Below, piece by piece: positions 1 to 64,000 of a stretch of DNA of 64,000 bases. The notes beneath the pieces were generated by a model that saw only the letters and a list, made by a program, of their open reading frames with translations, did no database searches and had not been told where the DNA came from. The DNA is from Fimbriosthenelais zetlandica. Its lineage: Eukaryota. The stretch lies in NCBI GenBank assembly GCA_977030845.1, contig OZ365112.1, positions 15,128,001 to 15,192,000 of the forward strand, read 5' to 3'. The position numbers and the translations under genes were made by a program. Positions within the stretch are counted from its first letter, which is position 1; the number at the start of each line of letters is the position of its first letter.

Positions 1-569
1 ATAACACTTTCAAGGAATTTGAAACTGAACAAGCTTATGCAATGATTTTGTAAATATGTTGTTGCTAGTAATAAATTTAAATGAGAATGACTATATCTAG
101 TCATACGTTTTCAATAGCTTTGTTGATTTGATACGTTTAAACAGGCAAATTATCGCACAACACCATTTTTTTTGTGTGTCCCAAGCTACAGTGACACTTC
201 TTAAGGGCAAGGAAAGAGCTGCTTTGGGAGACATAGGTAAGAAGACTATTCAGCACACGTAGCCTGCAGCAAGCCGTCCAGTGCTCTAGCCAGTCTCAAC
301 TGTCATTCATTGCTCTCCAGACAGTCTGTTCCATGCAAAGCTAAAATATGGTCACTACTATAGCTAAACACAAACTCAAGCCCAACCCTCGAATTTATTT
401 GTAATTCATTATAAAACACACAATTTATTAGAGAACAACTGTACAAACAGCCTTGTAAACTTAAATGTCCGGCAGTCTTGTCCATATATACATTCCCATG
501 CACCAAATTTTAGCACAATTCACTCTGGCATGAATTGGCCATACTATATATTTTATCTCAAATCATTCA

Positions 570-900
570 CCTTCTTCTTCTGAAAGATGATCTCCCAGAA
601 CTGAATGGACTCTTGAGGAGGTGATGGTTATGGGATCGGGGATGGATCATGTCCATCTTAAAGTTCCCAACCTTGTACATACATTAGACTCCAATGTGCA
701 GTAGACATAAGACACCTTCACCCATCCTGCAAGTGATTTATCCAGCAGGATCACTAACAATGGTTCTTTTGAGAAGGGAATGGAATAGTGGAGCGAGGGA
801 AGAACATGGTGCCGAGGGCCATGCACATGGTGCAAGAAAAGGCAATTTACATGGTGCTGATCTTCAGTCGAAATGATTTTGTAAGCAGGCCTTTTCTGAC
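570..900 (-). mobile_element. Possible decayed DIRS-like reverse transcriptase fragment
   Basis: Minus-strand frame with stops reads SLLKRTIVSDPAG*...LLHIGV*CMYKVGNFKMDMIHP, resembling the LN.FV...FKMETI region of DIRS RT as recalled; not verified by search. Confidence 0.25.
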
Positions 901-2599
901 TGCTGATAAGAAGCAGCTTTGGAAATAAAGTAGGGCAACTTCCAGAGAATGGACTTTCCTCTTTATCTTGACCAGGTGCTCCAACAACTGATATCGGAAA
1001 AAATGTGAAAGAAATACATTAGCTGATTAATCATTCCCTTAAGGACCTTTGTTCTCATTACTTATAGGTTGTCTGTTTTTACATATTGTTTCCTGGGTGA
1101 ACAGTTCCATCAATTTAGAACTGGCCCCTTTTTCCTTTCCTCACTTGACAAATGTGCCCTCCAATTGTTTGACACTGATGTATCCTCGAGTATTAGGTAG
1201 TTTTTATTTTCTCATGCCTGTTGACTCAACTTTTGATGTATAAGACACTCTTCCCTAGAGTGTCCTTTGTCTTCCTCCGTCTTCACTATAGGAGATATAT
1301 ATTTGCACCTTTATGACTTTCATCATTTCTCTTTCCATCACCCGAGGATTTATCTTCGGGTATTTTCGATATAGGAGTCATCCCTGACTTACATTAGAAT
1401 GATGGCGCTTACATAAAGAACAAGGTTCTACTCCTCCTCATTATACTCCCCTGAGAAGATTGAGGAAGACCCAAGATATACATTATATAGACAGCGTATA
1501 CACTTGAAGTATTTTCTGTAGCTAGTAATTGGCTGACTCTTTGTGTGTTTCAATCTAAATTCCTCTTGTAAGCCTCTTTGGCAAGACGATATCCAACTGA
1601 TCGCTTTCTCAAGGGACATAAACAATCCCATCTGACGGCAGTTGGTATGAAGCTAGACTATTAGTTATAAGGCAAAGTTCTGAGTCGTGTAATCCCTAAA
1701 GTCAGCCAAATTTATTACTGACACCTTTGGTCCACATTTGACATGTATGTATATCATACATCATGCCATAAGCAGGGATCTTAGTTTATCCTGAGATCTT
1801 ATTCACATCTGTCATATATACTGGAGCCAGACCCCACTCAAGGCCAATAGCTTATGCCAATCCTGAGGTAATTCACCTGGTTATATCACGACCTGCTATA
1901 GTTCTATCTCGGGCAGTTCGTATATAAATTTTGTCATATCACATTACCCTCAGATTTTATATGATAATATTGTCAGTTACTGTATACATAATTGTGTATC
2001 GCAGAGACCATTGCATCACCCATTTCAAGGGGGTAAATATATTAATGGGTTGCAGGAGGATCTGCTCGCCAAATAGGATTTTTTTCATTTTTTTGCCAAT
2101 GTGTTTCGCTAACTCCAAATAGGATTTGGCTTAATTTTGACGAGCAGAATTTCGCGGATGATGGGTTTCTGCATCCCCCCACGCCCCTAACTAAAGTTTA
2201 AGAACTATCTTTTGTACATGAAACCTTCACGTTGGTCTTAACAATAAGAAGGAACACTCAGGGTGACTTCTCTTGATATTATTTCCATCAGATGAAATGC
2301 CAAGAGGAATCAGCCTAATTAGCTTGAAAAGAGAACCCGTCAATTCTCCCCCAGCCAGCTGCATCACACTAATGAGATACTATCTGCAAAATGATGAATA
2401 AGCAGGTTAATTGATTATGATGAATGCTGTTTTGGGGCGGTAGTTTTTCATTAATGGGTTTTTGTCAGATTTCGCAGTTTTCATGGTTACTTGCAAGTAT
2501 CTCATGTTTTCCGTGCGATAATTATACATATACAGCCTGGTCAAATCAAAGACAAAACTGGTACAAGTATATCTCGCTCGCTTAATTGGCACTCAGAAC

Positions 2600-2812
2600 A
2601 ATGAGAACAGTGCTAGGCCTGGTCGACCTGGTGTCAGCATAATGCGACTGGTTGAGGTATCATGTCATGTGCCTGCTCCGTGATACCTGAGTGAGCACTG
2701 TAAAAGAGTATAGGGCTCACTGACACAAATATAGGTAATGTCATGATATAACTGAAAAAAAATATTCAAAGTGACGTTCAACCCCATTAATTAAACAATC
2801 AACCAAACAATC
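2600..2812 (+). mobile_element. SINE body and tail, resembling MetaSINE-type elements of marine invertebrates
   Basis: GGTCGACCTGGTGTCAGCATAATGCGACTGGTTGAGGTATCATGTC core, then ...ATAACTGAAAAA...AAAGTGACGTTCAACCCC and an (AAAC/AATC)n-like tail at 2790-2812. Matches the recalled central domain and tail of tRNA-derived SINEs widespread in molluscs and deuterostomes; no clear tRNA head seen. Confidence 0.5.
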
Positions 2813-4649
2813 ATTTCTATATTATACTATTTATAAAGGTCATATAGCAGTAGTGTATTTGAAATTCAATAGTAAACTATTGAATTTCCACGAAAGTAAC
2901 GGTACTTCTCAAAGACATTTCAGTGTAACATTGTCATGCAAGAGGAATCATTCTCTGCTTTGTAATCTGCTGTGCCATTCAAAACTACGATGCACCTGGC
3001 TCGATCTGATTAGCATGTAAATGGATATTTTTTTGTGAATCAGTTGATGGTTCCTGTTTTCATTGTTGATTAGAATTTCGACTCGGATTCGAAGATGGAG
3101 AGCACTAGTTCTTCCTTTCATTCTACCTTCTACCTTAAGTTTTAGGCTAAAAGTAAAACGCAAGGTCCCTGTATGTTCTAGAAAGACAATATAGGAAACT
3201 GCAATCTCAGAATGGCTTAAATGACGATCAGAAATGTGGGCGATTTTTAATTATTCCACATGAACTACCTGATAATTATCTTGCCTGCATGGTGGATGCT
3301 GCATTAAGATTAACAGATGAATGCACAGGGTTCATCAATCAACCATTAACACAGACAAAATGTTAGCTAACATCTGCAAATGAACGTTCCTTGATCTCCT
3401 CGAATATTGCTAAGAATATTGGAACATTTCAATAATATTTCTAATGTTAGAGCAATATTTGTTCGAAATACTCAACCAAATCATTATAAATCAAAATTTA
3501 CTTAACAGCTTAGATAATAAAATGCACAGGTAGACTGAGTATGCACTTAGTCAATTTAAATATGTCATAAATTAGTGTGATTTGCAATCAGATTAGTACC
3601 GTACATGTCAGTACATTGCACCGACAACTTTATTATTTATACCCATAAATAGTAGTGGCTTCCCCTGAAGAAAAAGACCATTTGCTTTAATTAACCTCAA
3701 GGTATTGGTAGAACGTATGGGCATGTCTCCTTTATGAAATTTTAGTTATTCGGGTCAGGGCCTCCATCTTGGGTGGATAGAAAAATCTACTTAGTGTAGC
3801 CCCAGTCATCTTGCCCCCTTTCACTTATCAAAGCAGAGTAGTGGCTACCATCATCTTGATGCCACTTTACATTTCACGATGTTCCCATGCTGGAATATGC
3901 TGGCCATATCTTGGATAAAACCGCTCTGAGTGCAGGGCATAACCTTCCCCAACATGGAGCAGTCCCGCACTTACAAAGGATGCAAGTTGACATCCTGCAC
4001 TCAAACATCACTCTCTGTGAGGTTAGACTCCATACCATCCACTGCTTAGATTTTTTAAGGAAGCTGCCCAGGAGCTGATACTAAAGACTTATATATATAA
4101 TAGGCGTTGAAATACTGTTTCTGTTCAGGCACCAATAGTTGAACTACTACAGTATCTTCTATACATTTTGAAAACATATACGAGACATCCAATTTGTATG
4201 CTCTATTATACAAACATGGCTTGGCACCAACGTCCTTTCCTCATACTATATACTTACGATGCATTATACTTATCTCCTAAAACCTGAGTTGTCAGTGGCG
4301 GAGTTAAACCTTGACTGGACTTCGAATATCTAATTTACTCTGCTTTTAATGCTTTGACCTTTAAAACCTTATCTCTTCCATCAGAGAAAAAACCCATTAC
4401 AAAGGATTAAAGGTCGAAATCCTTTAGGAAGGCAGAAGAAAAAGTTAAATCAGTTTATTCTACGTACATACATGCGTAAATATCTATGTTTAGGGTATAC
4501 GATGTACATCTGTACTTTTTGGTGGATTTAACCCATTTCAAAATCGGGGTTGTTATGTACTGTATTGCCTATAAGTACCAGGCCACAAAAGTAAGCATGT
4601 AGCCTCCTGTGGGTGACTAGGTGCACTATATATGGTTGGCCATTGCATG

Positions 4650-5150
4650 CTATCCATTATACGACTCATTCTTTCTATAAAAATCCCATTCACAGAAGTG
4701 CTTCTGCCCACTGCTGCGCAGAATCCATCCTCTCTCTCTCCAGCCCTCATGCTGGAAAAACCCACTATCCACGACAGCACAAATTTACCATGTCTTCCTG
4801 AACCAGAGGCACAGAATGCGGTGCATGACCAGAACATATATATGGTACCTTTCCCTGGAGCCCATGAAGGCAGCCACTTGTTCTTGAATCGCATGTCTAC
4901 TTTTTCTTCTGTATCGCTGGGAAGTTTTCCGGGCGAACATGGAAATGCCATCCCCCTGGTTTGGCCATGCTTTTTGAAAGGCATTGGCCTGGAGCAGTTG
5001 CGGGTAATTTGGTGGCAGCAACAGCAGAAGCAGAGGGGTGGGTATGTTTAAGGCACCTCCAGCTGTGTGGCTCCAGGTATTGTTTGCATACCATGGAGCA
5101 CGAGTGGACTGAATAAAGAAAGATGGGCAAGGAACAGCCATTATGTATAC
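4650..5150 (+). mobile_element. Decayed RTE-clade LINE, C-terminal RT region
   Basis: Plus frame with stops reads QIYHVFLNQRHRMRCMTR...WEVFRANMEMPSPWFGHAF*KALAWSSCG*FGGSNSRSRG, resembling the RTE motifs EVL.RA..PSI / LRW.GHV.R / G.RSRG. The local GC-rich patch explains the stack of overlapping ORFs. Confidence 0.4.
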
Positions 5151-8100
5151 CGAAGGACATGTAGGGTAAAGGGTCCAAACTAATATGGAACACGGGGCCA
5201 GACAAGTTTAGGGTCTAGAGGACAGAAAGGAATATTCAGACACTAGAAAATCCATAAAAACCACACATATACGTATAATAGAAGATTATTATGTATTTTG
5301 GATTATAAATATTATAATTAACAGTTTCATGTTGCGGACTAGAGAGCAATTGCCCAATAAACGAATATATAGGAGTTAGATGCGGCCCGGGTTAGATCTG
5401 ACCAATTTCATCAACCTCTCATAATGGACATTGGACATATAATATATGCCATACGAGGCAGTGGAAAGGCACTATAACTGAAAATGGAAATGGAAGGTAA
5501 TAAACAGGATTACAGAAATAAGGACAAAGATAAGGAAGGAAGACTATATTGCAGGTAAAATATCACCAGGCACACACGTACACTCAGGAAATAGAAATGA
5601 TCATGTTCTATTGATTAGCAGGCTGAAGACAAAGCAAACTCTTACAGACAGGTCTGAATGACATCCGTTGAAATGATGTATATAAATCATGATGAAGTAA
5701 GCCAACCAACCTGAGACAACATATAGTATCCATAGAAACACAGAAATATATATTTAAAAAAGATGTGGGTCTGTCAGGTGTATTTTCGGCTCACGTATTG
5801 CTATACCATATAAGCGTACCACTGATATCATACATGAACTGGAACCCTCATCGATATAAGCTTGTCACTGAACATACTCACAAAATGGTATCTCAAGAAG
5901 CTTATAGAAAGGCTGGGATCATGTGTATGGGGTAAGTGAAGGGCAACTGAAAGGCACCGAATGACTAAAGAATAGGACAGTGTATTACAATGACACGGCA
6001 GCTAGCATATAGACTATCCTTATAGATACAGCTTGGTATAGAACCGCGTCAATGTCATGAATAGATGGGACAAGAAAGATTACCGTTGTATACATATGTA
6101 TGTATGAATACTAAAGCCTCTTGCGCGGCAGTCCATGCATACATGCATGTGTGTTGATCCATAGATCCATACAAACTACTTGGGTGTGTTGATAGTAAGA
6201 TTTCACGTTTAAATCGCCATCTTATCAAATTAAAAAAACTATTTTCATTGAGAGCTGCATGGTAAATCTGGGAAACCTTGTTAAATGCATTGGAAATGAC
6301 ATTGCGTTAATGAGTATTAATTTCCTTTCACGGAATTAAATAGAGCTGTTGCAGAGAAGCCATATAGATGATGGATTTGTTATATGCCATTAACTAGGTG
6401 TGCACTTGCATCCGTTTATTGGCCATCTCAACAAACGAAAAGCATAGGGCTGAAAGCCTTTCCCCATAGTATCATTCGACTGTCGGAAATTGCTTCTCTT
6501 TATGGACAGCCATGGCTTGCCAACTATTATGCATCAAAAAGCTGATTTCAGCCACGCATTTTCCTGTCGTAATGAATTTCAAAATCGGGGAGTACACCCA
6601 GGTATTTACCGAAGCATTCATATCACCGTAAAACATATAGGTACCTTATCATAAACTTGTATAGATATTATGCAGTTTAAGTGAAACCGCTTAAATGCAA
6701 GAGGCAATACATTAATATTCAAAGGCATGCCATGATGCCTTGAATTCATGACTATGAATCCAGCAGCTCGATTTGTCTGCTTCTGCTTTAATTGGTTGGA
6801 GCTTTTTACCTGCACATTAAAAAAAAGTGACAATGCCCTACCTTCACATTGCCTCAAGGACAGGAAATCGTAATGGTGACTATAATCCCTTTAATCTGGG
6901 AGCAATAGCTCATCAAGGGAGACTGAAATCTGAGGCTCCTGTCAGCAATATGATTCAGAGAGTGAGAACTATTCAAACCACATCTTATACATGGCTAATC
7001 ATGCTGCACGCAACCGGCTGAGGCAATGTTTGTGCAAGCTGGCCCTCAGCAGGAAAATCTCCATGCCAGGGAAAAAAGAAACAAAGAGAGAAATCTGGAA
7101 GGGAAAATCGAATTCATGCTGAAATTCTGAAGACCTAAAGAAGGTTGAATTTCATGAGGAAGTGATTAACACGAAATAGAATGCTTCATTCGTTTGAAAA
7201 TTGTTGAAAGAAGATGAGTATCTAATATCAAAATGGAAATTTTCATTTTGTGACAACATATTAACAGGAATCCATGATTCCATTTTGGTGAAATTGTAAT
7301 GATGCAAATTATTAAGCTAAACCTCATCTGGTCAATTAGGTTTAGATGGTTATGGCTAGTAGCAATGCTGACTTGCCTTCCTTCGTTCCTTGAGGCGTTG
7401 TGACAACATATATCCAGCATTTTTCTATTGATATTATGTTGCCAATTGTCAATACTGCCTAGCAATATGACATAGTTTATCCCATGGCCATTTTTTTTGA
7501 GAAAATTCTCATTTCCACAATTCGAATGATCCACGTTTTGAGAGTATTTATAAGTCTAAGGCCATTAGTCTCTTGATTGATGTATTCCAACTATTTAAAG
7601 TTGGAAACAAGACAGCAAGAATTTTGGCTGCACTGCATATAAAGGGACCATGTATTCTCTACAAAGAAGAACAATTACATATATTTAAGATTAAATATTT
7701 ACTTCATCAAATATTTACTTGAGCTTTCTTTAATTTGAATAATGATTTATCTGGAGTGGGGATCGGAATGAGAGAATCTCCTGCGCTGGTTTGTGGTAAT
7801 TCTGTGCTGAAAAAAGTACAATTTTCATGCCATGTTGGTCGTTCTCACGGTCCTACAACTCAGGTATCTCATTTCATATTGTAGTGCCAACAACCATTAG
7901 ACGAAAAAGACATCCACAGTGTCTGTCATCAGAATTTAGGCATTGTAAAACCATGACACCTTAAACAGTTCTTTTTATTCAGAAAGGGAATGGAATATCT
8001 ATTTATCTGATTAAATGATCACTTTTAGTTCTACATAAATGCTGGTATTAAAAACAGCGGGAGGTGAATTTTTAACGAGCATTCAGCCATGCAGTCATAA

Positions 8101-9299
8101 CATTCATTCAGGCTCAATACTCGGTGTTCAGAGGATGCATAGCTCCTACCCAGATCAAGAATCCTTTAGAGGACAGAGAATGTTCCCTCCTTTACTTTAC
8201 AAATTATATATGGTTATGAATGCTCAAGGCTTTGCAATACTATTAGTTGCTCATATCTTTGTTAGTCCTGTATAGTTGATCGATTTAGCACTGCAAGAGT
8301 CACAGATTAATCTGTTTTCCTTGGACACCAAGTGCCAGACTTGTTATCTGATTATAGACATAAGAAGATTAGACAGGCTTTTACCCAGAGAAGCAGGACC
8401 ATGAAAAAGCAGGATTTATACACGCTTCTTAGGCCTTGTCGTATAGGCAATATGTCTGATGTCTATGGGAAACGCTTCACAGGCAATCAATATAATCGCC
8501 CGTTCCCCATTGTTGACTTAATGATTGAAGATGGAAAAAGCGAAGAATTGTTGCTTTGGGCCAATTGTCTTCCTGCAGCATTATGTGCCAGCCTTATAGG
8601 GATACAGATATAAATAAACCTCGGCACAGCTGCATGCATCAAAAGATTGTTTTAACTGTTATCCCCATCTCTTCATATCCAAAGGCAATGCACATGTTTT
8701 GCCAAGTTTATTGGTGATTTAATATATATATATGCCTACAGGAACATGGGGAGAGTGATCTCAGACTCATAGTTATTTTTATTTTACCTCTCAAGTTACA
8801 TGCTCGTGAAGAGGCCAATGATATGAATAATATAAATACTGTTTATATTGTTCCCTTCTTGAAAGATATTTGATACACTAACGTTTTTGTGTTTCAGATT
8901 ATCATGTATATTGCAACCTGGCTGCAAACGACTAATATTGTAATTCTAGCTTTTCATATACATCTCCTTTATGATGAAAATGTCTTAGCTCTTATATTGC
9001 TTGTATGTATTTCTGGTATCAAACATGGATCAAGCCTTCCAATACGTCGGCAGACGAATCCATATATCATTCTATTCGCCAAACAGCTTTTGAGTCCGTG
9101 TGCCCCAATCTGACTGGTTGATGTCAGTGGATTTACAGTTTGGCATTAAGTTGGTTTACCATGGTTACCCAGACCACTGGTCTTTACAGATATTTCACCA
9201 CTTTCCTCTCCCAACCTAACCTGATTAACCTCTGAGGGGGCAAGGCTACTTTCACTTTCCACGCTAGAACCTTTTAAAGAAGTCCAGAAGATTGAATTA

Positions 9300-9600
9300 G
9301 TAGAGCATCTATTGGATTGATTGGCCGGTAAAAAATACATTAGGACTGAATTAACCTCGAGGGGGTCCCAAAAGGTCTATAGTAAGACACGGATAGGTAT
9401 GGTCAAGGACAACCTGCAAGGGCTATTTGTGTCAGGGATTTCTAAAGATATTCTCCTTCATGGGAATGCGACTGGGTCCTGTTTTAATGTGACTTTATTT
9501 GTTTCCGTATTGCTTCATGAAGACGTAGGGAAAACCATAGAACAACTTCGTCTCATTCTGATTTGGAGAATAAAAGCGTGAACGTCCCATACAGATTGGG
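9300..9600 (-). mobile_element. Possible Gypsy-type integrase remnant
   Basis: Minus frame with stops reads HK*PLQVVLDHTYPCLTIDLLGP, resembling the PF..L.IDI.GP start of an LTR integrase core; heavily decayed. Confidence 0.25.
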
Positions 9601-10924
9601 TTGAGTTCTGATTTTGAGTTCTCCTTTTGAGGATCGAAAGAAATAAAGTTACTTTCGAGTCACTAAAAGAATTTCGGGGGCAAATTTATTTTACCCAATT
9701 CAATCAAAGGCATTGTCACTCACTTATATTCGAGGTTTGTAAAAGGAAGTCCAAAGAGGAGGTAAATGTCTTTAAAAGGATGAGGTCACACTTTGCCTCA
9801 AGAAAGATTCATACTCTAAAAGAATAAAGGTAACCTCCTCAGCGGGAGATTAAAAATCAGATTTTTCCCATGATTATGTCTTTAAGGCGAACAAAAGGAC
9901 CTGCTGCCAGCTTTCAATCTCTTAACCCCTCCCCCTCTCCTTCCCACTCTAAATGAATCAGTCATGACATCAAGGAAAGGGGCTATTAAACAATTATTAT
10001 TTGTCTCCATTTATAGGATGTTTCTCCAACAAATTTATTGTGACAAAATACACTTCACACCTGGATGGGATGACCAAACTGAAGTATACACTCCAAGTCA
10101 TCCAATGTCCTTTCCTATACATAAGGCCGACCCTGTTCCATAAACTGGTAATCTAATCGGCCATCTAATAGGCAGGCAATGAGTAGCAATCCTTTCATGT
10201 ATTCAAGGCATATTCGTGCTGAGAAACATAATTCTTTATGGTTGGGACATCTGGCCTCAGGTGGCCTATCAGATTGCTTCCACCCTACTTCCGCTGCCCT
10301 CACATCTCCCAATATGGTCGTCGGAGGCGTTTTTCTGTCTCCCTCCAGGGCCCAATCGTAACTTCCTCGTCATCTTCATCTAACTGCAAAAATTTTAATT
10401 CATCATAATACAAAAGGTATCCACCTATAGAGTCTCCTCTTATACCTATTGAACTATGTCAACAGTTTGAGATAGAGAGAAACTGATCAATGATTCTTTA
10501 TCTCACGAGAGTATGCCTAACAATGAGAACGACCACGTAATTCGTTTTATTTTCTATAAGGATCATCGAAATTTATTATTCCCTGCAGGTTCAACACCTC
10601 TTGTTTGGCTCAGTAAGGGCATCAGAAAAATCAATCAAGGAGCTTCGAATTGCACCTGCTCTCACCAAGACAAATTAATGTCGTATGATTCAATATATTT
10701 GACCCAAGATGACATAAATTGTGCCACATGCAGCTTATATGTTTCCTTCAAAAAGTTAGCCATGCATGACTCTTCTCTGAGAGATCCAGTTCGAAGCATG
10801 GGCAGGAATTATCTGGGCGACGAGCTACAGTGCGAGAAAAACATCTCATTCCAGAAAACCTCACGATTCTCTGCTTTTCAAAAGCACGCAGAAACGAACG
10901 TGTCTCCTGAATCCCGCCTTTGGT

Positions 10925-11000
10925 GCAGACGGAAGTGACGGAGCACGTGATGTCGCAAAGCGGACGCTGGCGACATAAAGGAAACCGTGACACTTCTGTG
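10925..11000 (+). promoter_or_regulatory. CpG-rich promoter-like element (ETS plus E-box)
   Basis: CGGAAGTG at 10930-10937 and CACGTG at 10944-10949 within a locally CpG-rich stretch of an otherwise CpG-poor region. Candidate promoter of the plus-strand microprotein gene; a possible donor CAG|GTAAC lies near 11231. Confidence 0.45.
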
Positions 11001-12049
11001 TCCAGATTGATTTCCGGTCTGTACAATCTGTGCTTCTCGATGGGAATATTTAGTGGCATGAGGAAGACTTGGACTGGCAAGTTTGTGTGTTTGTCGCCAC
11101 AATGTTGGCCTGTCTCAATAGAAGACCAACCGATCGAGGGGGCCATTATTTGAAGAGGTGTAACTGTGCCGGTGGGGTCTTGTTAGAGACGAAAAAGCGT
11201 TCCCATGTAAATGACAGTCACAGACTTGCAGGTAACAGAGCCATGTATATAGTTTTATAATATGGGCTTAATAAGAATTAAACTATGTTGGCGCTCTATG
11301 CAATCTGTGACAGAAGGCAAAGCGGGATTTGGAATGACTCAGTATCAATCGATATTTGCAGTACCTGGCAGAGAGCTGACATATAGAGGAGAACTACAGA
11401 ATCGATGGATACAGCGATAGAGGGAGACGGTGTAAAATCTCAAACAGATGTGCTCGGCTGACTTGATCTTATGAATACCATCAATGTTTCAGTATTTCAC
11501 TGCTCTGATATATTGCCCATCTGCCAATTTGAATTTCCGTTTTTATTGCGGATTGAATCCGTTTCCCAGATGCCTCAACCAATGTTTCTGTGTTCGTCTG
11601 TTTTATAAATGATAAGGGACGGTTGGAAAGAAGTGGAAGAAAGGGACCACTGCCCGGCACAGAAGGATGGAGATGCGGAAGGTTGGGGGATAAAGAATAA
11701 CCGCAGCCTCTTTGAAAAAAGTCTGTTTTATCTGCCTTTACCGTTTCCTGTCTTTCTAGTTTTTTTTTCTGGTTCTCCAATCTATATTCAGTTGTACAAT
11801 TATTTAAATGGATCTTCTGTTATATCGTGGTCAGACTTCTCATCTCATCTCCCTTGCAGGAATCTCCTCAGATAGAAACTGCTGATTGTCACCTGATGAC
11901 TTGAGGGGAATTTTACTAGGCTTCCTTTTTGATAAAATGAGCCCTACTAATTTCAAGCCTTACAAGAGTCCATCCTGTCAGATCTAATACGTGTCAAAAG
12001 AGTTGAATGTAGGACCCTTGATAAGAGTACTAATCTAATGTGCTCGAAT

Positions 12050-13600
12050 ATAAAAACAATTTAATTCTGCCATTGAGGCAATGGTATCAGGGAATGCCTT
12101 GGGCAGATGTTAACCAATGACACTGAAAACATTGAATGGTTTACCTTCCTGTATTGATGGATCTTTTCAAAGACAGGTGATTAGATGTATTAGGGTTTTC
12201 TTGCGAAAAGTTAAGATATAGGCAAAGTCCGTCGGTGAGGAAATCGCTGGTGTTCTTCATGTGCATTGAATAACCATGCAGGCAAAGCGGATATGATGCC
12301 CTGTCCAATTTTGGAGTTTCAGAACGGCTTTTGTCTCTAGGACAACAGGGACAATACTGCGTAATGCCTGCTTGTACGCAATTCAATGAGCCTGCGACTA
12401 TAGGGCAGTTCTAACGAGAGATACCCATGTCTGGCAATTGTTTCCTTACGTTGAAGATAGAACTTTATTCCCTTGGCCCATTAATATTGCTTTATGCAGA
12501 ATGTTGAATTACCATAGTATTACGCTCGATAGAAATCTTCACGAGCAGGTGATAAACCGTGATTATCTAATCCTGAGCCCCACAAGGCATTTGCCTTGGT
12601 GAATATTATAAGGGAATTACACATGCAGACTTTTGAAATATTTCTGCAATTCAAGCTCAAGCTATAAGCACCGAACATGCAGGTGCATAATTTGTACAAT
12701 ATACGAAGTTAATACAGCCTCCAGTGGCGAGACAATCAAGGCAATTCAATTTTAGAAATTAAGAAAAAATAAGTTAAATCAACCTACTTTAACAACAGTT
12801 CCTCTGGACTATGCAAGCTTTCAGTTTTGAGGACATTCTTTTATTTCAGAGTTAGCAAATATAGCCCTAGAACCCAAAGAGCGTTTGGCCCATGTATATG
12901 CTGTCCGCAGGCAAGTAATTACGAGCTCTGCAAAGGCCTCATTCCTCTCAATACATCCTACATCTCTGGACTTACTGATGAGAACGAACCTGAATTTTCT
13001 GACTAAATTTGTCAGAAGCTGGTAATTGTATCAATCAGTGAATTAATTATACAATCTTCCCTTTTCTTAAAAAATAGTACATAAACTCAATATTAGCTGG
13101 TCTTGGCAAACATAAGATACAGAAATCCATCGCATTAGTTGTTGCGCATTAGCATAACTTTTTCTATTGAGCTTTGTTTCATCATATTCAATAATTCATT
13201 ATGTGCAGTGCATCATGTATCCACATGCGGATCTCCTAAAAGACCTGTTAAGTTCCTGCACATTATGCTAACCCCATGAGGTGGCACTGAAGGTCAGTAC
13301 CAAGCTCCTGATCAGCTCAACTGACGTTCTGCTGAAGTATGAGCACTTATGGAAGGCAATGACCCTTTTGGGGCCATTCTCCATTTATATCCATTCCACT
13401 AGAGAGGCATTGAATGGTGACATGCAAGCATACATTACCTCAGGTTAAAATAACCTGATGTATATTGACTGACACTAATGACTGTACTGGTCAATAATGC
13501 TCTCCTGGGGCCCAGTGAGATTCTCCTTTAAGACTTGGTAGATCTACTGCAACTTAAACAGGTTTAAAGGTCTTATTACATGATAAAGTTACTGAACACA
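12050..13600 (-). mobile_element. Highly decayed LINE (CR1/L2-like) RT fragments
   Basis: Minus-strand fragments resemble KAFD (HLPKAFPDTI, about 12100) and GVPQGS (LTGPQESII, about 13500) motifs; many stops, and motif order is not clean. Confidence 0.25.
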
Positions 13601-15763
13601 ACACGGAAAAACATCTGGAATCTGCATTCATTGTTTGCCAACTTCCCCCAAGAGCAACACGGGAAAAACAAATTAAAGGCATAAGATGCCCAGGCAGCAC
13701 CTCTGGGGTCTCAGATGATTAATCACTAAGAGGAGAAACCCTGCAAGTAGTTCCATCATAATCCTTGGTCTGTATCATTGCGCCCCGCCTAATCCGCTGG
13801 GACGGCGAAGGACCGGGGTAGAAATCATGCTCCATTGGATCTTGGGCGTCTCTGAGGGAAATAACGGATTGAGAAGACTAACGCAGCTCATTCTCGGAAT
13901 TGGCCAACTGCCTAGAGGTCAGGATAGTGGCATCCATTTAAGCGAAACATTGTGGCCTTGCCACTTTCTCGAGGGTAGTATAGGCCTATATATTTTAAGG
14001 ACCGAGGTGGTCCACTTGCATAGCAGGTGCAAAATGTATCTATGAGAATCGGTGCTCAAGCATTATACGATGAAGTCAGATTCCTCATCTTTAAGGCATA
14101 AAGAGCAACCGATAAGGCAAATGAGATTGAACAGGAGGCATTAAAATACAAAGAAGGCCACAAAACATCCATAATACATGTATTAAGGAATAGCAGATTC
14201 GGTGGATGCTATAAAATCTCTTGAAATATTGAATTGAACTCATAATAAAGTTCCAAAGAGCCCCACGGAAGCAGGACTTTCTGACCGACTCCATGGCTTT
14301 TCATTTTACTGCCGGGGTATCAAATTGTGCAACGTTGACAATCAATATTGCCTCAGACCACAATTTGTTCTGTTTCTCACCAAAAGCCATTGAACGTCAT
14401 AAATAAAACATGCCCTTAGAGTTCATTATTGCTGTTGCCTCATTAATGAGCCACTTCTATGTACTGCTGCTTCCATTAAAGTGATTAACGATATATTCCT
14501 GACACCTAGAGCAAATGGGTACCTTAATTACGATGTATCCTAGCATACAGGTTAACTTCTACAGAGGATGATCAGACTCAGATATTGATCGACTTAATTA
14601 AAGACGAATAATAGTATATAGCGAATGTATGTTGGGTCACATTTGGCCCGGTGTGTTCATTTGGTGGGTAGGTGGGAACCGGTGATGGGTAGGTGGGTAT
14701 TGGGAGGATACAGGTGGGCGGATGTCAAGTTGCAGGATATGGGGGAAAGAATAGGAGGGAAGAAAGATGCATGGAAGGGAAGGGTGTTGCAGGATTGCTT
14801 GCTGGAAGCCAGGACTGTTTAACGGAGGGTCCTTGGCCACCATAATATTTAAGATTATAATTACACTAAAAGACACGTTCCCCATGTTAATAATTACATG
14901 TAATTTATCTGACTTGTTCTATCAAAACATAATAAGGTCCGAGCTGACATATCAGGTATCCAATCACTTTATCAGTATTATATATATGTACGTGTACATG
15001 CATCACCTGATATCCTGGCAAACTACTTTGAGACGTCTGAGTAGTTTCGTAACATTACTCCTTTGATTCATATAATTGACACTACTCGCAAATGTCAGAT
15101 AACACAAAAGTTGATTAGATATGATAACATAAGATATTACAAGATTTACACTGGAGCAAACCTCTGATCTTCAAAGCGCAATCATTTTATTGTTGTCCTC
15201 CGGCAGAGTAATTTGGCAGGAAAAACATGGCTAATTACAGTGTTCTGACAAAATACGTTTTATACAACCAATACGCTCCTATTTCAGAAGGTGATTAACA
15301 GCAATTTGGGAACCTGAAAGACAGCAACACTCTCGACCATAGCACCTACTACAGAGAAAGCTCATGTTTGAATACGGACTATTCATAACCATAAGAATCA
15401 CCTTAAGGAGAATAACTTAAAGCTGTGAAAGGCAATGCAGAGGTGAATGGACTTATTTTTTTCCTGTAGCTAAGAGGTATTGTCAGGGGCATTTCAAGAG
15501 GTGCGGCGAAGGTAGATGGGATGAGAGTTGACAAGACTTAAGAGCATGTACTTATGTCAGGATGGCATAGAACATGGCCTATAGGTCAAGCCCTGTCTAC
15601 TTCAGAGGTCGCCTGTACATCAAGGGCTGATCACCCGTGCTATAAACATCTGTTCTGAAGATATTAGACTGCATCTACATCTCAAGTCAGGACAGGAAAA
15701 ACATGACATGTCAGTAATCATAATATTACATCATTAGTATCATCTAGCCATGTCATGGAGGTC

Positions 15764-15811
15764 ACTATAAAGCAGATGGCATACCAAACTATAAAGCAGA
15801 TAGTATACCAA
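15764..15811. repeat. 24-bp tandem duplication
   Basis: ACTATAAAGCAGATGGCATACCAA followed by ACTATAAAGCAGATAGTATACCAA (2 mismatches). Confidence 0.9.
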
Positions 15812-18800
15812 AGGCCCCCATCTGCTGTTTGTCAGAGGTCGAGGCAATAAGGATAAGATTTTCCCTGAGGGTGAGGCAAACAGGAGAGTTGTATTTAACG
15901 ACCTCTCTATACAGTCTTAGAGAGGATAAGTTAGTCTCATATCATATTGCGTCTGTTTTCTTTTAGCCCAAACTGACTTCTAGAAATTCGGTCATGAAGC
16001 AGTTATCCAATTGTTCCAATTAAGTCGAGGAAATCAAGAGGAACTATAAGAAACATAATTAGTTAATGCAGAACCTACTGGTGTTCAACTCTCATTTCAT
16101 CACTTTCGAAATGATCGATTTCTGCAGGTAATTTCCTCACAAAAACGATGGCCATTATTTAACATCTCACCCCAGCCTGGAGAAAGGAGTCCTTGTCATT
16201 CTCTATAGCTGTCAGCAAGGGACTGGTGACGTGATATTGACTCGCCTTGGCATTCGTCTCTAAGTCATTTCCACGGGGGACATTTCGATTATTTCCTCAT
16301 TGTTACTGTAGTCTGGAGTGTATGAATATTTCACACATGAGCTCAAGATAAAGGATCAATGAATATTCTCCATAGAAAGGGAGTCCATCTGTTATACTAG
16401 GAATTCCGTCAGAAAGTACCATCGACCAAGCATTTTGTACTTGGTTCCATTTTGGAAGTACAAAGATCTCTTCAGAATTGTCTCATCTTGGTAATTAATG
16501 AAATAAATACACTGACAGAGTGAATCAACTCACCATGACTTTGAATATTGAATTCAATCTCTGTCATAAAAGAGCTGGTCGGGTGTCACAGGCAGAAACA
16601 TTGGGAAATCAATTCAGACTATGTGGATGAGACGCTTATGAAACAGGCCTCTGTCTATGTATATTCATTTATCATACGGAATAAAGGAAAAGCGGAGTCT
16701 AGGATCGATACTCGAGTGAGAAACAGGAGTGGTCATAAGCCGTTCATAACAGCTGAAAAGTAAGAGGAGAAAAAGCTATATAGTGGCCAGAAGACAACGT
16801 TGGCTTTACACTGACTGATATGGTGCATTTTCTGTTCTGAAACAGGTCCCTGTATTGGTACATTCTATCTACTTGGCAAACGGAAATTAGAGGGGACCTG
16901 AAATATGGAGGAGATGCAAGAGTGGTCACGAGCTACAGTTCATAATGCAGGGTTATAATCACTTTTGAGCAGATACACGTGAGCACTTTGGGGTCAATGA
17001 CCAGAAAATAGTCACCAAACTCGATAAGGGCGTACATCGAGCGTCCAGGGTGGTAGATTGACGACCATGTCTTAAATTTACATTCCCCCGGTCTACACCA
17101 AAATAATATCATATAATTATAATTTATCTCATATCCAATTTGTGTCACCATGTGGTCTACACATGGAAACACGACACACTGGGATTTTGCAGCAAATGGG
17201 TAGGCCTGGGTCTGAATGCAAAGCCCTTGGCTCACAAAGCCAAATCGATTAAGTTTGTATTCCAACCGGATTCCTCGGCCAAAAAACCCACAAGAAAAAG
17301 CAACAAGGCATGCCTTCTCAGTTAGTCAAAGAAATCCTTCCATTTTTTCTATTGTGGCAGCGTTGGCTTCGCGTTTATGACGCTTCGAAAATAATCGTAG
17401 GAGAATTTTAAGTGAACCACGGTACCAATCTTTGTTTCCTTAACCTAAGGGAGGTCTCTGTTAGGTCTTGGTTATTTGTATCTTCTGATAAGAAAATTTG
17501 TGATGACATTCAGGGAGAGCTCTTTTATTTTTGGGGACACATTACTGTGAAAGCCTCGTCTTAGTGGCAATTGCTTTGACAGCTCTGCAATCTGGAAAAT
17601 TGATTGTTGGGAAAAGAATAAATGGGAGTGATTAGGAACTTGATACGTAAATTATAACACCAACGAGGTCTGGCCAATGAATGGAAGTTTTATAAGGCCT
17701 GTCAAACAATATTTCCATGATCTATAAAGGGGAGATTGAGTAGGGAAATGTTTTCATACTGCACAAAGTACTTTGACAACATGATATTATATTAACAGCA
17801 ATTGCTTCACCTCATATAAGGAAAATAGTAGTAGTATCCATTATGTTAGCAGATACAACCAGCGAGTGTTTTTGTTTCCATCTTCATACCAGATTGCTAC
17901 CGTTTTTAAGGAGTAAGATCCAAGTGTTCTTTCGATTCTGTCAAAGCATAAAACCTGAACATATTTCACTTGGAAAGGTAGGCTAGCCTGCGTGACTGGC
18001 ATAGTAATGAAAAATATGGAAAGGAGCGTGATTTTCCCTAGGCTAATATATTATCAATCATGGCTACTAGTAGAAATACAACAACATTAATCCTATGGTC
18101 ACTGCAGAAACATTTATCAAACTCTGCAGGCGTTTCACAACTACATCATGTCTGCATCACTGAGCAGTCTCTGCCTCCAGGAAAAACAGGATTTTCACTG
18201 TCGGTGTGGTCGATCTCGTGTCAGGGCCTTTTCATAGCTACTTGTTGTGGAATGCAGTCCTTTCGTATTGTCATATTTTCTCTCTCAGAAACATTCTCCG
18301 AAGCGATGATTCAATTTTTGTATTTCAGGCGGTAACATGAAGCATGTATACTCCTGCAATTCATTGAATATCCACTTGGCGTGTCTGATTTATCACAGCT
18401 ATATGTAGTCGCCTCGCTTGTCTAGAGGGACAATTACGTTCACTTAAGAAATAAACTATTCGGGAAAGACACCGCACCTCCTCACTGTGTAGCGCATGGG
18501 AAACCACAAGTCTCCTACTATACTGATAACTAATGGCAGTTCATGGCTTGGCTCTGACATCTTGCCTCATTTCAGAATACATATAGAAGACTTGGTAGTT
18601 GTGGACACGCGATCCTAATTGCATGTGTGAGGAAAGGTGGACATGATGAGCAATATTCAGCACAAGGGAAATGCTCCATCAAGGACCTGAATACCAGAAG
18701 ATGGCCTGACATTCCCAAAGTTAGAGCTATCTCATGCACTCATTCCATTTCTTAGTCTTCTTTCGGGATATATCAAGAAAGTTGACTGAGTTGCGTATCA

Positions 18801-21430
18801 TAATATCTCTCCTTAGGGCCTGCACTTTCACTTGCAATCATAGAAGGTATAAAAGACAGATAGCAAGATGTCTTCAGAATGGTTTCTTAAAGGTCTCATG
18901 CGGCATTTATGCTTTCCAGGTCTCTATAGACTCGTAAGACTGAATGGAATTGATCTTTCTAGATAATCTAAATTGAATTGGAGAATGAAAAGTGAGTGTC
19001 AGAAGGTGTATATAACATAGAGGACTAAAACGTTGTTTTGGGCAGCAAAAATACTCCCAAACGAAAGTTCTGAAGGGGGCTTATACCCAAAGGGTCTTCG
19101 AGCCTGTTCAGCCCTGGGCCCAGATCTATTCCCTTTGTCGCCAAGATTTTCCTGGTTTTAAGAGAGGGATGAACTGAAATGGGGCCTTGCCAGGAAATGA
19201 AAGCTTTCACACCGATTACCTCGTGAATTTGCTTTCTTCTAACGTGTTTTCCAAAGTACAATGAAGCTTGACCTTGGCCACCTGACCAATCAATGACAAA
19301 GGCTCTTGTGTGTCTTTCTCGAAAAGGAACACTGCATTACAAGGTCAGGATTAATTTTCTCAATATTTCCACTTGAAATTCTGTGACTGTCTTGGAGCAT
19401 ATCTAAGGGAAACTTGATCTCTAATTGGATTTAACCCGAGCATTTCCACCTTGTCATTTCATATAATACTCCTCATCTAATCATGTTGTTATAATTAATC
19501 TCCTTCATGTTATTCAGGCGTAATCAGTAATTCTTCTCCATCTTTTTACTAAGTTGTGATGTAATACACAATACACTCATCGATAAAAATATAGGCAGGT
19601 ACAGCGTAATATGTCTTTAGTACCCAAGTATCTAATTCAGAAAATGGAGCTCCGTTGTAAAATCAGGCAACGAGACAAGGTCCAGCTAGAAGACAAACGA
19701 GGTTATTAGCTCAGGAGAGGAAGGAATGGATGTCCAGGAAGGTAGGTAGCCTGTCGTTGGGAAAAGATAAAATAATTTGACGGCAGCTGCCAGGCTGCAA
19801 GACAGACCAAAGGATCACCAGCATCCGATCAAGTGGAAGCCATTGACAGAGCGAGCTTTGGCAATTAGAGGAAATAGGTACAAGACCAAACCAGAGGGGA
19901 AGACAACCTTATTACTTCTATAGCCTGATTTCAACGAGCCTTGCTTGTAAACAGAAGGTTACAGATGGACCCGGTAATCATTGCATGTTTGGCAGAACTC
20001 TGCCATGTGTACTTGCAGCTGGTCACATCCTGTAATTTGACAAGTCAAGGCAAATGATGCTGAATGCATCCATTTGCAGCAATTCTACCACATGCCATGC
20101 GGGATAAGACAATATTTAGTAGGCCTACCCTAGCCATTCCAACAAAAACAGATTAGGCCTGTTCCACCTATATAGAGTAGAACACTATAGTGCCTTTAAG
20201 GACCAAATTCAAATTTATACAAGTCTGCTTATCTGATATATCTATCCTAGTGCCGAGATATATTCAAAATCTCAGACTTTCTTGTACATGCCCTAAGGGG
20301 AGGAATGAGTTCTAATGCCTCTGAACAGCCTATCGTCAGCGAGGCGAATAGAGGATTTGAAAAATATTCTTTATACATCAGAGTCCAAAGTACTTCCCTA
20401 TAGATAGAGCTTCTGAGTTGGGGACGGAGGAGGCAATGCATGGCAATCATATATGCTGTCACCTAGCTTCTTGAATAAGGTGTTCAGCACGAATTTGATG
20501 GCTCTTCAAAGTAGATAGATGGTTATTATGTAACTCTTCTACCAGACAGTTTCTCTTTGAACCAGTGGGAATGAGACCAATCCTTATGATCTAAGTTTCA
20601 CTCTGACTCTCATCTCTAGTTTCTGGCGTCTTACTAGCCTGGTACGTGCTACTTGTGGCAGATTCGTCATAGAGAGATCAAAACAATTTTAAAGGTCATC
20701 GAAATGTAACAGATAATAAGGTCATTGTGCTTACGTTCGTAGCTGACTCGGGTTTCCCAAGATTAGCAACTGCATCAAACAGTTAAACAAATTTTAGTCA
20801 CAAAATATATTTTGTTCTTAGCTCCGTTGTACAGGAAATTCAGGGCATGGACCACCTACTAATGAGATTATGATCAAAGATTCGGGGATATGTTTTTCCT
20901 GTCCCTCTTCAGTTGGCCTCACAAAAGTGAGTCGTAGGAAAAAGCATACAGACGTGTGGCTTGAATAAAGAAAGATCCTTTTAAAAATGACCAGTCTTTG
21001 ATGGACAGCAGGCAAAGGCTCTCTACCTGTAAAGTCTACAACAGGCAGATGAAGGCAAGCCACGGTCAAGAAGGCATAATTCTGTTTAATATATACACTA
21101 GTCTGCCAGTGAGAAGAAAAGGTCCACGGGGAATATATAGGACTATAGGCATGGGAGGCATATTGCTCTTAAAGGGCATGGCTAAAACGTATAGACTATT
21201 ATAATCCTTTCATACACAGACGACAAATTTGATGACAAAGGATTTGTGAACTAACAGGAAATAAAAGGCACACTATTATTTTCTTCTTGATAATTTTTTT
21301 CCTGGCCTTTTTGGTAAAACACTTTAAAATATGTTGTTGCTCAAAGGCAATAGACTCTGGGAATGACTCTATACATACATGTATTATGACTGACAAGTAA
21401 TACTAACATACATGTCATTTTATTTTGCAG

Positions 21431-21488
21431 GTTTTTCTCACTGGATGTGTCATATAAATCAGAGTCGCTCACGTCCAGGCTGATCAGG
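21431..21488 (+). other. Probable non-coding (5' UTR) exon of the microprotein gene
   Basis: Strong acceptor TTTTATTTTGCAG| and consensus donor AGG|GTAAGT bound a 58-nt segment containing a 12-codon uORF (MCHINQSRSRPG*). Linkage to the 26836 exon is inferred. Confidence 0.55.
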
Positions 21489-22449
21489 GTAAGTAAACAC
21501 CGCATGCAGTATTTTGTTTTCTTCTATAGATTTGAACATCTCTCAATATCCAACAAACGCCTAGTCTTAGCTTAAGGGGTCCAATGCATGTAAGAAAACT
21601 CGATCACTATATATCCACAAAGGATAGGATAGATCTGAATGTATATATGTCCAGAGGGAACTTAAAATCTGAGAATATACAGGGACTCTTCTATGATTGT
21701 ATTCTCTTTCATCGATGAAGACTGTATTGTGGAGACCCACCAGAAATAATCCGCTTAGAATGATGGAAAATGGGAATAATAGTATGAGGAAGCATCGATC
21801 TTTGGAATCATAGAAGATACAAATTACATCAGACAAGTGCTTTGACACGCTACCTATGTTATAATTATGCTCTGTACGTACAAATGATGTTTCATATGTG
21901 ATGAATGTCACTTTGAAAACTTGAAGTAATGAGAAAGTCAAAATTAAGTCAGACTTTATGGTATTAAAGTTACAGTATGAACTGTCACCAGTGATGTTCC
22001 CTGCGTGGATCACATGGATGGTTCTGAACACTAATTAAATTTTCTCAAATTATGATTATCGACTGCCCAGGTCATAACTGGAAATTCCACATGGCTGTCA
22101 TCGTATTAGGAATTAAAATGGAATATTCCATGCGATTATGAGCGGTGAAGCAATCCTATCCTGCTCGTGGATTACAATTTTAAGACAGTTTACCCGTTTT
22201 AAGAATTCGGGCAGAACGATTTTTCAGTAACCCTAGTGTCTCTGGAGTGTTGTATGACACGTTACTGCAAGGCTGGTGCCAGGTTGGTAATTAACTGGTT
22301 ACCTAATACAATGCCGTGCTAGAGACAATTAAATTAGTCTTTCGGGGAGGTAAAGTACTGAACACTTTGAGGAAATGGAGAAGAAGTCATTTCCAGATTG
22401 CCCGGGAGCTGCGTTTTATTAATTTTGCATTAGCTAAATATTTTTTGAT

Positions 22450-22760
22450 ATATATCAAATCCCAACGACTGAAGACCGAATATAAAATGCATGCAAATGG
22501 TGGTACACATGAAAGTATGTCAGGGTTCCAACAGATATATGAGATAGATAGTTATAATAGATATGTATCTCAAGAAGATGTACAATATGTGGAAAAAGGC
22601 GCCACGAGAGCGACCATATTTGAAACTCGCCAAAGGCCCAACTTACACGTCCAGTATGGCTTTGCATGGGATAAATTAGTGATGCTGGTATCCCAGTAGA
22701 TACCCCTAGAAAAGAGCAATATTGATGTGGCTCTGATTTGGGGTGAGCCATGGGACTATC
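22450..22760 (-). mobile_element. Decayed CR1/L2-type LINE, C-terminal RT region
   Basis: Minus frames give ASLIYPMQSHTGRVSWA and STYCTSS*DTYLL, resembling the recalled LYYSLIYPYL.YC..VW.ST..T.L..L motif downstream of CR1/L2 RT. Confidence 0.4.
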
Positions 22761-24277
22761 AGTCCCAGGAAGCTGGCTGTAATGCTGCAGCAGAGCAGTC
22801 AGCAGAATGGTGAAAGACCTTTCACAAATGCCTGGAAGTGCTCACGAGCTGGTTTTGTTCTTTGAATGAATAAATCATGTTAAAAGTGATCACATTTGAT
22901 TGATATGAGCCATCAACTTCACCAGCTTTGTCTGCAACAAGTAAGGTTCTCTTTCTCACATTTTAGTGAATGTTAGAAGAGTAGAGCTGGTAAGAGGAAC
23001 GTAGCATTTTACGACTTTAGAGGCTAACAGCCTTAAAGCAAATTTTGTAACTTGCATTTAATAGAATTAATAAAGATTTTGTTAGGCTCAAATTATGTGT
23101 ACTGATACAATGAATGAATCTTTTAGCTAATTTATTTATATCTGGATAGATACCGGCCATAGGCAGCTTTTCAACGTACGCCAGGGATGAACATTATTTG
23201 GCGCGATATCTTGTATATGTATTGGGGATTCTCTAGCCTCCTGCATTGAAAATTCTAGAGGTATTCCCTGATGTTGCAACACTAAAATTTCTGGACACAG
23301 TTCTCGTCTACATCTTAACAGATTAGTCCTCGAGCAGCCAGAGCCAGACCCTCTCAATCAGTGGCAGTCAGCCTTGCAAACACTTAAACAAACCTGAGCA
23401 AACTCAGAAAAGATTTCCAGTAAACAGAATGATGATAGATGAAAGGGATAAGCATACCTGACCCGCCACATGCCAGATTTACAGTGAGGGTCCGCTTTAT
23501 GAGGATGCTGTTTGCACAAATCATACTAATCTACCACGTAAGGGTCAGAGCCACACATCAAGGCAATAGGCTTAGTTATGTTCTAAGGCTCAAGCAACCC
23601 TCCCCTCAACTGCTCGCCAGCCAGACAATGCACTGTATCTTTGGGACGTTGGAAGCCTGACCTTTGTCCCAGGCAAATCAATTAAGGCAATGTTCTCTAT
23701 TAATCCAAGAGAGCTATTCTCTGATAAATATACTCTATGCCACGCCTGCTGGAGAGTGGTACTGCATAGCAATGAGCCTTGCCCATGGATTATCCATATA
23801 TTTCACTGTCAATGGGCTGTGGCTATAGAAGGACTGTTGGACACAAAAATGACTTATCGTTATGGAAATATCAGCTAGATATGATAGTCCCTTGAACCAG
23901 GGTAAGCCCACAGGAGTTTCAATTACAAAACAGATATGATAGCTTTTGCTATGTGCATAATAAATACCACATGCAACCTTAAACATAAATGTCTAGAATA
24001 GTCATCCATTGATTACAATATCCCTAACAAGATTAATGTGATTAATAGTCATACATTTATAAACGGAAATATGATGGGAAAGATTAATCAGAAGGGTATG
24101 GCACTTGTTGCTTGTTAATGAGAAATAACATGAATATCATTAAGGAACTTCACATGAGCAAGTCCATCAATACGATATACATGTACCGAAAATTATACGG
24201 CATGTGTGGCAGCAATCTGCATCCATACCCTTCATCACCCAATGATAGCTGATGGATTGACACTGGACATGAGAAGG

Positions 24278-24402
24278 CCCCGCCTAAACAGGAAGAGGAA
24301 GTGAGCAATATCGATTTGAAGTCCCTTGCCACCGCTAGGCGGGTCTAGCGGGTCATGTTATTGATTCCCGTAATCTTCACTAGGTGGCTTCCTATCACGT
24401 GA
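24278..24402. promoter_or_regulatory. Cluster of promoter-type motifs in an intron of the plus-strand gene
   Basis: GC box CCCCGCC 24278-24284, ETS GGAAGTG 24297-24303, CTCF-like CACTAGGTGGC 24378-24388 and E-box TCACGTGA 24395-24402; possible alternative promoter 2.4 kb upstream of the first coding exon. Confidence 0.3.
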
Positions 24403-26854
24403 CACCTACTTTATGGTAGACATATTCTGCAGATAGTACCAATTGCACCTCCATATTTTTTAGCCTAATAATTTAGAAGGGCACTTTTTGGTCAAGCCAT
24501 AGATCGATTGAATCCGGAGGATCCTTGGTTGTTGTACATTAGTATAATATGAAAAATGGCCTCTCGATTGATTTCAATGTTGTTAAACTCGAACGATAGA
24601 CCTAAATACTGTGAATGTAAGGACTATTCTCTCCCAATTAAAGGCCATACACTTCTGATATACAATCAACTTTCCTTATACTAGTACGTGCATGAATTTA
24701 AAGTAAATATTATAATGCAGTCTTACCATGAATAAATATTGCAGATTGTCAGCAGTGCCTGAAACACATACACAAAATGAATGTGACATATGATTTAGTA
24801 CAGAGCTTGAAAACCTAATCCTAGTCGCAAAATATCAGGTTGAGCATTTATAGGTGATTGCATGCATAACTAATACAGCTGAAAGGATTTTCTTTTTTCC
24901 TTTGCTTCCACATAAGTGATGATGGGAAAGGATAAGGAGAAAAGATGGAGGGGAAACGGTCCTTCTTGTCTCCTATGTATGCGAGCTCATCCGTAATTAA
25001 TCACTATATAAAAATCCCCCGTGGGCACGCTTAACAGCATTAGACTATAATCCATTATGGTCAGTCACACTCCATGAAAAAAACCACCAGCTATGATCCA
25101 TTAAGTGCTCCCATAAAAGGAACCCAATTTAAGGGAGGGATGCAATTGGAAAAAAGTCACAATATAGGCCTACTGTGGTGCAAATTGCCATGACTCAACA
25201 CTTGGGTTTTGCACCCATTATCTTAATTGACAATTCTTCAACATTTTAAGGAAAAAAAATGGATCATGGAAAATAAAATTCAGAAAACATGGAAAACATT
25301 ATACCCTTAGGCAGGCTAATAGGGATTGTTGAATGTAAAAGTGCTTTAAATATGCCAAAGAAATGAAGCTAATGGACTAGGTTAATGATTAAGGGGCATG
25401 ATAAAGGAAGTGGAACTTGGAAATCAGAGGAACGTTGTTAAAGTACATAATCATTAATTAAGCAATACCTCCTGGCCCTCATGAATACGCCACATATATC
25501 AGCCGAGAATACATTCGCTATCCGTTACTGTTTTCCCTCACTATTTCTATAGGACGGGGGAAAAGTTCTTAGTACGTAGAACAACATTATCTACTAATTT
25601 GTTGGGATTGTTAAATGTGGTCATTAGCTACCAGCAATGGTGGCCATGCGCATTAGAGCTACATGCTGCAACACACTAATCTCTTTCTCGGTGGCAGTAA
25701 TTGGGCATGAATTGTAAATTGGATAACAGCAGAGTCGGCTCAGGCAAACACACATGGCAGAGGCAATTGATTAACGACAGAAAAATATTTTCAGAACAAT
25801 TTGGGGTTTAGAAATAAACATTTCTAGAGTGACACACTTGGACTGGAATACCTTTAGATCTTTTAGCATTCCTAATCTTTGATGTTGACAATTCTACTTC
25901 ATGACCAGGCAGGGCCGTGAGCAGGGTTTCTCATATGGCTGCTTTCGAAAGGGTCGAACGCTGACCGCTGACTATACCTCTGAAGCCCATGTTCTGTATT
26001 GTTATATCAGAATACCTTTAAACGGAAATTAATTTACTCCCCACCCGCGTATTGTTAAGGTTTCCTCCTCCAAGTCCGGCTTGTGTTACAAAGCTGCCTT
26101 CTAGGTCGGTAATTGATATTCGGTCTAAAATAATACAGGTCATCCAAAAATAACATGTGTGCTTTGACCTGCTAACCGAATTTTACCATAACATAGGCAT
26201 AAGAACTATGCATATACTTAAGTTTAATATAATGGATAGATCCCGAATGATCCCGGCTATTTTCTGGCTATGTTTATGGATTGTACTTAGGATTCCTCAG
26301 GGCAGATGGCGGTACTACTTTCTAGTTTTTTTCTGGGTATCATCTCTCACGCATTCAGCCGGGAACATGTCTTTGGGCTTTTGTGACATGAAAGACAACT
26401 TCATGCATGGTATGTGGGTAGGCAGGCAAAAGCAACCCATTTTATGGCGGCCATTTGACTATAGGACATGAATGCAAAATGGACGGTCACTTTTTTCTCT
26501 CAATTTTAAAGGAATATGGCCGTCACCTTATGTCCTTCCCTCTAAACTTACCCAACATGTCGTTATGAGCTTTTCTGCGCTCAGCTGACTGTGATGTAGA
26601 CCTCCTAGGTTCCATTCCCCTACGTTCCTCTGGCGTTACAGATTATCCATAACAGACTGACATAGGACAATTTTGATGGTATGGGGGAAGAATGGGTGTG
26701 GGCTGTGATTCTTACAGCCCATTCTATGGCCAAACTATTGTCACTTAGCAACCACAAATTCTGGCCATAACTCATGATTTATATATATTTAATTTATACA
26801 CGTCTACTTAATGGCATTTCTGTCCTGATTTTCAGCCTGTTTGACCTGTGACTT

Positions 26855-26970
26855 ATGAGTCTGACAATGGAGACCTTGTTTGTCCTTTTGGCAGTACTGA
26901 TAGCAGTATCAGTAGTAGGAATCATGGTCTCAGTCGTGGCTGCCGTCCGTATGTGCATCAATAAGCAAGG
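26855..26970 (+). CDS. Small single-pass membrane protein (66 aa), coding exon 1: MSLTMETLFVLLAVLIAVSVVGIMVSVVAAVRMCINKQ(G)
   Basis: Exon 26836-26970 has acceptor TTTTCAG| and donor AGG|GTAAGT. An in-frame TGA lies just upstream of ATG 26855 (alternative ATG 26867). There is a run of about 24 hydrophobic residues followed by R/K; phase-2 end. Confidence 0.8.
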
Positions 26971-28096
26971 GTAAGTATGGCATGCTAATTACTATACGGT
27001 ATATGGAAGTTTAATATTTAAATATATGGTAAAATATAGCACACAAGTGAACTATTTGCATGGCTTAACTGCCTAGAATGGTCCTGTTTTATAAAGTGCT
27101 AATGCCACCAATATGCCTACTCTGGATACTCAACACCTCTGAATGAGAAGCAATCGAGAAAGTGAGGGGCCTCTATATGTGACCATGCCATGCAATCTAC
27201 AGGACTTTACAATATACAAGTCCTATATATGGCATCTGAACTGAATCAAAAGGACTGGTGAAACGAGGTGCCAAATAGATACCTACTTTGGGACGTGTTG
27301 GCAGATGGGCTCTCCTAGCTTTAAGTCCATATGAATGGAAGCTGGCAAATCTGGATCGCCCAGACAGGACAAGCTTTTAGTTCCCCTGAAGCCGAAACAG
27401 AATATGGCTCCTCACCAAGTGACATTGCCTTTCAGAGCTGTAGGGACGTGTATGATGTCCGATAGGGCTGTCAACAATGAACTGGATTGTCTCATAAAAA
27501 TAGCTAACAGGGGAAGGTTGGAAGGTGGCAAGGACAGTTATAAATACCTTGGCATTCTAAACATAATACGTACTTAACATAATATGTTCATTGCTACACT
27601 CAATCACATAATTGTATCATCAATACATTTCCCCTGTACCTTAGGACCATATACATACTTCCATACTCGCATTAACAGTTCAATGTGTATAAATACACTT
27701 TAAAAGAAAGAAAGATCTTTATGTTACCATGGTAACGATATTGAGACCTATAGAGTATAACACCTGTGACTGAGCTATGGGTTCATTATTTCTATGAGAG
27801 CTCCTCCTGGAATTTTTAACAGTCGATATTATAACGCCCCCTGGGGCAAATGAGCGTAACAGGAGTCTCAGGTTGCCCACATTACCAATGTTTTAACGGC
27901 ACATATTTTCTTCAATCCATGTACTATTGGTCCAATTACAGTACTGAATTTAAGCATGTTCCTTCCACAATCATATTTAAGCAAATGATGTAATTGAATT
28001 GGTTTTACATGGAATCCTACAGCATAACATGAATGAAACATAAGATCATTTAATTATATTCCTTATAATGGAGGTTGTTTTGATTCATTTCCACAG

Positions 28097-28181
28097 GGAG
28101 GAACCGTTTGAACCATTACAAGAGGAGGATTATGACGACTTGGAGGTTCAAATAGAATTGAAGGAGGCAGTGGACGTCTGA
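28097..28181 (+). CDS. Small single-pass membrane protein, coding exon 2: (G)EEPFEPLQEEDYDDLEVQIELKEAVDV*
   Basis: Acceptor TTCATTTCCACAG|; the phase matches the previous exon (GG|G = Gly). Open to TGA 28179-28181, giving a strongly acidic tail; AATAAA at 28956, 29413 and 29988 downstream. Confidence 0.8.
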
Positions 28182-29591
28182 TTTATGATGTACGAAAATG
28201 GTGCTTTAAGGACAGAAACAAAAATGGTGTTCAACTTATTAATAATGACCTTCATGTGGGCAAAGACGTTTGAACACTCCTGTTTGGGTTTCCCATATTG
28301 CATCTCAAGTGCCAGGAAAACTTGATGCAAGTCGGCCAAGGATAACTAGGTCAATGTGAAGATGAAACGATCTTTTCAGGAAAGAATCAAGTCCAGGGGA
28401 GTAAAACACAATCCACTGATCAACAGGGCCATAGAAATTCCGATAAATGAGTCCTCAATATTTTACTGGTTTGTCCTGAATTTAAATCTTTTATCATATC
28501 AATGAAGCAGCTGCAGTGTGGCAGTGGAATAATCTGCACACAATGCTTCCCTTGTGAAGAGATAGATTGGAAAAGTTTTTGTTAATGCTGATTACATGTC
28601 TCTTGATAATAACCAGTGGGGAAAGTAAAGGACTGTTAGTGTTAATCTCGATATTTTCCAAGAGATAAACAAAAAAGGTTAGTGTCTACACATATTTCAA
28701 ACAGATGTTTCTGCAAAAGGTGCACATTTTGGTATTTCATATCAAGCACCCACCGGAACTCATTGGTAGCAAGAGAATGTTATGGAGACAGGGACATTTT
28801 CTCCAGGAATATGTCGTGTGATGGCCTCAGACAAAACGCCTTGTCGTGCATGCTTATGTGAACACCAAATGGAACCTTTTACTGCAAACCAGCTTATGTA
28901 GGCAATAATTTTGTGATGTTGGCAATATGAGTTACACAGTATGCCATAAATCATGAATAAACTTCATTTAAGGGGTGTCTTAGTTGAGACGGGATTGCCT
29001 CCATTTACAAAACGCTGTCAATGATGACCCATCACTGGACGAGGCAACAGGAATTAAGACACCCCAAATACTAACTAGGCTTTTACCATTTATCCTTTTT
29101 AAACCAAAGGCCAATAATATTTGGTTTGTTGCCTTCGTCAATGTATAACGATACTGATGGCCTTCTTATGCTGTCTGATGGTAAAACTCTTGAAAGTATT
29201 GAAGGAAGAAGGACAATGTCAAAAACCTGTATTGTACCGGTTATGCAGAAGAAAAGTTAATTTAATCAGTATTGTATTTTTTCTTCAAAAGATTCTGCCA
29301 GCGATCCGAATGTAAATCATGTATACCCCGCCACTGTTATGCGCCTCATCAATTGATAAGCCAGTTATTATTTGTGTTGTGCACCCTACGGCAACAAATG
29401 ACAATTTTATATAATAAAATATGACAGATCCAATCTCCCACCTGTTTCTACCTCTTACGTGGCACCATAGAACATGCAGATAATTAATAGATTCACTGTA
29501 ACCCTTATGCAAACATGTATTCTTGGATTTTAGTCAATGAATTCAAGGACGAATTCAAGGCAAGAACAATTCCTTTTTGACATAAAACATT

Positions 29592-29597
29592 TTTATT
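29592..29597 (-). terminator. Candidate polyadenylation signal of the ARM-TIR-SAM gene
   Basis: AATAAA on the minus strand followed by a U/GU-rich tract (TTGTTCTTG), about 2 kb past the stop; an alternative AATAAA lies at 30168-30173. Confidence 0.4.
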
Positions 29598-31604
29598 GAC
29601 ATTTATATCGTACAGATAAAAACCACATACAAACCTAACTGGACAAATATATGTGACAACTGTCATGCATGCATCTTTAAAACGATTGAGAAATATTCTG
29701 GTAGAAGCAAATTAGGTTATTCAATGAATGGTTTCATTGACGTTTTTCATTCAGAATTTGATTATCAATGTTTAGTCTGATCAGTAGACCTCATTGTTTA
29801 GAAGGTGCGGAGTTATTTGAAACATTGCTGATCTGAAAGTTGCTTATTCAAGATTATGCAAACGCTATGGGAAAGACATTCATCAACGTTCTGCTGTTGA
29901 AAGGAATGAGATACATGACCTATCCATAGTGCTGTGTAAGTTTGACGGGCCTTATTTGACACTCGTTTGACCTGACATTAGAAAACAAATAAATCCGCCT
30001 GGAAAATCTCTTTCCATCCACAGATCCATTTGATGTAGATCAATTTGGCACATGTGGTGCATCTTGAAACGGAAATGAGCACTCACCGAATAGGTGAGAA
30101 GAAGATAATTGACTATGGAGGCAGGACCAAGGATTTGGTCAATGACAACGTACTCTTGAAATTTGCGTTTATTATTCAAGTGTGGAGTAGAATAGCTTCA
30201 TCTTCACACTTCCAATGTTATTAAGACCATATTATTTTTGGGAGACCAAATAACAAGCTGCATCACTATAATCTGACTTTAGAGTTCATCCCTAATAAAA
30301 TAACACTTCTTGCATACAAATAAACTGTACAGTTTTGACTATGTCCTCCCAAGCAAATGAGGATTATTTAACATCTCCTATACTCAGATATATACAATGC
30401 ATCAATATAATTACACGTGCCTTCTATTGTGTTTTAAAAAGTATACTATTCAGCACACTTCTCTGAATGTTACAAATGCGTTTCAGGATGAATGTTCATT
30501 GCAGAAGGGCTCTTTAAATTAACTAATGGCAGCATAAATACACATTTTCCAAAGGAATATTCATAAATTATCTCAGACTATGTGCACATGACAGTTCATT
30601 TTAACAACGGATATGTTATCACCGTACACATCCATGTTCGCAATCAATAATACCAATAGTAATAATAGTAACTACTTGTTTCATTCTTCAAAATCTCGGA
30701 AGTCTTCAAGCTCAGTATCAATACACCATGGGGATATTATCCATTACTAATGATATGTACCAATAAGGTACAATAATTAATGTTTATAAATTCTCCTGAA
30801 CACTGTAATAAATCAATATTATCTTCTTGGCAATCCTAGAAAAGACCCAACAATGACAATGCACAAGACACGCGAGGTTTGGAACAAAACAAGATCTAGG
30901 ACTGCTAAACTGCTAGCACACAGTTTGCGATCAAAGATGAAATGACAAAATGTTGGACCATTCAAAGCAGTACCATTTTGATCTGCCCATTTATACGATA
31001 CATCAGTGGAGTATCTTATCGGACACGATAATTATAGTCGCCTTGTGACATTGATTTCATTGAAGATTTTTCAGAAGAACTATGTCATTCTTACCTAGTG
31101 ATAATCAGAAACATGACATACTATACCTTTTTCATGAAATCTCAATGTTGTGAAAAAACATTTCCAATACCAGTCATAATAACTCTCTCATGATGACCTT
31201 TCAATAATTTTGACAATGAACAGCTATACATATTGGTACAATGTATAAACTTGTCGTATGTGGATTCATTATATTTCCTTTGCCTGGGACCTGCCCACAT
31301 TCTGCTATCATGTATATCTGTTAAAGAGTTGGATATAATACAAGTAAAATAGGGGGTTTAAAAGAAAACAGGCCTTTTACACAAGCTTCTGATAATGATT
31401 TTGAATTAGCAACTAAGAAGCAAATTCGCATCCAAATCAAAAATGCATTCCACTTGGGCGTTGGAAAACAAATATGAAAATATTTCTTTCTCTTGCCATT
31501 CATAACAGAGATTCCCTTGTACATAATATTGCAAGTCTTTGCAAGAAAAACTCTTACAATGTGAGAGAGCCTAATGAAATAGCACCTATATTGTTGAATA
31601 TGTG

Positions 31605-31755
31605 TTATGTTAGCTTGTCTAGAGCACGTGTAAATTTTAGAGTTGAGACAAAGTCCAGTTTTAACTCATTTTTAACTGTATTGTAAAAGGTCTCTGGAGC
31701 TCGCGTTTGCATCTTCCTGATTTCAATCAATAACTCTCCATTAACATGGCCAAAC
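31605..31755 (-). CDS. ARM-TIR-SAM protein, last exon (C-terminal half of SAM-like domain): (K)FGHVNGELLIEIRKMQTRAPETFYNTVKNELKLDFVSTLKFTRALDKLT*
   Basis: Acceptor TTTAATTCCAG|; phase 2 matches the previous exon (AA|G). Open to TAA 31607-31605; has the G..L...APE.FY...K..L...LKF..AL pattern typical of this family's C-terminus. Confidence 0.9.
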
Positions 31756-31927
31756 CTGGAATTAAACATAAAGCAAATTATCGTGAGAAAAACCCCTCAT
31801 ACAGGAGAAAGAGCTTACTCCGTTTGTTATAATAATTATGTCCTACACTAAATACATTTATTCTGGTTCAAAAGCATTGTTGAAAACAACCCAATAGGAA
31901 ACAAAGAAGAGTCTGAGTAGCACATAC

Positions 31928-32069
31928 TTTTCTTGCAATGATCCTAAATCATTTTCTTGTAACCATTTAGCGACGTCTTCAACGTTCCATGAACTGATGC
32001 GCATAGTGGCATCCACATGTATTGCTGTGTTTATAGAGCTTAAACTGGGAGCTGCTACCAACCGCATAC
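31928..32069 (-). CDS. ARM-TIR-SAM protein, SAM-like exon: (G)MRLVAAPSLSSINTAIHVDATMRISSWNVEDVAKWLQENDLGSLQE
   Basis: Acceptor TTTCCTTTTAG| and donor AA|GTATGT; W..EDV..WL....L is the SAM signature; phase 1 to phase 2. Confidence 0.9.
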
Positions 32070-32839
32070 CTAAAAGGAAAATGAACAGCTATAATAGCAG
32101 ATCATAATGACTCCTAAGAGTTCTGCAATTGATCACTGTTGAAGACTAAATGGCGGTGGGTAGGGAATGCAGTTGTCAATAAATGATACTTAAAGATAAT
32201 AATGTGGAGAAAGAGAATACCCATCCTCTGACTCTTGGTAGATGCTAAATATACATGTACTTCGGAAAGGGTACCAATGCAAAATGATACCGGTATCGGT
32301 GTCCAATTATAGTTGCATTCTGGCAAGGACTGACATTTTATAGACTTAAGACCTTCAAGAGTCATGTGGCAAACAGAGCTAAAGGCAATCACTAAAGTTG
32401 TCCTTTTTAGATAACAGCTAATATTATGTACGTTAATTTTGTAAATTGCAAATTTTTAATAACAGATATTGTTTGTCAACCATCATTGATTGACGCTAGT
32501 GTATACGGAAGAGCTGACAATTTTTGATACACTTCCCTCCAGCAACAAAATTAATATTGATCTTTGTCTCAGAGCTTTTGTTCAGAATAGCATCGCCAAC
32601 CAAGGTAAAAATTACTCTAACGCTGTCATTAGTTAGCCCCAGCCTTTCAACTGGCTTTACCGCGACAATTAAACATCATTCGCCGACAGACATCACTCTT
32701 CGTTTTCGCCATGAATAAAACCATCTTGTATTGCAAAACTACAGCAGGTTTTCTTACATTTGTCATGGAGACAATTAGCATCGCTAACAGCACCGATGGG
32801 CTGACATTTCAGAGTTGTAATTAAAGCCAGACAAAAAGT

Positions 32840-32950
32840 AATCCCTGCCCGTCAGGCGGAAGTGACTGCGGTAGTTTGGAAGTGGTTAAGCTGGGATGAT
32901 TCCTGCGCGCTCTGCGGCTTTTCTTGCGTTAGCCCAGCAATGTATCTATG
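32840..32950. promoter_or_regulatory. Intronic CpG-rich promoter-like element
   Basis: GGCGGAAGTG (ETS/GABP-type) at 32855-32864 in a CpG-rich patch (about 32590-32960) inside the 3.2-kb TIR-SAM intron; minus-strand donor AAT|GTAAGA at 32758/32757. Confidence 0.35.
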
Positions 32951-34024
32951 GTAATGGACACGTAGCTGGATGAACACAGGCTGTGACGTGTTCATTTTAT
33001 TACCCCGATTACAATAGAGTCAGGAGAGAGAGACTGATAGATAACTTTTTGTGTGAACAAAGCAAGTTTTACTTGATGTTTTACTTGAAGGAAAAATCTA
33101 ACACAGTTGTAAGTGTTATGTATAGAGGCTTATAGAGTTTTCACTTCATGCAGGATTCTATAGATTCTGATATACATTTTGTACATTCATTCCCGATCTT
33201 CAAGGAGTACAGGAAAGAAAACATTTCCTGTATTCCTTTTCATAGACACCAAGGTACCAAGAGTTGCTATCAAGTAGCAAGATACTGAAAAGAACCATCC
33301 TTTATACCTAGAGTTTAAATATCTCTATGAGAAGACAATACCGGTAGAAAATATTATAGAGATCGACTTTACATTATGACATAAGCTCGTAAAAGGAAGA
33401 GATAACGATAGAAATAATAAGATGGATAAAAAATAGGTTAAAAACTTAAATCTAGAAACGCAAGGCAAATGAGTAAACTGATCATGCTCACTCCTTCTCG
33501 GAAATCACCCAAAATTTTTTAACAGTGGTGGGAGGTGATTTCATGAGACAGGGAAACCAACGTTACAGACATTGCTGTGTGCACTCACCTGTTGGGGATT
33601 GTTGGTGTTACGTGCAAGTCCTTACACAAAACAACTAACTAGTAAATATTACACTCTATACAGTTCTTGTTATGGTTCTGTTAAGTAATTTTGGGCTCTT
33701 ATCCATAAATCTAGGAGAAAGCACAAGGGTGAAAGGTCCATTGGGATGAACTCCCATACATTAAGTTCCAAATATTCAACACATCTATAACATTGAGCTC
33801 AATAATTTGTTTTAAAAACTCGAAATAGTGACTTTTGTCTACAATTTATGATTAGATTCCAAAACAAATTTCAAATATATCATAATGGATGACATAATTA
33901 TAATGTGGATATTTGTCACCCTTGGCTTTGTAACTGTCTAGAAGGAAGTTGTTAATGTTGTTAGACTGACTTTACCGGTACCTTTTTGATTATAAATCTC
34001 CATGGGAACCGTGGTGCTGTTCAG

Positions 34025-34159
34025 TGACGTCATACTTGGGGAGGAGAGATACCTCATTGCTAGATAACACAGAGACAACAGGAGATATCGTTACCATGGC
34101 AACTTGGGTTTGTCACCAGGCCTTAGGTCAGACGGCAACATGCCGTTGCCAACGGTAAC
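34025..34159. promoter_or_regulatory. CRE plus clustered RFX X-box-like motifs
   Basis: TGACGTCA 34025-34032, ATTGCTAGATAAC 34056-34068, GTTACCATGGCAAC 34090-34103 and GTTGCCAACGGTAAC 34145-34159. Confidence 0.45.
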
Positions 34160-35312
34160 AATTCAACATGGGGAAAACAATGGAACGATGCGCAACTACT
34201 TCAGGTTTAAAGAATCTAAAATATTAATCTAAAACTAAACTAAATCTTAAATTACTGTACGTAAATCAAATAGGGATAAACAAAAGAAAGAACCTAAACT
34301 TGCAATCTCTAACAAAATTACAAGTTATAATGGAAATTATAAAAAGAAAGATTTACAAAATTCAATCTCAAGTAGTACAATTATGTTATATTGTTGCATT
34401 AAGGCTTGAAAGGATATCTTTCAAAGGTGATCAAATAATAATGCGGGTTTTTATTAAACCAATTCACAATAAGAAAATCAACAAAATTTGAAAAGGATGA
34501 AAAAAAAAAGTTTCTAAATTGTTTTAATTGTAAACACAGGTAAAATTATGGTTAGTGGTCTCACTCTGTTCAATTGACATGCAAACATAGGGCAGTCAGC
34601 TAGATTTCAAATCACTCAAGGTTTTTCTATCCTAATGTGGTTAATAAAAGAACATAACATACGAAATAGTAGATGAAACAGATAGCAAAGATCCTCAGAC
34701 AAATTCCATATAAAATAGTTCCCATAAATGATAACTGTCAGTGGTCAATGTCGACAATGGTAATCAGTCTAAATAATTATAAATTTCATATTCATAAATG
34801 TCATGAAGCTCGACTAAAAAAAGAAATCAGGGAGGTGGGGTTGAGGGTAATCACTGGTTCAATTCATTTTAAATATTCCGTGAAGATCAATTCTAGTACC
34901 CGAAGGTCTTAAGTTGGGTTGGGCGTCCACTCAAAAAGCTATGCAAAGGGAAAGAGGCAATGACAACAAATGGGAAAGGATGTGCCAAAAGCGAAATTGG
35001 GTACAAACACCTGAGGAAGGGATACAACATTCCACCACCAGGTCTAACAGAACAGTAGGCCAAATCCTGCAGGTTCCAGTGAACACAAAACTTCCCACAG
35101 CCAAAAACAAAACCCAGCCAAATCACCACAACAAAATGTAAAAATATACAAGTTTCCACATTCCGACCACAACGAGATGGGAAATAAAATAACATAATGC
35201 ATCATCATTATCATCACCAAAATGCATCCATCTTCTAAACTATAAACCGGAAACTAAACCATCTTCCACCAGAGGAAGGTTTTGATGAGGATCTGCAGAT
35301 GGCTGCACCTAC

Positions 35313-35531
35313 CTTCAATGGAACTGCAGTCTGATGCTGGGCCGCGGACGCGACCTCTGGAGTTAAGTTCCCGTATCAAATTTGGCATCATGTTGTCAAT
35401 GTTGTCTTCACTTGTGAAATCAAAGGCGAGTTTGGAACCAACTAGTCTGCCTAGCCAGCCATCTGGATGATACCGGGGCTGTAGCTTCAGTGGGATTATC
35501 GCTTTCTTTAATCTGGTCGCATATTCAGATT
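35313..35531 (-). CDS. ARM-TIR-SAM protein, TIR exon 3: (E)SEYATRLKKAIIPLKLQPRYHPDGWLGRLVGSKLAFDFTSEDNIDNMMPNLIRELNSRGRVRGPASDCSSIE
   Basis: Acceptor TTTTCTATAATACAG| and donor AAG|GTAGGT; 219 nt, phase 1-1; IIPL.LQ..Y.PDGWLG and F-DF motifs of TIR_2-type domains. Confidence 0.92.
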
Positions 35532-35689
35532 CTGTATTATAGAAAAGAAAATCATAAGTCACATTATGATATCAATATCACTAAATCAGATCAACGTTCA
35601 CCATAACACCTCAGCGAACTCAAAGTTGTAATAACATCCCATTCTTTCTGCAGAGTATGTAAAAGAGTTTATATGCATGTCTCACTTAC

Positions 35690-35791
35690 CTGTTCTACAG
35701 ATGGGACTGTCTTTGTATTTTTGAGATAAACAAACAAGAAGTACTGCTGCTCTTTCTACAGCTAGTGACATTGCCTCAAGGCTGGGCAAAG
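35690..35791 (-). CDS. ARM-TIR-SAM protein, TIR exon 2: (A)LPSLEAMSLAVERAAVLLVCLSQKYKDSPICRT
   Basis: Acceptor TTGCTTGTTTTCAG| and donor CAG|GTAAGT; 102 nt, phase 1-1; LEAM..AVE.A.V..VC.S.KYK.SP.CR motif. Confidence 0.92.
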
Positions 35792-36288
35792 CTGAAAACA
35801 AGCAAAACTCCACATAATATGAACGCCCAATAGGATGAAAGAAGAGTGAATGAGTAAGCCAAGGGAGGCTGTGTAATTTTAGGTTCCCTATACTGAGGAG
35901 ACTTTTAGATCCAACACTCAGCCTGAGCGCCAGCTGATATTTGGCCAGCTTCCCATCTCTGACGTAAAACAAAATGTGATAGATAATCCAGAGAAAACGT
36001 GTATAACATGCAAGAGAACACTCTCAAAATATTAACAAAAAGTCATTTTATTTATTTTGACAATAAGGACTGTTTGAACATGACTTTTTACCAAATTATT
36101 AGGACGCAGAAGCGTAGGAAAGGAGGGCATGGACAGAACCCTGTCTCCTTCCCTCCCCACCGACCCATCTTGTCACCTTCCCTCACACCCACCTGTACTT
36201 ATGCAGCCCACCCATTTGGGAGGTCGAGGCTATGGGTATCATTTATATGTTTTATATTCTTTTTTACCCCAACATATACATGACTCAC

Positions 36289-36441
36289 CTATATTGTCTG
36301 TGTCCATCCAGACCTTGTAGCCGGCAGTACGGAGCCGGTCTCTGACCTTGGACATGACGAGACGTGTTGACCACTGGTAACTAATCATGACATGAGGTAA
36401 GTATGACGCTCCTACGTCACCGTTAACCCCGCGACTCCCAC
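36289..36441 (-). CDS. ARM-TIR-SAM protein, TIR exon 1: (G)GSRGVNGDVGASYLPHVMISYQWSTRLVMSKVRDRLRTAGYKVWMDTDNI
   Basis: Acceptor TGTTGGTTCTCAG| and donor TAG|GTGAGT; 153 nt, phase 1-1; HVMISY.W and GY.VWMD are TIR box 1 and beta-B motifs. Confidence 0.92.
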
Positions 36442-36603
36442 CTGAGAACCAACAGATAAAATGCCCATCAAAATTTAGCCTTACATAAAATATAATCAAT
36501 TTCTTGATTGATATACATTAAGATTGTCCTCAGTTGATGGAAAATGGGAGACCTGTACAATTGACGAATTTCTAGGACATTCAGATTCAGTTTTTTAACT
36601 CAC

Positions 36604-36858
36604 CAGGTATAGGTGATCCAGGTGGCTCCCTAAGTTCTTTATTTACTTGACTGATGGGATCCTTCCCGTGATCCTTGGCATTCTCCCTCCCGGCATTCTT
36701 AACGTGATCATTCCCATGATCCTTTACTTCCCCCCTGTTCTCTTTAACAGCCGGGTCTCTACCACAGCTGCTCGTCCGTTGTTGTATTACCCATAATGCT
36801 CCCTTGGCTGTCCTCCTCGTTTCTTCCCGAGAACCGTTTTGTTCCAAATCTTCTAAAG
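36604..36858 (-). CDS. ARM-TIR-SAM protein, last ARM helix plus charged linker: (A)LEDLEQNGSREETRRTAKGALWVIQQRTSSCGRDPAVKENRGEVKDHGNDHVKNAGRENAKDHGKDPISQVNKELREPPGSPIP
   Basis: Acceptor TTTCCTTCACAG| and donor CTG|GTGAGT; 255 nt, phase 1-1; A.GALW.I ARM motif. Confidence 0.88.
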
Positions 36859-37387
36859 CTGTGAAGGAAAGAAAATGGATTGTTCTAAGAAAGCTCATCA
36901 ACCTATTCTGACTGCCATCTTACAATTCTAGTAAAAAAGAACGAAAGATAACAAGGTCTACCAATACTTTTAGCATATTACACATGCAGGTTCCAGATGA
37001 TTTCGGAATGTTCAACACTAGAGCTGTCAGGATATCAGCTTCTGGCATATGTATACCGAGTGATCTGATGGAATATTAAGCTTTTTCCTAACAATAGTGA
37101 CGTATATCATGACATAAACGTGGCAGCTGGCATCAGTTGCCAGGGCAACCCTTGGTGTTTTTTGCTTTCATAGGTCACTCAACTACTTGATATTGTGGTG
37201 CTTTGGATGTTAGTTTCCAATGGTTGTTGTACATATACACGGGTATTAATAATTATGGCCAAACTTTAAATGCCTGGGTAGGAAATCCAGTGGAAAGTTA
37301 GAGAAAACATGTATGTACGAAAGATACACTTTCAGGGAAGAACATGCTTTTTCTGCGCCATAGGTGTACGTTTGGATTTAGACCTAC

Positions 37388-37582
37388 CTTTTATACAGCC
37401 TTTCTCTGCAAGGATGATTTGCCGGTTCGATCCACTAAAGGCAAAAACCCACAATCCCTGACAGGCCAGTATTTGTTCCTCTTCACTAGCGTTTCCTGAG
37501 AGTAATTTCGTGTAGACAGGCACCACACCCTTCTGTACGATACGTTCCTTGTTTGATTCGAAAGCTCCGAGACGATTCAACC
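37388..37582 (-). CDS. ARM-TIR-SAM protein, ARM-repeat exon: (G)LNRLGAFESNKERIVQKGVVPVYTKLLSGNASEEEQILACQGLWVFAFSGSNRQIILAEKGCIK
   Basis: Acceptor TTTACGTCTTTCAG| and donor AAG|GTAGGT; 195 nt, phase 1-1; N+..I...G..P.L..LL......EEQ..A...LW..AF is an armadillo repeat pattern. Confidence 0.9.
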
Positions 37583-37739
37583 CTGAAAGACGTAAAGCAA
37601 TCAGAAAATACTATTATGATCTAGTTTTTTTTATATCTTATGCAAGACATAATTAATATTTATTCTATGAGAAAATAACAACATGAACTTTTGTAAAAAA
37701 AAAAAAACAAAAAAACATGTGGTCCTCTAGACTACGTAC

Positions 37740-37824
37740 CAAATGCATGCCTGACCTCAAACCCACTGAACATATGAAGTACCCACTTCCCATGCCATAA
37801 ATAACCTATAAATAAGCTAATCAT
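37740..37824 (-). CDS. Candidate first coding exon of the ARM-TIR-SAM gene: MISLFIGYLWHGKWVLHMFSGFEVRHAF(G)
   Basis: The donor TTG|GTACGT gives phase 1 and a 157-bp intron, similar to the gene's other short introns (158, 162, 172 bp). The frame is bounded upstream by TAG 37839-37837. An alternative reading is an internal 66-nt exon 37805-37740. The donor is weaker than the others. Confidence 0.35.
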
Positions 37825-37959
37825 GGCAAGGGATATCTATGGTTTGTTTGCTTTTAAGTGATCCATCAGATTTTCGGGAGACCAGAGAGTGTAGTCTCTG
37901 TGGGGAGACTTAGGTCTTAGTAGAAAAAGGGGGACCTTTCTTGACTGGATAGCCGTTTC

Positions 37960-38020
37960 TGGCGATGGCAACCAGGTGGCTGTCAGTTTTAGGGCGTGCC
38001 GGAAGTGATGCGCAGTGACT
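37960..38020. promoter_or_regulatory. Promoter-like element upstream of the ARM exons
   Basis: Consensus ETS site CCGGAAGTG 37999-38007 flanked by GGGCGTG and TGCGCA, about 175 bp upstream of ATG 37824 on the minus strand. Confidence 0.35.
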
Positions 38021-41000
38021 GATAGGAAGGATAGGTGGCAGCCTCTGTTGGCACTTAATCTTATGGGTCAAAAGAGACCATAAGTCAATTTGTGTCAGGG
38101 TACGATGTACTCTCTCTATGGCAACCAATGGGATATATCTTATTGCAATATTGGGAGTAACTTTTTCCTAAAAGCTTTAAGAAACCAAATGACAAAAGCT
38201 CTGACAGAGATTACAGAAAACAGCAAGCTCTCTTGGGAAATAAAAGAAGGCAACACAGTAAAAGAGCCAAAGAACTATAAAAGCAAGATCGACTAAATCC
38301 CCAAACCTTTAATCCTCCTACCTCCATATTGGAACTACAGTGAAAGAGTAGAGAATAGAGCCCGTAGAGAGGATCTCAGCCACGAATTGAGACTAAGCAA
38401 TAAGATATTTAGCGAGAGAGCTTTTAGAAAAAAGAAATGCGTTTGTGGGCGCCAAAGCTTTTCATCCTCAGCCGCGACACTGTTGTCAAGCTCCAACTTG
38501 ATATCCAGTGAATCATCTCGCAAGATGATTGGATTAACCCGAGATTGACTGCTTCAGGAATTCAACAGAAATAGGGCAATATTATGGTCAAGCAGAAAAC
38601 AGCTAGAGAATGGTAAATGTTCTTTTTTTCCAGTTCCTCTCAAGGAATATCTTTAACCAGTCAGCAATTATAGCTTTTGGGGGATGGGATTTTCAATTCA
38701 TTTGTGAACTTCTCCGGTCAAGTATAAGAAGTACCAGAGAAGTACTAAACAGCTGGCCTACAGGACTGGAAGTTATAACGACTATGTATCCATTTCCCCT
38801 AGTACGCCATCCCCAAAACCACAAGGAAATAAATACCGAACTGTATTGTCAACTGAATTGTCAGAATCAGCTTGAAAACTTACAACATTCATTTCCTATG
38901 TGAAAGATGCAAAGGAGTGAACAATTTTAGTAACATCAAGGGTTTGAAGGATTAATATGACTCTGTGTTCAAGGTTTTGTTTCGATGAAATAAATAAAAT
39001 GGCGGATACTATCTGAGTGTTTACCTCAGAGAGGGGCCATGGAGAGAAGTAAGTAAACAAACTCCAGACAATCCACAAAAAATCTGTGTACTCTATACGT
39101 ACTTCTACACCTAACCTTTTTCTTTTAACAAATGCACATGGGAACGTTTCAGCAAGGGAGGTAGTAGATCCTCGGGCCCTCATCACTATCTCATACATCA
39201 TCAAAAACGGATGATCAGGGTGGTTATAGACAGGCTATGTATATGAACAATCTGGTGTAGGCCTACCATGGCAGGGGGGATGATGAGAAAAACATCCCAA
39301 AACGTGAACAACTGTGTTTAAATCTCCTAGTCCATCTGTTATCGGTACCATGGCGGGCTTCTGGCTAATGGAATGACACTAGTTCTTGCTTATATGCTCC
39401 ACGAGGAGCTTGGAACTCATTGTGAATAGTGTTCCCATAGAATAAAGGCAGCAAAGGCCAACCTATAGGTGAAGTTCCTTTGATCCAAGGTTACTTTGAT
39501 GGTGACGGCCTATAGTTCCCAGTTGTGGGTCATCTGTCAGTGAGCTTTGGCCAGAAGATCACTGTTTATTTATAAACATTCCTCAAAACTCACGCAAACT
39601 TGATGCTTCACTTTCACCACTTGTATTCACATTAAAAGTTGCATTGAAGAAATGAAGATTTGAATCTACTATACAGGACTGAAATAGATCAGTACAGACA
39701 AGGAAAGAGATTGTATGGATTTGGAATGGGATAAATATCTTCCATCCATGATTATCTGGGGATCAGTACCATATGCATGGGATGTGCTGGTCTCAAACCA
39801 GAACAGAATGTTCAATGGAGAAAAGGAATGGTTATGATGCTAATGGTCACTATTTTATACGATCGTCAGATCAGTCTTTTTCTTAAGTGTGGAATAGAAT
39901 GACAGTTAGATGTGATATAATGATGTTACAACCCACGTGTACCAGTTTGTGTCAGAACAGCAGGAGTCAAGAGAGATACAGAGTTACGCCATCTACCCTG
40001 ATAAGACAATAGATAACTGGTTTCAAATCACCCGCCAACACAATTCATGTCTAATCATTTCCTGTCCTTTTTGGCAACGGACATTGAAAATCCAGCCATT
40101 ACATGTCTTATATTACTGTCTACAGTTATTTTTGTTGCGTTAATCCGTGGAGAATCTCTGAGGTAAAAACTGTCAATAATGGGTGAAAAGAGTCCGGTAC
40201 AGGGTCGCCTGGGACCATTTGGCTGTTGATGTATTTCCCCAGCTGTCAATCCTTTGAGACTGAAGCTCAATATAAATAGCTCCCTCGTAAGGGATAATCT
40301 CTGTTAATTGCAGTCTTTCCCAAAATTCCTCAGTTACAGCTATTCTTCTTGGATAACGACAGGAACTATGCAAAAGGAATCCATATCCCTATGAACACAT
40401 TCAGAACTTTTATAGCCTTGAATTGCTGCTGGAGAGTTACATCAATAATATTACCAGTAGGATCCACTTTTTATCTGTAATGTATTGAGAAGTACGAATA
40501 AAAACAGACATCAAGAGGATACATGCGTGAATTATGAGTGAATTGAGAGGTAATGAATTGGCTACTATTGACTTCTAGTACAGGGCGAGATGCCCACAGG
40601 GACCTAACCCGAGATCTCGGCGTCTGTACATCAGGAAACCAAAAATAAATCATTTCTATTAGAGACAGATTGGTCGATTTTTATGCCCAATGTGGCTCTG
40701 AAAGGACTAATTTATCCTAAGTAAAGATAGATCAGGAAGTAACATAGAACTAAAAATGGGTGGGAGCATTCCACAGACAAATCCCCCATCCATTTCCCTC
40801 CAGGCTCCCCATCCCAAAACCATCCTACTCCTCATCTACCCTCCATAACAACTTGCCCACCCTACTCTGCCTACCCTTCTACCCACACACACACATTCAA
40901 ACATAGGTTTCCATCCATCCTCCCTCCAAAGGAGACTGCTCAGTCATCAACCTATTTGCTAAGCAATGGCGCCATCTCGCTGTTACCATCTCTATGATGC

Positions 41001-44000
41001 CAGGTCCCCAGGGAAATCTCCATGTGGAAGACTGGATACTAAATGTGAAAGCAATTTTGGGATCAACATCGCAGACAGAGTATTGGGGTCAGACTGCGAG
41101 CACCCCAGCAGGCTTTCGAAGGGACACTAAAACTAAATATTTTCTGGATCTGATAGTATTTGAATATGAGAAAACTCAAAAGAAGAAGTATGTTTCATAT
41201 CCTCGCCATTGATTGGGCCAATTCGAGCCAAACACAAATACTACCATCATGGGGACCATTGGTACCACCTTGAGAAATGCCATGTCTATAAAGACATCAT
41301 TATTATCCACACAACATGATAGCAAAACCACAAAGGTTATTAATGTCGACCTTATCTATACGGAGGGTGTTGTGGTCGATTGCTCCACAGTTCTATTGTA
41401 AAATATTGGTGGCACGTTTATTGGGCGGGAAGGGCAGCCATGAAGGCAGACATCTGCCTCAGACTACAAGATAACACTTATATAATGGCCCAAAAGGTCA
41501 AGAACATCTCTTAATGGCGTATAACAGAATGTCTACATATTTTGTGGTACATTTGTATATCATATTATTACTCTTATCTGCAATATTCAAGTGGCATGCA
41601 AAATGAACGACTCTTGGCAGTGTTTGAGTAGCTTCCTACCCACTGGGCACCGGAGAGCACTCTTGACATTTGAAAAGCAGATTTCTCTTCATCCCCCTCC
41701 GAACTATTTGCTGAAGCAACCAATCACCAGCGTCGACCTTTGACATGCTTAATTCTCCAGTCACCATGGCAACGTGCTATTATCAGAGTGTGATCAAGCA
41801 GAAGATGCTGATCATCCTCATACTAGGTCATCGGGTACACATACAGGATAATTCAGGCAAAGTGCATCGTCATTCAGAATATTTAACAGTATCTGCTTCC
41901 AAATACAAGTTTATGTCCATTGACCTCGGCATTCAGATTGGTTACTTTAGGCATTATTCAGTATGTGACCACCAGATTCTTATAATACATAGGCCATTTT
42001 GCTGAGCGAGAACAGCATGCTAATTGACAACTCATGAAGGCTTCTGCACAGGTCATGCGCTTTAATTACTGGTCACAGATTGGTCAATATTTGCAAATGT
42101 GCAGAGGGGGAATTGGCAGGGAATGGCACTGGCATCTACCATGACTTGTTAATGGCTGATGGTTGCCCTTTTCATTCCCAATCTCTGCATCAGATGGCTC
42201 CCGGGGAGAGTAATGGCGTGCTAAATTGCAGCTAAGATCATTAATGGAACTACTAGTCCTTATGAAATTAGCAATTGACTGAAACTTGATTAAAGCCTGG
42301 GGTAATATTGTCAGCAGCGCCAAGGAGGTCCAGAGGGATTCCTCACAATATTCGATTCATGTCTTTGTTACTGGGGAGGATACAGGCACATTTGTAACAT
42401 CGGAAAATATCTACAAATGCTTTCCAACAAAAAAAATATGTATTTGTATTATATTTGTTTAGGGCAAACAACCTAACCAGTCCAAGGTTGAGTCAGCAAC
42501 ATTTAGAACAGATGAATGTCACTGGAGCAGTAATGAGGGAATGCCATGGTCAACTCCCTCATTGAGTAATCATTTGGCAGAGTATGTATAGAATGTTAGC
42601 AAATAATAGGCCTACGCTTCATGTGGCTTAAAGTTCATAGATCTACACTAAACAGGACCGATTTTATATAGTTACAGGCTGTATTGACTCTACGTATAAG
42701 AACAGGACACTGAAGTCAATATGGGCGCCGCCAGACGAGATAAAGTAGACAGGGAAATGATGCTTGTTAACTTGTGCAAGGGTAATCATTCAAACCATTA
42801 ACACAAAATGTATAGCCAACCATTACCTATAGTGCGAAGGCCGTCATGTCTAACCCAATGTTTTTGGGGTGGTGGCTGGGTATGCTAACGTCGACCCCTG
42901 TATAATAGGAAGCAACACATTAGTAGGGGAGGTATTTCCTGGATGGTATAGGGGTAGATGGTGGGTGAGAGATTTACCTGGGCAGAATGACACACATTCC
43001 TATTTTCACACATGGGGTCAGACGACAAAACATCATCACCAGCAGCCCTGGCCAAATCACCAAGACAAAAGGTGCTGACAAGCATCCTTCAGGACTGATT
43101 GCTTCCATTTGGGTTAGACATCTGTTTGTTTTGTCACTGAAGACCAGAGGAGATGAGCAGAGGGACAGGGGCAGAGGCAATGTGAAAAGGCATGGAAATG
43201 TGAAAGGTGAACGATACCCTAAAGCTGAACAGAACCACCATACATGCTCAGGTTTATCCATCCTCACAGAACAGATTATATACACTTAGGAAGACTCTTC
43301 TAAGAGAATCAAGACGTAAAAGAAAGTTAAAAACTATAGTTAGGTGAAAGTCAGCTTTTGGAAGTAAAAGAGGAACCACAGCTTTGCGTTTTCTTTCACA
43401 CCTGTGTGTATTTCTTTTATAACCCAGAGACACCCCAGAGTTTCCTCTGGGATCCAGGGTCCATATACAGGGTACCATGTCAACAGAACCCACATCATTT
43501 TCATGCCAAACATTCCATCCTGCCTGAATATTACCATAACTAACCATCATTCTCACGTGTCTCTATGCATGTATACATGCTGGTTGGTGGCTGGCAAGAT
43601 TAGAGGCTTTGCGTGGGGTCCGATCCTCAGACTGGAACACAGCAGGTTCACTCATGTCAGGACCGATTTATTACTGTCTTGTGGCTCAATTACTAACCAG
43701 CAGCACATCCATGTCGAAAACCCTGAGAAATTTTGACACCTTGATAGTTAAAATACAGTATTGTGTTTAGAACCTCCTGGTATTGTATTTTCTTGATGAC
43801 ACAGAACAACAGACGAAGACAAGTTCAGTTTCGGTGATAGATCGCAGATGCATGTTTGTAATGTCTTTGTAATTATTCTAAATTCCGCAGTGAGGAGCCA
43901 CCAGTCAAGGACTTATACTTTTTACGACATTCAACTAGGCCTGTGGGTTGGAGACACCGAAGAATGATGGAGCACTTTCACCCACGGCCCTCCAGCTACC

Positions 44001-47000
44001 TCGTCAGTCCCTCTCTACTATTATTACATACACATACATAGATGATCTATTTATTACTCCTGTCTTACATTTCGCCCTGACCCATTCACCTGATTTTAAC
44101 ACCGCATAAGTAAGTACGAAACTATGCCTGAGGTAAAAACGAAGCACCATGCAGGGGGTGTAAAATACACTCCAAAAGTCAAAACTGGTTGATGTTCAAC
44201 TTCTGTAAACCGAACTGATAGGCCTACTGTAAATTGATAGCTAATCTCCAAGTAAAACAAACAATGGTAGGAGATCTGTAATTAAAAGATGGCCTGGTTC
44301 ACTAAAGAAGTTTTGTTTTCATTTAAGTACATTGACATATGAGTTTACTTGACCCTGGATGTACTTGAAGAGTTAAAGGTCATAGGTGCCTTGTGTATGA
44401 TAGAAGATCAGGCTAAGAGTAAACATACAATTTCTCTAGCCAACAGGATCCATACAACACCAGCGTCGCTTGGCTATTCCATCTGTCTATAATTCCTCTA
44501 TTTTGGAGGGATAGTACGAGGTGTGTAAATGGATAAACAAGGTAAACTATTTTCACACCATGTCAATCATTGTTTAACCTTTGCAACTAAAATGACTCAA
44601 AGTAATGCAGTGATACTTAGTGATATCGAATACCAAAATCTAAAGAAGGCAGTGTTTAGAGTTGATAAGCGAATAAAGAAAAGTAACATATTAAGCGGTC
44701 TTATCTGTCTTCATTGAAATGCATAATAATTCAATCTATAACAAGGAAGTCCCTAAAGGGGGGATAGGGGATTGATTGCTCTCATTCCCTGTCTGTTGTT
44801 GCAGCTTCAGGCCACAGGACGTAACGAAGGTTAGCAATTCGTTGACTAAACGTCACATATAGTTGGGATGGATATTTGTAAAACATTATGTAGGAGGTCC
44901 ACCGTGAGTCTATTCTCGGCTTAAGTGTGCATTGGACTTGAGGGAAAAAGAAAACGTTGGTACAACATATATAAATGGTTCTATGGAAAGAGTATGTTTG
45001 ACTCTGGTAAGTCGAAAAAGATGAGCTCAGAGTCTGGGGAATTGACAGTAAAAACAGAAGACAGAAATATATAGCTTTGAGTCTCTTTCTTTTTTTCTCC
45101 TTTATCCTCAGTAATATAGTAATTTTCTTATAAATAAGTGAAGTAAGGATTGGGCTTATATTCATTCTACACAAGGGAAAGAGTTCTTTGCAAAAAGAGC
45201 TCTGGTTCTGATTCTATAAAGGTCACGTTCAAAGGTATTTTTACATTTCATTCCGTGGTTTCTTGATGTTAGGAGAAGGGAATTCACGAATGTTGTCTGT
45301 AAATAGTCTCCATCAAATCTTGACCTTTGTCATATTTTGCTAAACCTGAAGTGCTGCTCCTTGAGAGGGAACACTATTTTAGTCCCACTCAGAAGACATT
45401 CCACCACCAACTATTATGACCCACATGGAAAGACAAACATGTCACGGACTGAGAGACTGGGAGAGTTTGGACTGTCCGTAGTTCCTTTTTGTACCTCGTA
45501 CATGCACACAACATGTTATGTTACATTTTATGATTGATTCACGTGTGTCAGCACCCAATCGATGATGACGGACGAGTGAAGTATGAATGATATGAAATAT
45601 GAAAGTAGTAAGTGAATGAGTTGCCTGAGGGCAGAGTGAGGCTCGGGCCGAAGATCGATGCTAATTTCAGAGTCATCAAACAGCACTGTGCTTTCTATTA
45701 GAAGGAAATACCAGGAGTGTTCATATATCAATCAGTGGGGAAAATCTGAATTGATAAAAAGAAGCTTTACATTAAAGACATGGTATGCTTTTATATCACA
45801 CAGGGATGATAATGGATCATCAATACGAAATCCCAGCATCACATTGTCCTATGTTAATAAGACTGACTTTAATTTCCGATGGAAGTGCAATATGCTAAGC
45901 TACCTTACTCTTGTATATTCAATTGTATCTATTTCTAATGATTTTGTTTCCAGACAAACGCGTATCATGGATGAATCTATGGACAAATGAATGAGTAGGT
46001 GAGATCCAGCACTGATACATGTCTCTGATATCTATATAGGAAGGATTCAATAAACTGAGACTGGTTCATTCTGCTACCAGAAAAACAACTGAAGTAATTA
46101 ATTGATTAATCAGAACAAGAGTTGGTGCTTCGGAAGCCAGATTCCGGTCGACTAAACAAATGAACAGAGAGACAACCTCCTTTCCTGGTGCGTATTGACA
46201 TGGACTATAAACCTTATAATTTGCAAGCCTGTAACAATCTAAACTGGCTTTTCTCTCACTTGCTAGATCTAGTATCCTTCCAATCAAACTACAAGCATAC
46301 CTATTATGTCTCCAGCAGGCAACAAGCACATCCAATCAGTCCTTAATTAAAGACAGAAGTGTCATTAATGGCTAGAGGCACAACTCGACAAATCTCAGGG
46401 ATTTACCCAGTGCCGGTGAACGCAGTGTGGAAATATTGTTATCACGTATTCTCAAGGGAACGTGTCAAAAATAGCTCATTAATTTGCGTGACTTGTCAAG
46501 TAACTATCTTCCACAAAGAACAATTATTATTATTATAGAATATTATATCCCGAGTGGTCATAATTATGCCATCTATACACTGGAAGGACGACACCCATTT
46601 ATATTTGCAGCAGCTGTACCACCCCATTGTGCACCGTGAGATGTGACCTGCATATTATGACAAACGCTATTTTCCCATCGTTTGACACCTTCCATAACAA
46701 CTAATGATCTTTTGCACCAATCTTCTGAGTAAATATTGAGTCTCTAGCTAGCAGTTATTGACACTGAGAGCGTAAATATTTCTCCATATTTCCTCAAAAG
46801 AGAATATGTGTGGATAAAGAACATAGCTGGACAATGAGAAGCAATTCTGCGAACACGCTAGTGACATCATTTCAATATATGCTTACATTTTTTGTTACTC
46901 AAACGATGGGAAAAATATGAGTATGTCTGAAATGTGGATAAACCCTTATTATTGTTAGAACCTGGATGAATAGCCCACAATGCGGGAGCATGTGGACCGG

Positions 47001-48849
47001 GAAATAAGGAGAGCTCTACACATTGCATGCCTCGACATGGCTCTGATGGATGCCACTATCACAACACTTGAACTAAACCTTTAACAGCTGAAGAGCGGTA
47101 TATCTCCATACACAGCCCATAGCATGGCATGAATTTTTAAATGATTATTACGGCTCTAGTTGTATTTTATTTTCTATATAATTGGAGCTATAGGCTTCTG
47201 GACTAATTATTTCGGTAACGTTCCTGCAACGCGGTAAAAACGCGAGAAACAATTATTTAGAATAGGCAGCCTAATGAGAAGGCCAGGGCTCAGCCACTAG
47301 ACCACACACATCTCATTTCTGTGGCATCTACAGTGGTATCGATCTTCCTTCCTCTGCTGTCAATAGATGGCTTCCTTTTATAAATGATCAAGACATAGAA
47401 ACTCTCCATAGACAATCCTTCACACCACCAGAGGTTAAAAATACAATTATGGAGGCAAATAAGGACATCTTTATGATGGTTAGGAAATTGAAATAGCAGC
47501 TAGCATGCTTGTTTTGGGGTAACAAAAATATCTTTCGGTATAAATAGGCCTAGAAATATGTCCAACTGTTTTCTGAGTTGTAACAATAAGTAAGTATACC
47601 ATCAAAAGTTCAGGAGTAATATAGTTGGAAAGAATCCCCACACCAAAGATTTTATATGCCTACTGGAGTCAAAATCACCCATCAGGATTAGTTAAGGCTC
47701 CAGGAAAATACCGTTGTCTCATCCTAAATAGATAGGTGCTACCAGGAAGCACGTGGATCATCAGCTGCAAACGATTGACCCCGGTAGAGATCAGGAGTTC
47801 ACACTGTGAATATATATCATCTTCATTACAGTAGAAGGCAGAGCATTTGTAAACAGCTATTTTAGGGTGCACGGCAGGAGGTGTCTATTAACCACAGTGT
47901 AGACCATCTTATCCTGGAAACGTGTGAGGAAATCGTGATGTCTCAAAAAGTTACAGCTACCCTATCTTCAGCTCCAGATACCTCTGAAAACATATCCCCA
48001 AAAGACATAAAAGTTTTAAGTTTATAACACGTTAAGAGTAGTACCTACTTATGGGTTTTAGGCTTGACCTTACACTAGACTCTTCAGAGACATAAGTATT
48101 AGGAGTCGAGCTACGGCCTGATGCCAGTTGCCTGGGATTACATCTCCCTAGGCAGCTCCTCTCCTTAAGTTTAATTCGATCAGAGGAAAAAAACCCTCTT
48201 GAAATATTAGCCAGTCAATTGGATGGAAGCGTCCATTTGGTCCCATGAAAGTACCATGAGACGTGGTGCTACTTCTCAAGGATATGATTCGGTTTCGAGA
48301 AAGTAATGCCGTGAAATTGGCAGAGATGGCAGACTCTTAAACTTAAAGTAATCACAGATTGGGTGAGCAATTAACATTGTGATAATATCGTATTGGGAGT
48401 GTTAAATTCATCATGAGATGCAACTACATTTATGAACAATGCATCATTTTCGAATTTGCAACGTCTTCCTCCTTTATCATTACCATGCAGGCCGGAGCAC
48501 AGATTCAACTTCCATTCTTCACATTGAAATGATTCAAGTACCTTTTCTTGCGCATCTATCAAATTGTCTGTAAAGGAAAACTATACCATGTAAATGTACT
48601 CAGGTTCATGAAGTGTCTTATTACATGGCTGAGCTGGATTTTGCGGTAGACAACCTCAATTTGATGACCTCCTACACTGTAACCTGCATGGAACAGAAAT
48701 CATCAGTCAATCTATACTCAGGCCAAGTAGGCGACTGCCAGTTTAAAGATTGAGGCCATGTTTGAGTGGCAAGTAGGCATTTTGTGTATTTAGCCTTTCT
48801 TAGTGAACAAAGGCTAGGGGATGCGGGGGCTGGAGATGTGGACGATCAT

Positions 48850-51800
48850 TTTATTGGAGCTAGGCATGTCTGGGGGTGGTTCTGTTGCCAGACAAATTGT
48901 TAAGAGGCTGTCTGAGACCGAAAGTTCTTTTCGACATGGAAAGGTTCCATTTGTTCGTCAGTCATAGCTGCCACATTCTGATTGGTATCATTCAATGGCG
49001 AGCAATAAAATACCATACAACAAGGCAATTTCTGACATTCAGAATGGGCATATTTCAAGCAATTCTGAAGCATCTGTAGATACTTCTATAAGTGAACGGT
49101 CGTCCAGGAAGCCAAGTCTTAAGCAAGTCTGTGTTTAAGCCAAGGACCAATAGAAGACTGATTTGAGCAGATACATATAACTAGTATTCATCTGGAATTC
49201 TTCATGATGCTCAAAAGTAATCTTCTTTCCTTCAAAGTAACATTTCTCCTACTCTCTGACTATGTCTAGCCTGCAGGAAAGAACATCCCACAAAGGTGTC
49301 TTTGTGCTAATCTAGTTTTCACAGAGAAAAACGTGAGAAAGCATGGAAGGTTTTGAGTCAAAACACCTCAACAACAGACCGAGATTTTTTTGTGTTCTTT
49401 GTGAGGCAGCAGTTCTCTGAAAGTGGAGTCGTGGTTTAATTATACCATTCGTCTCCTATAGGATAACTCTGAAAGTAAGTCAGAACAGGTATAGTATCTA
49501 TCCACGTTCCCCGATCCCGATTATTGTAGCACGTCGTCTGAGGTCACTATTTTATTCCATAGGAATAGTTACTAAAATGTATACAAATACTTTTCCATCA
49601 GATGTCCCTTACTTCGTGCATGCATGATACTTCACGGTACACATTTCTACCAGAAAGGCCTAAAACAGAAAGACATAAGGACCACAGGACAAGACCAATT
49701 CTCTGCTTCCAGAAAGTCGGGAGAGTCACTCCAAACATGCGCATACAGACAGTGAGAAAGATAATGGATACACCCTGAGAATACCTCCCAGGCCAGGGTA
49801 ACAAATACTTAATTAGCCTGTTAAAATATTCCTGCCACAGCTCCCTGGAGTGTGCGGGGCCTGAGGCCATTTTTTTTGGTTCCTACACGGTAAAAACAAG
49901 CTGAATAATCCAGGACCAGCTACGGTTGAATCAGAAAAAGATACTGGTTCTTAATTTTAAATTTTGCATTTCATTAAGGCAAAACTCCATGAACTGTTAC
50001 AATACAATTTGTAAATCCTACATCGTTTGGTCAAATTGTAATGAATGCATTAAAATGGATAATTCTGTTTCTAAGAGTGTAAAGATGCAGGCTCGCGGCT
50101 CTTTAGTCTAGACAAGACTCGTACCCCCTACTTTCTTTTATCAGTAGGAAGATAAGACCTGACAGGAGTTAGAACCCGAGCTCTGTAGCCCTAGATAAGA
50201 GCTTCATAAAAAATCTACACAGCATGCTGAACGCCCGCTAGGTGTCATCAATGAACGATATAGGCTGGACGGAATACAGGCGGCTGATGGCTGTATAACG
50301 AAGCACAACTGTTGATACCACATTTATACCAGCAAACAAGAGGAGAATATCTGAACCAATACAGTGTCAATCTGATACATAAATCATGGTACATAATCTC
50401 TGATTGCCCATTTTTCATTTGAAACCAATACAGATGCTCAACTTGATGCAATTTAATGTGTCAACCTATATCTGTCGACTGAAGTATCATTCCCATTTTA
50501 ATATACTACTCAATGACACACTGCTGAGACAATAGAAGGAGAGATGAGGATGATAAGTCAAGGCGTTAAGATAACATCCCTGCACATGTCGTCCCATATC
50601 AGTGATGCCCATCCCTCATAGTGAAATGAAACGTGTAATAAGATTTTCACGGTAAGCGATGGGTGGCCATACACATCATATATCTCTAGCTTTTTTCACC
50701 CTTCTACAGACACCTTTTCAGCCTTACCATAAGAGCTATGAAACACGAGGTATCAAGCTATTTCCGATATAGTACTGATCTTAGATACTTGATTTCACTA
50801 TAAATTATAGATGTTGGCTGTCTCAGTAGAGATAATTCCCAAATGTGATGATTGTTCATGATGCTGGATTAGTCAAGGGTATAGTTCCGGTCTTTTCCAC
50901 CTTTGTACACTACAAAGCTAGCGAGCAGAGACCTCTGATTGGTCAAAATTGGTCAGCAACACAAACAACGTCATTTCCTGGTGCGATTTTTGGAAACATG
51001 GCGACCACCAAATTATAGTGGCTTTATTGATATCTCTCTTATGATATTGCATTATACCACATGCTACTTAAGGGTAGTTTCAAATCTCTTTGACAAGGCA
51101 ACAAGTCATCACATTTTCATAATAACAACAGACGGACTGAAGAAGGAAATGAAAATGTGATTCCCTTCCAGCTACCACCTTCCAAAGGAAACTTCAGTCC
51201 ATCAATCTAGGAGTGGGTAGAACCCAAAACTCGGGTTTCCACCCCATGAGACCACATGCATGGGGTTCGGGGATCACTACACCTTAGGTCAAAGGTTATT
51301 TAGCATCAGTCTTTGTCAGGGTCACATAACATGACCTCTACCTTTGATTCACCACCAGGTGGGACGGCCATCAGAAAGGTGAAGTGTAAAATGAGACCGC
51401 CAGGTGTCAGTGCCAGGGTAAGTCATGTGATGAGCCGGGTAATTGTGGCAGAATCCGACTAAAGAGAGGGGCAGATCACGGGAGAGAGGGTTAGAAGGCA
51501 ATACTATTGTCCTTACTATAAGACATTCAGTCAAAAAGAGCAAAGATATAAGCTAAACCCAGCAAAGCTCAGTCAAACCAACGAGTTGGTCAAACACAGC
51601 AATGTGTGAGTAAAGAGGATTGCACGGTATATAGAGAAGACATGTCTGCCAGATGTAGGGACGAGGGCCGTACTAAATCACTCCTGACCTCCACCCCCTG
51701 CTCACCTCCACCCCTCCAGACACCCAGCCGCCTCCCTGACCACTCTCACATTAGAACCAATATATATCTCACCTTCACTTCAAGAGTACTTTATTATAAA

Positions 51801-52728
51801 AGGTGGCAAGCGTATGTACATGCCATAATTATTTCCATGTCCATGTCAAAACACACTGGATGTTGGAAACAGAAAGTGTATTGAGCAGAGAAGACCTTGA
51901 AGGCATATAATTATATTGGCTGGTATTAGAGGCAAGAGATTCATTAGGCCTACCTAACAGTAACATTCATCGGGAAAGATAACTAATTCAGAGACAAAAT
52001 TAATATTTAATAATCCCAATTCAAATGTATGCACGCTGGACACATCGACTCTTAGATATAAGCTCTGGTTTAAGAAGGTCAGAACCCTGTTCATTCCACT
52101 GATTCCATAGGAGTCTACTGGGTGGATCTCCACCCACACCCTCGCCTGCAGCCATCCAATTCCCATTTCTCTTGGGTACTTTTCCACTTTCTCTACACAC
52201 TCACTCCTTTATCTCTGTACTATCTTCCTTATCTCCAGTTCCCCAGGCTGACAAGGGGTTTTCCAGATAGGCACGTGACTTCCACGAGAGGTCACCCGAG
52301 AAGTGTCACAAGATGTCCTGCAGACTGGCGCAAAATCAATTTTCTAGAGAATGCGTTGTCCAGGCTCAAAGAGAAGGTTTTTGATTAAACCCCTTACCGA
52401 TTTAGGGTCTCAACTCTCCTCAAAGGAAATGTGAGATGTTCATCAAAAGCATCTGTAAAATATATAACGCATCTCAGAACATACTTCTCAAATTACTGTA
52501 TAATAAGGGTCTGTTAATATTAGGCCAGTTCTTACAGAAATATCAGTTGCTTCAGCCTGTTTCTGTTCTTTAATCTCCCTTTCTTTTCGCTCCATTTCAA
52601 TGCTTTTTCTTTGCAAACTTCAAGTCAGCTTCAGTCCCAAAGAAAACATGGCTTTTATAAACAGAGTGTCCACAATGCCCACTCTTAGCGTGCCTCCCAT
52701 CTCGCCAATGTCAGGGGTCCACTCCCGT
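48850..52728 (-). pseudogene. Chain of canonical-looking exons with disrupted coding frame; possible decayed 5' part or paralog of the ARM-TIR-SAM gene, or a non-coding transcript
   Basis: Exon-like units 52728-52536 (CTCTCCAG|, TCT|GTAAGA), 49659-49613 (TTTCTGTTTTAG|, GAA|GTAAGG) and one starting 49270 (TTCTTTCCTGCAG|) join in frame as MERKEREIKEQKQAEATDIS-AFLVEMCTVKYHACTK-LDIVRE*EKCYFEG. Downstream pieces in shifting frames (YRCFRI, CLKYAHSECQKL, PLNNLSGN) only loosely resemble N-terminal ARM motifs. Confidence 0.3.
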
Positions 52729-55700
52729 CTGGAGAGCATATAATGTAAGTGGGCGCCTGGAGCCAAAACCAAGAGAAGGAAGGTGAGGTCAAAATCAAGG
52801 TCATGACCTTCGATCTAAAGCTTGAACATGGGCTGACAGGGCATCCGCCTCCCAGCTCGATTTAAGAAGCTTGTAAGAGGTTTATAGAAAAGACTCATTC
52901 CAACCATAAAATACCTGAATAATATATATATCTCTTCTCTTCAGCAGGAAGTATTAGCGAAATGTGGAATATTCTACAGATAAGCTCGATGTTTTGAATT
53001 AACCAAATGCAAAATATGCATTTCATTTGGATAGATCTATCATTTTCATCTTTATCCCTTCATGCAAAATATCAAGATTTTTCTGACCATGACTAAGTCC
53101 TTTGGGTCATAACGTCAACATGGAAGGCCCCATCAATAACTTCCGGTTCAGTGGTCCCTTCCACGCAATGTCACACAGTGGTCAGACCCTGTTTAGACTG
53201 GTCACTTAGACAACCAGTTCTAATCAGTTCAGCCAATAGAATAATTCAATAGAAGAGTCTCATACCAGCCCCGTTTTTACCAGGATTATGTGGGCAATAT
53301 AACCCTACAACTAAACACCTGCGACAACAATCCAAATTCTCTGCTTCTTGTTTATTTTCATTTCCCCCTCTGGCTCGGTCTCCGAATCTACCTTTCCCTC
53401 GTTGTCCTGTGAAATTTCCTGACATGTTGCTGGCCTTCCAATGTTTGTTCAAGGCATTAAACAAAAACTAAATCCTTAAAAATTTCCTCAAAAATGTCAT
53501 TGGTTCAATGGGTTGACATTTTTGTCAATGGTTTTGGGATTCGATCGCCTAAACAATACCAGCCGTTATGCCTCATATGTCAGCAATGAAAAAATAGACT
53601 TTGCTTGAGGCCAACCATCTGACATAACAGTAAACCTCCACTTTAGCTCAACCTTACATCAATATGGCAGACCTATCTCACCAACAGGAACAGAACACGC
53701 GATAAGCTAGTTAACCTAGCAAGGTGCAAGCCAACAAAAATAAAGGTTTATATCCGAGGCCATTTTGTATAATAGAATGCAAAAAGGCATGTATTGTATC
53801 CATTATAGCATGTTCGCAGGCTATATATAAGGGGAGCAATTCATCCTTGCCTTAGTATAATAATCTGTTGATATAGAATGAAGAATCACGTTCCTGTCGC
53901 ATGCCAATTTCGAGGTTGTAAATAACATCTTGTGATTGACCATTGTTCAAGGAGGCACTCAATTACTTGTACATGCACACAGCACATGCGGGGCACTGCA
54001 CCATTTTCAGTGGTTAGGAAATACTTCATTAGCCCCTGTGCCAAACATTTATAAACCATGCCATCCTGTTTATTTTTTCCTCTAATTTCTTGCCTCTTGG
54101 GAAGCAAGATTTTTTTTCCTCTCTAAATTGCTCGAGTACCAGCTGCCAGCTCTATTTCCCCCACCTGGACAGTATATGTGTAGGTTGTTGTGTTGTTTTG
54201 AGCAGCTCACAAACACCTCCTCTGCTCATGATCACTCCTTCATCCTCACCACGTGACTTCCCCCTCCTGCTGGGTCAAAGGTCACTGAGCAACTCCACCC
54301 ACGTGATCCAGGAAAGTAGGTCAGAGGAGAAGCTTCTTGTGTATAAGGGCCCAGACTGGGCCAACAAGGTGTCGTACGTAAAGAAAAGAAAAGTGTCATA
54401 TCAAGTGGCATTCTAAGACTCAGAAAAAGAAGATAAACAAGGTATGGATTTCTTAAGTAGGGGTTGCAAGTTATACCTTGACCAGGTAAAACCAGCAACC
54501 TTGGTAGCAGCAGACTGGTAGGAACCGAGAAAGGTTTGTGGTCACAAGGTGGTCACTAACAAAAAAAAGAAAATGTTTCAATTCCGAGATGACTCGCTGG
54601 ATAATCAATAATCACCGTATCCATAGTACCGTTCATTGGTCTTAAGGGGCACTACTACTATTGATAATCGAGGCGGTCAATAAGATTTCATAACCAGAAA
54701 ACTAGTTTTTCCATATTTCGGAAAGAGTTATTTCTGCAGTAGATACTCAGTTCTTTCAGCCTTTTGGGAGTGATCAAATAGGGTAGCCCCTATAGATTGG
54801 ACTGCATCAACAATGCAAGCAACTCTGTCTAGGCCAGTGCAACCTCGCCCTCCAGTGTGAATAAATATTTACCAGATCGATATGTAGTGCTGACATTTAT
54901 GACATAATAAATCTTGGGATCCACCCTAATACAATGGGCATAAAGGAAGGGCAGACGGGTGAAGAGGTTTGGGTTGAATATCAGTCATGGACAACTCGAG
55001 AAGTGTCTTATCCTATCTTTGATCAAATACGCCAGTTTGAGGTTATGGCAAAAACTTACAAACTTCAGCAGCAAAATTATCAAAAAGGCCCTGGGGATCA
55101 AAATGAAGACCACAACTGCAATAGGTCATGTGTTAAACAGATTTTCAAGTAATAATTCAGGAATGGTAGTATGGGACAAGCAAAATGAACTCCCAATTGC
55201 GCCCCTGTAGCACCATGCTGTTACCTGATCGATCCTTCACCTAAATCCAACACCATAAGGATACTTCTCCAAGACAACATGTCCTGTGCACACATGCTTG
55301 TGCCCCAATATGAAAACAAATTTTGAGCCAGCAGGCTCTAGGGCCCTAAATCTGATCCTCTCCTTCAACCCTTACTTCTCCGGCTAGAATTTCAGGAATG
55401 GAACAAACAAATATTACAGGGTAGAATGGTCAGGGCCCAAAGGTTGTTTCAGCCTGGTTAATAGACCTTATTCTACAAAGGGATGTCATTGAGATGGTCA
55501 TGCTCAGTGTAATGTGCGTGCCATGGCTGGTCAACTTTCATGTCTACCGTACTGCAGCTATATCACATGGTAAGATGTCTCAGACACTCATGTCAATCAA
55601 GACACCATAAGATCATATGTATCAACTACTGTTTGGTTGGCAACACCAGAATCTGTAGGAATTTGGGCCCTGGAAAAGGAACTTGAAGATACTAGTCACG

Positions 55701-56912
55701 CTTTTTCAAATTTAGAAAAAAAAGTGGAAGGTAAAGTGAGTCATTGACTATGTGCAAGGCAATGCTTCATGTCTTGAGTAGTAAGACTTGGGCCGAGGAA
55801 ACTCGACATCCCACAGAAAATAAAGTCCTCTAGTCTTCCTTCACTAGTCCAAGATTAAGCACCTGCTCCACCACACATACCTAGATGTCAGAATGCTACA
55901 GATAAAAAGGCATATACCAAGGCTCCTTCCAAGAACCATATAGGACACCAAGTTCTCATATCTTAACTTAGAACAGCAACATCTTTTCAACACATCCCAA
56001 TCGATGTTTATAGAAAGGCCATCATGCCAAAATTTCGATGAATGTAGATATTTATGTGGCCAATATTCCTTCCAACTGAGACAATTATATTTCTCACCAG
56101 GTTGCAAGATTATGCATATTTCATATTCGAAAACTGACTGGATTGATTATAGTTAAATATGGTGGTAAAAAGCACTGTCTTATACGACAATGCCACTTAA
56201 TGACATGGGTTAAGATACAGCATGTTCGATAAAATTCCAAGAATTTCTTTTCAAAATATCAAACATCTGTGTGTACAGAATGATAGTCGAAGTAATATTC
56301 TGAATCTAGGCCATGGGGTAAAGGAGGAGTCAGTTGAAATGTTATACTCTAGAAAGTCTGTATACAAAACAAAAACACCTGCAGGTGTCGAAGTGGATGC
56401 GATGAGATGTATCCGACAACTTGTATCTCCTATTTGTCTACATTAGTCTTTCTCTTTTTTCTTTGCGTTCAAGGGAAAATAGAGTATGCCTCAAAGATCA
56501 ATGGCACAGAAAAGTTGACGATAATAGTATCTTTGCACGAATACTGATAAAAAGATTGAATTCGAAGAAGAGATAGAGAATTTGGAGTATTTTGAAACCA
56601 AGGGGGATATGCAGACACTGGACTCAAAATGAAGAGTTCCATATCGGGTTGCTAGGTAACGAGGAGGCGTATATATAACGTTTCTCTACTTGTATTCATT
56701 TCCTGCCCTGCTTTTGTATGGGTCTAATAGAACAGGAAACTGTCCACTTGGAGGGGGGTAATTTTCCGGCATTTTTCTCGTGATATTTATAAACATTTTG
56801 TGCCAGATAGACAACAGGGGACATATTGCGGTCAGAATCTTTTCATCTCCCAAATTTACAGTTGGCTACCAGTGGTTACCATGCTGTCTACCGCAATGCC
56901 CCTAAACAGGAC

Positions 56913-57201
56913 AGGAGCAATTAGCTTGGCGCAGCATACAGCTATGGTGTCTTCATTGAAGGCATCCAATCTGGCGCAGCATACATGCAGGGCGTCTTCC
57001 TTCGGAAGATCCAATCGCCTGGGTATTTTTTTTTGTTGCGAATGGCAGAGCGACTAGATTTTTTTGACCAAAGTTGTTAGGAGCAATTAGCTTGGCGCAG
57101 CATACAGCCAGGGTGTCTTCATTGAGGACATCCAATCTGGCGCAGCATATTTTTTTTTTTTGCGAATGGCAGAGTGACTAGATTTTTAGACCAAAGCTGT
57201 T
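56913..57201. repeat. Tandem duplication (166-bp first unit, second unit with an internal deletion of about 43 bp) built on an approximately 42-bp subunit
   Basis: AGGAGCAATTAGCTTGGCGCAGCATACAGC...GACCAAAG(T/C)TGTT starts at both 56913 and 57079; GGCGCAGCATA recurs at about 42-bp spacing within each unit. Confidence 0.9.
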
Positions 57202-57590
57202 AACATTGATCACCTCAATTAAGTTACCAACAAAAATGAAATCAAACCAAATGTCACCCTAAGCCCTTTATGTCCTATCAAAGTGACTGCATGAAGTAAA
57301 ACTATCAGTCTTCATTGCATCCTACAGGCAGTGTTAAACTGCATTTTTTTCACCTCAAAATAAGAGGATCTCACGCCCCACCTATTTCCAAAAGAACGAA
57401 ATGTCACCAATTCCATGTGATCTTTAAAGCATATATTTATTTTGAGGGGATACCGATGGTTACAAGTGTTGTACTCCAGCTACAACTTATTATCATGTCC
57501 ATCATCTCTAATATTGCACTAGCGTGAACCCCAGCAGAAGGGACCGACTTTTTTCTATACAGTGCAGGCCTGATCTGTTTTGGGAATTTG

Positions 57591-57648
57591 CCACGAGGGG
57601 GCGTTGGTCTCCCATGACGTCATTATTGGCGTTAAGCGCCCCCTCCTG
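57591..57648. promoter_or_regulatory. Inverted pair of CTCF-like motifs flanking a CRE
   Basis: CCACGAGGGGGCG 57591-57603 (+), TGACGTCA 57615-57622, ATTGG, and GCGCCCCCTCCTG 57636-57648 (CTCF-like on the minus strand). Confidence 0.4.
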
Positions 57649-58149
57649 TGTGTCACCCGTCACTATGGTTACGTGACCAGGACATTCATATCATCACAGT
57701 GATGGATCTTCATAAACACACGGCCCAAAACAATATCACATTTCTTACAACGTCGGCATGCAACCAAGTATACCATCAGACATGCTGTTATTTGCTTTCT
57801 TGACGATAAAAAAAGGTTCCACAAGTCCCAGAATATTCTCAGAGCTTTTGGCCAACCCGCCTCGTCCACGAGTTAGACAATAACTCGGGATAATGCTATT
57901 GTTACATTTATCTGTTTTGTGTTACTTGCACCAGGGTGGTGGAGTCTCTAACTGAGATGAAGTGAGCAGGTCGTGTGGCTCACTCAGTTTTTGGGTCAGT
58001 TGTGTTAAACACAGGCCTGAGAGGGGCAACGACTCAAATGTGCTCCAGGGTGAATTGGTATGTGGGAGTAAAAGACGCCTTGCGGTCTCAGTGGGGACAC
58101 TGAGATCTATATCTCCAGCGAGAGACCAAAATACAGTTAGATAAAATAG

Positions 58150-58490
58150 CCATGTACACTCTTGTTACAATTCTGCTGCAACACCACACTAAAATGCGTC
58201 GTGTTCTCAAATCAAGTAAGTATGCTTATGGCGTTCTCAGTCACAAAGCCCATGCATCGATGCCAAACAGGCTCTCCGTCCCTAAAATTAAATCATGGAT
58301 CAAATTCATCATTGAAGGACAAAACACTACATGGTTTTTCCTGATCTCATTGACAAGCAATCACTTCTCTCTTCAAACCCTCATCGCTTTCCCATGGTTC
58401 ATGGGTTCCAAATCCATTTGTCCTCGAAATGAGAATTTAAGAATTCCTTTTAAAAGGATCAATTTCACATTTGGGTCTGGATCTTTCTAA
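58150..58490 (-). mobile_element. Possible LTR-retrotransposon protease remnant
   Basis: Minus frame with stops contains HVVFCPSMMNLIHDLILGTESL, resembling the C-terminal D-L-I-L-G motif of retropepsins; no catalytic D-T/S-G seen. Confidence 0.2.
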
Positions 58491-59150
58491 CAAAAAGTAT
58501 TAGGACCTATTTATCTTCTTGAGTATCGGTATAGGCCTAATTTTATTATACCAGTCACCAGAATGGTTTTCAGATATCAAAACACATTGTACATGTAGTT
58601 ATTACGTGGTGTAGGTATAGACATATAGTGCATTTCAATATTAACAAAGTTGAATTTGTACATGGGTTAGTCTGTTGGAAATATGTCCATGATTGTGGAA
58701 GGTGATAGGTTCATAAAGCATACATGTGGTCCATGTAATATTTACCATATCATGTATAAGTGTTTGACATGGGATATTGACTTAAAGGGAGACTAGTCCT
58801 GGGTCTGGAATGTGTCAACTCTAGGACAAAGTACACAAACAATACACACTGCCCTTCAGCATGTTTACTTGATGAGAAGAGGGGTGACAGCAAGGGCTAA
58901 CATGGAGGGAAGGGTGGAGGGATGAGGATTGAACATAACCAACGAAAATAGAACTGAAGTTCTATAACTTCGTTGATATAATCCATACAATAACCCTGAC
59001 CTGGTAATTTTGAAACAACATAGGCCTACATGGAAATCTAACGGAGAACACCCCGCAAAATCAATGGGAAAATCATCAGGTATAAAATCATCAGGATATA
59101 GTCATTTTTTATGTTAAGTTCATATATACCAGGCTATGTTGGTACATTAT

Positions 59151-59255
59151 GCGTCTAAAGCGTCTAAAGCATCTAAAACGTCTAAAGCATCTGAAGCATA
59201 TAGATGTCTGAAGTGTCTAAAGTTTCTAAAGTGTCTAAAGCATCTAAAGCGTCTA
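59151..59255. repeat. 9-bp minisatellite (GCRTCTAAA), about 12 copies
   Basis: GCGTCTAAA GCGTCTAAA GCATCTAAA ACGTCTAAA GCATCTGAA ... GCATCTAAA GCGTCTA read directly. Confidence 0.95.
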
Positions 59256-59645
59256 TGTGCCAGCTCCACCTATATTAGCAGGATCCGTAGAGGCTAATGT
59301 ACCGTGCCCAAAGGTCAAAATGTCAAAAGTAAAAACCTGGCACAGTTCTCAACTTCGTTGTGTGTTTACTATGGACAAAAAGAGAGTAATGAAACGTGCA
59401 ATGCAATGAGTGGACAGCTAATGTCGTTTGAAAAAGGTCCAGCAGTTCAACCAGCCGCCTATTGTAACTTGCCCTGGGGCTAAATGTCCATATTACTCAG
59501 TAAACACTTTAAAGCTGTACGTTAAAAGATCCAATGAAATTCTGTGTCACACAAGGACAATGATGAGCGAATTAGTCTAAAAAAATGTTGATAGAAATAC
59601 AGCACATGCAGGTCAAAAACTTGGTTGTGTCTATAACTATATAAC

Positions 59646-59677
59646 CAAAGAGTGTAGGATACAAAGAGTGTAGGATA
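59646..59677. repeat. Perfect 16-bp tandem duplication
   Basis: CAAAGAGTGTAGGATA x2. Confidence 0.95.
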
Positions 59678-60451
59678 CACTCTTTGCTATAAAACCATGT
59701 GATTGTGCATGTTGGATACTTCTCCACAATGAGAACGTTATGCAGCGTTGTAACTGGTTCCGCCATGGAAATATGCAGCGGGCCCTGTGTTTTGACAAAG
59801 CAATGAAGGGAGCGGATTGGTCAAAATAGGGACCATGCAGCATCAGGCCGCTACTTCTAATGACTTTCCAGATTAAATAGCAGAATACAAAATGCAGGTC
59901 AATGTGTCTAGAGAGGATTTATCTAGTAATAAGTATTACAATAGCAGAACAGACAAATTATTACAATGGTAACCTAATTCTTCACGGTTCTGTCGTGTCC
60001 TAAAATGCAACATAAGTTCTTCCTGACCTGGCATAGCAAGCCCTCTCTGCCCCAATATAACGATAATCTCATGATTAATCCCCATTATTATCCATAGCCC
60101 TGGGGCCCTCCATTCTAGCCATGTTTATTTTGGCAAGCATTATGTCAATACTCATGTCATTGTTGGGGTTAAAACTGTAGACTATTCATGATGTGCATAG
60201 AAAAAAAAATTGTTATTAGTGCAGTTAATTTTGAAGGTAAATTTATTGATTAATATTTTGACTGTCTCTGTATCATGGCCCTATTTCTTTAGTCCATACA
60301 TGTTTCGTCGGGATTTTGAAACTTTGTTTCAGTACTGAATGTCAGATTTCTGGCAAAAGGAGGAGAAACAACGTCATCGCATTTGTTAAACTACTTTTAT
60401 ACCGGAAGTTGAATGATAATCATTCTCCCACGGTTGTCCTGACAAGTTTAA

Positions 60452-61326
60452 CCCTTTAATGCCGAGCCCTATATTAGTTACTGTTCCCACAATACGAGGA
60501 CCCTGAAATAGCCCTCAAAATAGCCATTTGACCACTTTTTGACACTTCAGATGAATATTTCAATTTATTCTTTGCTTTGTACTTTTTATACCAGAATTCT
60601 CAGCATGTTCTTCTGAGTCCAAACATGTAACCATTATATCAGTGGCCCAATTATGGAAAAAGTTACAATGATTTGAATATAGGAGAATTTCGGAAAATCA
60701 CATTAAAAAAGATCCATTTTATTTAATTATTTAGGGCAAAAAATGAGAAAAAATAAAAAAATAAATTTAAAAAACATAAAATTGCCCCCTACAGCATTTT
60801 TTGCACTAAATCCAGTGAACTACTTTTTTCAGAAAAAAAATCATTTTGTAAGTGGCCATTTTGGTTTCCATGGTAACCGATTTGGGGGCAAAAATGGAAT
60901 AAGCCACAATTCTGCCGTTGCCATGGCAACAGAAACACTCGAAATATTAAATTTAAATAATTCTGACCCAGTTCTGATTCTCAGCTTCTGAATAAAGTTT
61001 ACATGATAAAAATCGGATAGGAAATAGAAAAATAATGAATAATAACATTCCCATTACTATTTTTATGAAAAACTTCATTTTCTAGTTTCTTTCATTTTTC
61101 TGGTTCAAAATCCCGGCTCCTGGGAAATCGGTCTTGTAGCTAAAATTTTGATCTGGCTAACTTTGAAAGGCTCCATCTTTACTTCTAATTGGAATTTTTG
61201 AAAGATTTTTTCACCAAATTGAAGCAAATTCCTCGCTCTACTTTGGTGAAATTCAGGTTTGAGTGCATATATGCACTCCTCGTACGTTTGCGGTAGTGCA
61301 TATATGCACTGGTCGGCATTAAAGGG
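60452..61326. mobile_element. Non-autonomous piggyBac-type DNA transposon (875 bp)
   Basis: Perfect 14-bp terminal inverted repeats CCCTTTAATGCCGA / TCGGCATTAAAGGG flanked on both sides by TTAA (60448-60451 and 61327-61330); AT-rich interior with no transposase ORF. Confidence 0.85.
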
Positions 61327-64000
61327 TTAAAGTATGTAATGTATTTATATGTGCCATTTATCATCAAGTACTTATCGACTTAAACCCTAAATTGGGAGGA
61401 AGTCTTTATAAAATGATAACATCACGCCTTTAATGGGGTTCTAAAGCCATGTAAGAAGCATGATTGTCGCAGCTGAAGTATTTTAAATTGAGGGAAGAAC
61501 AAAGGTTGGAGCTGAGAAATGAGGTAATCTACCATGTCAACCATTAACCGACTTACATACCCCTGCCAAACAAACAATTGCCGGCTACAGAGAATCAGAC
61601 ATTACACTTCTCATACAAAGTGTACTGTATACATTATGCCCTTGCAAAAAAAACCCATGAAATGAGTTAAATTGGTTAGAAAATCCTTACACTTATCAGG
61701 TGCACTAGGTAAAAACAACCTGTCTCCTTCAATAAAGATGACACCCCTTCAACACTTCACTTAGTATGACACACTAGACAGACCTTACTATTAGGCAGTG
61801 AATTACATATAATATACCGTTACAAATACTTGAGATGGATAATAATTATCAGAGAGACTATTGAGAACACTGTCGCCTTAACTTGAACACTTACTATAAC
61901 ATCTCGATTTCCTTTAAAAACACTTATTACTTGTTGTGTAGTCTCTGGCGTTGTCTCTCTGATAACATAGATCTATGGATGGTATCTTAAATGTCTCGAC
62001 GAATTTTCCTAAATATGAACTTAGACTAAAGAGCATAAATAACATTAGGTTCAGCCTTTTAGACTGTCTTTATTTCTCCAAGGCTTTAAGATAAAAAAAA
62101 ACCGAGTAAAATATATTTCTTAAGTGTCACTTCAAGAGGATTTTAAAGTGAATAGTATGTACAATGTTTTGCTATGTAGAAGCAAGTTTGGCGCACCCGG
62201 CCATTGGTGCATTAATCACACACAAAAGCAGGAGAATTACCAGACCCCGACTTTTATAGACTGCCTCAATTACAGCCTGTAAAAAGATCCATTGGATGTG
62301 GTCTATATTTAGCTCAGAGGGGGGTCAAATTTGGGAGTCAGCCATAATGCCCGTACCTTAAACTTAAATATGTCCAACAGATTTAAGTACAAGAAGAGGT
62401 GACTCCTTCACGTTACCCAGTCATTCTTGACTAGTCAAATTAGATTTTTATGGCCTCAACTTTTATTTAACTGCAATAAAAGCTTTTAGAGGTTCGAACC
62501 GAGGAGAAATAGTGGGGCTGAAACAGTGAAGGTTCAGACTATTGACCTCCGGTTTAACTCGAATCAGTAGACACTAACGTATCATGTGGAACCCGAAATG
62601 TATGATGTCAAAGTCGTTAATTATTTTTTTTGAATAGTCATTAAAAATAACTATTCGGGTTTTCGTGTATATGGCTAAATCCCAGTCCTATATCTGTTTT
62701 CTGAAAACAGACACAGATGTGTTTCAAGAGGCATGCAAAATGTTATTTACAATTTTTTTCAATCAGGATTTGCATGTTTCGTGAGTGAGTCAGGGACCAC
62801 CCTTGTGCTGTAGAGAGCTGCACAAAGTCATGGTCCTATTGGTCCTGGCCCCTTTCAACCCTATATTTCCAACATCCACTATCTTCCTAGGTCCAAATTA
62901 TCCCATAGGCATAAACAATGACCGGATTCCTTGAGGGACTCCAGGCAGAGACCCTTTCTGTACTCTGGGGTGTTTAAGACATGGAGTTCAATTATTGATT
63001 CAAATCTACACTTGACGGTACACGCAAGAAACACATTAATATTTTCCTGCCAAACTCTAGAAATTCAAGAATTAGAGGTTCTGTGTGCACATGTATACAT
63101 ACACGTAGATATTCATTATCATGAGACCAGCAGATACAAGAGGTAAAAGGTCATTAAAAGGGTCATTCCTCAAAACCACATGCAACACTTCGATCATTTG
63201 GCCTTTGGTAGAGGGATGCATGTTTGATAGATTTTCCGACTAACGTATAGGCAAGGTTCCAAAGGCCCTGCTACTCTAACATCCAGGACTGTATTCATTT
63301 ATATAAAACACACATGAATAGACCTATTCTAGTATTGATTTTTCCTTTATGGCTGCCATAATGAGGTTTCCCAACACTCCTGTTCCCAAGGGTGTTACCT
63401 GTGGACTTTGACACAGTTAGCTTTCAATAAACGGTGTACTAGACAATCAAAGAGATATAGGTTTGGTAGAATGATGGTATTTCACAAACAATGCTGATCT
63501 ATACTTTCAGGAAGCTATAAAAATGAACTGATTGAAAGAAATACGATGGAAGAAATATGATGGGAAGGATATTCTGATCTGAAGAAGAAGAGTGAATGGC
63601 ATGTCGGGGAAGGACTTCATCCTACGAAGAGCGAACGCCCTGTTCAGAAGACAATTATTATAAGAGGAGGGCTGTCATATCATCGATAGTTGGAGGAAGC
63701 ATAATATCATCCATCCACACTCACACCAAAGGGAACAATCCATCAAGAAAGACAATAAAGATCTGACGGCCATGGCATACAACAGAGCTGAGTTAGGGGA
63801 CAAGCCCAGGTGAATTCATGATGCTTGTGAAGTCTTTTATGCCTTTGGGAAATGTGATGTTATCAACTTGCCCGACTGTGTCTAATGAAGTGATAGCACA
63901 CAGCAAAAGTGGTGGCTGGCAAACGGGAGCAAATTATGGCAACTTCCTAATGAAGTACTCAGCAGGCGAAAAATAAAGGGATTTTGTCCTCGGGTTGAGT

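What the first reader, a model, noticed from the sequence alone, without database searches (positions are those of the whole stretch)
26836..28181. Unannotated 66-aa membrane microprotein resembling a minimal transmembrane signalling adaptor
Seen: two exons invisible to the ORF track splice in phase to give MSLTMETLFVLLAVLIAVSVVGIMVSVVAAVRMCINKQGEEPFEPLQEEDYDDLEVQIELKEAVDV. This has almost no ectodomain, one TM helix, a juxtamembrane Cys and a very acidic tail with a single Tyr in EEDYDDL. Established: LAT/PAG-type adaptors share a short ectodomain, TM, palmitoylated Cys and Tyr motifs; acid-flanked Tyr is preferred by Syk/Src-family kinases; YxxL is also an AP-2 sorting motif. Inference: a lineage-specific adaptor or trafficking microprotein. 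I do not recognise a named family.
Basis: partly seen in the sequence, partly recalled or inferred. Interest (0 to 1): 0.7.

Follow-up and report, generated by a model that had tools for sequence, protein, structure and literature searches.

The report
Conserved unannotated single-pass membrane microprotein

Summary
Observation confirmed. ATG 26855 (or 26867), donor AGG|GTAAGT after 26970, acceptor CAG| before 28097 and stop 28179-81 give the stated 66-aa protein.

A two-exon ORF like this is not above chance on its own: the window holds about 36 comparable ones. Conservation decides the case.
- A 1.1-kb metagenome contig (L004) carries both exons with the same phase-2 split and a 207-nt intron.
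- A third, GC-rich contig (L005) carries exon 1.
- Four further ORF fragments carry exon 2, and their similarity to the window begins exactly at the acceptor.
- Between species only the exons align. Synonymous sites are saturated (pS 0.78-0.86) while pN is 0.10-0.14 (Fisher p 1e-10 to 1e-15).

The conserved start is the second ATG (26867), which gives 62 aa. In all three species an in-frame stop lies between an upstream acceptor and that ATG, so these are not the last exons of a longer receptor.

The helix and the RMCI motif are 25-27/31 identical. The tail keeps [ED]EPFEPL, ED[YF]DD, VQ[IM]EL and a terminal V/I. Tyr is Phe in one homologue, and the Leu of YxxL is Pro in four of six, so the phosphotyrosine/YxxL adaptor reading is not supported.

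No Pfam, PDB or annotated protein match was found, and no RNA run was listed. Most likely this is a helix-packing accessory membrane subunit with an acidic docking tail; that mechanism is inferred, not shown.

The parts
26836..26866 (+). 5' leader part of coding exon 1. It follows a strong acceptor (ttctgtcctgattttcag|) and holds an in-frame TGA at 26849-51 and a first, weak-context ATG at 26855. It is not conserved in relatives.
   Evidence: The blastn alignment to L004 starts only at 26867.
26867..26970 (+). Conserved coding part of exon 1, from the conserved ATG (acaATGg) through the helix and RMCINKQ to the first two bases of the split Gly codon. The donor AGG|GTAAGT follows.
   Evidence: Against L004 and L005, pS is 0.78-0.81 and pN 0.10.
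26876..26947 (+). Transmembrane helix (L4-V27 of the 62-aa form). It has an invariant small-residue face: S15, G18, S22, A25, A26.
   Evidence: Hydropathy of 2.1-2.95 over 19-residue windows. Identity to homologues is 25-27/31, and the few variable positions lie on one helix face, roughly opposite the small-residue face.
26948..26959 (+). Invariant juxtamembrane R-M-C-I. Cys30 (26954-56) is a candidate S-acylation site. The Arg gives the positive-inside signal.
   Evidence: Invariant in the window, L004 and L005. Acylation is inferred only.
26971..28096 (+). Phase-2 intron of 1126 nt (GTAAGT ... ttccacag).
   Evidence: The same phase is seen in L004 (207-nt intron, AG|GTATAT ... ttttcag|A) and at the L005 donor (AA|GTGAGT). 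The intron sequence does not align between species.
28097..28181 (+). Coding exon 2: the last base of the Gly codon, the 27-aa acidic tail and the TGA stop.
   Evidence: Homologous ORF fragments P0001-P0005 become similar exactly at this acceptor. Tail pN is 0.13-0.18 with synonymous sites saturated (pS at least 0.76).
28098..28118 (+). [ED]EPFEPL, the invariant core motif of the tail.
   Evidence: EPFEPL is invariant in all six sequences.
28125..28139 (+). E-D-[YF]-D-D acidic-aromatic motif. Tyr47 is at 28131-33. It is followed by Leu here but by Pro in four of six homologues.
28146..28160 (+). Conserved V-Q-[IM]-E-L block. The tail then diverges in sequence and length but always ends in V or I.

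Best explanation
This is a real, single-copy protein-coding gene for a 62-aa membrane microprotein (66 aa if the first ATG is used). It has two coding exons and probably an untranslated exon upstream.

Topology: the N-terminus has only 2-3 residues before a 24-residue, strongly hydrophobic helix. Arg and Lys follow the helix. The chain should therefore insert N-out/C-in (type III signal anchor) in the secretory pathway or plasma membrane, leaving a 35-residue, net -9 tail in the cytosol.

Proposed mechanism (inferred): the nearly invariant helix packs against another membrane helix through its small-residue face (S15/G18/S22/A25/A26). The partner could be a separate protein or further copies of itself. 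The invariant Cys next to the membrane may be acylated. The acidic tail, through [ED]EPFEPL and ED[YF]DD, docks on a basic surface of that partner or of a cytosolic protein. In other words, it would work as an accessory or regulatory subunit in the manner of FXYD, the regulins or EMRE, not as a phosphotyrosine adaptor.

Shown: gene structure, conservation, purifying selection, hydrophobicity and charge pattern, and non-conservation of Tyr and YxxL. Inferred: topology, acylation, helix packing and tail docking.
For: Gene structure.

Conservation: both exons, the phase-2 split and the stop are conserved in L004. Exon 1 is conserved in L005. Exon 2 is conserved in P0001-P0005.

Selection: only the exons align between the window and L003/L004. 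Synonymous sites are saturated while pN is 0.10-0.18. For window versus L004 over 52 codons, pS is 0.86, pN is 0.14 and Fisher p is 1.7e-15. All three exon-1 pairs give p of 1e-9 to 1e-11, although GC3 ranges from 0.48 to 0.94.

ORF closed upstream: an in-frame stop lies between an upstream acceptor and the conserved ATG in all three species.

Helix: it is 25-27/31 identical. The only variable helix positions (6, 10, 17, 20; V/I/L/M swaps) cluster on one face (resultant 0.87, p about 0.03). That face lies about 147 degrees from the invariant S15/G18/S22/A25/A26 face.

Tail: net charge is -11 to -12 in all homologues (one search lists the motifs, another the charges).

Copy number: single copy in the 447-Mb genome.
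Against: There is no expression evidence. No RNA or DNA run was listed for this stretch, so splicing, the 5' exon and translation are unobserved here. No partner is known. The dimer prediction for the helix gave no verdict. Exon 2 was not found within 5 kb downstream of exon 1 in L005. None of the named short motifs I tested is conserved family-wide, so what the tail binds is unknown. The helix-face statistic rests on three sequences and four variable positions. The hydrophobic stretch could in principle be a cleaved signal peptide.
Confidence: 0.55

Rival explanations
1. Sorting or trafficking microprotein. The acidic tail carries export or endocytic signals (DxE, YxxL, a C-terminal valine, an acidic cluster). 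The protein would itself be a trafficked regulator, or would steer a partner between ER, Golgi, endosome and plasma membrane.
For: The terminal residue is V or I in all five distinct tails. A Phi-x-Phi C-terminus is present in four of five. DxE is present in four of five. The window has YDDL.
Against: YxxPhi is present only in the window and P0002. DxE sits at the same place only in the three close relatives. [DE]xxxL[LI] occurs only in L004. This reading does not explain why the membrane helix is the most conserved part. The motif definitions used here, apart from LIR and FFAT, are from memory.
Confidence: 0.2
2. One reading: a minimal LAT/PAG-type transmembrane adaptor. Its acid-flanked Tyr would be phosphorylated by Src/Syk-type kinases and would dock SH2 proteins.
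For: The architecture fits: tiny ectodomain, one helix, juxtamembrane Cys, and an acid-flanked Tyr in five of six sequences.
Against: Tyr is Phe in L004/P0005. The +3 Leu is Pro in four of six. There is only one Tyr. The tail is otherwise conserved around these changes, which shows that an aromatic residue, not a phosphorylatable one, is what is kept. There is no sequence relation to any adaptor family.
Confidence: 0.07
3. Secreted peptide precursor. The hydrophobic stretch would be a cleaved signal peptide, and the acidic 35-residue piece with one Cys would be released.
For: The hydrophobic segment is N-terminal. There are small residues (VAAV) near its end.
Against: The hydrophobic stretch is about 24 residues long, which is long for a signal-peptide core. 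The n-region has no positive charge, while Arg and Lys follow the stretch, which favours N-out insertion. The segment is the best conserved part of the protein (25-27/31 with saturated synonymous sites), unlike typical signal peptides. No dibasic processing sites are present.
Confidence: 0.07
4. Last exons of a longer receptor gene, joined to upstream coding exons.
For: A strong acceptor lies just upstream of the ATG in the window, L004 and L005, so an upstream exon probably exists.
Against: In the helix frame a stop lies between that acceptor and the conserved ATG in all three species. In the window all three frames are closed. Similarity between species begins exactly at the ATG. The exhaustive exon-2 profile search found no longer protein carrying this tail.
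Confidence: 0.03
5. Not a gene: a chance ORF over conserved non-coding DNA.
For: Two-exon ORFs of this size are common by chance in the window. No RNA evidence exists.
Against: Differences are concentrated at synonymous sites (p 1e-10 to 1e-15). Frame, phase and stop are kept across genomes with GC3 from 0.48 to 0.94. The 6-nt indel at the exon-1 end is in frame.
Confidence: 0.01

Closest known systems
Transmembrane adaptor proteins of vertebrate leukocytes (LAT, PAG1/Cbp, NTAL, LIME, LST1). This comparison is from general knowledge.
   Same: Very short ectodomain, one membrane helix, a juxtamembrane Cys, an unstructured cytosolic tail and no enzymatic domain.
   Different: Those proteins work through several conserved tyrosines. 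Here there is one Tyr, which is replaced by Phe in one homologue, and its YxxL context is lost in most. The tail is only 35 residues. There is no sequence similarity. Here the helix, not the tail, is the most conserved part.
Single-helix accessory or regulatory subunits: FXYD proteins, phospholamban/sarcolipin-type regulins, KCNE, EMRE/SMDT1. This comparison is from general knowledge.
   Same: Tiny single-pass proteins whose membrane helix is the functional, strongly conserved element and packs against a transporter or channel. EMRE also ends in a poly-acidic tail that contacts a basic partner surface. Small-xxx-small helix faces are typical.
   Different: There is no sequence relation and no Pfam hit. 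Topology and length differ: regulins are C-terminal tail-anchored, EMRE has a mitochondrial presequence, and FXYD has an ectodomain motif and a basic tail. No partner is known here.
Stannin and Drosophila Hemotin, small N-out single-pass proteins of endosomal membranes. This comparison is from memory.
   Same: About 88-aa type III proteins with a short N-terminus, a helix, juxtamembrane Cys and a cytosolic tail. They are smORF-type genes that are easily missed in annotation.
   Different: No hit to the Pfam stannin families was listed at E up to 10 for four family members. Stannin has a CWC motif and a structured cytosolic helix, not an acidic EPFEPL/ED[YF]DD tail.
ECSCR (Pfam PF15820), the only database hit.
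   Same: A weak match over the helix and juxtamembrane region (E 0.0063, 16.8 bits).
   Different: The score is below the curated cut-off of 27 bits. The match is not reproduced by L004, L005, P0001 or P0003, which give other weak helix-only hits or none. This is compositional similarity of hydrophobic helices.

Membership tests
LAT/PAG-type transmembrane adaptor proteins | Short ectodomain and a single transmembrane helix | tested here: met
   There are 3 residues (7 from the first ATG) before a 24-residue hydrophobic helix.
LAT/PAG-type transmembrane adaptor proteins | Juxtamembrane palmitoylated Cys (usually CxxC) | tested here: inconclusive
   One Cys in RMCI is invariant in 3 of 3 species. 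There is no CxxC. Acylation itself is not testable with these tools.
LAT/PAG-type transmembrane adaptor proteins | Conserved tyrosine motifs that dock SH2 proteins after phosphorylation | tested here: not met
   The single Tyr is Phe in L004/P0005. YxxL is kept in only 2 of 6 sequences.
LAT/PAG-type transmembrane adaptor proteins | Sequence relation to a described adaptor family | tested here: not met
   There is no Pfam hit above cut-off. No annotated protein was found among 5.8 billion clusters or 1.84 billion representatives.
ECSCR (PF15820) | Score at or above the Pfam gathering cut-off, reproduced in homologues | tested here: not met
   The score is 16.8 bits against a cut-off of 27, and the hit is absent for the four homologues scanned.
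FFAT-like VAP-binding motif | [quoted passage not shown] | tested here: not met
   [YF]DD[LP]xV fails at positions 3, 5 and 7, which is about 2.5 suboptimal elements. The paper reports that this level inhibits targeting.
LC3-interacting region (LIR/AIM) | xLIR or cLIR regular expression (PMC5119064), conserved across the family | tested here: not met
   EDYDDL matches in the window and P0002 only. Pro replaces the final Leu elsewhere. The invariant EPFEPL fails at position 2.
Type III (N-out/C-in) signal-anchor membrane protein (topological class) | Long N-terminal hydrophobic segment, no positive n-region, positive residues after the helix | tested here: met
   The mean Kyte-Doolittle value reaches 2.95. 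The N-flank is M-E-T, M-Q-S or M-Q-P. R28 is invariant and K33 or R32-33 follows. The actual topology has not been measured.
Stannin / MAP17-SMIM24 / other Pfam small-membrane-protein families | Match to the family profile | tested here: not met
   None of these families was listed at E up to 10 for the window protein, L004, L005 exon 1, P0001 or P0003. HMMER filters drop most hits above about 0.1.

The most novel reading that the evidence does not exclude
A previously unrecognised, deeply conserved invertebrate accessory subunit. Its near-invariant 24-residue helix would dock through its S/G/S/A face onto a specific transporter, channel or receptor. Its acidic EPFEPL/ED[YF]DD tail would gate or localise that partner. 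This would be a new family analogous to FXYD, regulins or EMRE, missed by all annotation because it is 62 aa and split by an intron.
Probability: 0.25. Interest if true: 0.7.

Novelty: new variant of a known kind. Interest (0 to 1): 0.45.

Why it matters
The finding gives a concrete, selection-validated example of a spliced microprotein gene that ORF-based and standard annotation both miss. No protein carrying either exon is annotated in collections of 5.8 billion clusters and 1.84 billion representatives.

Its conservation pattern is unusual. The membrane helix is almost frozen while synonymous sites are saturated. That pattern is the signature of helix-mediated regulatory subunits, several of which (regulins, FXYD, EMRE) turned out to control major ion pumps and channels.

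The report supplies the gene model, the conserved start, the residues to mutate and the homologous loci needed to test this. It also removes a tempting but wrong label, that of a phosphotyrosine adaptor.

Tried and rejected
RNA evidence: the look-up of sequencing runs was called with kind rna on 28097-29000 and with kind any on 26700-29200, the latter after three busy errors. No run was listed in either case, so read laying could not be used.

Contig DNA for P0001, P0002 and P0004 could not be fetched because the sample files were too large.

Collection scans:
- The first JGI metagenome scan, with the window protein, found nothing. The second, with alignment A3, gave L005 only.
- The prokaryote genome-contig scan found nothing.
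- The search for homologous proteins with the full protein, the two-species profile and the exon-1 profile found no annotated protein and no exon-1 ORFs.

Other searches:
- ESM Atlas with exon 1 gave only scores of 0.83 or lower to unnamed clusters.
- A PDB profile search gave nothing below E 0.6.
- Full-text searches for the peptide motifs, JAAUXT and the sample names found nothing relevant.

Complex prediction with two copies of the helix gave no verdict (score 0.13 against a mark of 0.32). This is neither support nor evidence against self-association.

Motif readings considered and rejected as family-wide features: FFAT-like, LIR, YxxPhi, [DE]xxxL[LI], the TRAF2 and TRAF6 motifs, and a PxIxIT-like motif.

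The ECSCR and DUF5453 Pfam hits were rejected as helix noise.

Pfam scans of 10 long ORFs upstream in the window and 10 in L005 found nothing. No host gene or synteny was identified.

Structure prediction was not run. The spliced protein has no window reference, and a helix plus a disordered tail would add little.
Full report
THE OBSERVATION

- An acceptor (ctgattttcag|) precedes 26836.
- An in-frame TGA lies at 26849-51.
- ATGs lie at 26855 (cttATGa, weak context) and 26867 (acaATGg, strong context).
- A consensus donor AGG|GTAAGT follows 26970.
- A 1126-nt intron ends in ttccacag| before 28097.
- The join is phase 2 (GG|G, Gly) and the frame closes at TGA 28179-81.

The spliced product is the 66-aa sequence given in the finding. 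All three frames carry a stop between 26836 and 26855.

On its own this ORF is not remarkable. A crude scan for strong donors (GTRAGT) and pyrimidine-rich acceptors found 15 two-exon ORFs of at least 60 aa on the + strand and 21 on the - strand of the same window. The case therefore rests on conservation.

CONSERVATION

A word-indexed search of 5.8 billion protein clusters with the 66-aa protein returned two ORF fragments from ENA metagenome assemblies, P0001 and P0002. An exhaustive HMMER search of 1.84 billion representatives with an exon-2 profile added P0003, P0004 and P0005.

All five are prokaryote-style ORF calls that run from intron sequence into exon 2. In each, similarity to the window begins exactly at the predicted acceptor. 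The window reads ...HFHR|EEPFEPL. The others read ...VLSR|EEPFEPL...LFFS|EEPFEPL...MCFR|EEPFEPL and ...FIFR|DEPFEPL.

DNA could be fetched for two of the five.
- L003 (1545 bp) has exon 2 only, 79 nt from the contig end.
- L004 (1136 bp) has the whole coding region: ATG at 417, donor AG|GTATAT after 514, a 207-nt intron, acceptor ttttcag| before 722 and a stop at 825-827. This gives a 67-aa protein with the same phase-2 split.

A second JGI metagenome scan with the two-species alignment found L005 (JAAUXT010115559.1). This GC-rich contig carries exon 1, MQPLFVLLAILIAVSVVGILVSVVAAVRMCINK, followed by the donor AA|GTGAGT, again phase 2. Exon 2 was not found in the 5 kb held downstream.

SELECTION

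Sensitive blastn between the window (26000-29500) and L004 aligns only 26867-26958 (73% identity) and 28053-28156 (69%). Against L003 it aligns only 28094-28139. Introns, leaders and 3' flanks do not align.

Nei-Gojobori counts are as follows.
- Window versus L004, 52 codons: 30.5 of 35.7 synonymous sites differ (pS 0.86), against 16.5 of 120.3 non-synonymous sites (pN 0.14). Fisher p is 1.7e-15.
- The three exon-1 pairs: pS 0.78-0.86, pN 0.10-0.13, p from 6e-10 to 1e-11. GC3 is 0.55 in the window, 0.48 in L004 and 0.94 in L005.
- Tail pairs: pN 0.10-0.18, with synonymous sites saturated (pS at least 0.76).

The length difference at the exon-1 end (INKQG versus IRR) is 6 nt, so it is in frame. 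This is strong purifying selection on the protein in both exons, across lineages old enough to have saturated silent sites. The gene is real.

START CODON AND THE LONGER-RECEPTOR RIVAL

The nucleotide and protein alignments begin at the second ATG: window 26867, L004 417 and L005 5001.

In all three species a pyrimidine-rich acceptor lies 31-121 nt upstream of that ATG, and an in-frame stop lies between the acceptor and the ATG. The stops are TGA 26849 in the window, TGA 387 in L004 and TGA 4890 in L005.

The conserved product is therefore 62 aa in this genome, or 66 aa if the weak first ATG is also used. A non-coding upstream exon is likely, and the ORF cannot be the end of a longer receptor. 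The exhaustive exon-2 profile search, which has no length filter, found no longer protein carrying this tail.

ANATOMY (62-aa numbering)

- Residues 1-3 are M-[EQ]-[TSP].
- Residues 4-27 form a strongly hydrophobic helix, with a mean Kyte-Doolittle value up to 2.95.
- Residues 28-31 are R-M-C-I, invariant in three of three species.
- The tail has 12 acidic and 3 basic residues.

Exon-1 identity between species is 25-27 of 31. Within the helix only positions 6, 10, 17 and 20 vary, and only among V, I, L and M. On a helical wheel they fall at 200-280 degrees (resultant 0.87). About 2.6% of random four-position sets cluster this tightly. The invariant small residues S15, G18, S22, A25 and A26 fall at 340-80 degrees, roughly the opposite face. 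This is based on three sequences and is suggestive only.

The tail keeps [ED]EPFEPL (EPFEPL is invariant in six of six), [ED]ED[YF]DD, VQ[IM]EL and a C-terminal V or I. Its last 6-13 residues diverge in sequence and length.

WHAT THE TAIL IS NOT

The Leu of YDDL is Pro in P0001, P0003, P0004 and P0005.

Regular-expression tests gave these results.
- The published xLIR and cLIR patterns (PMC5119064) match EDYDDL in the window and P0002 only. The invariant EPFEPL fails at position 2.
- The published FFAT-like search pattern (PMC3261905) matches nowhere. [YF]DD[LP]xV has about 2.5 suboptimal elements, a level that paper reports as inhibiting ER targeting.
- YxxPhi, [DE]xxxL[LI], the TRAF2 and TRAF6 motifs and a PxIxIT-like pattern are each present in only some members. 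These definitions are from memory.

Only the terminal V or I is universal, and Phi-x-Phi at the C-terminus occurs in four of five tails. The family's own conserved motifs match no named motif that I could test.

DATABASE STATUS

Pfam gives only sub-threshold helix matches, and they differ from homologue to homologue: ECSCR (E 0.0063, 16.8 bits against a cut-off of 27) and DUF5453 for the window, DUF2516 for L004, and COX14 for L005.

The PDB profile search gave nothing below E 0.6. The ESM Atlas gave nothing at 0.9 or above. No annotated protein was found in any protein search, and no paper holds the motifs.

The gene is single copy in its 447-Mb, 79-contig assembly, at C13:15154855-15156181.

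Earlier notes of this scan call the genome a probable annelid. I could not check that. The hosts of the metagenome contigs are also unknown, so I make no claim on taxonomic range beyond at least four mutually silent-site-saturated lineages: the window group, L003/P0004, L004 and L005.

MECHANISM

Shown: the architecture and what is conserved.

Inferred:
- N-out/C-in insertion. The hydrophobic segment is long, the n-region has no positive charge, and Arg and Lys follow the helix.
- Possible S-acylation of Cys30.
- A helix that packs against another helix through its small-residue face.
- An acidic tail that docks on a basic surface.

This is how FXYD proteins, regulins, KCNE and EMRE work (general knowledge), but there is no sequence relation to any of them. 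A dimer prediction for the helix gave no verdict and counts neither way.

Rivals, with my odds:
- a trafficking-signal carrier, 0.2;
- the phosphotyrosine adaptor, 0.07;
- a cleaved signal peptide releasing an acidic peptide, 0.07;
- part of a longer gene, 0.03;
- not a gene, 0.01.

LIMITS

There is no RNA evidence. No run was listed, which does not mean that none exists. The full-length family rests on two complete and five partial sequences. Contig DNA for three homologues could not be read.

VERDICT

The gene is real and under strong purifying selection. It belongs to no described family. The adaptor interpretation is only partly right. Function is inferred from architecture alone.

Noticed in passing
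window 31600-37610, minus strand: A multi-exon TIR-domain gene lies convergent to the microprotein gene. The open frame at 36242-36517 (-) hits Pfam TIR_2 (E 4.7e-6). Neighbouring minus-strand open frames read like ARM-type (37335-37610) and SAM-type (31861-32088) exons but gave no Pfam hit as single exons. This is the scan's separate finding s1-207685.
   Followed up: partly
window 26443-26456: A palindromic ATGGCGGCCAT element lies about 400 nt upstream of coding exon 1. It is a candidate core-promoter or YY1-type motif that could mark the start of the presumed non-coding first exon. There are GT donors between it and 26836, for example ATG|GTATGG near 26679.
   Followed up: no
L003 224-226 versus P0004: P0003/L003 ends ...GNAV at a TGA stop. 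P0004, from another assembly, is identical up to that point but reads Trp there (TGA to TGG implied) and runs on for 48 unrelated residues. This could be a polymorphism, a sequencing error or a lost stop in one lineage.
   Followed up: no
L005 4880-4945; L004 412-417: There are upstream ORFs in the leaders of homologues. L005 has out-of-frame ATGs at 4880 and 4889 opening a roughly 21-codon uORF that ends at TAG 4943. L004 has a one-codon ATG-TGA uORF overlapping the main ATG (ATGTGATG). The window instead has an in-frame weak ATG 12 nt upstream. This may point to translational control of a tiny ORF.
   Followed up: partly
contigs of P0001 (ERZ26222911, 78 kb and 62 kb): The same 53-aa exon-2 ORF sits on two long contigs of one sample, with partly different neighbouring gene calls and an RVT_1 reverse-transcriptase ORF about 7 kb upstream. 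These may be two haplotypes or a recent duplication in that host.
   Followed up: no
window 1-26000, both strands: Ten of the longest open frames between 4.6 and 26.5 kb gave no Pfam hit at E up to 0.01. No host or upstream gene for the microprotein exons was identified, and the region looks gene-poor.
   Followed up: partly

Follow-up and report, generated by a model that had tools for sequence, protein, structure and literature searches.

Does the run of minus-strand exons at positions 31605-37582 of the 64-kb window (the whole stretch of DNA analysed) form a complete gene, and is the TIR protein that it specifies an NADase of the SARM1 kind? A preliminary description had placed an intact gene within this interval and had called its product SARM1-like, with a rearranged domain order.

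Exon-intron structure

Seven exons, each bounded by AG...GT, occupy 31605-37582 on the minus strand and splice into one open frame of 404 codons; canonical splicing in frame with no internal stop had been correctly described. The interval does not, as had been supposed, contain the whole gene: the exon that begins at 37582 has no start codon and follows a phase-1 acceptor (tttcag|GG at 37584-83). A search of the organism's own genome with a homologue places residues 33-277 at C13:15201010-15201924 and residues 275-343 at window 37383-37589. The first coding exon lies 35.4 kb upstream, beyond the window; its 445 codons provide the start codon, a disordered N-terminus and most of the armadillo domain, and it ends in a phase-1 donor (CAG|GTAAGT at L002:1012/1011). 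The seven in-window exons are the 3' part of the gene, and the gene model within the window is 5'-incomplete. The features are as follows.

G000:C13:15201012-15202347 (L002 2347->1012), minus strand: first coding exon (coding exon 1), window-equivalent 73012-74347, 1336 nt
37583..64000, minus strand: in-window part (26.4 kb) of the 35.4-kb phase-1 intron that runs from the first coding exon to exon 2
37388..37582, minus strand: coding exon 2 (exon 1 of the preliminary description), residues 446-511, last armadillo repeats; placed by AG/GT borders and frame
36604..36858, minus strand: coding exon 3, armadillo end (~36779) followed by a charged linker rich in His, Lys and Asp; placed by borders and frame
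36289..36441, minus strand: coding exon 4, linker end and TIR N-terminus, with strand A 'HVMISYQW', helix A and strand B 'KVWMD'
35690..35791, minus strand: coding exon 5, BB loop, helix B, strand C, 'KYKDSPICRT' and the first base of the Glu codon
35781..35789, minus strand: Leu648-Pro649-Ser650, codons TTG CCC AGC, in place of the family BB-loop Gly-Ser-Thr
35530..35690, minus strand: Glu681 codon G|AA, with G at 35690 and AA at 35531-35530, split by a 158-nt phase-1 intron
35313..35531, minus strand: coding exon 6, TIR C-terminal half ('...IIPLKLQPRYHPDGWLG...FDF...LIRELNSRG'); TIR end ~35338
31928..32069, minus strand: coding exon 7, short linker and SAM N-terminus; SAM start ~31998, 'ISSWNVEDVAKWL'
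31605..31755, minus strand: coding exon 8, SAM C-terminus and stop TAA (31607-31605); placed by borders and frame

The complete gene comprises eight coding exons and 850 aa, with introns of 158-3243 nt besides the 35.4-kb one. Homologues align with the exons in order, their coordinates abutting at each junction, and the 850-aa product gives a single blastp match to the Owenia protein P0077 (561 residues, E 7e-142) that crosses every junction. Coding exon 2 scores 14.6 bits with Pfam Arm, under the cut-off, and matches P0077 residues 275-342 by tblastn at 50% identity. The stretch '...GCIK|ALEDLE...GALWVIQQ' of coding exon 3 agrees with homologues; the length of the charged linker differs among orthologues. 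The TIR domain starts at ~36397 in coding exon 4 (Pfam TIR_2 27.9 bits, profile 1-33), continues through coding exon 5 (17.1 bits, profile 42-69) and ends in coding exon 6, which 895 library proteins match at E<=0.001. Coding exon 7 has a weak Pfam SAM_1 match (13.4 bits), and coding exon 8 matches P0077 residues 583-634 by tblastn (E 1e-10). The largest ORFs in the in-window part of the 35.4-kb intron contain no Pfam domains. This part also holds one short interspersed repeat.

Conservation and integrity of the gene

Two related assemblies (L008 and L009) keep the same exons with identical splice positions, and the 3' exons, compared over 290 codons, show a dN of 0.038 and a saturated dS of ~2.5 (dN/dS ~0.015), which together indicate that the gene is functional. 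Coding exon 5 shares 91% amino acid identity with both assemblies, with synonymous differences, and coding exons 7 and 8 each share 96% identity with L008. The coding exon 4 donor (G|gt) occupies the identical position in L008, L009 and the paralogues C11 and C27; the intron that interrupts the Glu681 codon, exactly as previously described, is likewise common to C11 and C27, and the codon reads GAA in L008 and GAG in L009. Judged from these comparisons, the gene is real and maintained by selection.

The large intron allows a reading in which the upstream armadillo exon and the seven window exons are two separate loci with no shared transcript: a large insertion would have broken the gene, or the window would hold a 5'-truncated copy with an internal promoter. 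This intron far exceeds the gene's others, surpasses even whole paralogous genes (~3.5 kb) and is missing from the compact paralogues C11 and C27, which have no intron at its position. Yet its consensus donor and acceptor, in the same phase, rebuild a split Gly codon that pairs with a Gly of the Owenia protein at zero gap, and at least eight orthologous exon-1 ORFs from other assemblies all stop at the same residue, right after '...AVEVxAG'. The exons flanking the intron also lie >6 kb apart in a related assembly, and both halves are strongly constrained, coding exon 1 at 82-94% identity to relatives and the 3' exons at the dN/dS given above; we regard two loci as very unlikely. Decay of a paralogue, a pseudogene in the making, would attribute the BB-loop changes to relaxed constraint. 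In an alignment of 157 family TIR domains, 40 of the 46 columns that are >=90% conserved are kept here and 6 of ~46 deviate, a number that puts the gene among the most divergent 9% of members. However, the frame stays open through 850 codons, and the deviating residues are preserved in the two other assemblies through synonymous codon changes. Conservation in L008 and L009 and the low dN/dS effectively refute decay, which is scarcely credible.

Domain architecture and family membership

The predicted protein starts with a disordered region rich in Ser and Pro, continues with an armadillo solenoid, a linker of charged residues and a TIR domain of the TIR_2 type, and has one SAM domain at its C-terminus. 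Single matches of ~560 residues extend to proteins of Owenia, Capitella, Branchiostoma, Lingula, Haliotis and Ptychodera (31-41% identity), and ARM-TIR_2-SAM homologues occur in annelids, molluscs, brachiopods, hemichordates, amphioxus and corals. The TIR domain retains 52-64% identity across phyla, aligning with oyster P0006 over 132 residues without a gap (64% identity), and contains the family motifs HVMISYQW, KVWMD, KYKxSPxCRxExEY and PDGWLG. The C-terminal 85 residues are matched by 143 family proteins. SAM_1 and SAM_2 exceed the Pfam cut-off in P0077, P0024 and P0016, whereas the gene's own split exons stay below threshold; the family's SAM profile matches only SAM domains in the PDB, including SARM1 SAM1 (E 1.4e-6). 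Full-length homologues combine Arm or ARM_ARMC5, TIR_2 and SAM_1 or SAM_2 above the cut-offs. The profile search and structure prediction that the preliminary description had proposed as checks thus agree with its domain content and its assignment to an invertebrate ARM-TIR-SAM family: TIR_2 is found on two of the gene's exons, Arm and SAM_1 are weak there and above cut-off in homologues, full-length alignments run in order, and the models described below are armadillo-like and TIR-like.

Pfam returns zero matches on the gene's own exon 1, and Arm and ARM_ARMC5 match the aligned region in homologues. An AF2 model of this exon (residues 141-445) shows all-helical repeats at pLDDT 82. Foldseek retrieves armadillo proteins and beta-catenin only, weakly (E 5e-3), and VIA-align matches the model to WapL, beta-catenin and ZYG11B at Z 15-16.6, with Armc8 also matched (Z 14-16 range). 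By this model, an N-terminal armadillo-type alpha-solenoid is present. The SARM1 ARM, which in that octameric ring-forming protein holds the allosteric NMN/NAD+ pocket, is not found among the top 50 structural matches.

Taken together, the seven exons are almost certainly the 3' part of an intact eight-exon gene for an 850-aa cytosolic ARM-TIR_2-SAM protein, whose family extends from corals to amphioxus and is distinct from SARM1. The family is a catalogued, previously known one, probably group 18 of Toshchakov and Neuwald (PMC7075850). ARM-TIR(-SAM) proteins have been listed in comparative immunogenomics, with ARM-TIR proteins as putative adaptors (PMC9334734, PMC6321704), and UniProt names family members by rule, for instance as 'ADP-ribosyl cyclase/cyclic ADP-ribose hydrolase'; our literature search found no biochemical assay of any ARM-TIR_2-SAM family member. 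The metazoan ARM-TIR(-SAM) proteins share the architecture of this gene and can be aligned in order, but in the present lineage the disordered N-terminus is longer, the armadillo domain carries an acidic insert, and Ala716 stands where the family has an aromatic residue.

The TIR pocket and comparison with SARM1

The Glu of SPICRTE had been assigned to the catalytic position, and the family profile alignment places it there, pairing Glu681 with the catalytic E74 of Cat1 (the E74A mutant is inactive); the position is Glu in 153 of the 157 family members. The alignment with SARM1 ends before Glu681, and equivalence with E642 goes through Cat1 E74 and a shared S-x-x-C/W-x-x-E motif. In the PDB, the family profile finds its best sequence match in the NADase Cat1 (E 7e-5, ~20% identity), and each of the four mapped active-site residues of Cat1 (S7, D33, S68 and E74) has an identical equivalent in this protein. 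S616, Y617, Q618, W619, D642, S675, C678, R679, E681, E683 and Y684 are all kept, and conservation of these residues is >=95% from corals through to chordates.

As a sign of NADase activity, the Glu is right in position, but >70% of all TIR domains conserve the same residue, the non-enzymatic TLR1/2/6/10 among them (PMC7075850), and Glu681 is therefore weak evidence of catalysis. Four residues before the Glu, where a Trp touches the ligand in both SARM1 (W638) and Cat1 (W70), position 677 is Ile here and mostly Asn (114/157) or Ser (37/157) in the family. The SS loop (SARM1 622-635) has been called characteristic of active TIRs (PMC8266388); with only ~12 residues between strand C and the Glu, by the secondary structure of our AF2 model, versus ~21 in SARM1 (PMC8266388), this protein has no counterpart of that loop. 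On its sequence, the protein may be an NADase and is a candidate for one.

Among the TIR structures matched by the AF2 model of the TIR domain (pLDDT 87) are those of the NADases SPARTA (TMq 0.78) and SARM1; TM-scores are highest to the TIRs of SPARTA TIR-APAZ. Hydra TRR-2 and MyD88 TIRs are among the top Foldseek matches, with scores similar to those of the enzymes. Cat1 and SPARTA differ in the fused domains, which are CARF or Argonaute-associated there and eukaryotic ARM and SAM here. MyD88, Hydra TRR-2 and TLRs differ in carrying death domain, transmembrane or LRR parts, absent from this protein, whose conserved pocket residues are those common to NADases.

The label SARM1-like holds for the domain types, since ARM, SAM and TIR are all shared, and extends to the Glu at the E642 position, the Asp after strand B that aligns with D594, and the SAM domain related to SARM1 SAM1. 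It fails for the order, ARM-SAM-SAM-TIR in SARM1 versus ARM-TIR-SAM with one SAM here, for the armadillo model, and for the TIR domain, whose sequence match is weak (E 0.024, N-terminal half only), whose fold match is no better than to other TIRs, and which lacks both the Trp four residues before the Glu and an insert of SS-loop length. The gene is not a SARM1 orthologue, and 'rearranged' should not be taken to mean derived from SARM1.

A lineage-specific BB loop

The BB loop reads Ile-Ala-Leu-Pro-Ser, versus Met-x-Gly-Ser-Thr in the family. Gly, Ser and Thr occur at their positions in 151, 147 and 145 of the 157 members (96/94/92%), the full triplet in 142 and Leu-Pro-Ser in none of them. The paralogues C11, C27 and C10 of the same genome keep Gly-Ser-Thr, and the orthologues L008 and L009 keep Leu-Pro-Ser via synonymous codons. 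In the tree, the stem branch of the Leu-Pro-Ser lineage is long (0.81) and the tips are short. Sequence comparison places the replacement of Gly-Ser-Thr by Leu-Pro-Ser in this orthologous lineage, to which it is limited and which has since kept it under strong purifying selection. Adaptor TIRs have Pro-containing BB loops, which Leu-Pro-Ser recalls. The family triplet aligns with SARM1 A600-G601-K602, and G601 has no counterpart here; in SARM1, G601P lowers NADase activity and multimerisation (PMC8266388).

Possible modes of action

We tentatively favour, at a little under an even chance, a TIR domain assembled through SAM and acting on NAD+, with the armadillo domain as partner or ligand binder or as a restraint. 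SAM-driven self-association would gather the TIR domains, which once assembled would act on NAD+; their pocket would consist of Ser675, Glu681, the Asp that follows strand B and the conserved Ser-Tyr-Gln-Trp (strand A/AA loop). A partner or ligand would bind to the armadillo domain, or this domain would restrain the TIR; ARM may be a sensor and SAM an oligomeriser, as had been proposed. By analogy with prokaryotic TIR NADases, activity would depend on oligomerisation. The BB loop would serve both in TIR-TIR assembly and as an active-site lid, and because it is remodelled in this lineage, the protein is expected to depart from the canonical paralogues of its genome in how it assembles, how active it is or what it produces.

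Possible, if doubtful, is a non-enzymatic adaptor or regulator whose TIR domain is an interaction surface, with Leu-Pro-Ser marking a shift to heterotypic TIR-TIR binding (to Toll-like receptors, MyD88-like proteins or the canonical Gly-Ser-Thr paralogues, for example) and SAM and armadillo domains recruiting partners. The catalogues' treatment of ARM-TIR proteins as putative adaptors is in line with this, as are a Glu whose conservation does not follow enzymatic activity, the missing Trp and SS-loop-length insert, the fold scores of Hydra TRR-2 and MyD88, and the loss of Gly and gain of Pro in this lineage only, on a long stem with short tips as expected after a change of function. Against it, polar residues lining the pocket at >=95% conservation are more readily explained by a site for ligand or substrate than by a scaffold, and the nearest solved sequence relative is an NADase whose four mapped active-site residues all recur here unchanged. 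On a further, unlikely reading, the Leu-Pro-Ser lineage, its BB loop naturally remodelled, has lost the homotypic catalytic TIR assembly and, by SAM/TIR co-assembly with the canonical C11 and C27, gates or redirects their NAD+-derived signalling. Such co-assembly, if true, would give animals an equivalent of sensor/helper or decoy TIR pairs, and the Leu-Pro-Ser gene and its Gly-Ser-Thr paralogues would form a natural pair for testing whether animal TIRs other than SARM1 are enzymes.

A distant first exon completes the gene

The ARM-TIR-SAM gene comprises seven coding exons in the window, each bordered by AG and GT in the minus-strand reading of 31000-38200, and one exon beyond the window (locus L002).

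Coding exons of the gene (window positions unless a locus is named)
L002 2347-1012, minus strand, exon 1: begins with ATG, ends at a CAG/GTAAGT donor, phase 1
37582-37388, minus strand, exon 2
36858-36604, minus strand, exon 3
36441-36289, minus strand, exon 4
35791-35690, minus strand, exon 5
35531-35313, minus strand, exon 6
32069-31928, minus strand, exon 7
31755-31605, minus strand, exon 8, with the terminal TAA at 31607-31605

Scripted splicing of the seven window exons yields 404 codons in one frame, the terminal TAA being the sole stop, with the first five introns of this model in phase 1. The same splice rebuilds the Glu codon of "...SPICRTESEY" as G and AA across an intron, as the preliminary description had claimed; its exons, borders and frame likewise stand, and only its completeness fails, as the 5' exon lies beyond the window. 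The window exon at 37582 is preceded by a phase-1 acceptor and carries no start codon. Homologous proteins match the window exons in order, with coordinates abutting at every junction, and nothing in the window corresponds to their first ~275 residues. Even at E<=20, tblastn with 32 full-length homologues returned only noise from 37.6-64 kb, and no upstream exon.

A search of the gene's own genome with the Owenia homologue P0077 matched residues 33-277 to C13:15201010-15201924, uninterrupted in one reading frame. The match is on the strand of the window exons, 35.4 kb upstream of 37582 and 9 kb past the window end. The eight-exon splice comprises 850 stop-free codons, and its product aligns with P0077 in a single match (residues 289-849 versus 120-634, E 7e-142). 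The junction of exons 1 and 2 is gapless against P0077, the rebuilt Gly codon facing Gly. When a 35-kb intron conceals the first exon in this way, gene models built from ORFs or windows come out truncated. Protein searches returned no public model of the gene from this genome, although with single exons as query their length filter would conceal an 850-aa product.

Neighbouring exons of a related assembly likewise lie more than 6 kb apart, indicating that large introns are a trait of the locus; no downstream exon was found within 6 kb of the orthologous exon 1 on its contig (L007). None of the window's ten largest ORFs gave a Pfam match that would mark a gene or transposon ORF in the large intron. 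A DNA search of the genome with 20 kb of this intron returned one short interspersed repeat only, of ~150-185 bp. This repeat, SINE-like in appearance, lies at window ~50845-51060 (query 13245-13460 of window:37600-57599), inside the 35-kb intron, and is scattered across many contigs of the genome in at least 40 copies of 69-87% identity.

Conservation and purifying selection

ORF-type proteins from other assemblies, 42-94% identical to exon 1, all terminate a few residues past "...AVEVxAG", indicating that the exon-1 intron is conserved. A search for sequencing runs gave none, whether of RNA over the whole window or of any kind over one exon, and evidence across assemblies takes the place of reads. 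In two contigs of related organisms, L008 (Logan ERR14368249) and L009 (ENA ERZ25767047), the downstream exons are present, with junctions and donor and acceptor positions identical. Across 290 aligned codons, the window gene and L008 share 81% nucleotide and 90-96% protein identity, with a dN of 0.038 and a dS of ~2.5; saturation of dS leaves the ratio of ~0.015 approximate, but the direction of this codon comparison, strong purifying selection, is unambiguous. The conserved exon-1 ends, the splice sites shared with L008 and L009, and the low dN/dS together mark the gene as intact and functional. Pseudogenisation or relaxed constraint is rejected, given the junctions of both orthologues, the ratio, and a BB loop maintained through synonymous codons.

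Domain architecture

Pfam searches of single window exons assigned TIR_2 to the third (27.9 bits, profile 1-33) and the fourth (17.1 bits, profile 42-69), with weak matches of Arm to the first and SAM_1 to the sixth. Exon 1 itself gave no Pfam Arm match, and its armadillo fold was therefore established by structure prediction. The AlphaFold model (residues 141-445, pLDDT 82) shows a solenoid of helical repeats into which a disordered acidic stretch (residues 231-278) is inserted. Foldseek matched this model only to armadillo proteins and beta-catenin, weakly (E ~5e-3), and VIA-align gave Z scores of 14-16.6 against WapL, beta-catenin, ZYG11B and Armc8.

The TIR of the nearest homologue, the oyster protein P0006, is 64% identical without gaps; it models at pLDDT 87 and matches TIR structures in general, those of Hydra TRR-2, RPS4 and SPARTA (TMq up to 0.79), SARM1 (0.62-0.70) and MyD88. 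The C-terminal profile matched only SAM domains in the PDB, namely those of liprin-beta, ETV6, SARM1 (SAM1, E 1.4e-6) and Shank. Pfam, the exon-1 and P0006 TIR models and these SAM-only matches bear out the ARM-linker-TIR_2-SAM order read previously.

The linker (window 36604-36778, coding exon 3) is rich in His, Lys, Asp and Gly, with imperfect internal repeats ("KDHG...KDHGKD"); its length varies by a four-residue indel in L008 and by larger differences in L009, and it is ~40 residues longer than that of Owenia. The N-terminus (L002:2347-2320, outside the window) is polybasic ("MRKKKG"), as in orthologous ORFs ("MRRHKKDKKG", "MGRKKDKDK"), and may be a membrane-binding or nuclear-localisation signal; ~130 disordered, Ser/Pro-rich residues follow.

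A new member of the ARM-TIR-SAM family

HMMER, run exhaustively with the 72-residue TIR exon as query, retrieved 895 relatives, and a search for the ARM-TIR-SAM form gave at least 576 matches at E<=1e-10. Full-length relatives (520-840 aa) combine Arm/ARM_ARMC5, TIR_2 and SAM_1/SAM_2 in Pfam and occur in corals, Nematostella, hemichordates, amphioxus, bivalves, gastropods, cephalopods, chitons, annelids, nemerteans and brachiopods, with TIR identities of 52-64% from corals to annelids. The architecture and exon order shared with full-length homologues uphold the proposed membership in this invertebrate family. The gene adds a new member to a family that is catalogued and uncharacterised: "ARM-TIR" proteins are listed as putative adaptors of unknown function (PMC9334734; PMC6321704), a 2026 survey counts several TIR clades that are restricted to eukaryotes and frequent in molluscs and cnidarians as uncharacterised (PMC13142454), and our literature search found no biochemical study of ARM-TIR-SAM proteins.

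UniProt names members by rule "ADP-ribosyl cyclase/cyclic ADP-ribose hydrolase" or "NAD(+) hydrolase SARM1", the latter wrong by architecture. The amphioxus proteins P0151, P0193 and P0194 carry the SARM1 name in UniRef despite their ARM-TIR-SAM architecture and are not SARM1 orthologues. Such automatic labels are an annotation trap.

The same genome holds at least two further complete copies, a separate TIR and a degenerate one.

Paralogues in the same genome
C11 14353017-14356508 (L003), compact canonical ARM-TIR-SAM gene
C27 19449412-19452121 (L004), compact canonical ARM-TIR-SAM gene; the flagged "TAA inside" is its intron
C10 56546277-56547688 (L005), intronless; one exon covers the TIR from strand B on, which is most of the domain
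C25 30997713-30998279 (L006), degenerate TIR without most family motifs

The complete copies on C11 and C27 span ~3-3.5 kb each and have the two TIR intron positions in common.

The putative active site

The best PDB match of the family profile is the CRISPR-associated TIR NADase Cat1 (E 7e-5), whose alignment pairs E681, the split-codon Glu, with E74, Ser616 with S7, Asp642 with D33 and Ser675 with S68. All four Cat1 residues belong to the active site; D33A, S68A and E74A are defective, and S7 is not among the listed substitutions (PMC12162218). Across 157 TIRs of the family, drawn from several phyla, conservation of the polar pocket residues is at least 95%, and from this conservation the polar surroundings look like a ligand site.

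E681 thus occupies the catalytic position, as proposed, but the strength of the NADase reading was overstated: this Glu is conserved in over 70% of TIR domains overall, among them the non-enzymatic TLR1/2/6/10, and its frequency does not track activity (PMC7075850). Four residues before the Glu, where SARM1 has a ligand-binding Trp and Cat1 has W70, the family has Asn or Ser and this gene Ile, and the stretch from strand C to the Glu is too short for an SS loop. Kinship with SARM1 was likewise drawn too closely, as the SARM1 ARM is absent from the best 50 matches to the exon-1 model in either Foldseek or VIA-align, and the TIR profile aligns with human SARM1 only weakly (E 0.024). Our best reading, held tentatively, is a predicted oligomerising TIR signalling protein that probably acts on NAD+; a purely adaptor or regulatory product is somewhat doubtful, though nearly as likely.

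A lineage-specific BB loop

The gene deviates at six of the 46 TIR columns that are at least 90% conserved in the family. Four deviations fall in the BB loop (646, 648-650) and a fifth, S655, in helix B, the run beginning at the exon 4/5 junction. The family Met-x-Gly-Ser-Thr is replaced by Ile-Ala-Leu-Pro-Ser; 142 of 157 members, and three paralogues of the same genome, have Gly-Ser-Thr, and none of the 157 has Leu-Pro-Ser. L008 and L009 encode the identical Ala-Leu-Pro-Ser-Leu-Glu through synonymous codon differences; the replacement is not decay. A Gly-retaining splice, with its donor lying four bases downstream of 36289 and its acceptor at 35783-82, would stay in frame and lose two residues. 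It was rejected, its donor being missing from L008 and L009 and the canonical sites conserved.

The TIR tree unites the window gene with L008 and L009 (100/100); their stem is long, at 0.81 substitutions per site, and their tips are very short. The C11 paralogue is placed with Capitella. As judged from the tree, the long stem and short tips are what rapid change that later gave way to constraint would leave. In the weak SARM1 alignment the family triplet faces A600-G601-K602, and the Asp before it faces D594; SARM1 G601P reduces NADase activity and multimerisation (PMC8266388). On our best reading, the loop that serves assembly and acts as a lid has been remodelled in this gene's lineage. A second lineage-specific change, present in both orthologues, is Ala716 ("KLAFDF", coding exon 6; coordinates given as window 35744-35746), at a site that is aromatic (Trp/Tyr/Phe) in 151 of 157 family members.

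Apart from the BB loop and the annotation lesson, the gene is unremarkable among the members of a catalogued family. A 2020 survey knew SARM1 as the sole enzymatic animal TIR protein (PMC7075850). ARM-TIR-SAM proteins make a strong candidate family in which to ask whether animal TIRs besides SARM1 act as enzymes. Their TIR, so conserved from corals to annelids, keeps four residues lining the active site of an established NADase. The gene, a paralogue whose BB loop is remodelled and which purifying selection strongly maintains alongside canonical copies in its genome, offers a natural experiment, as one half of a natural Gly-Ser-Thr/Leu-Pro-Ser pair for that test on non-SARM1 animal TIRs.
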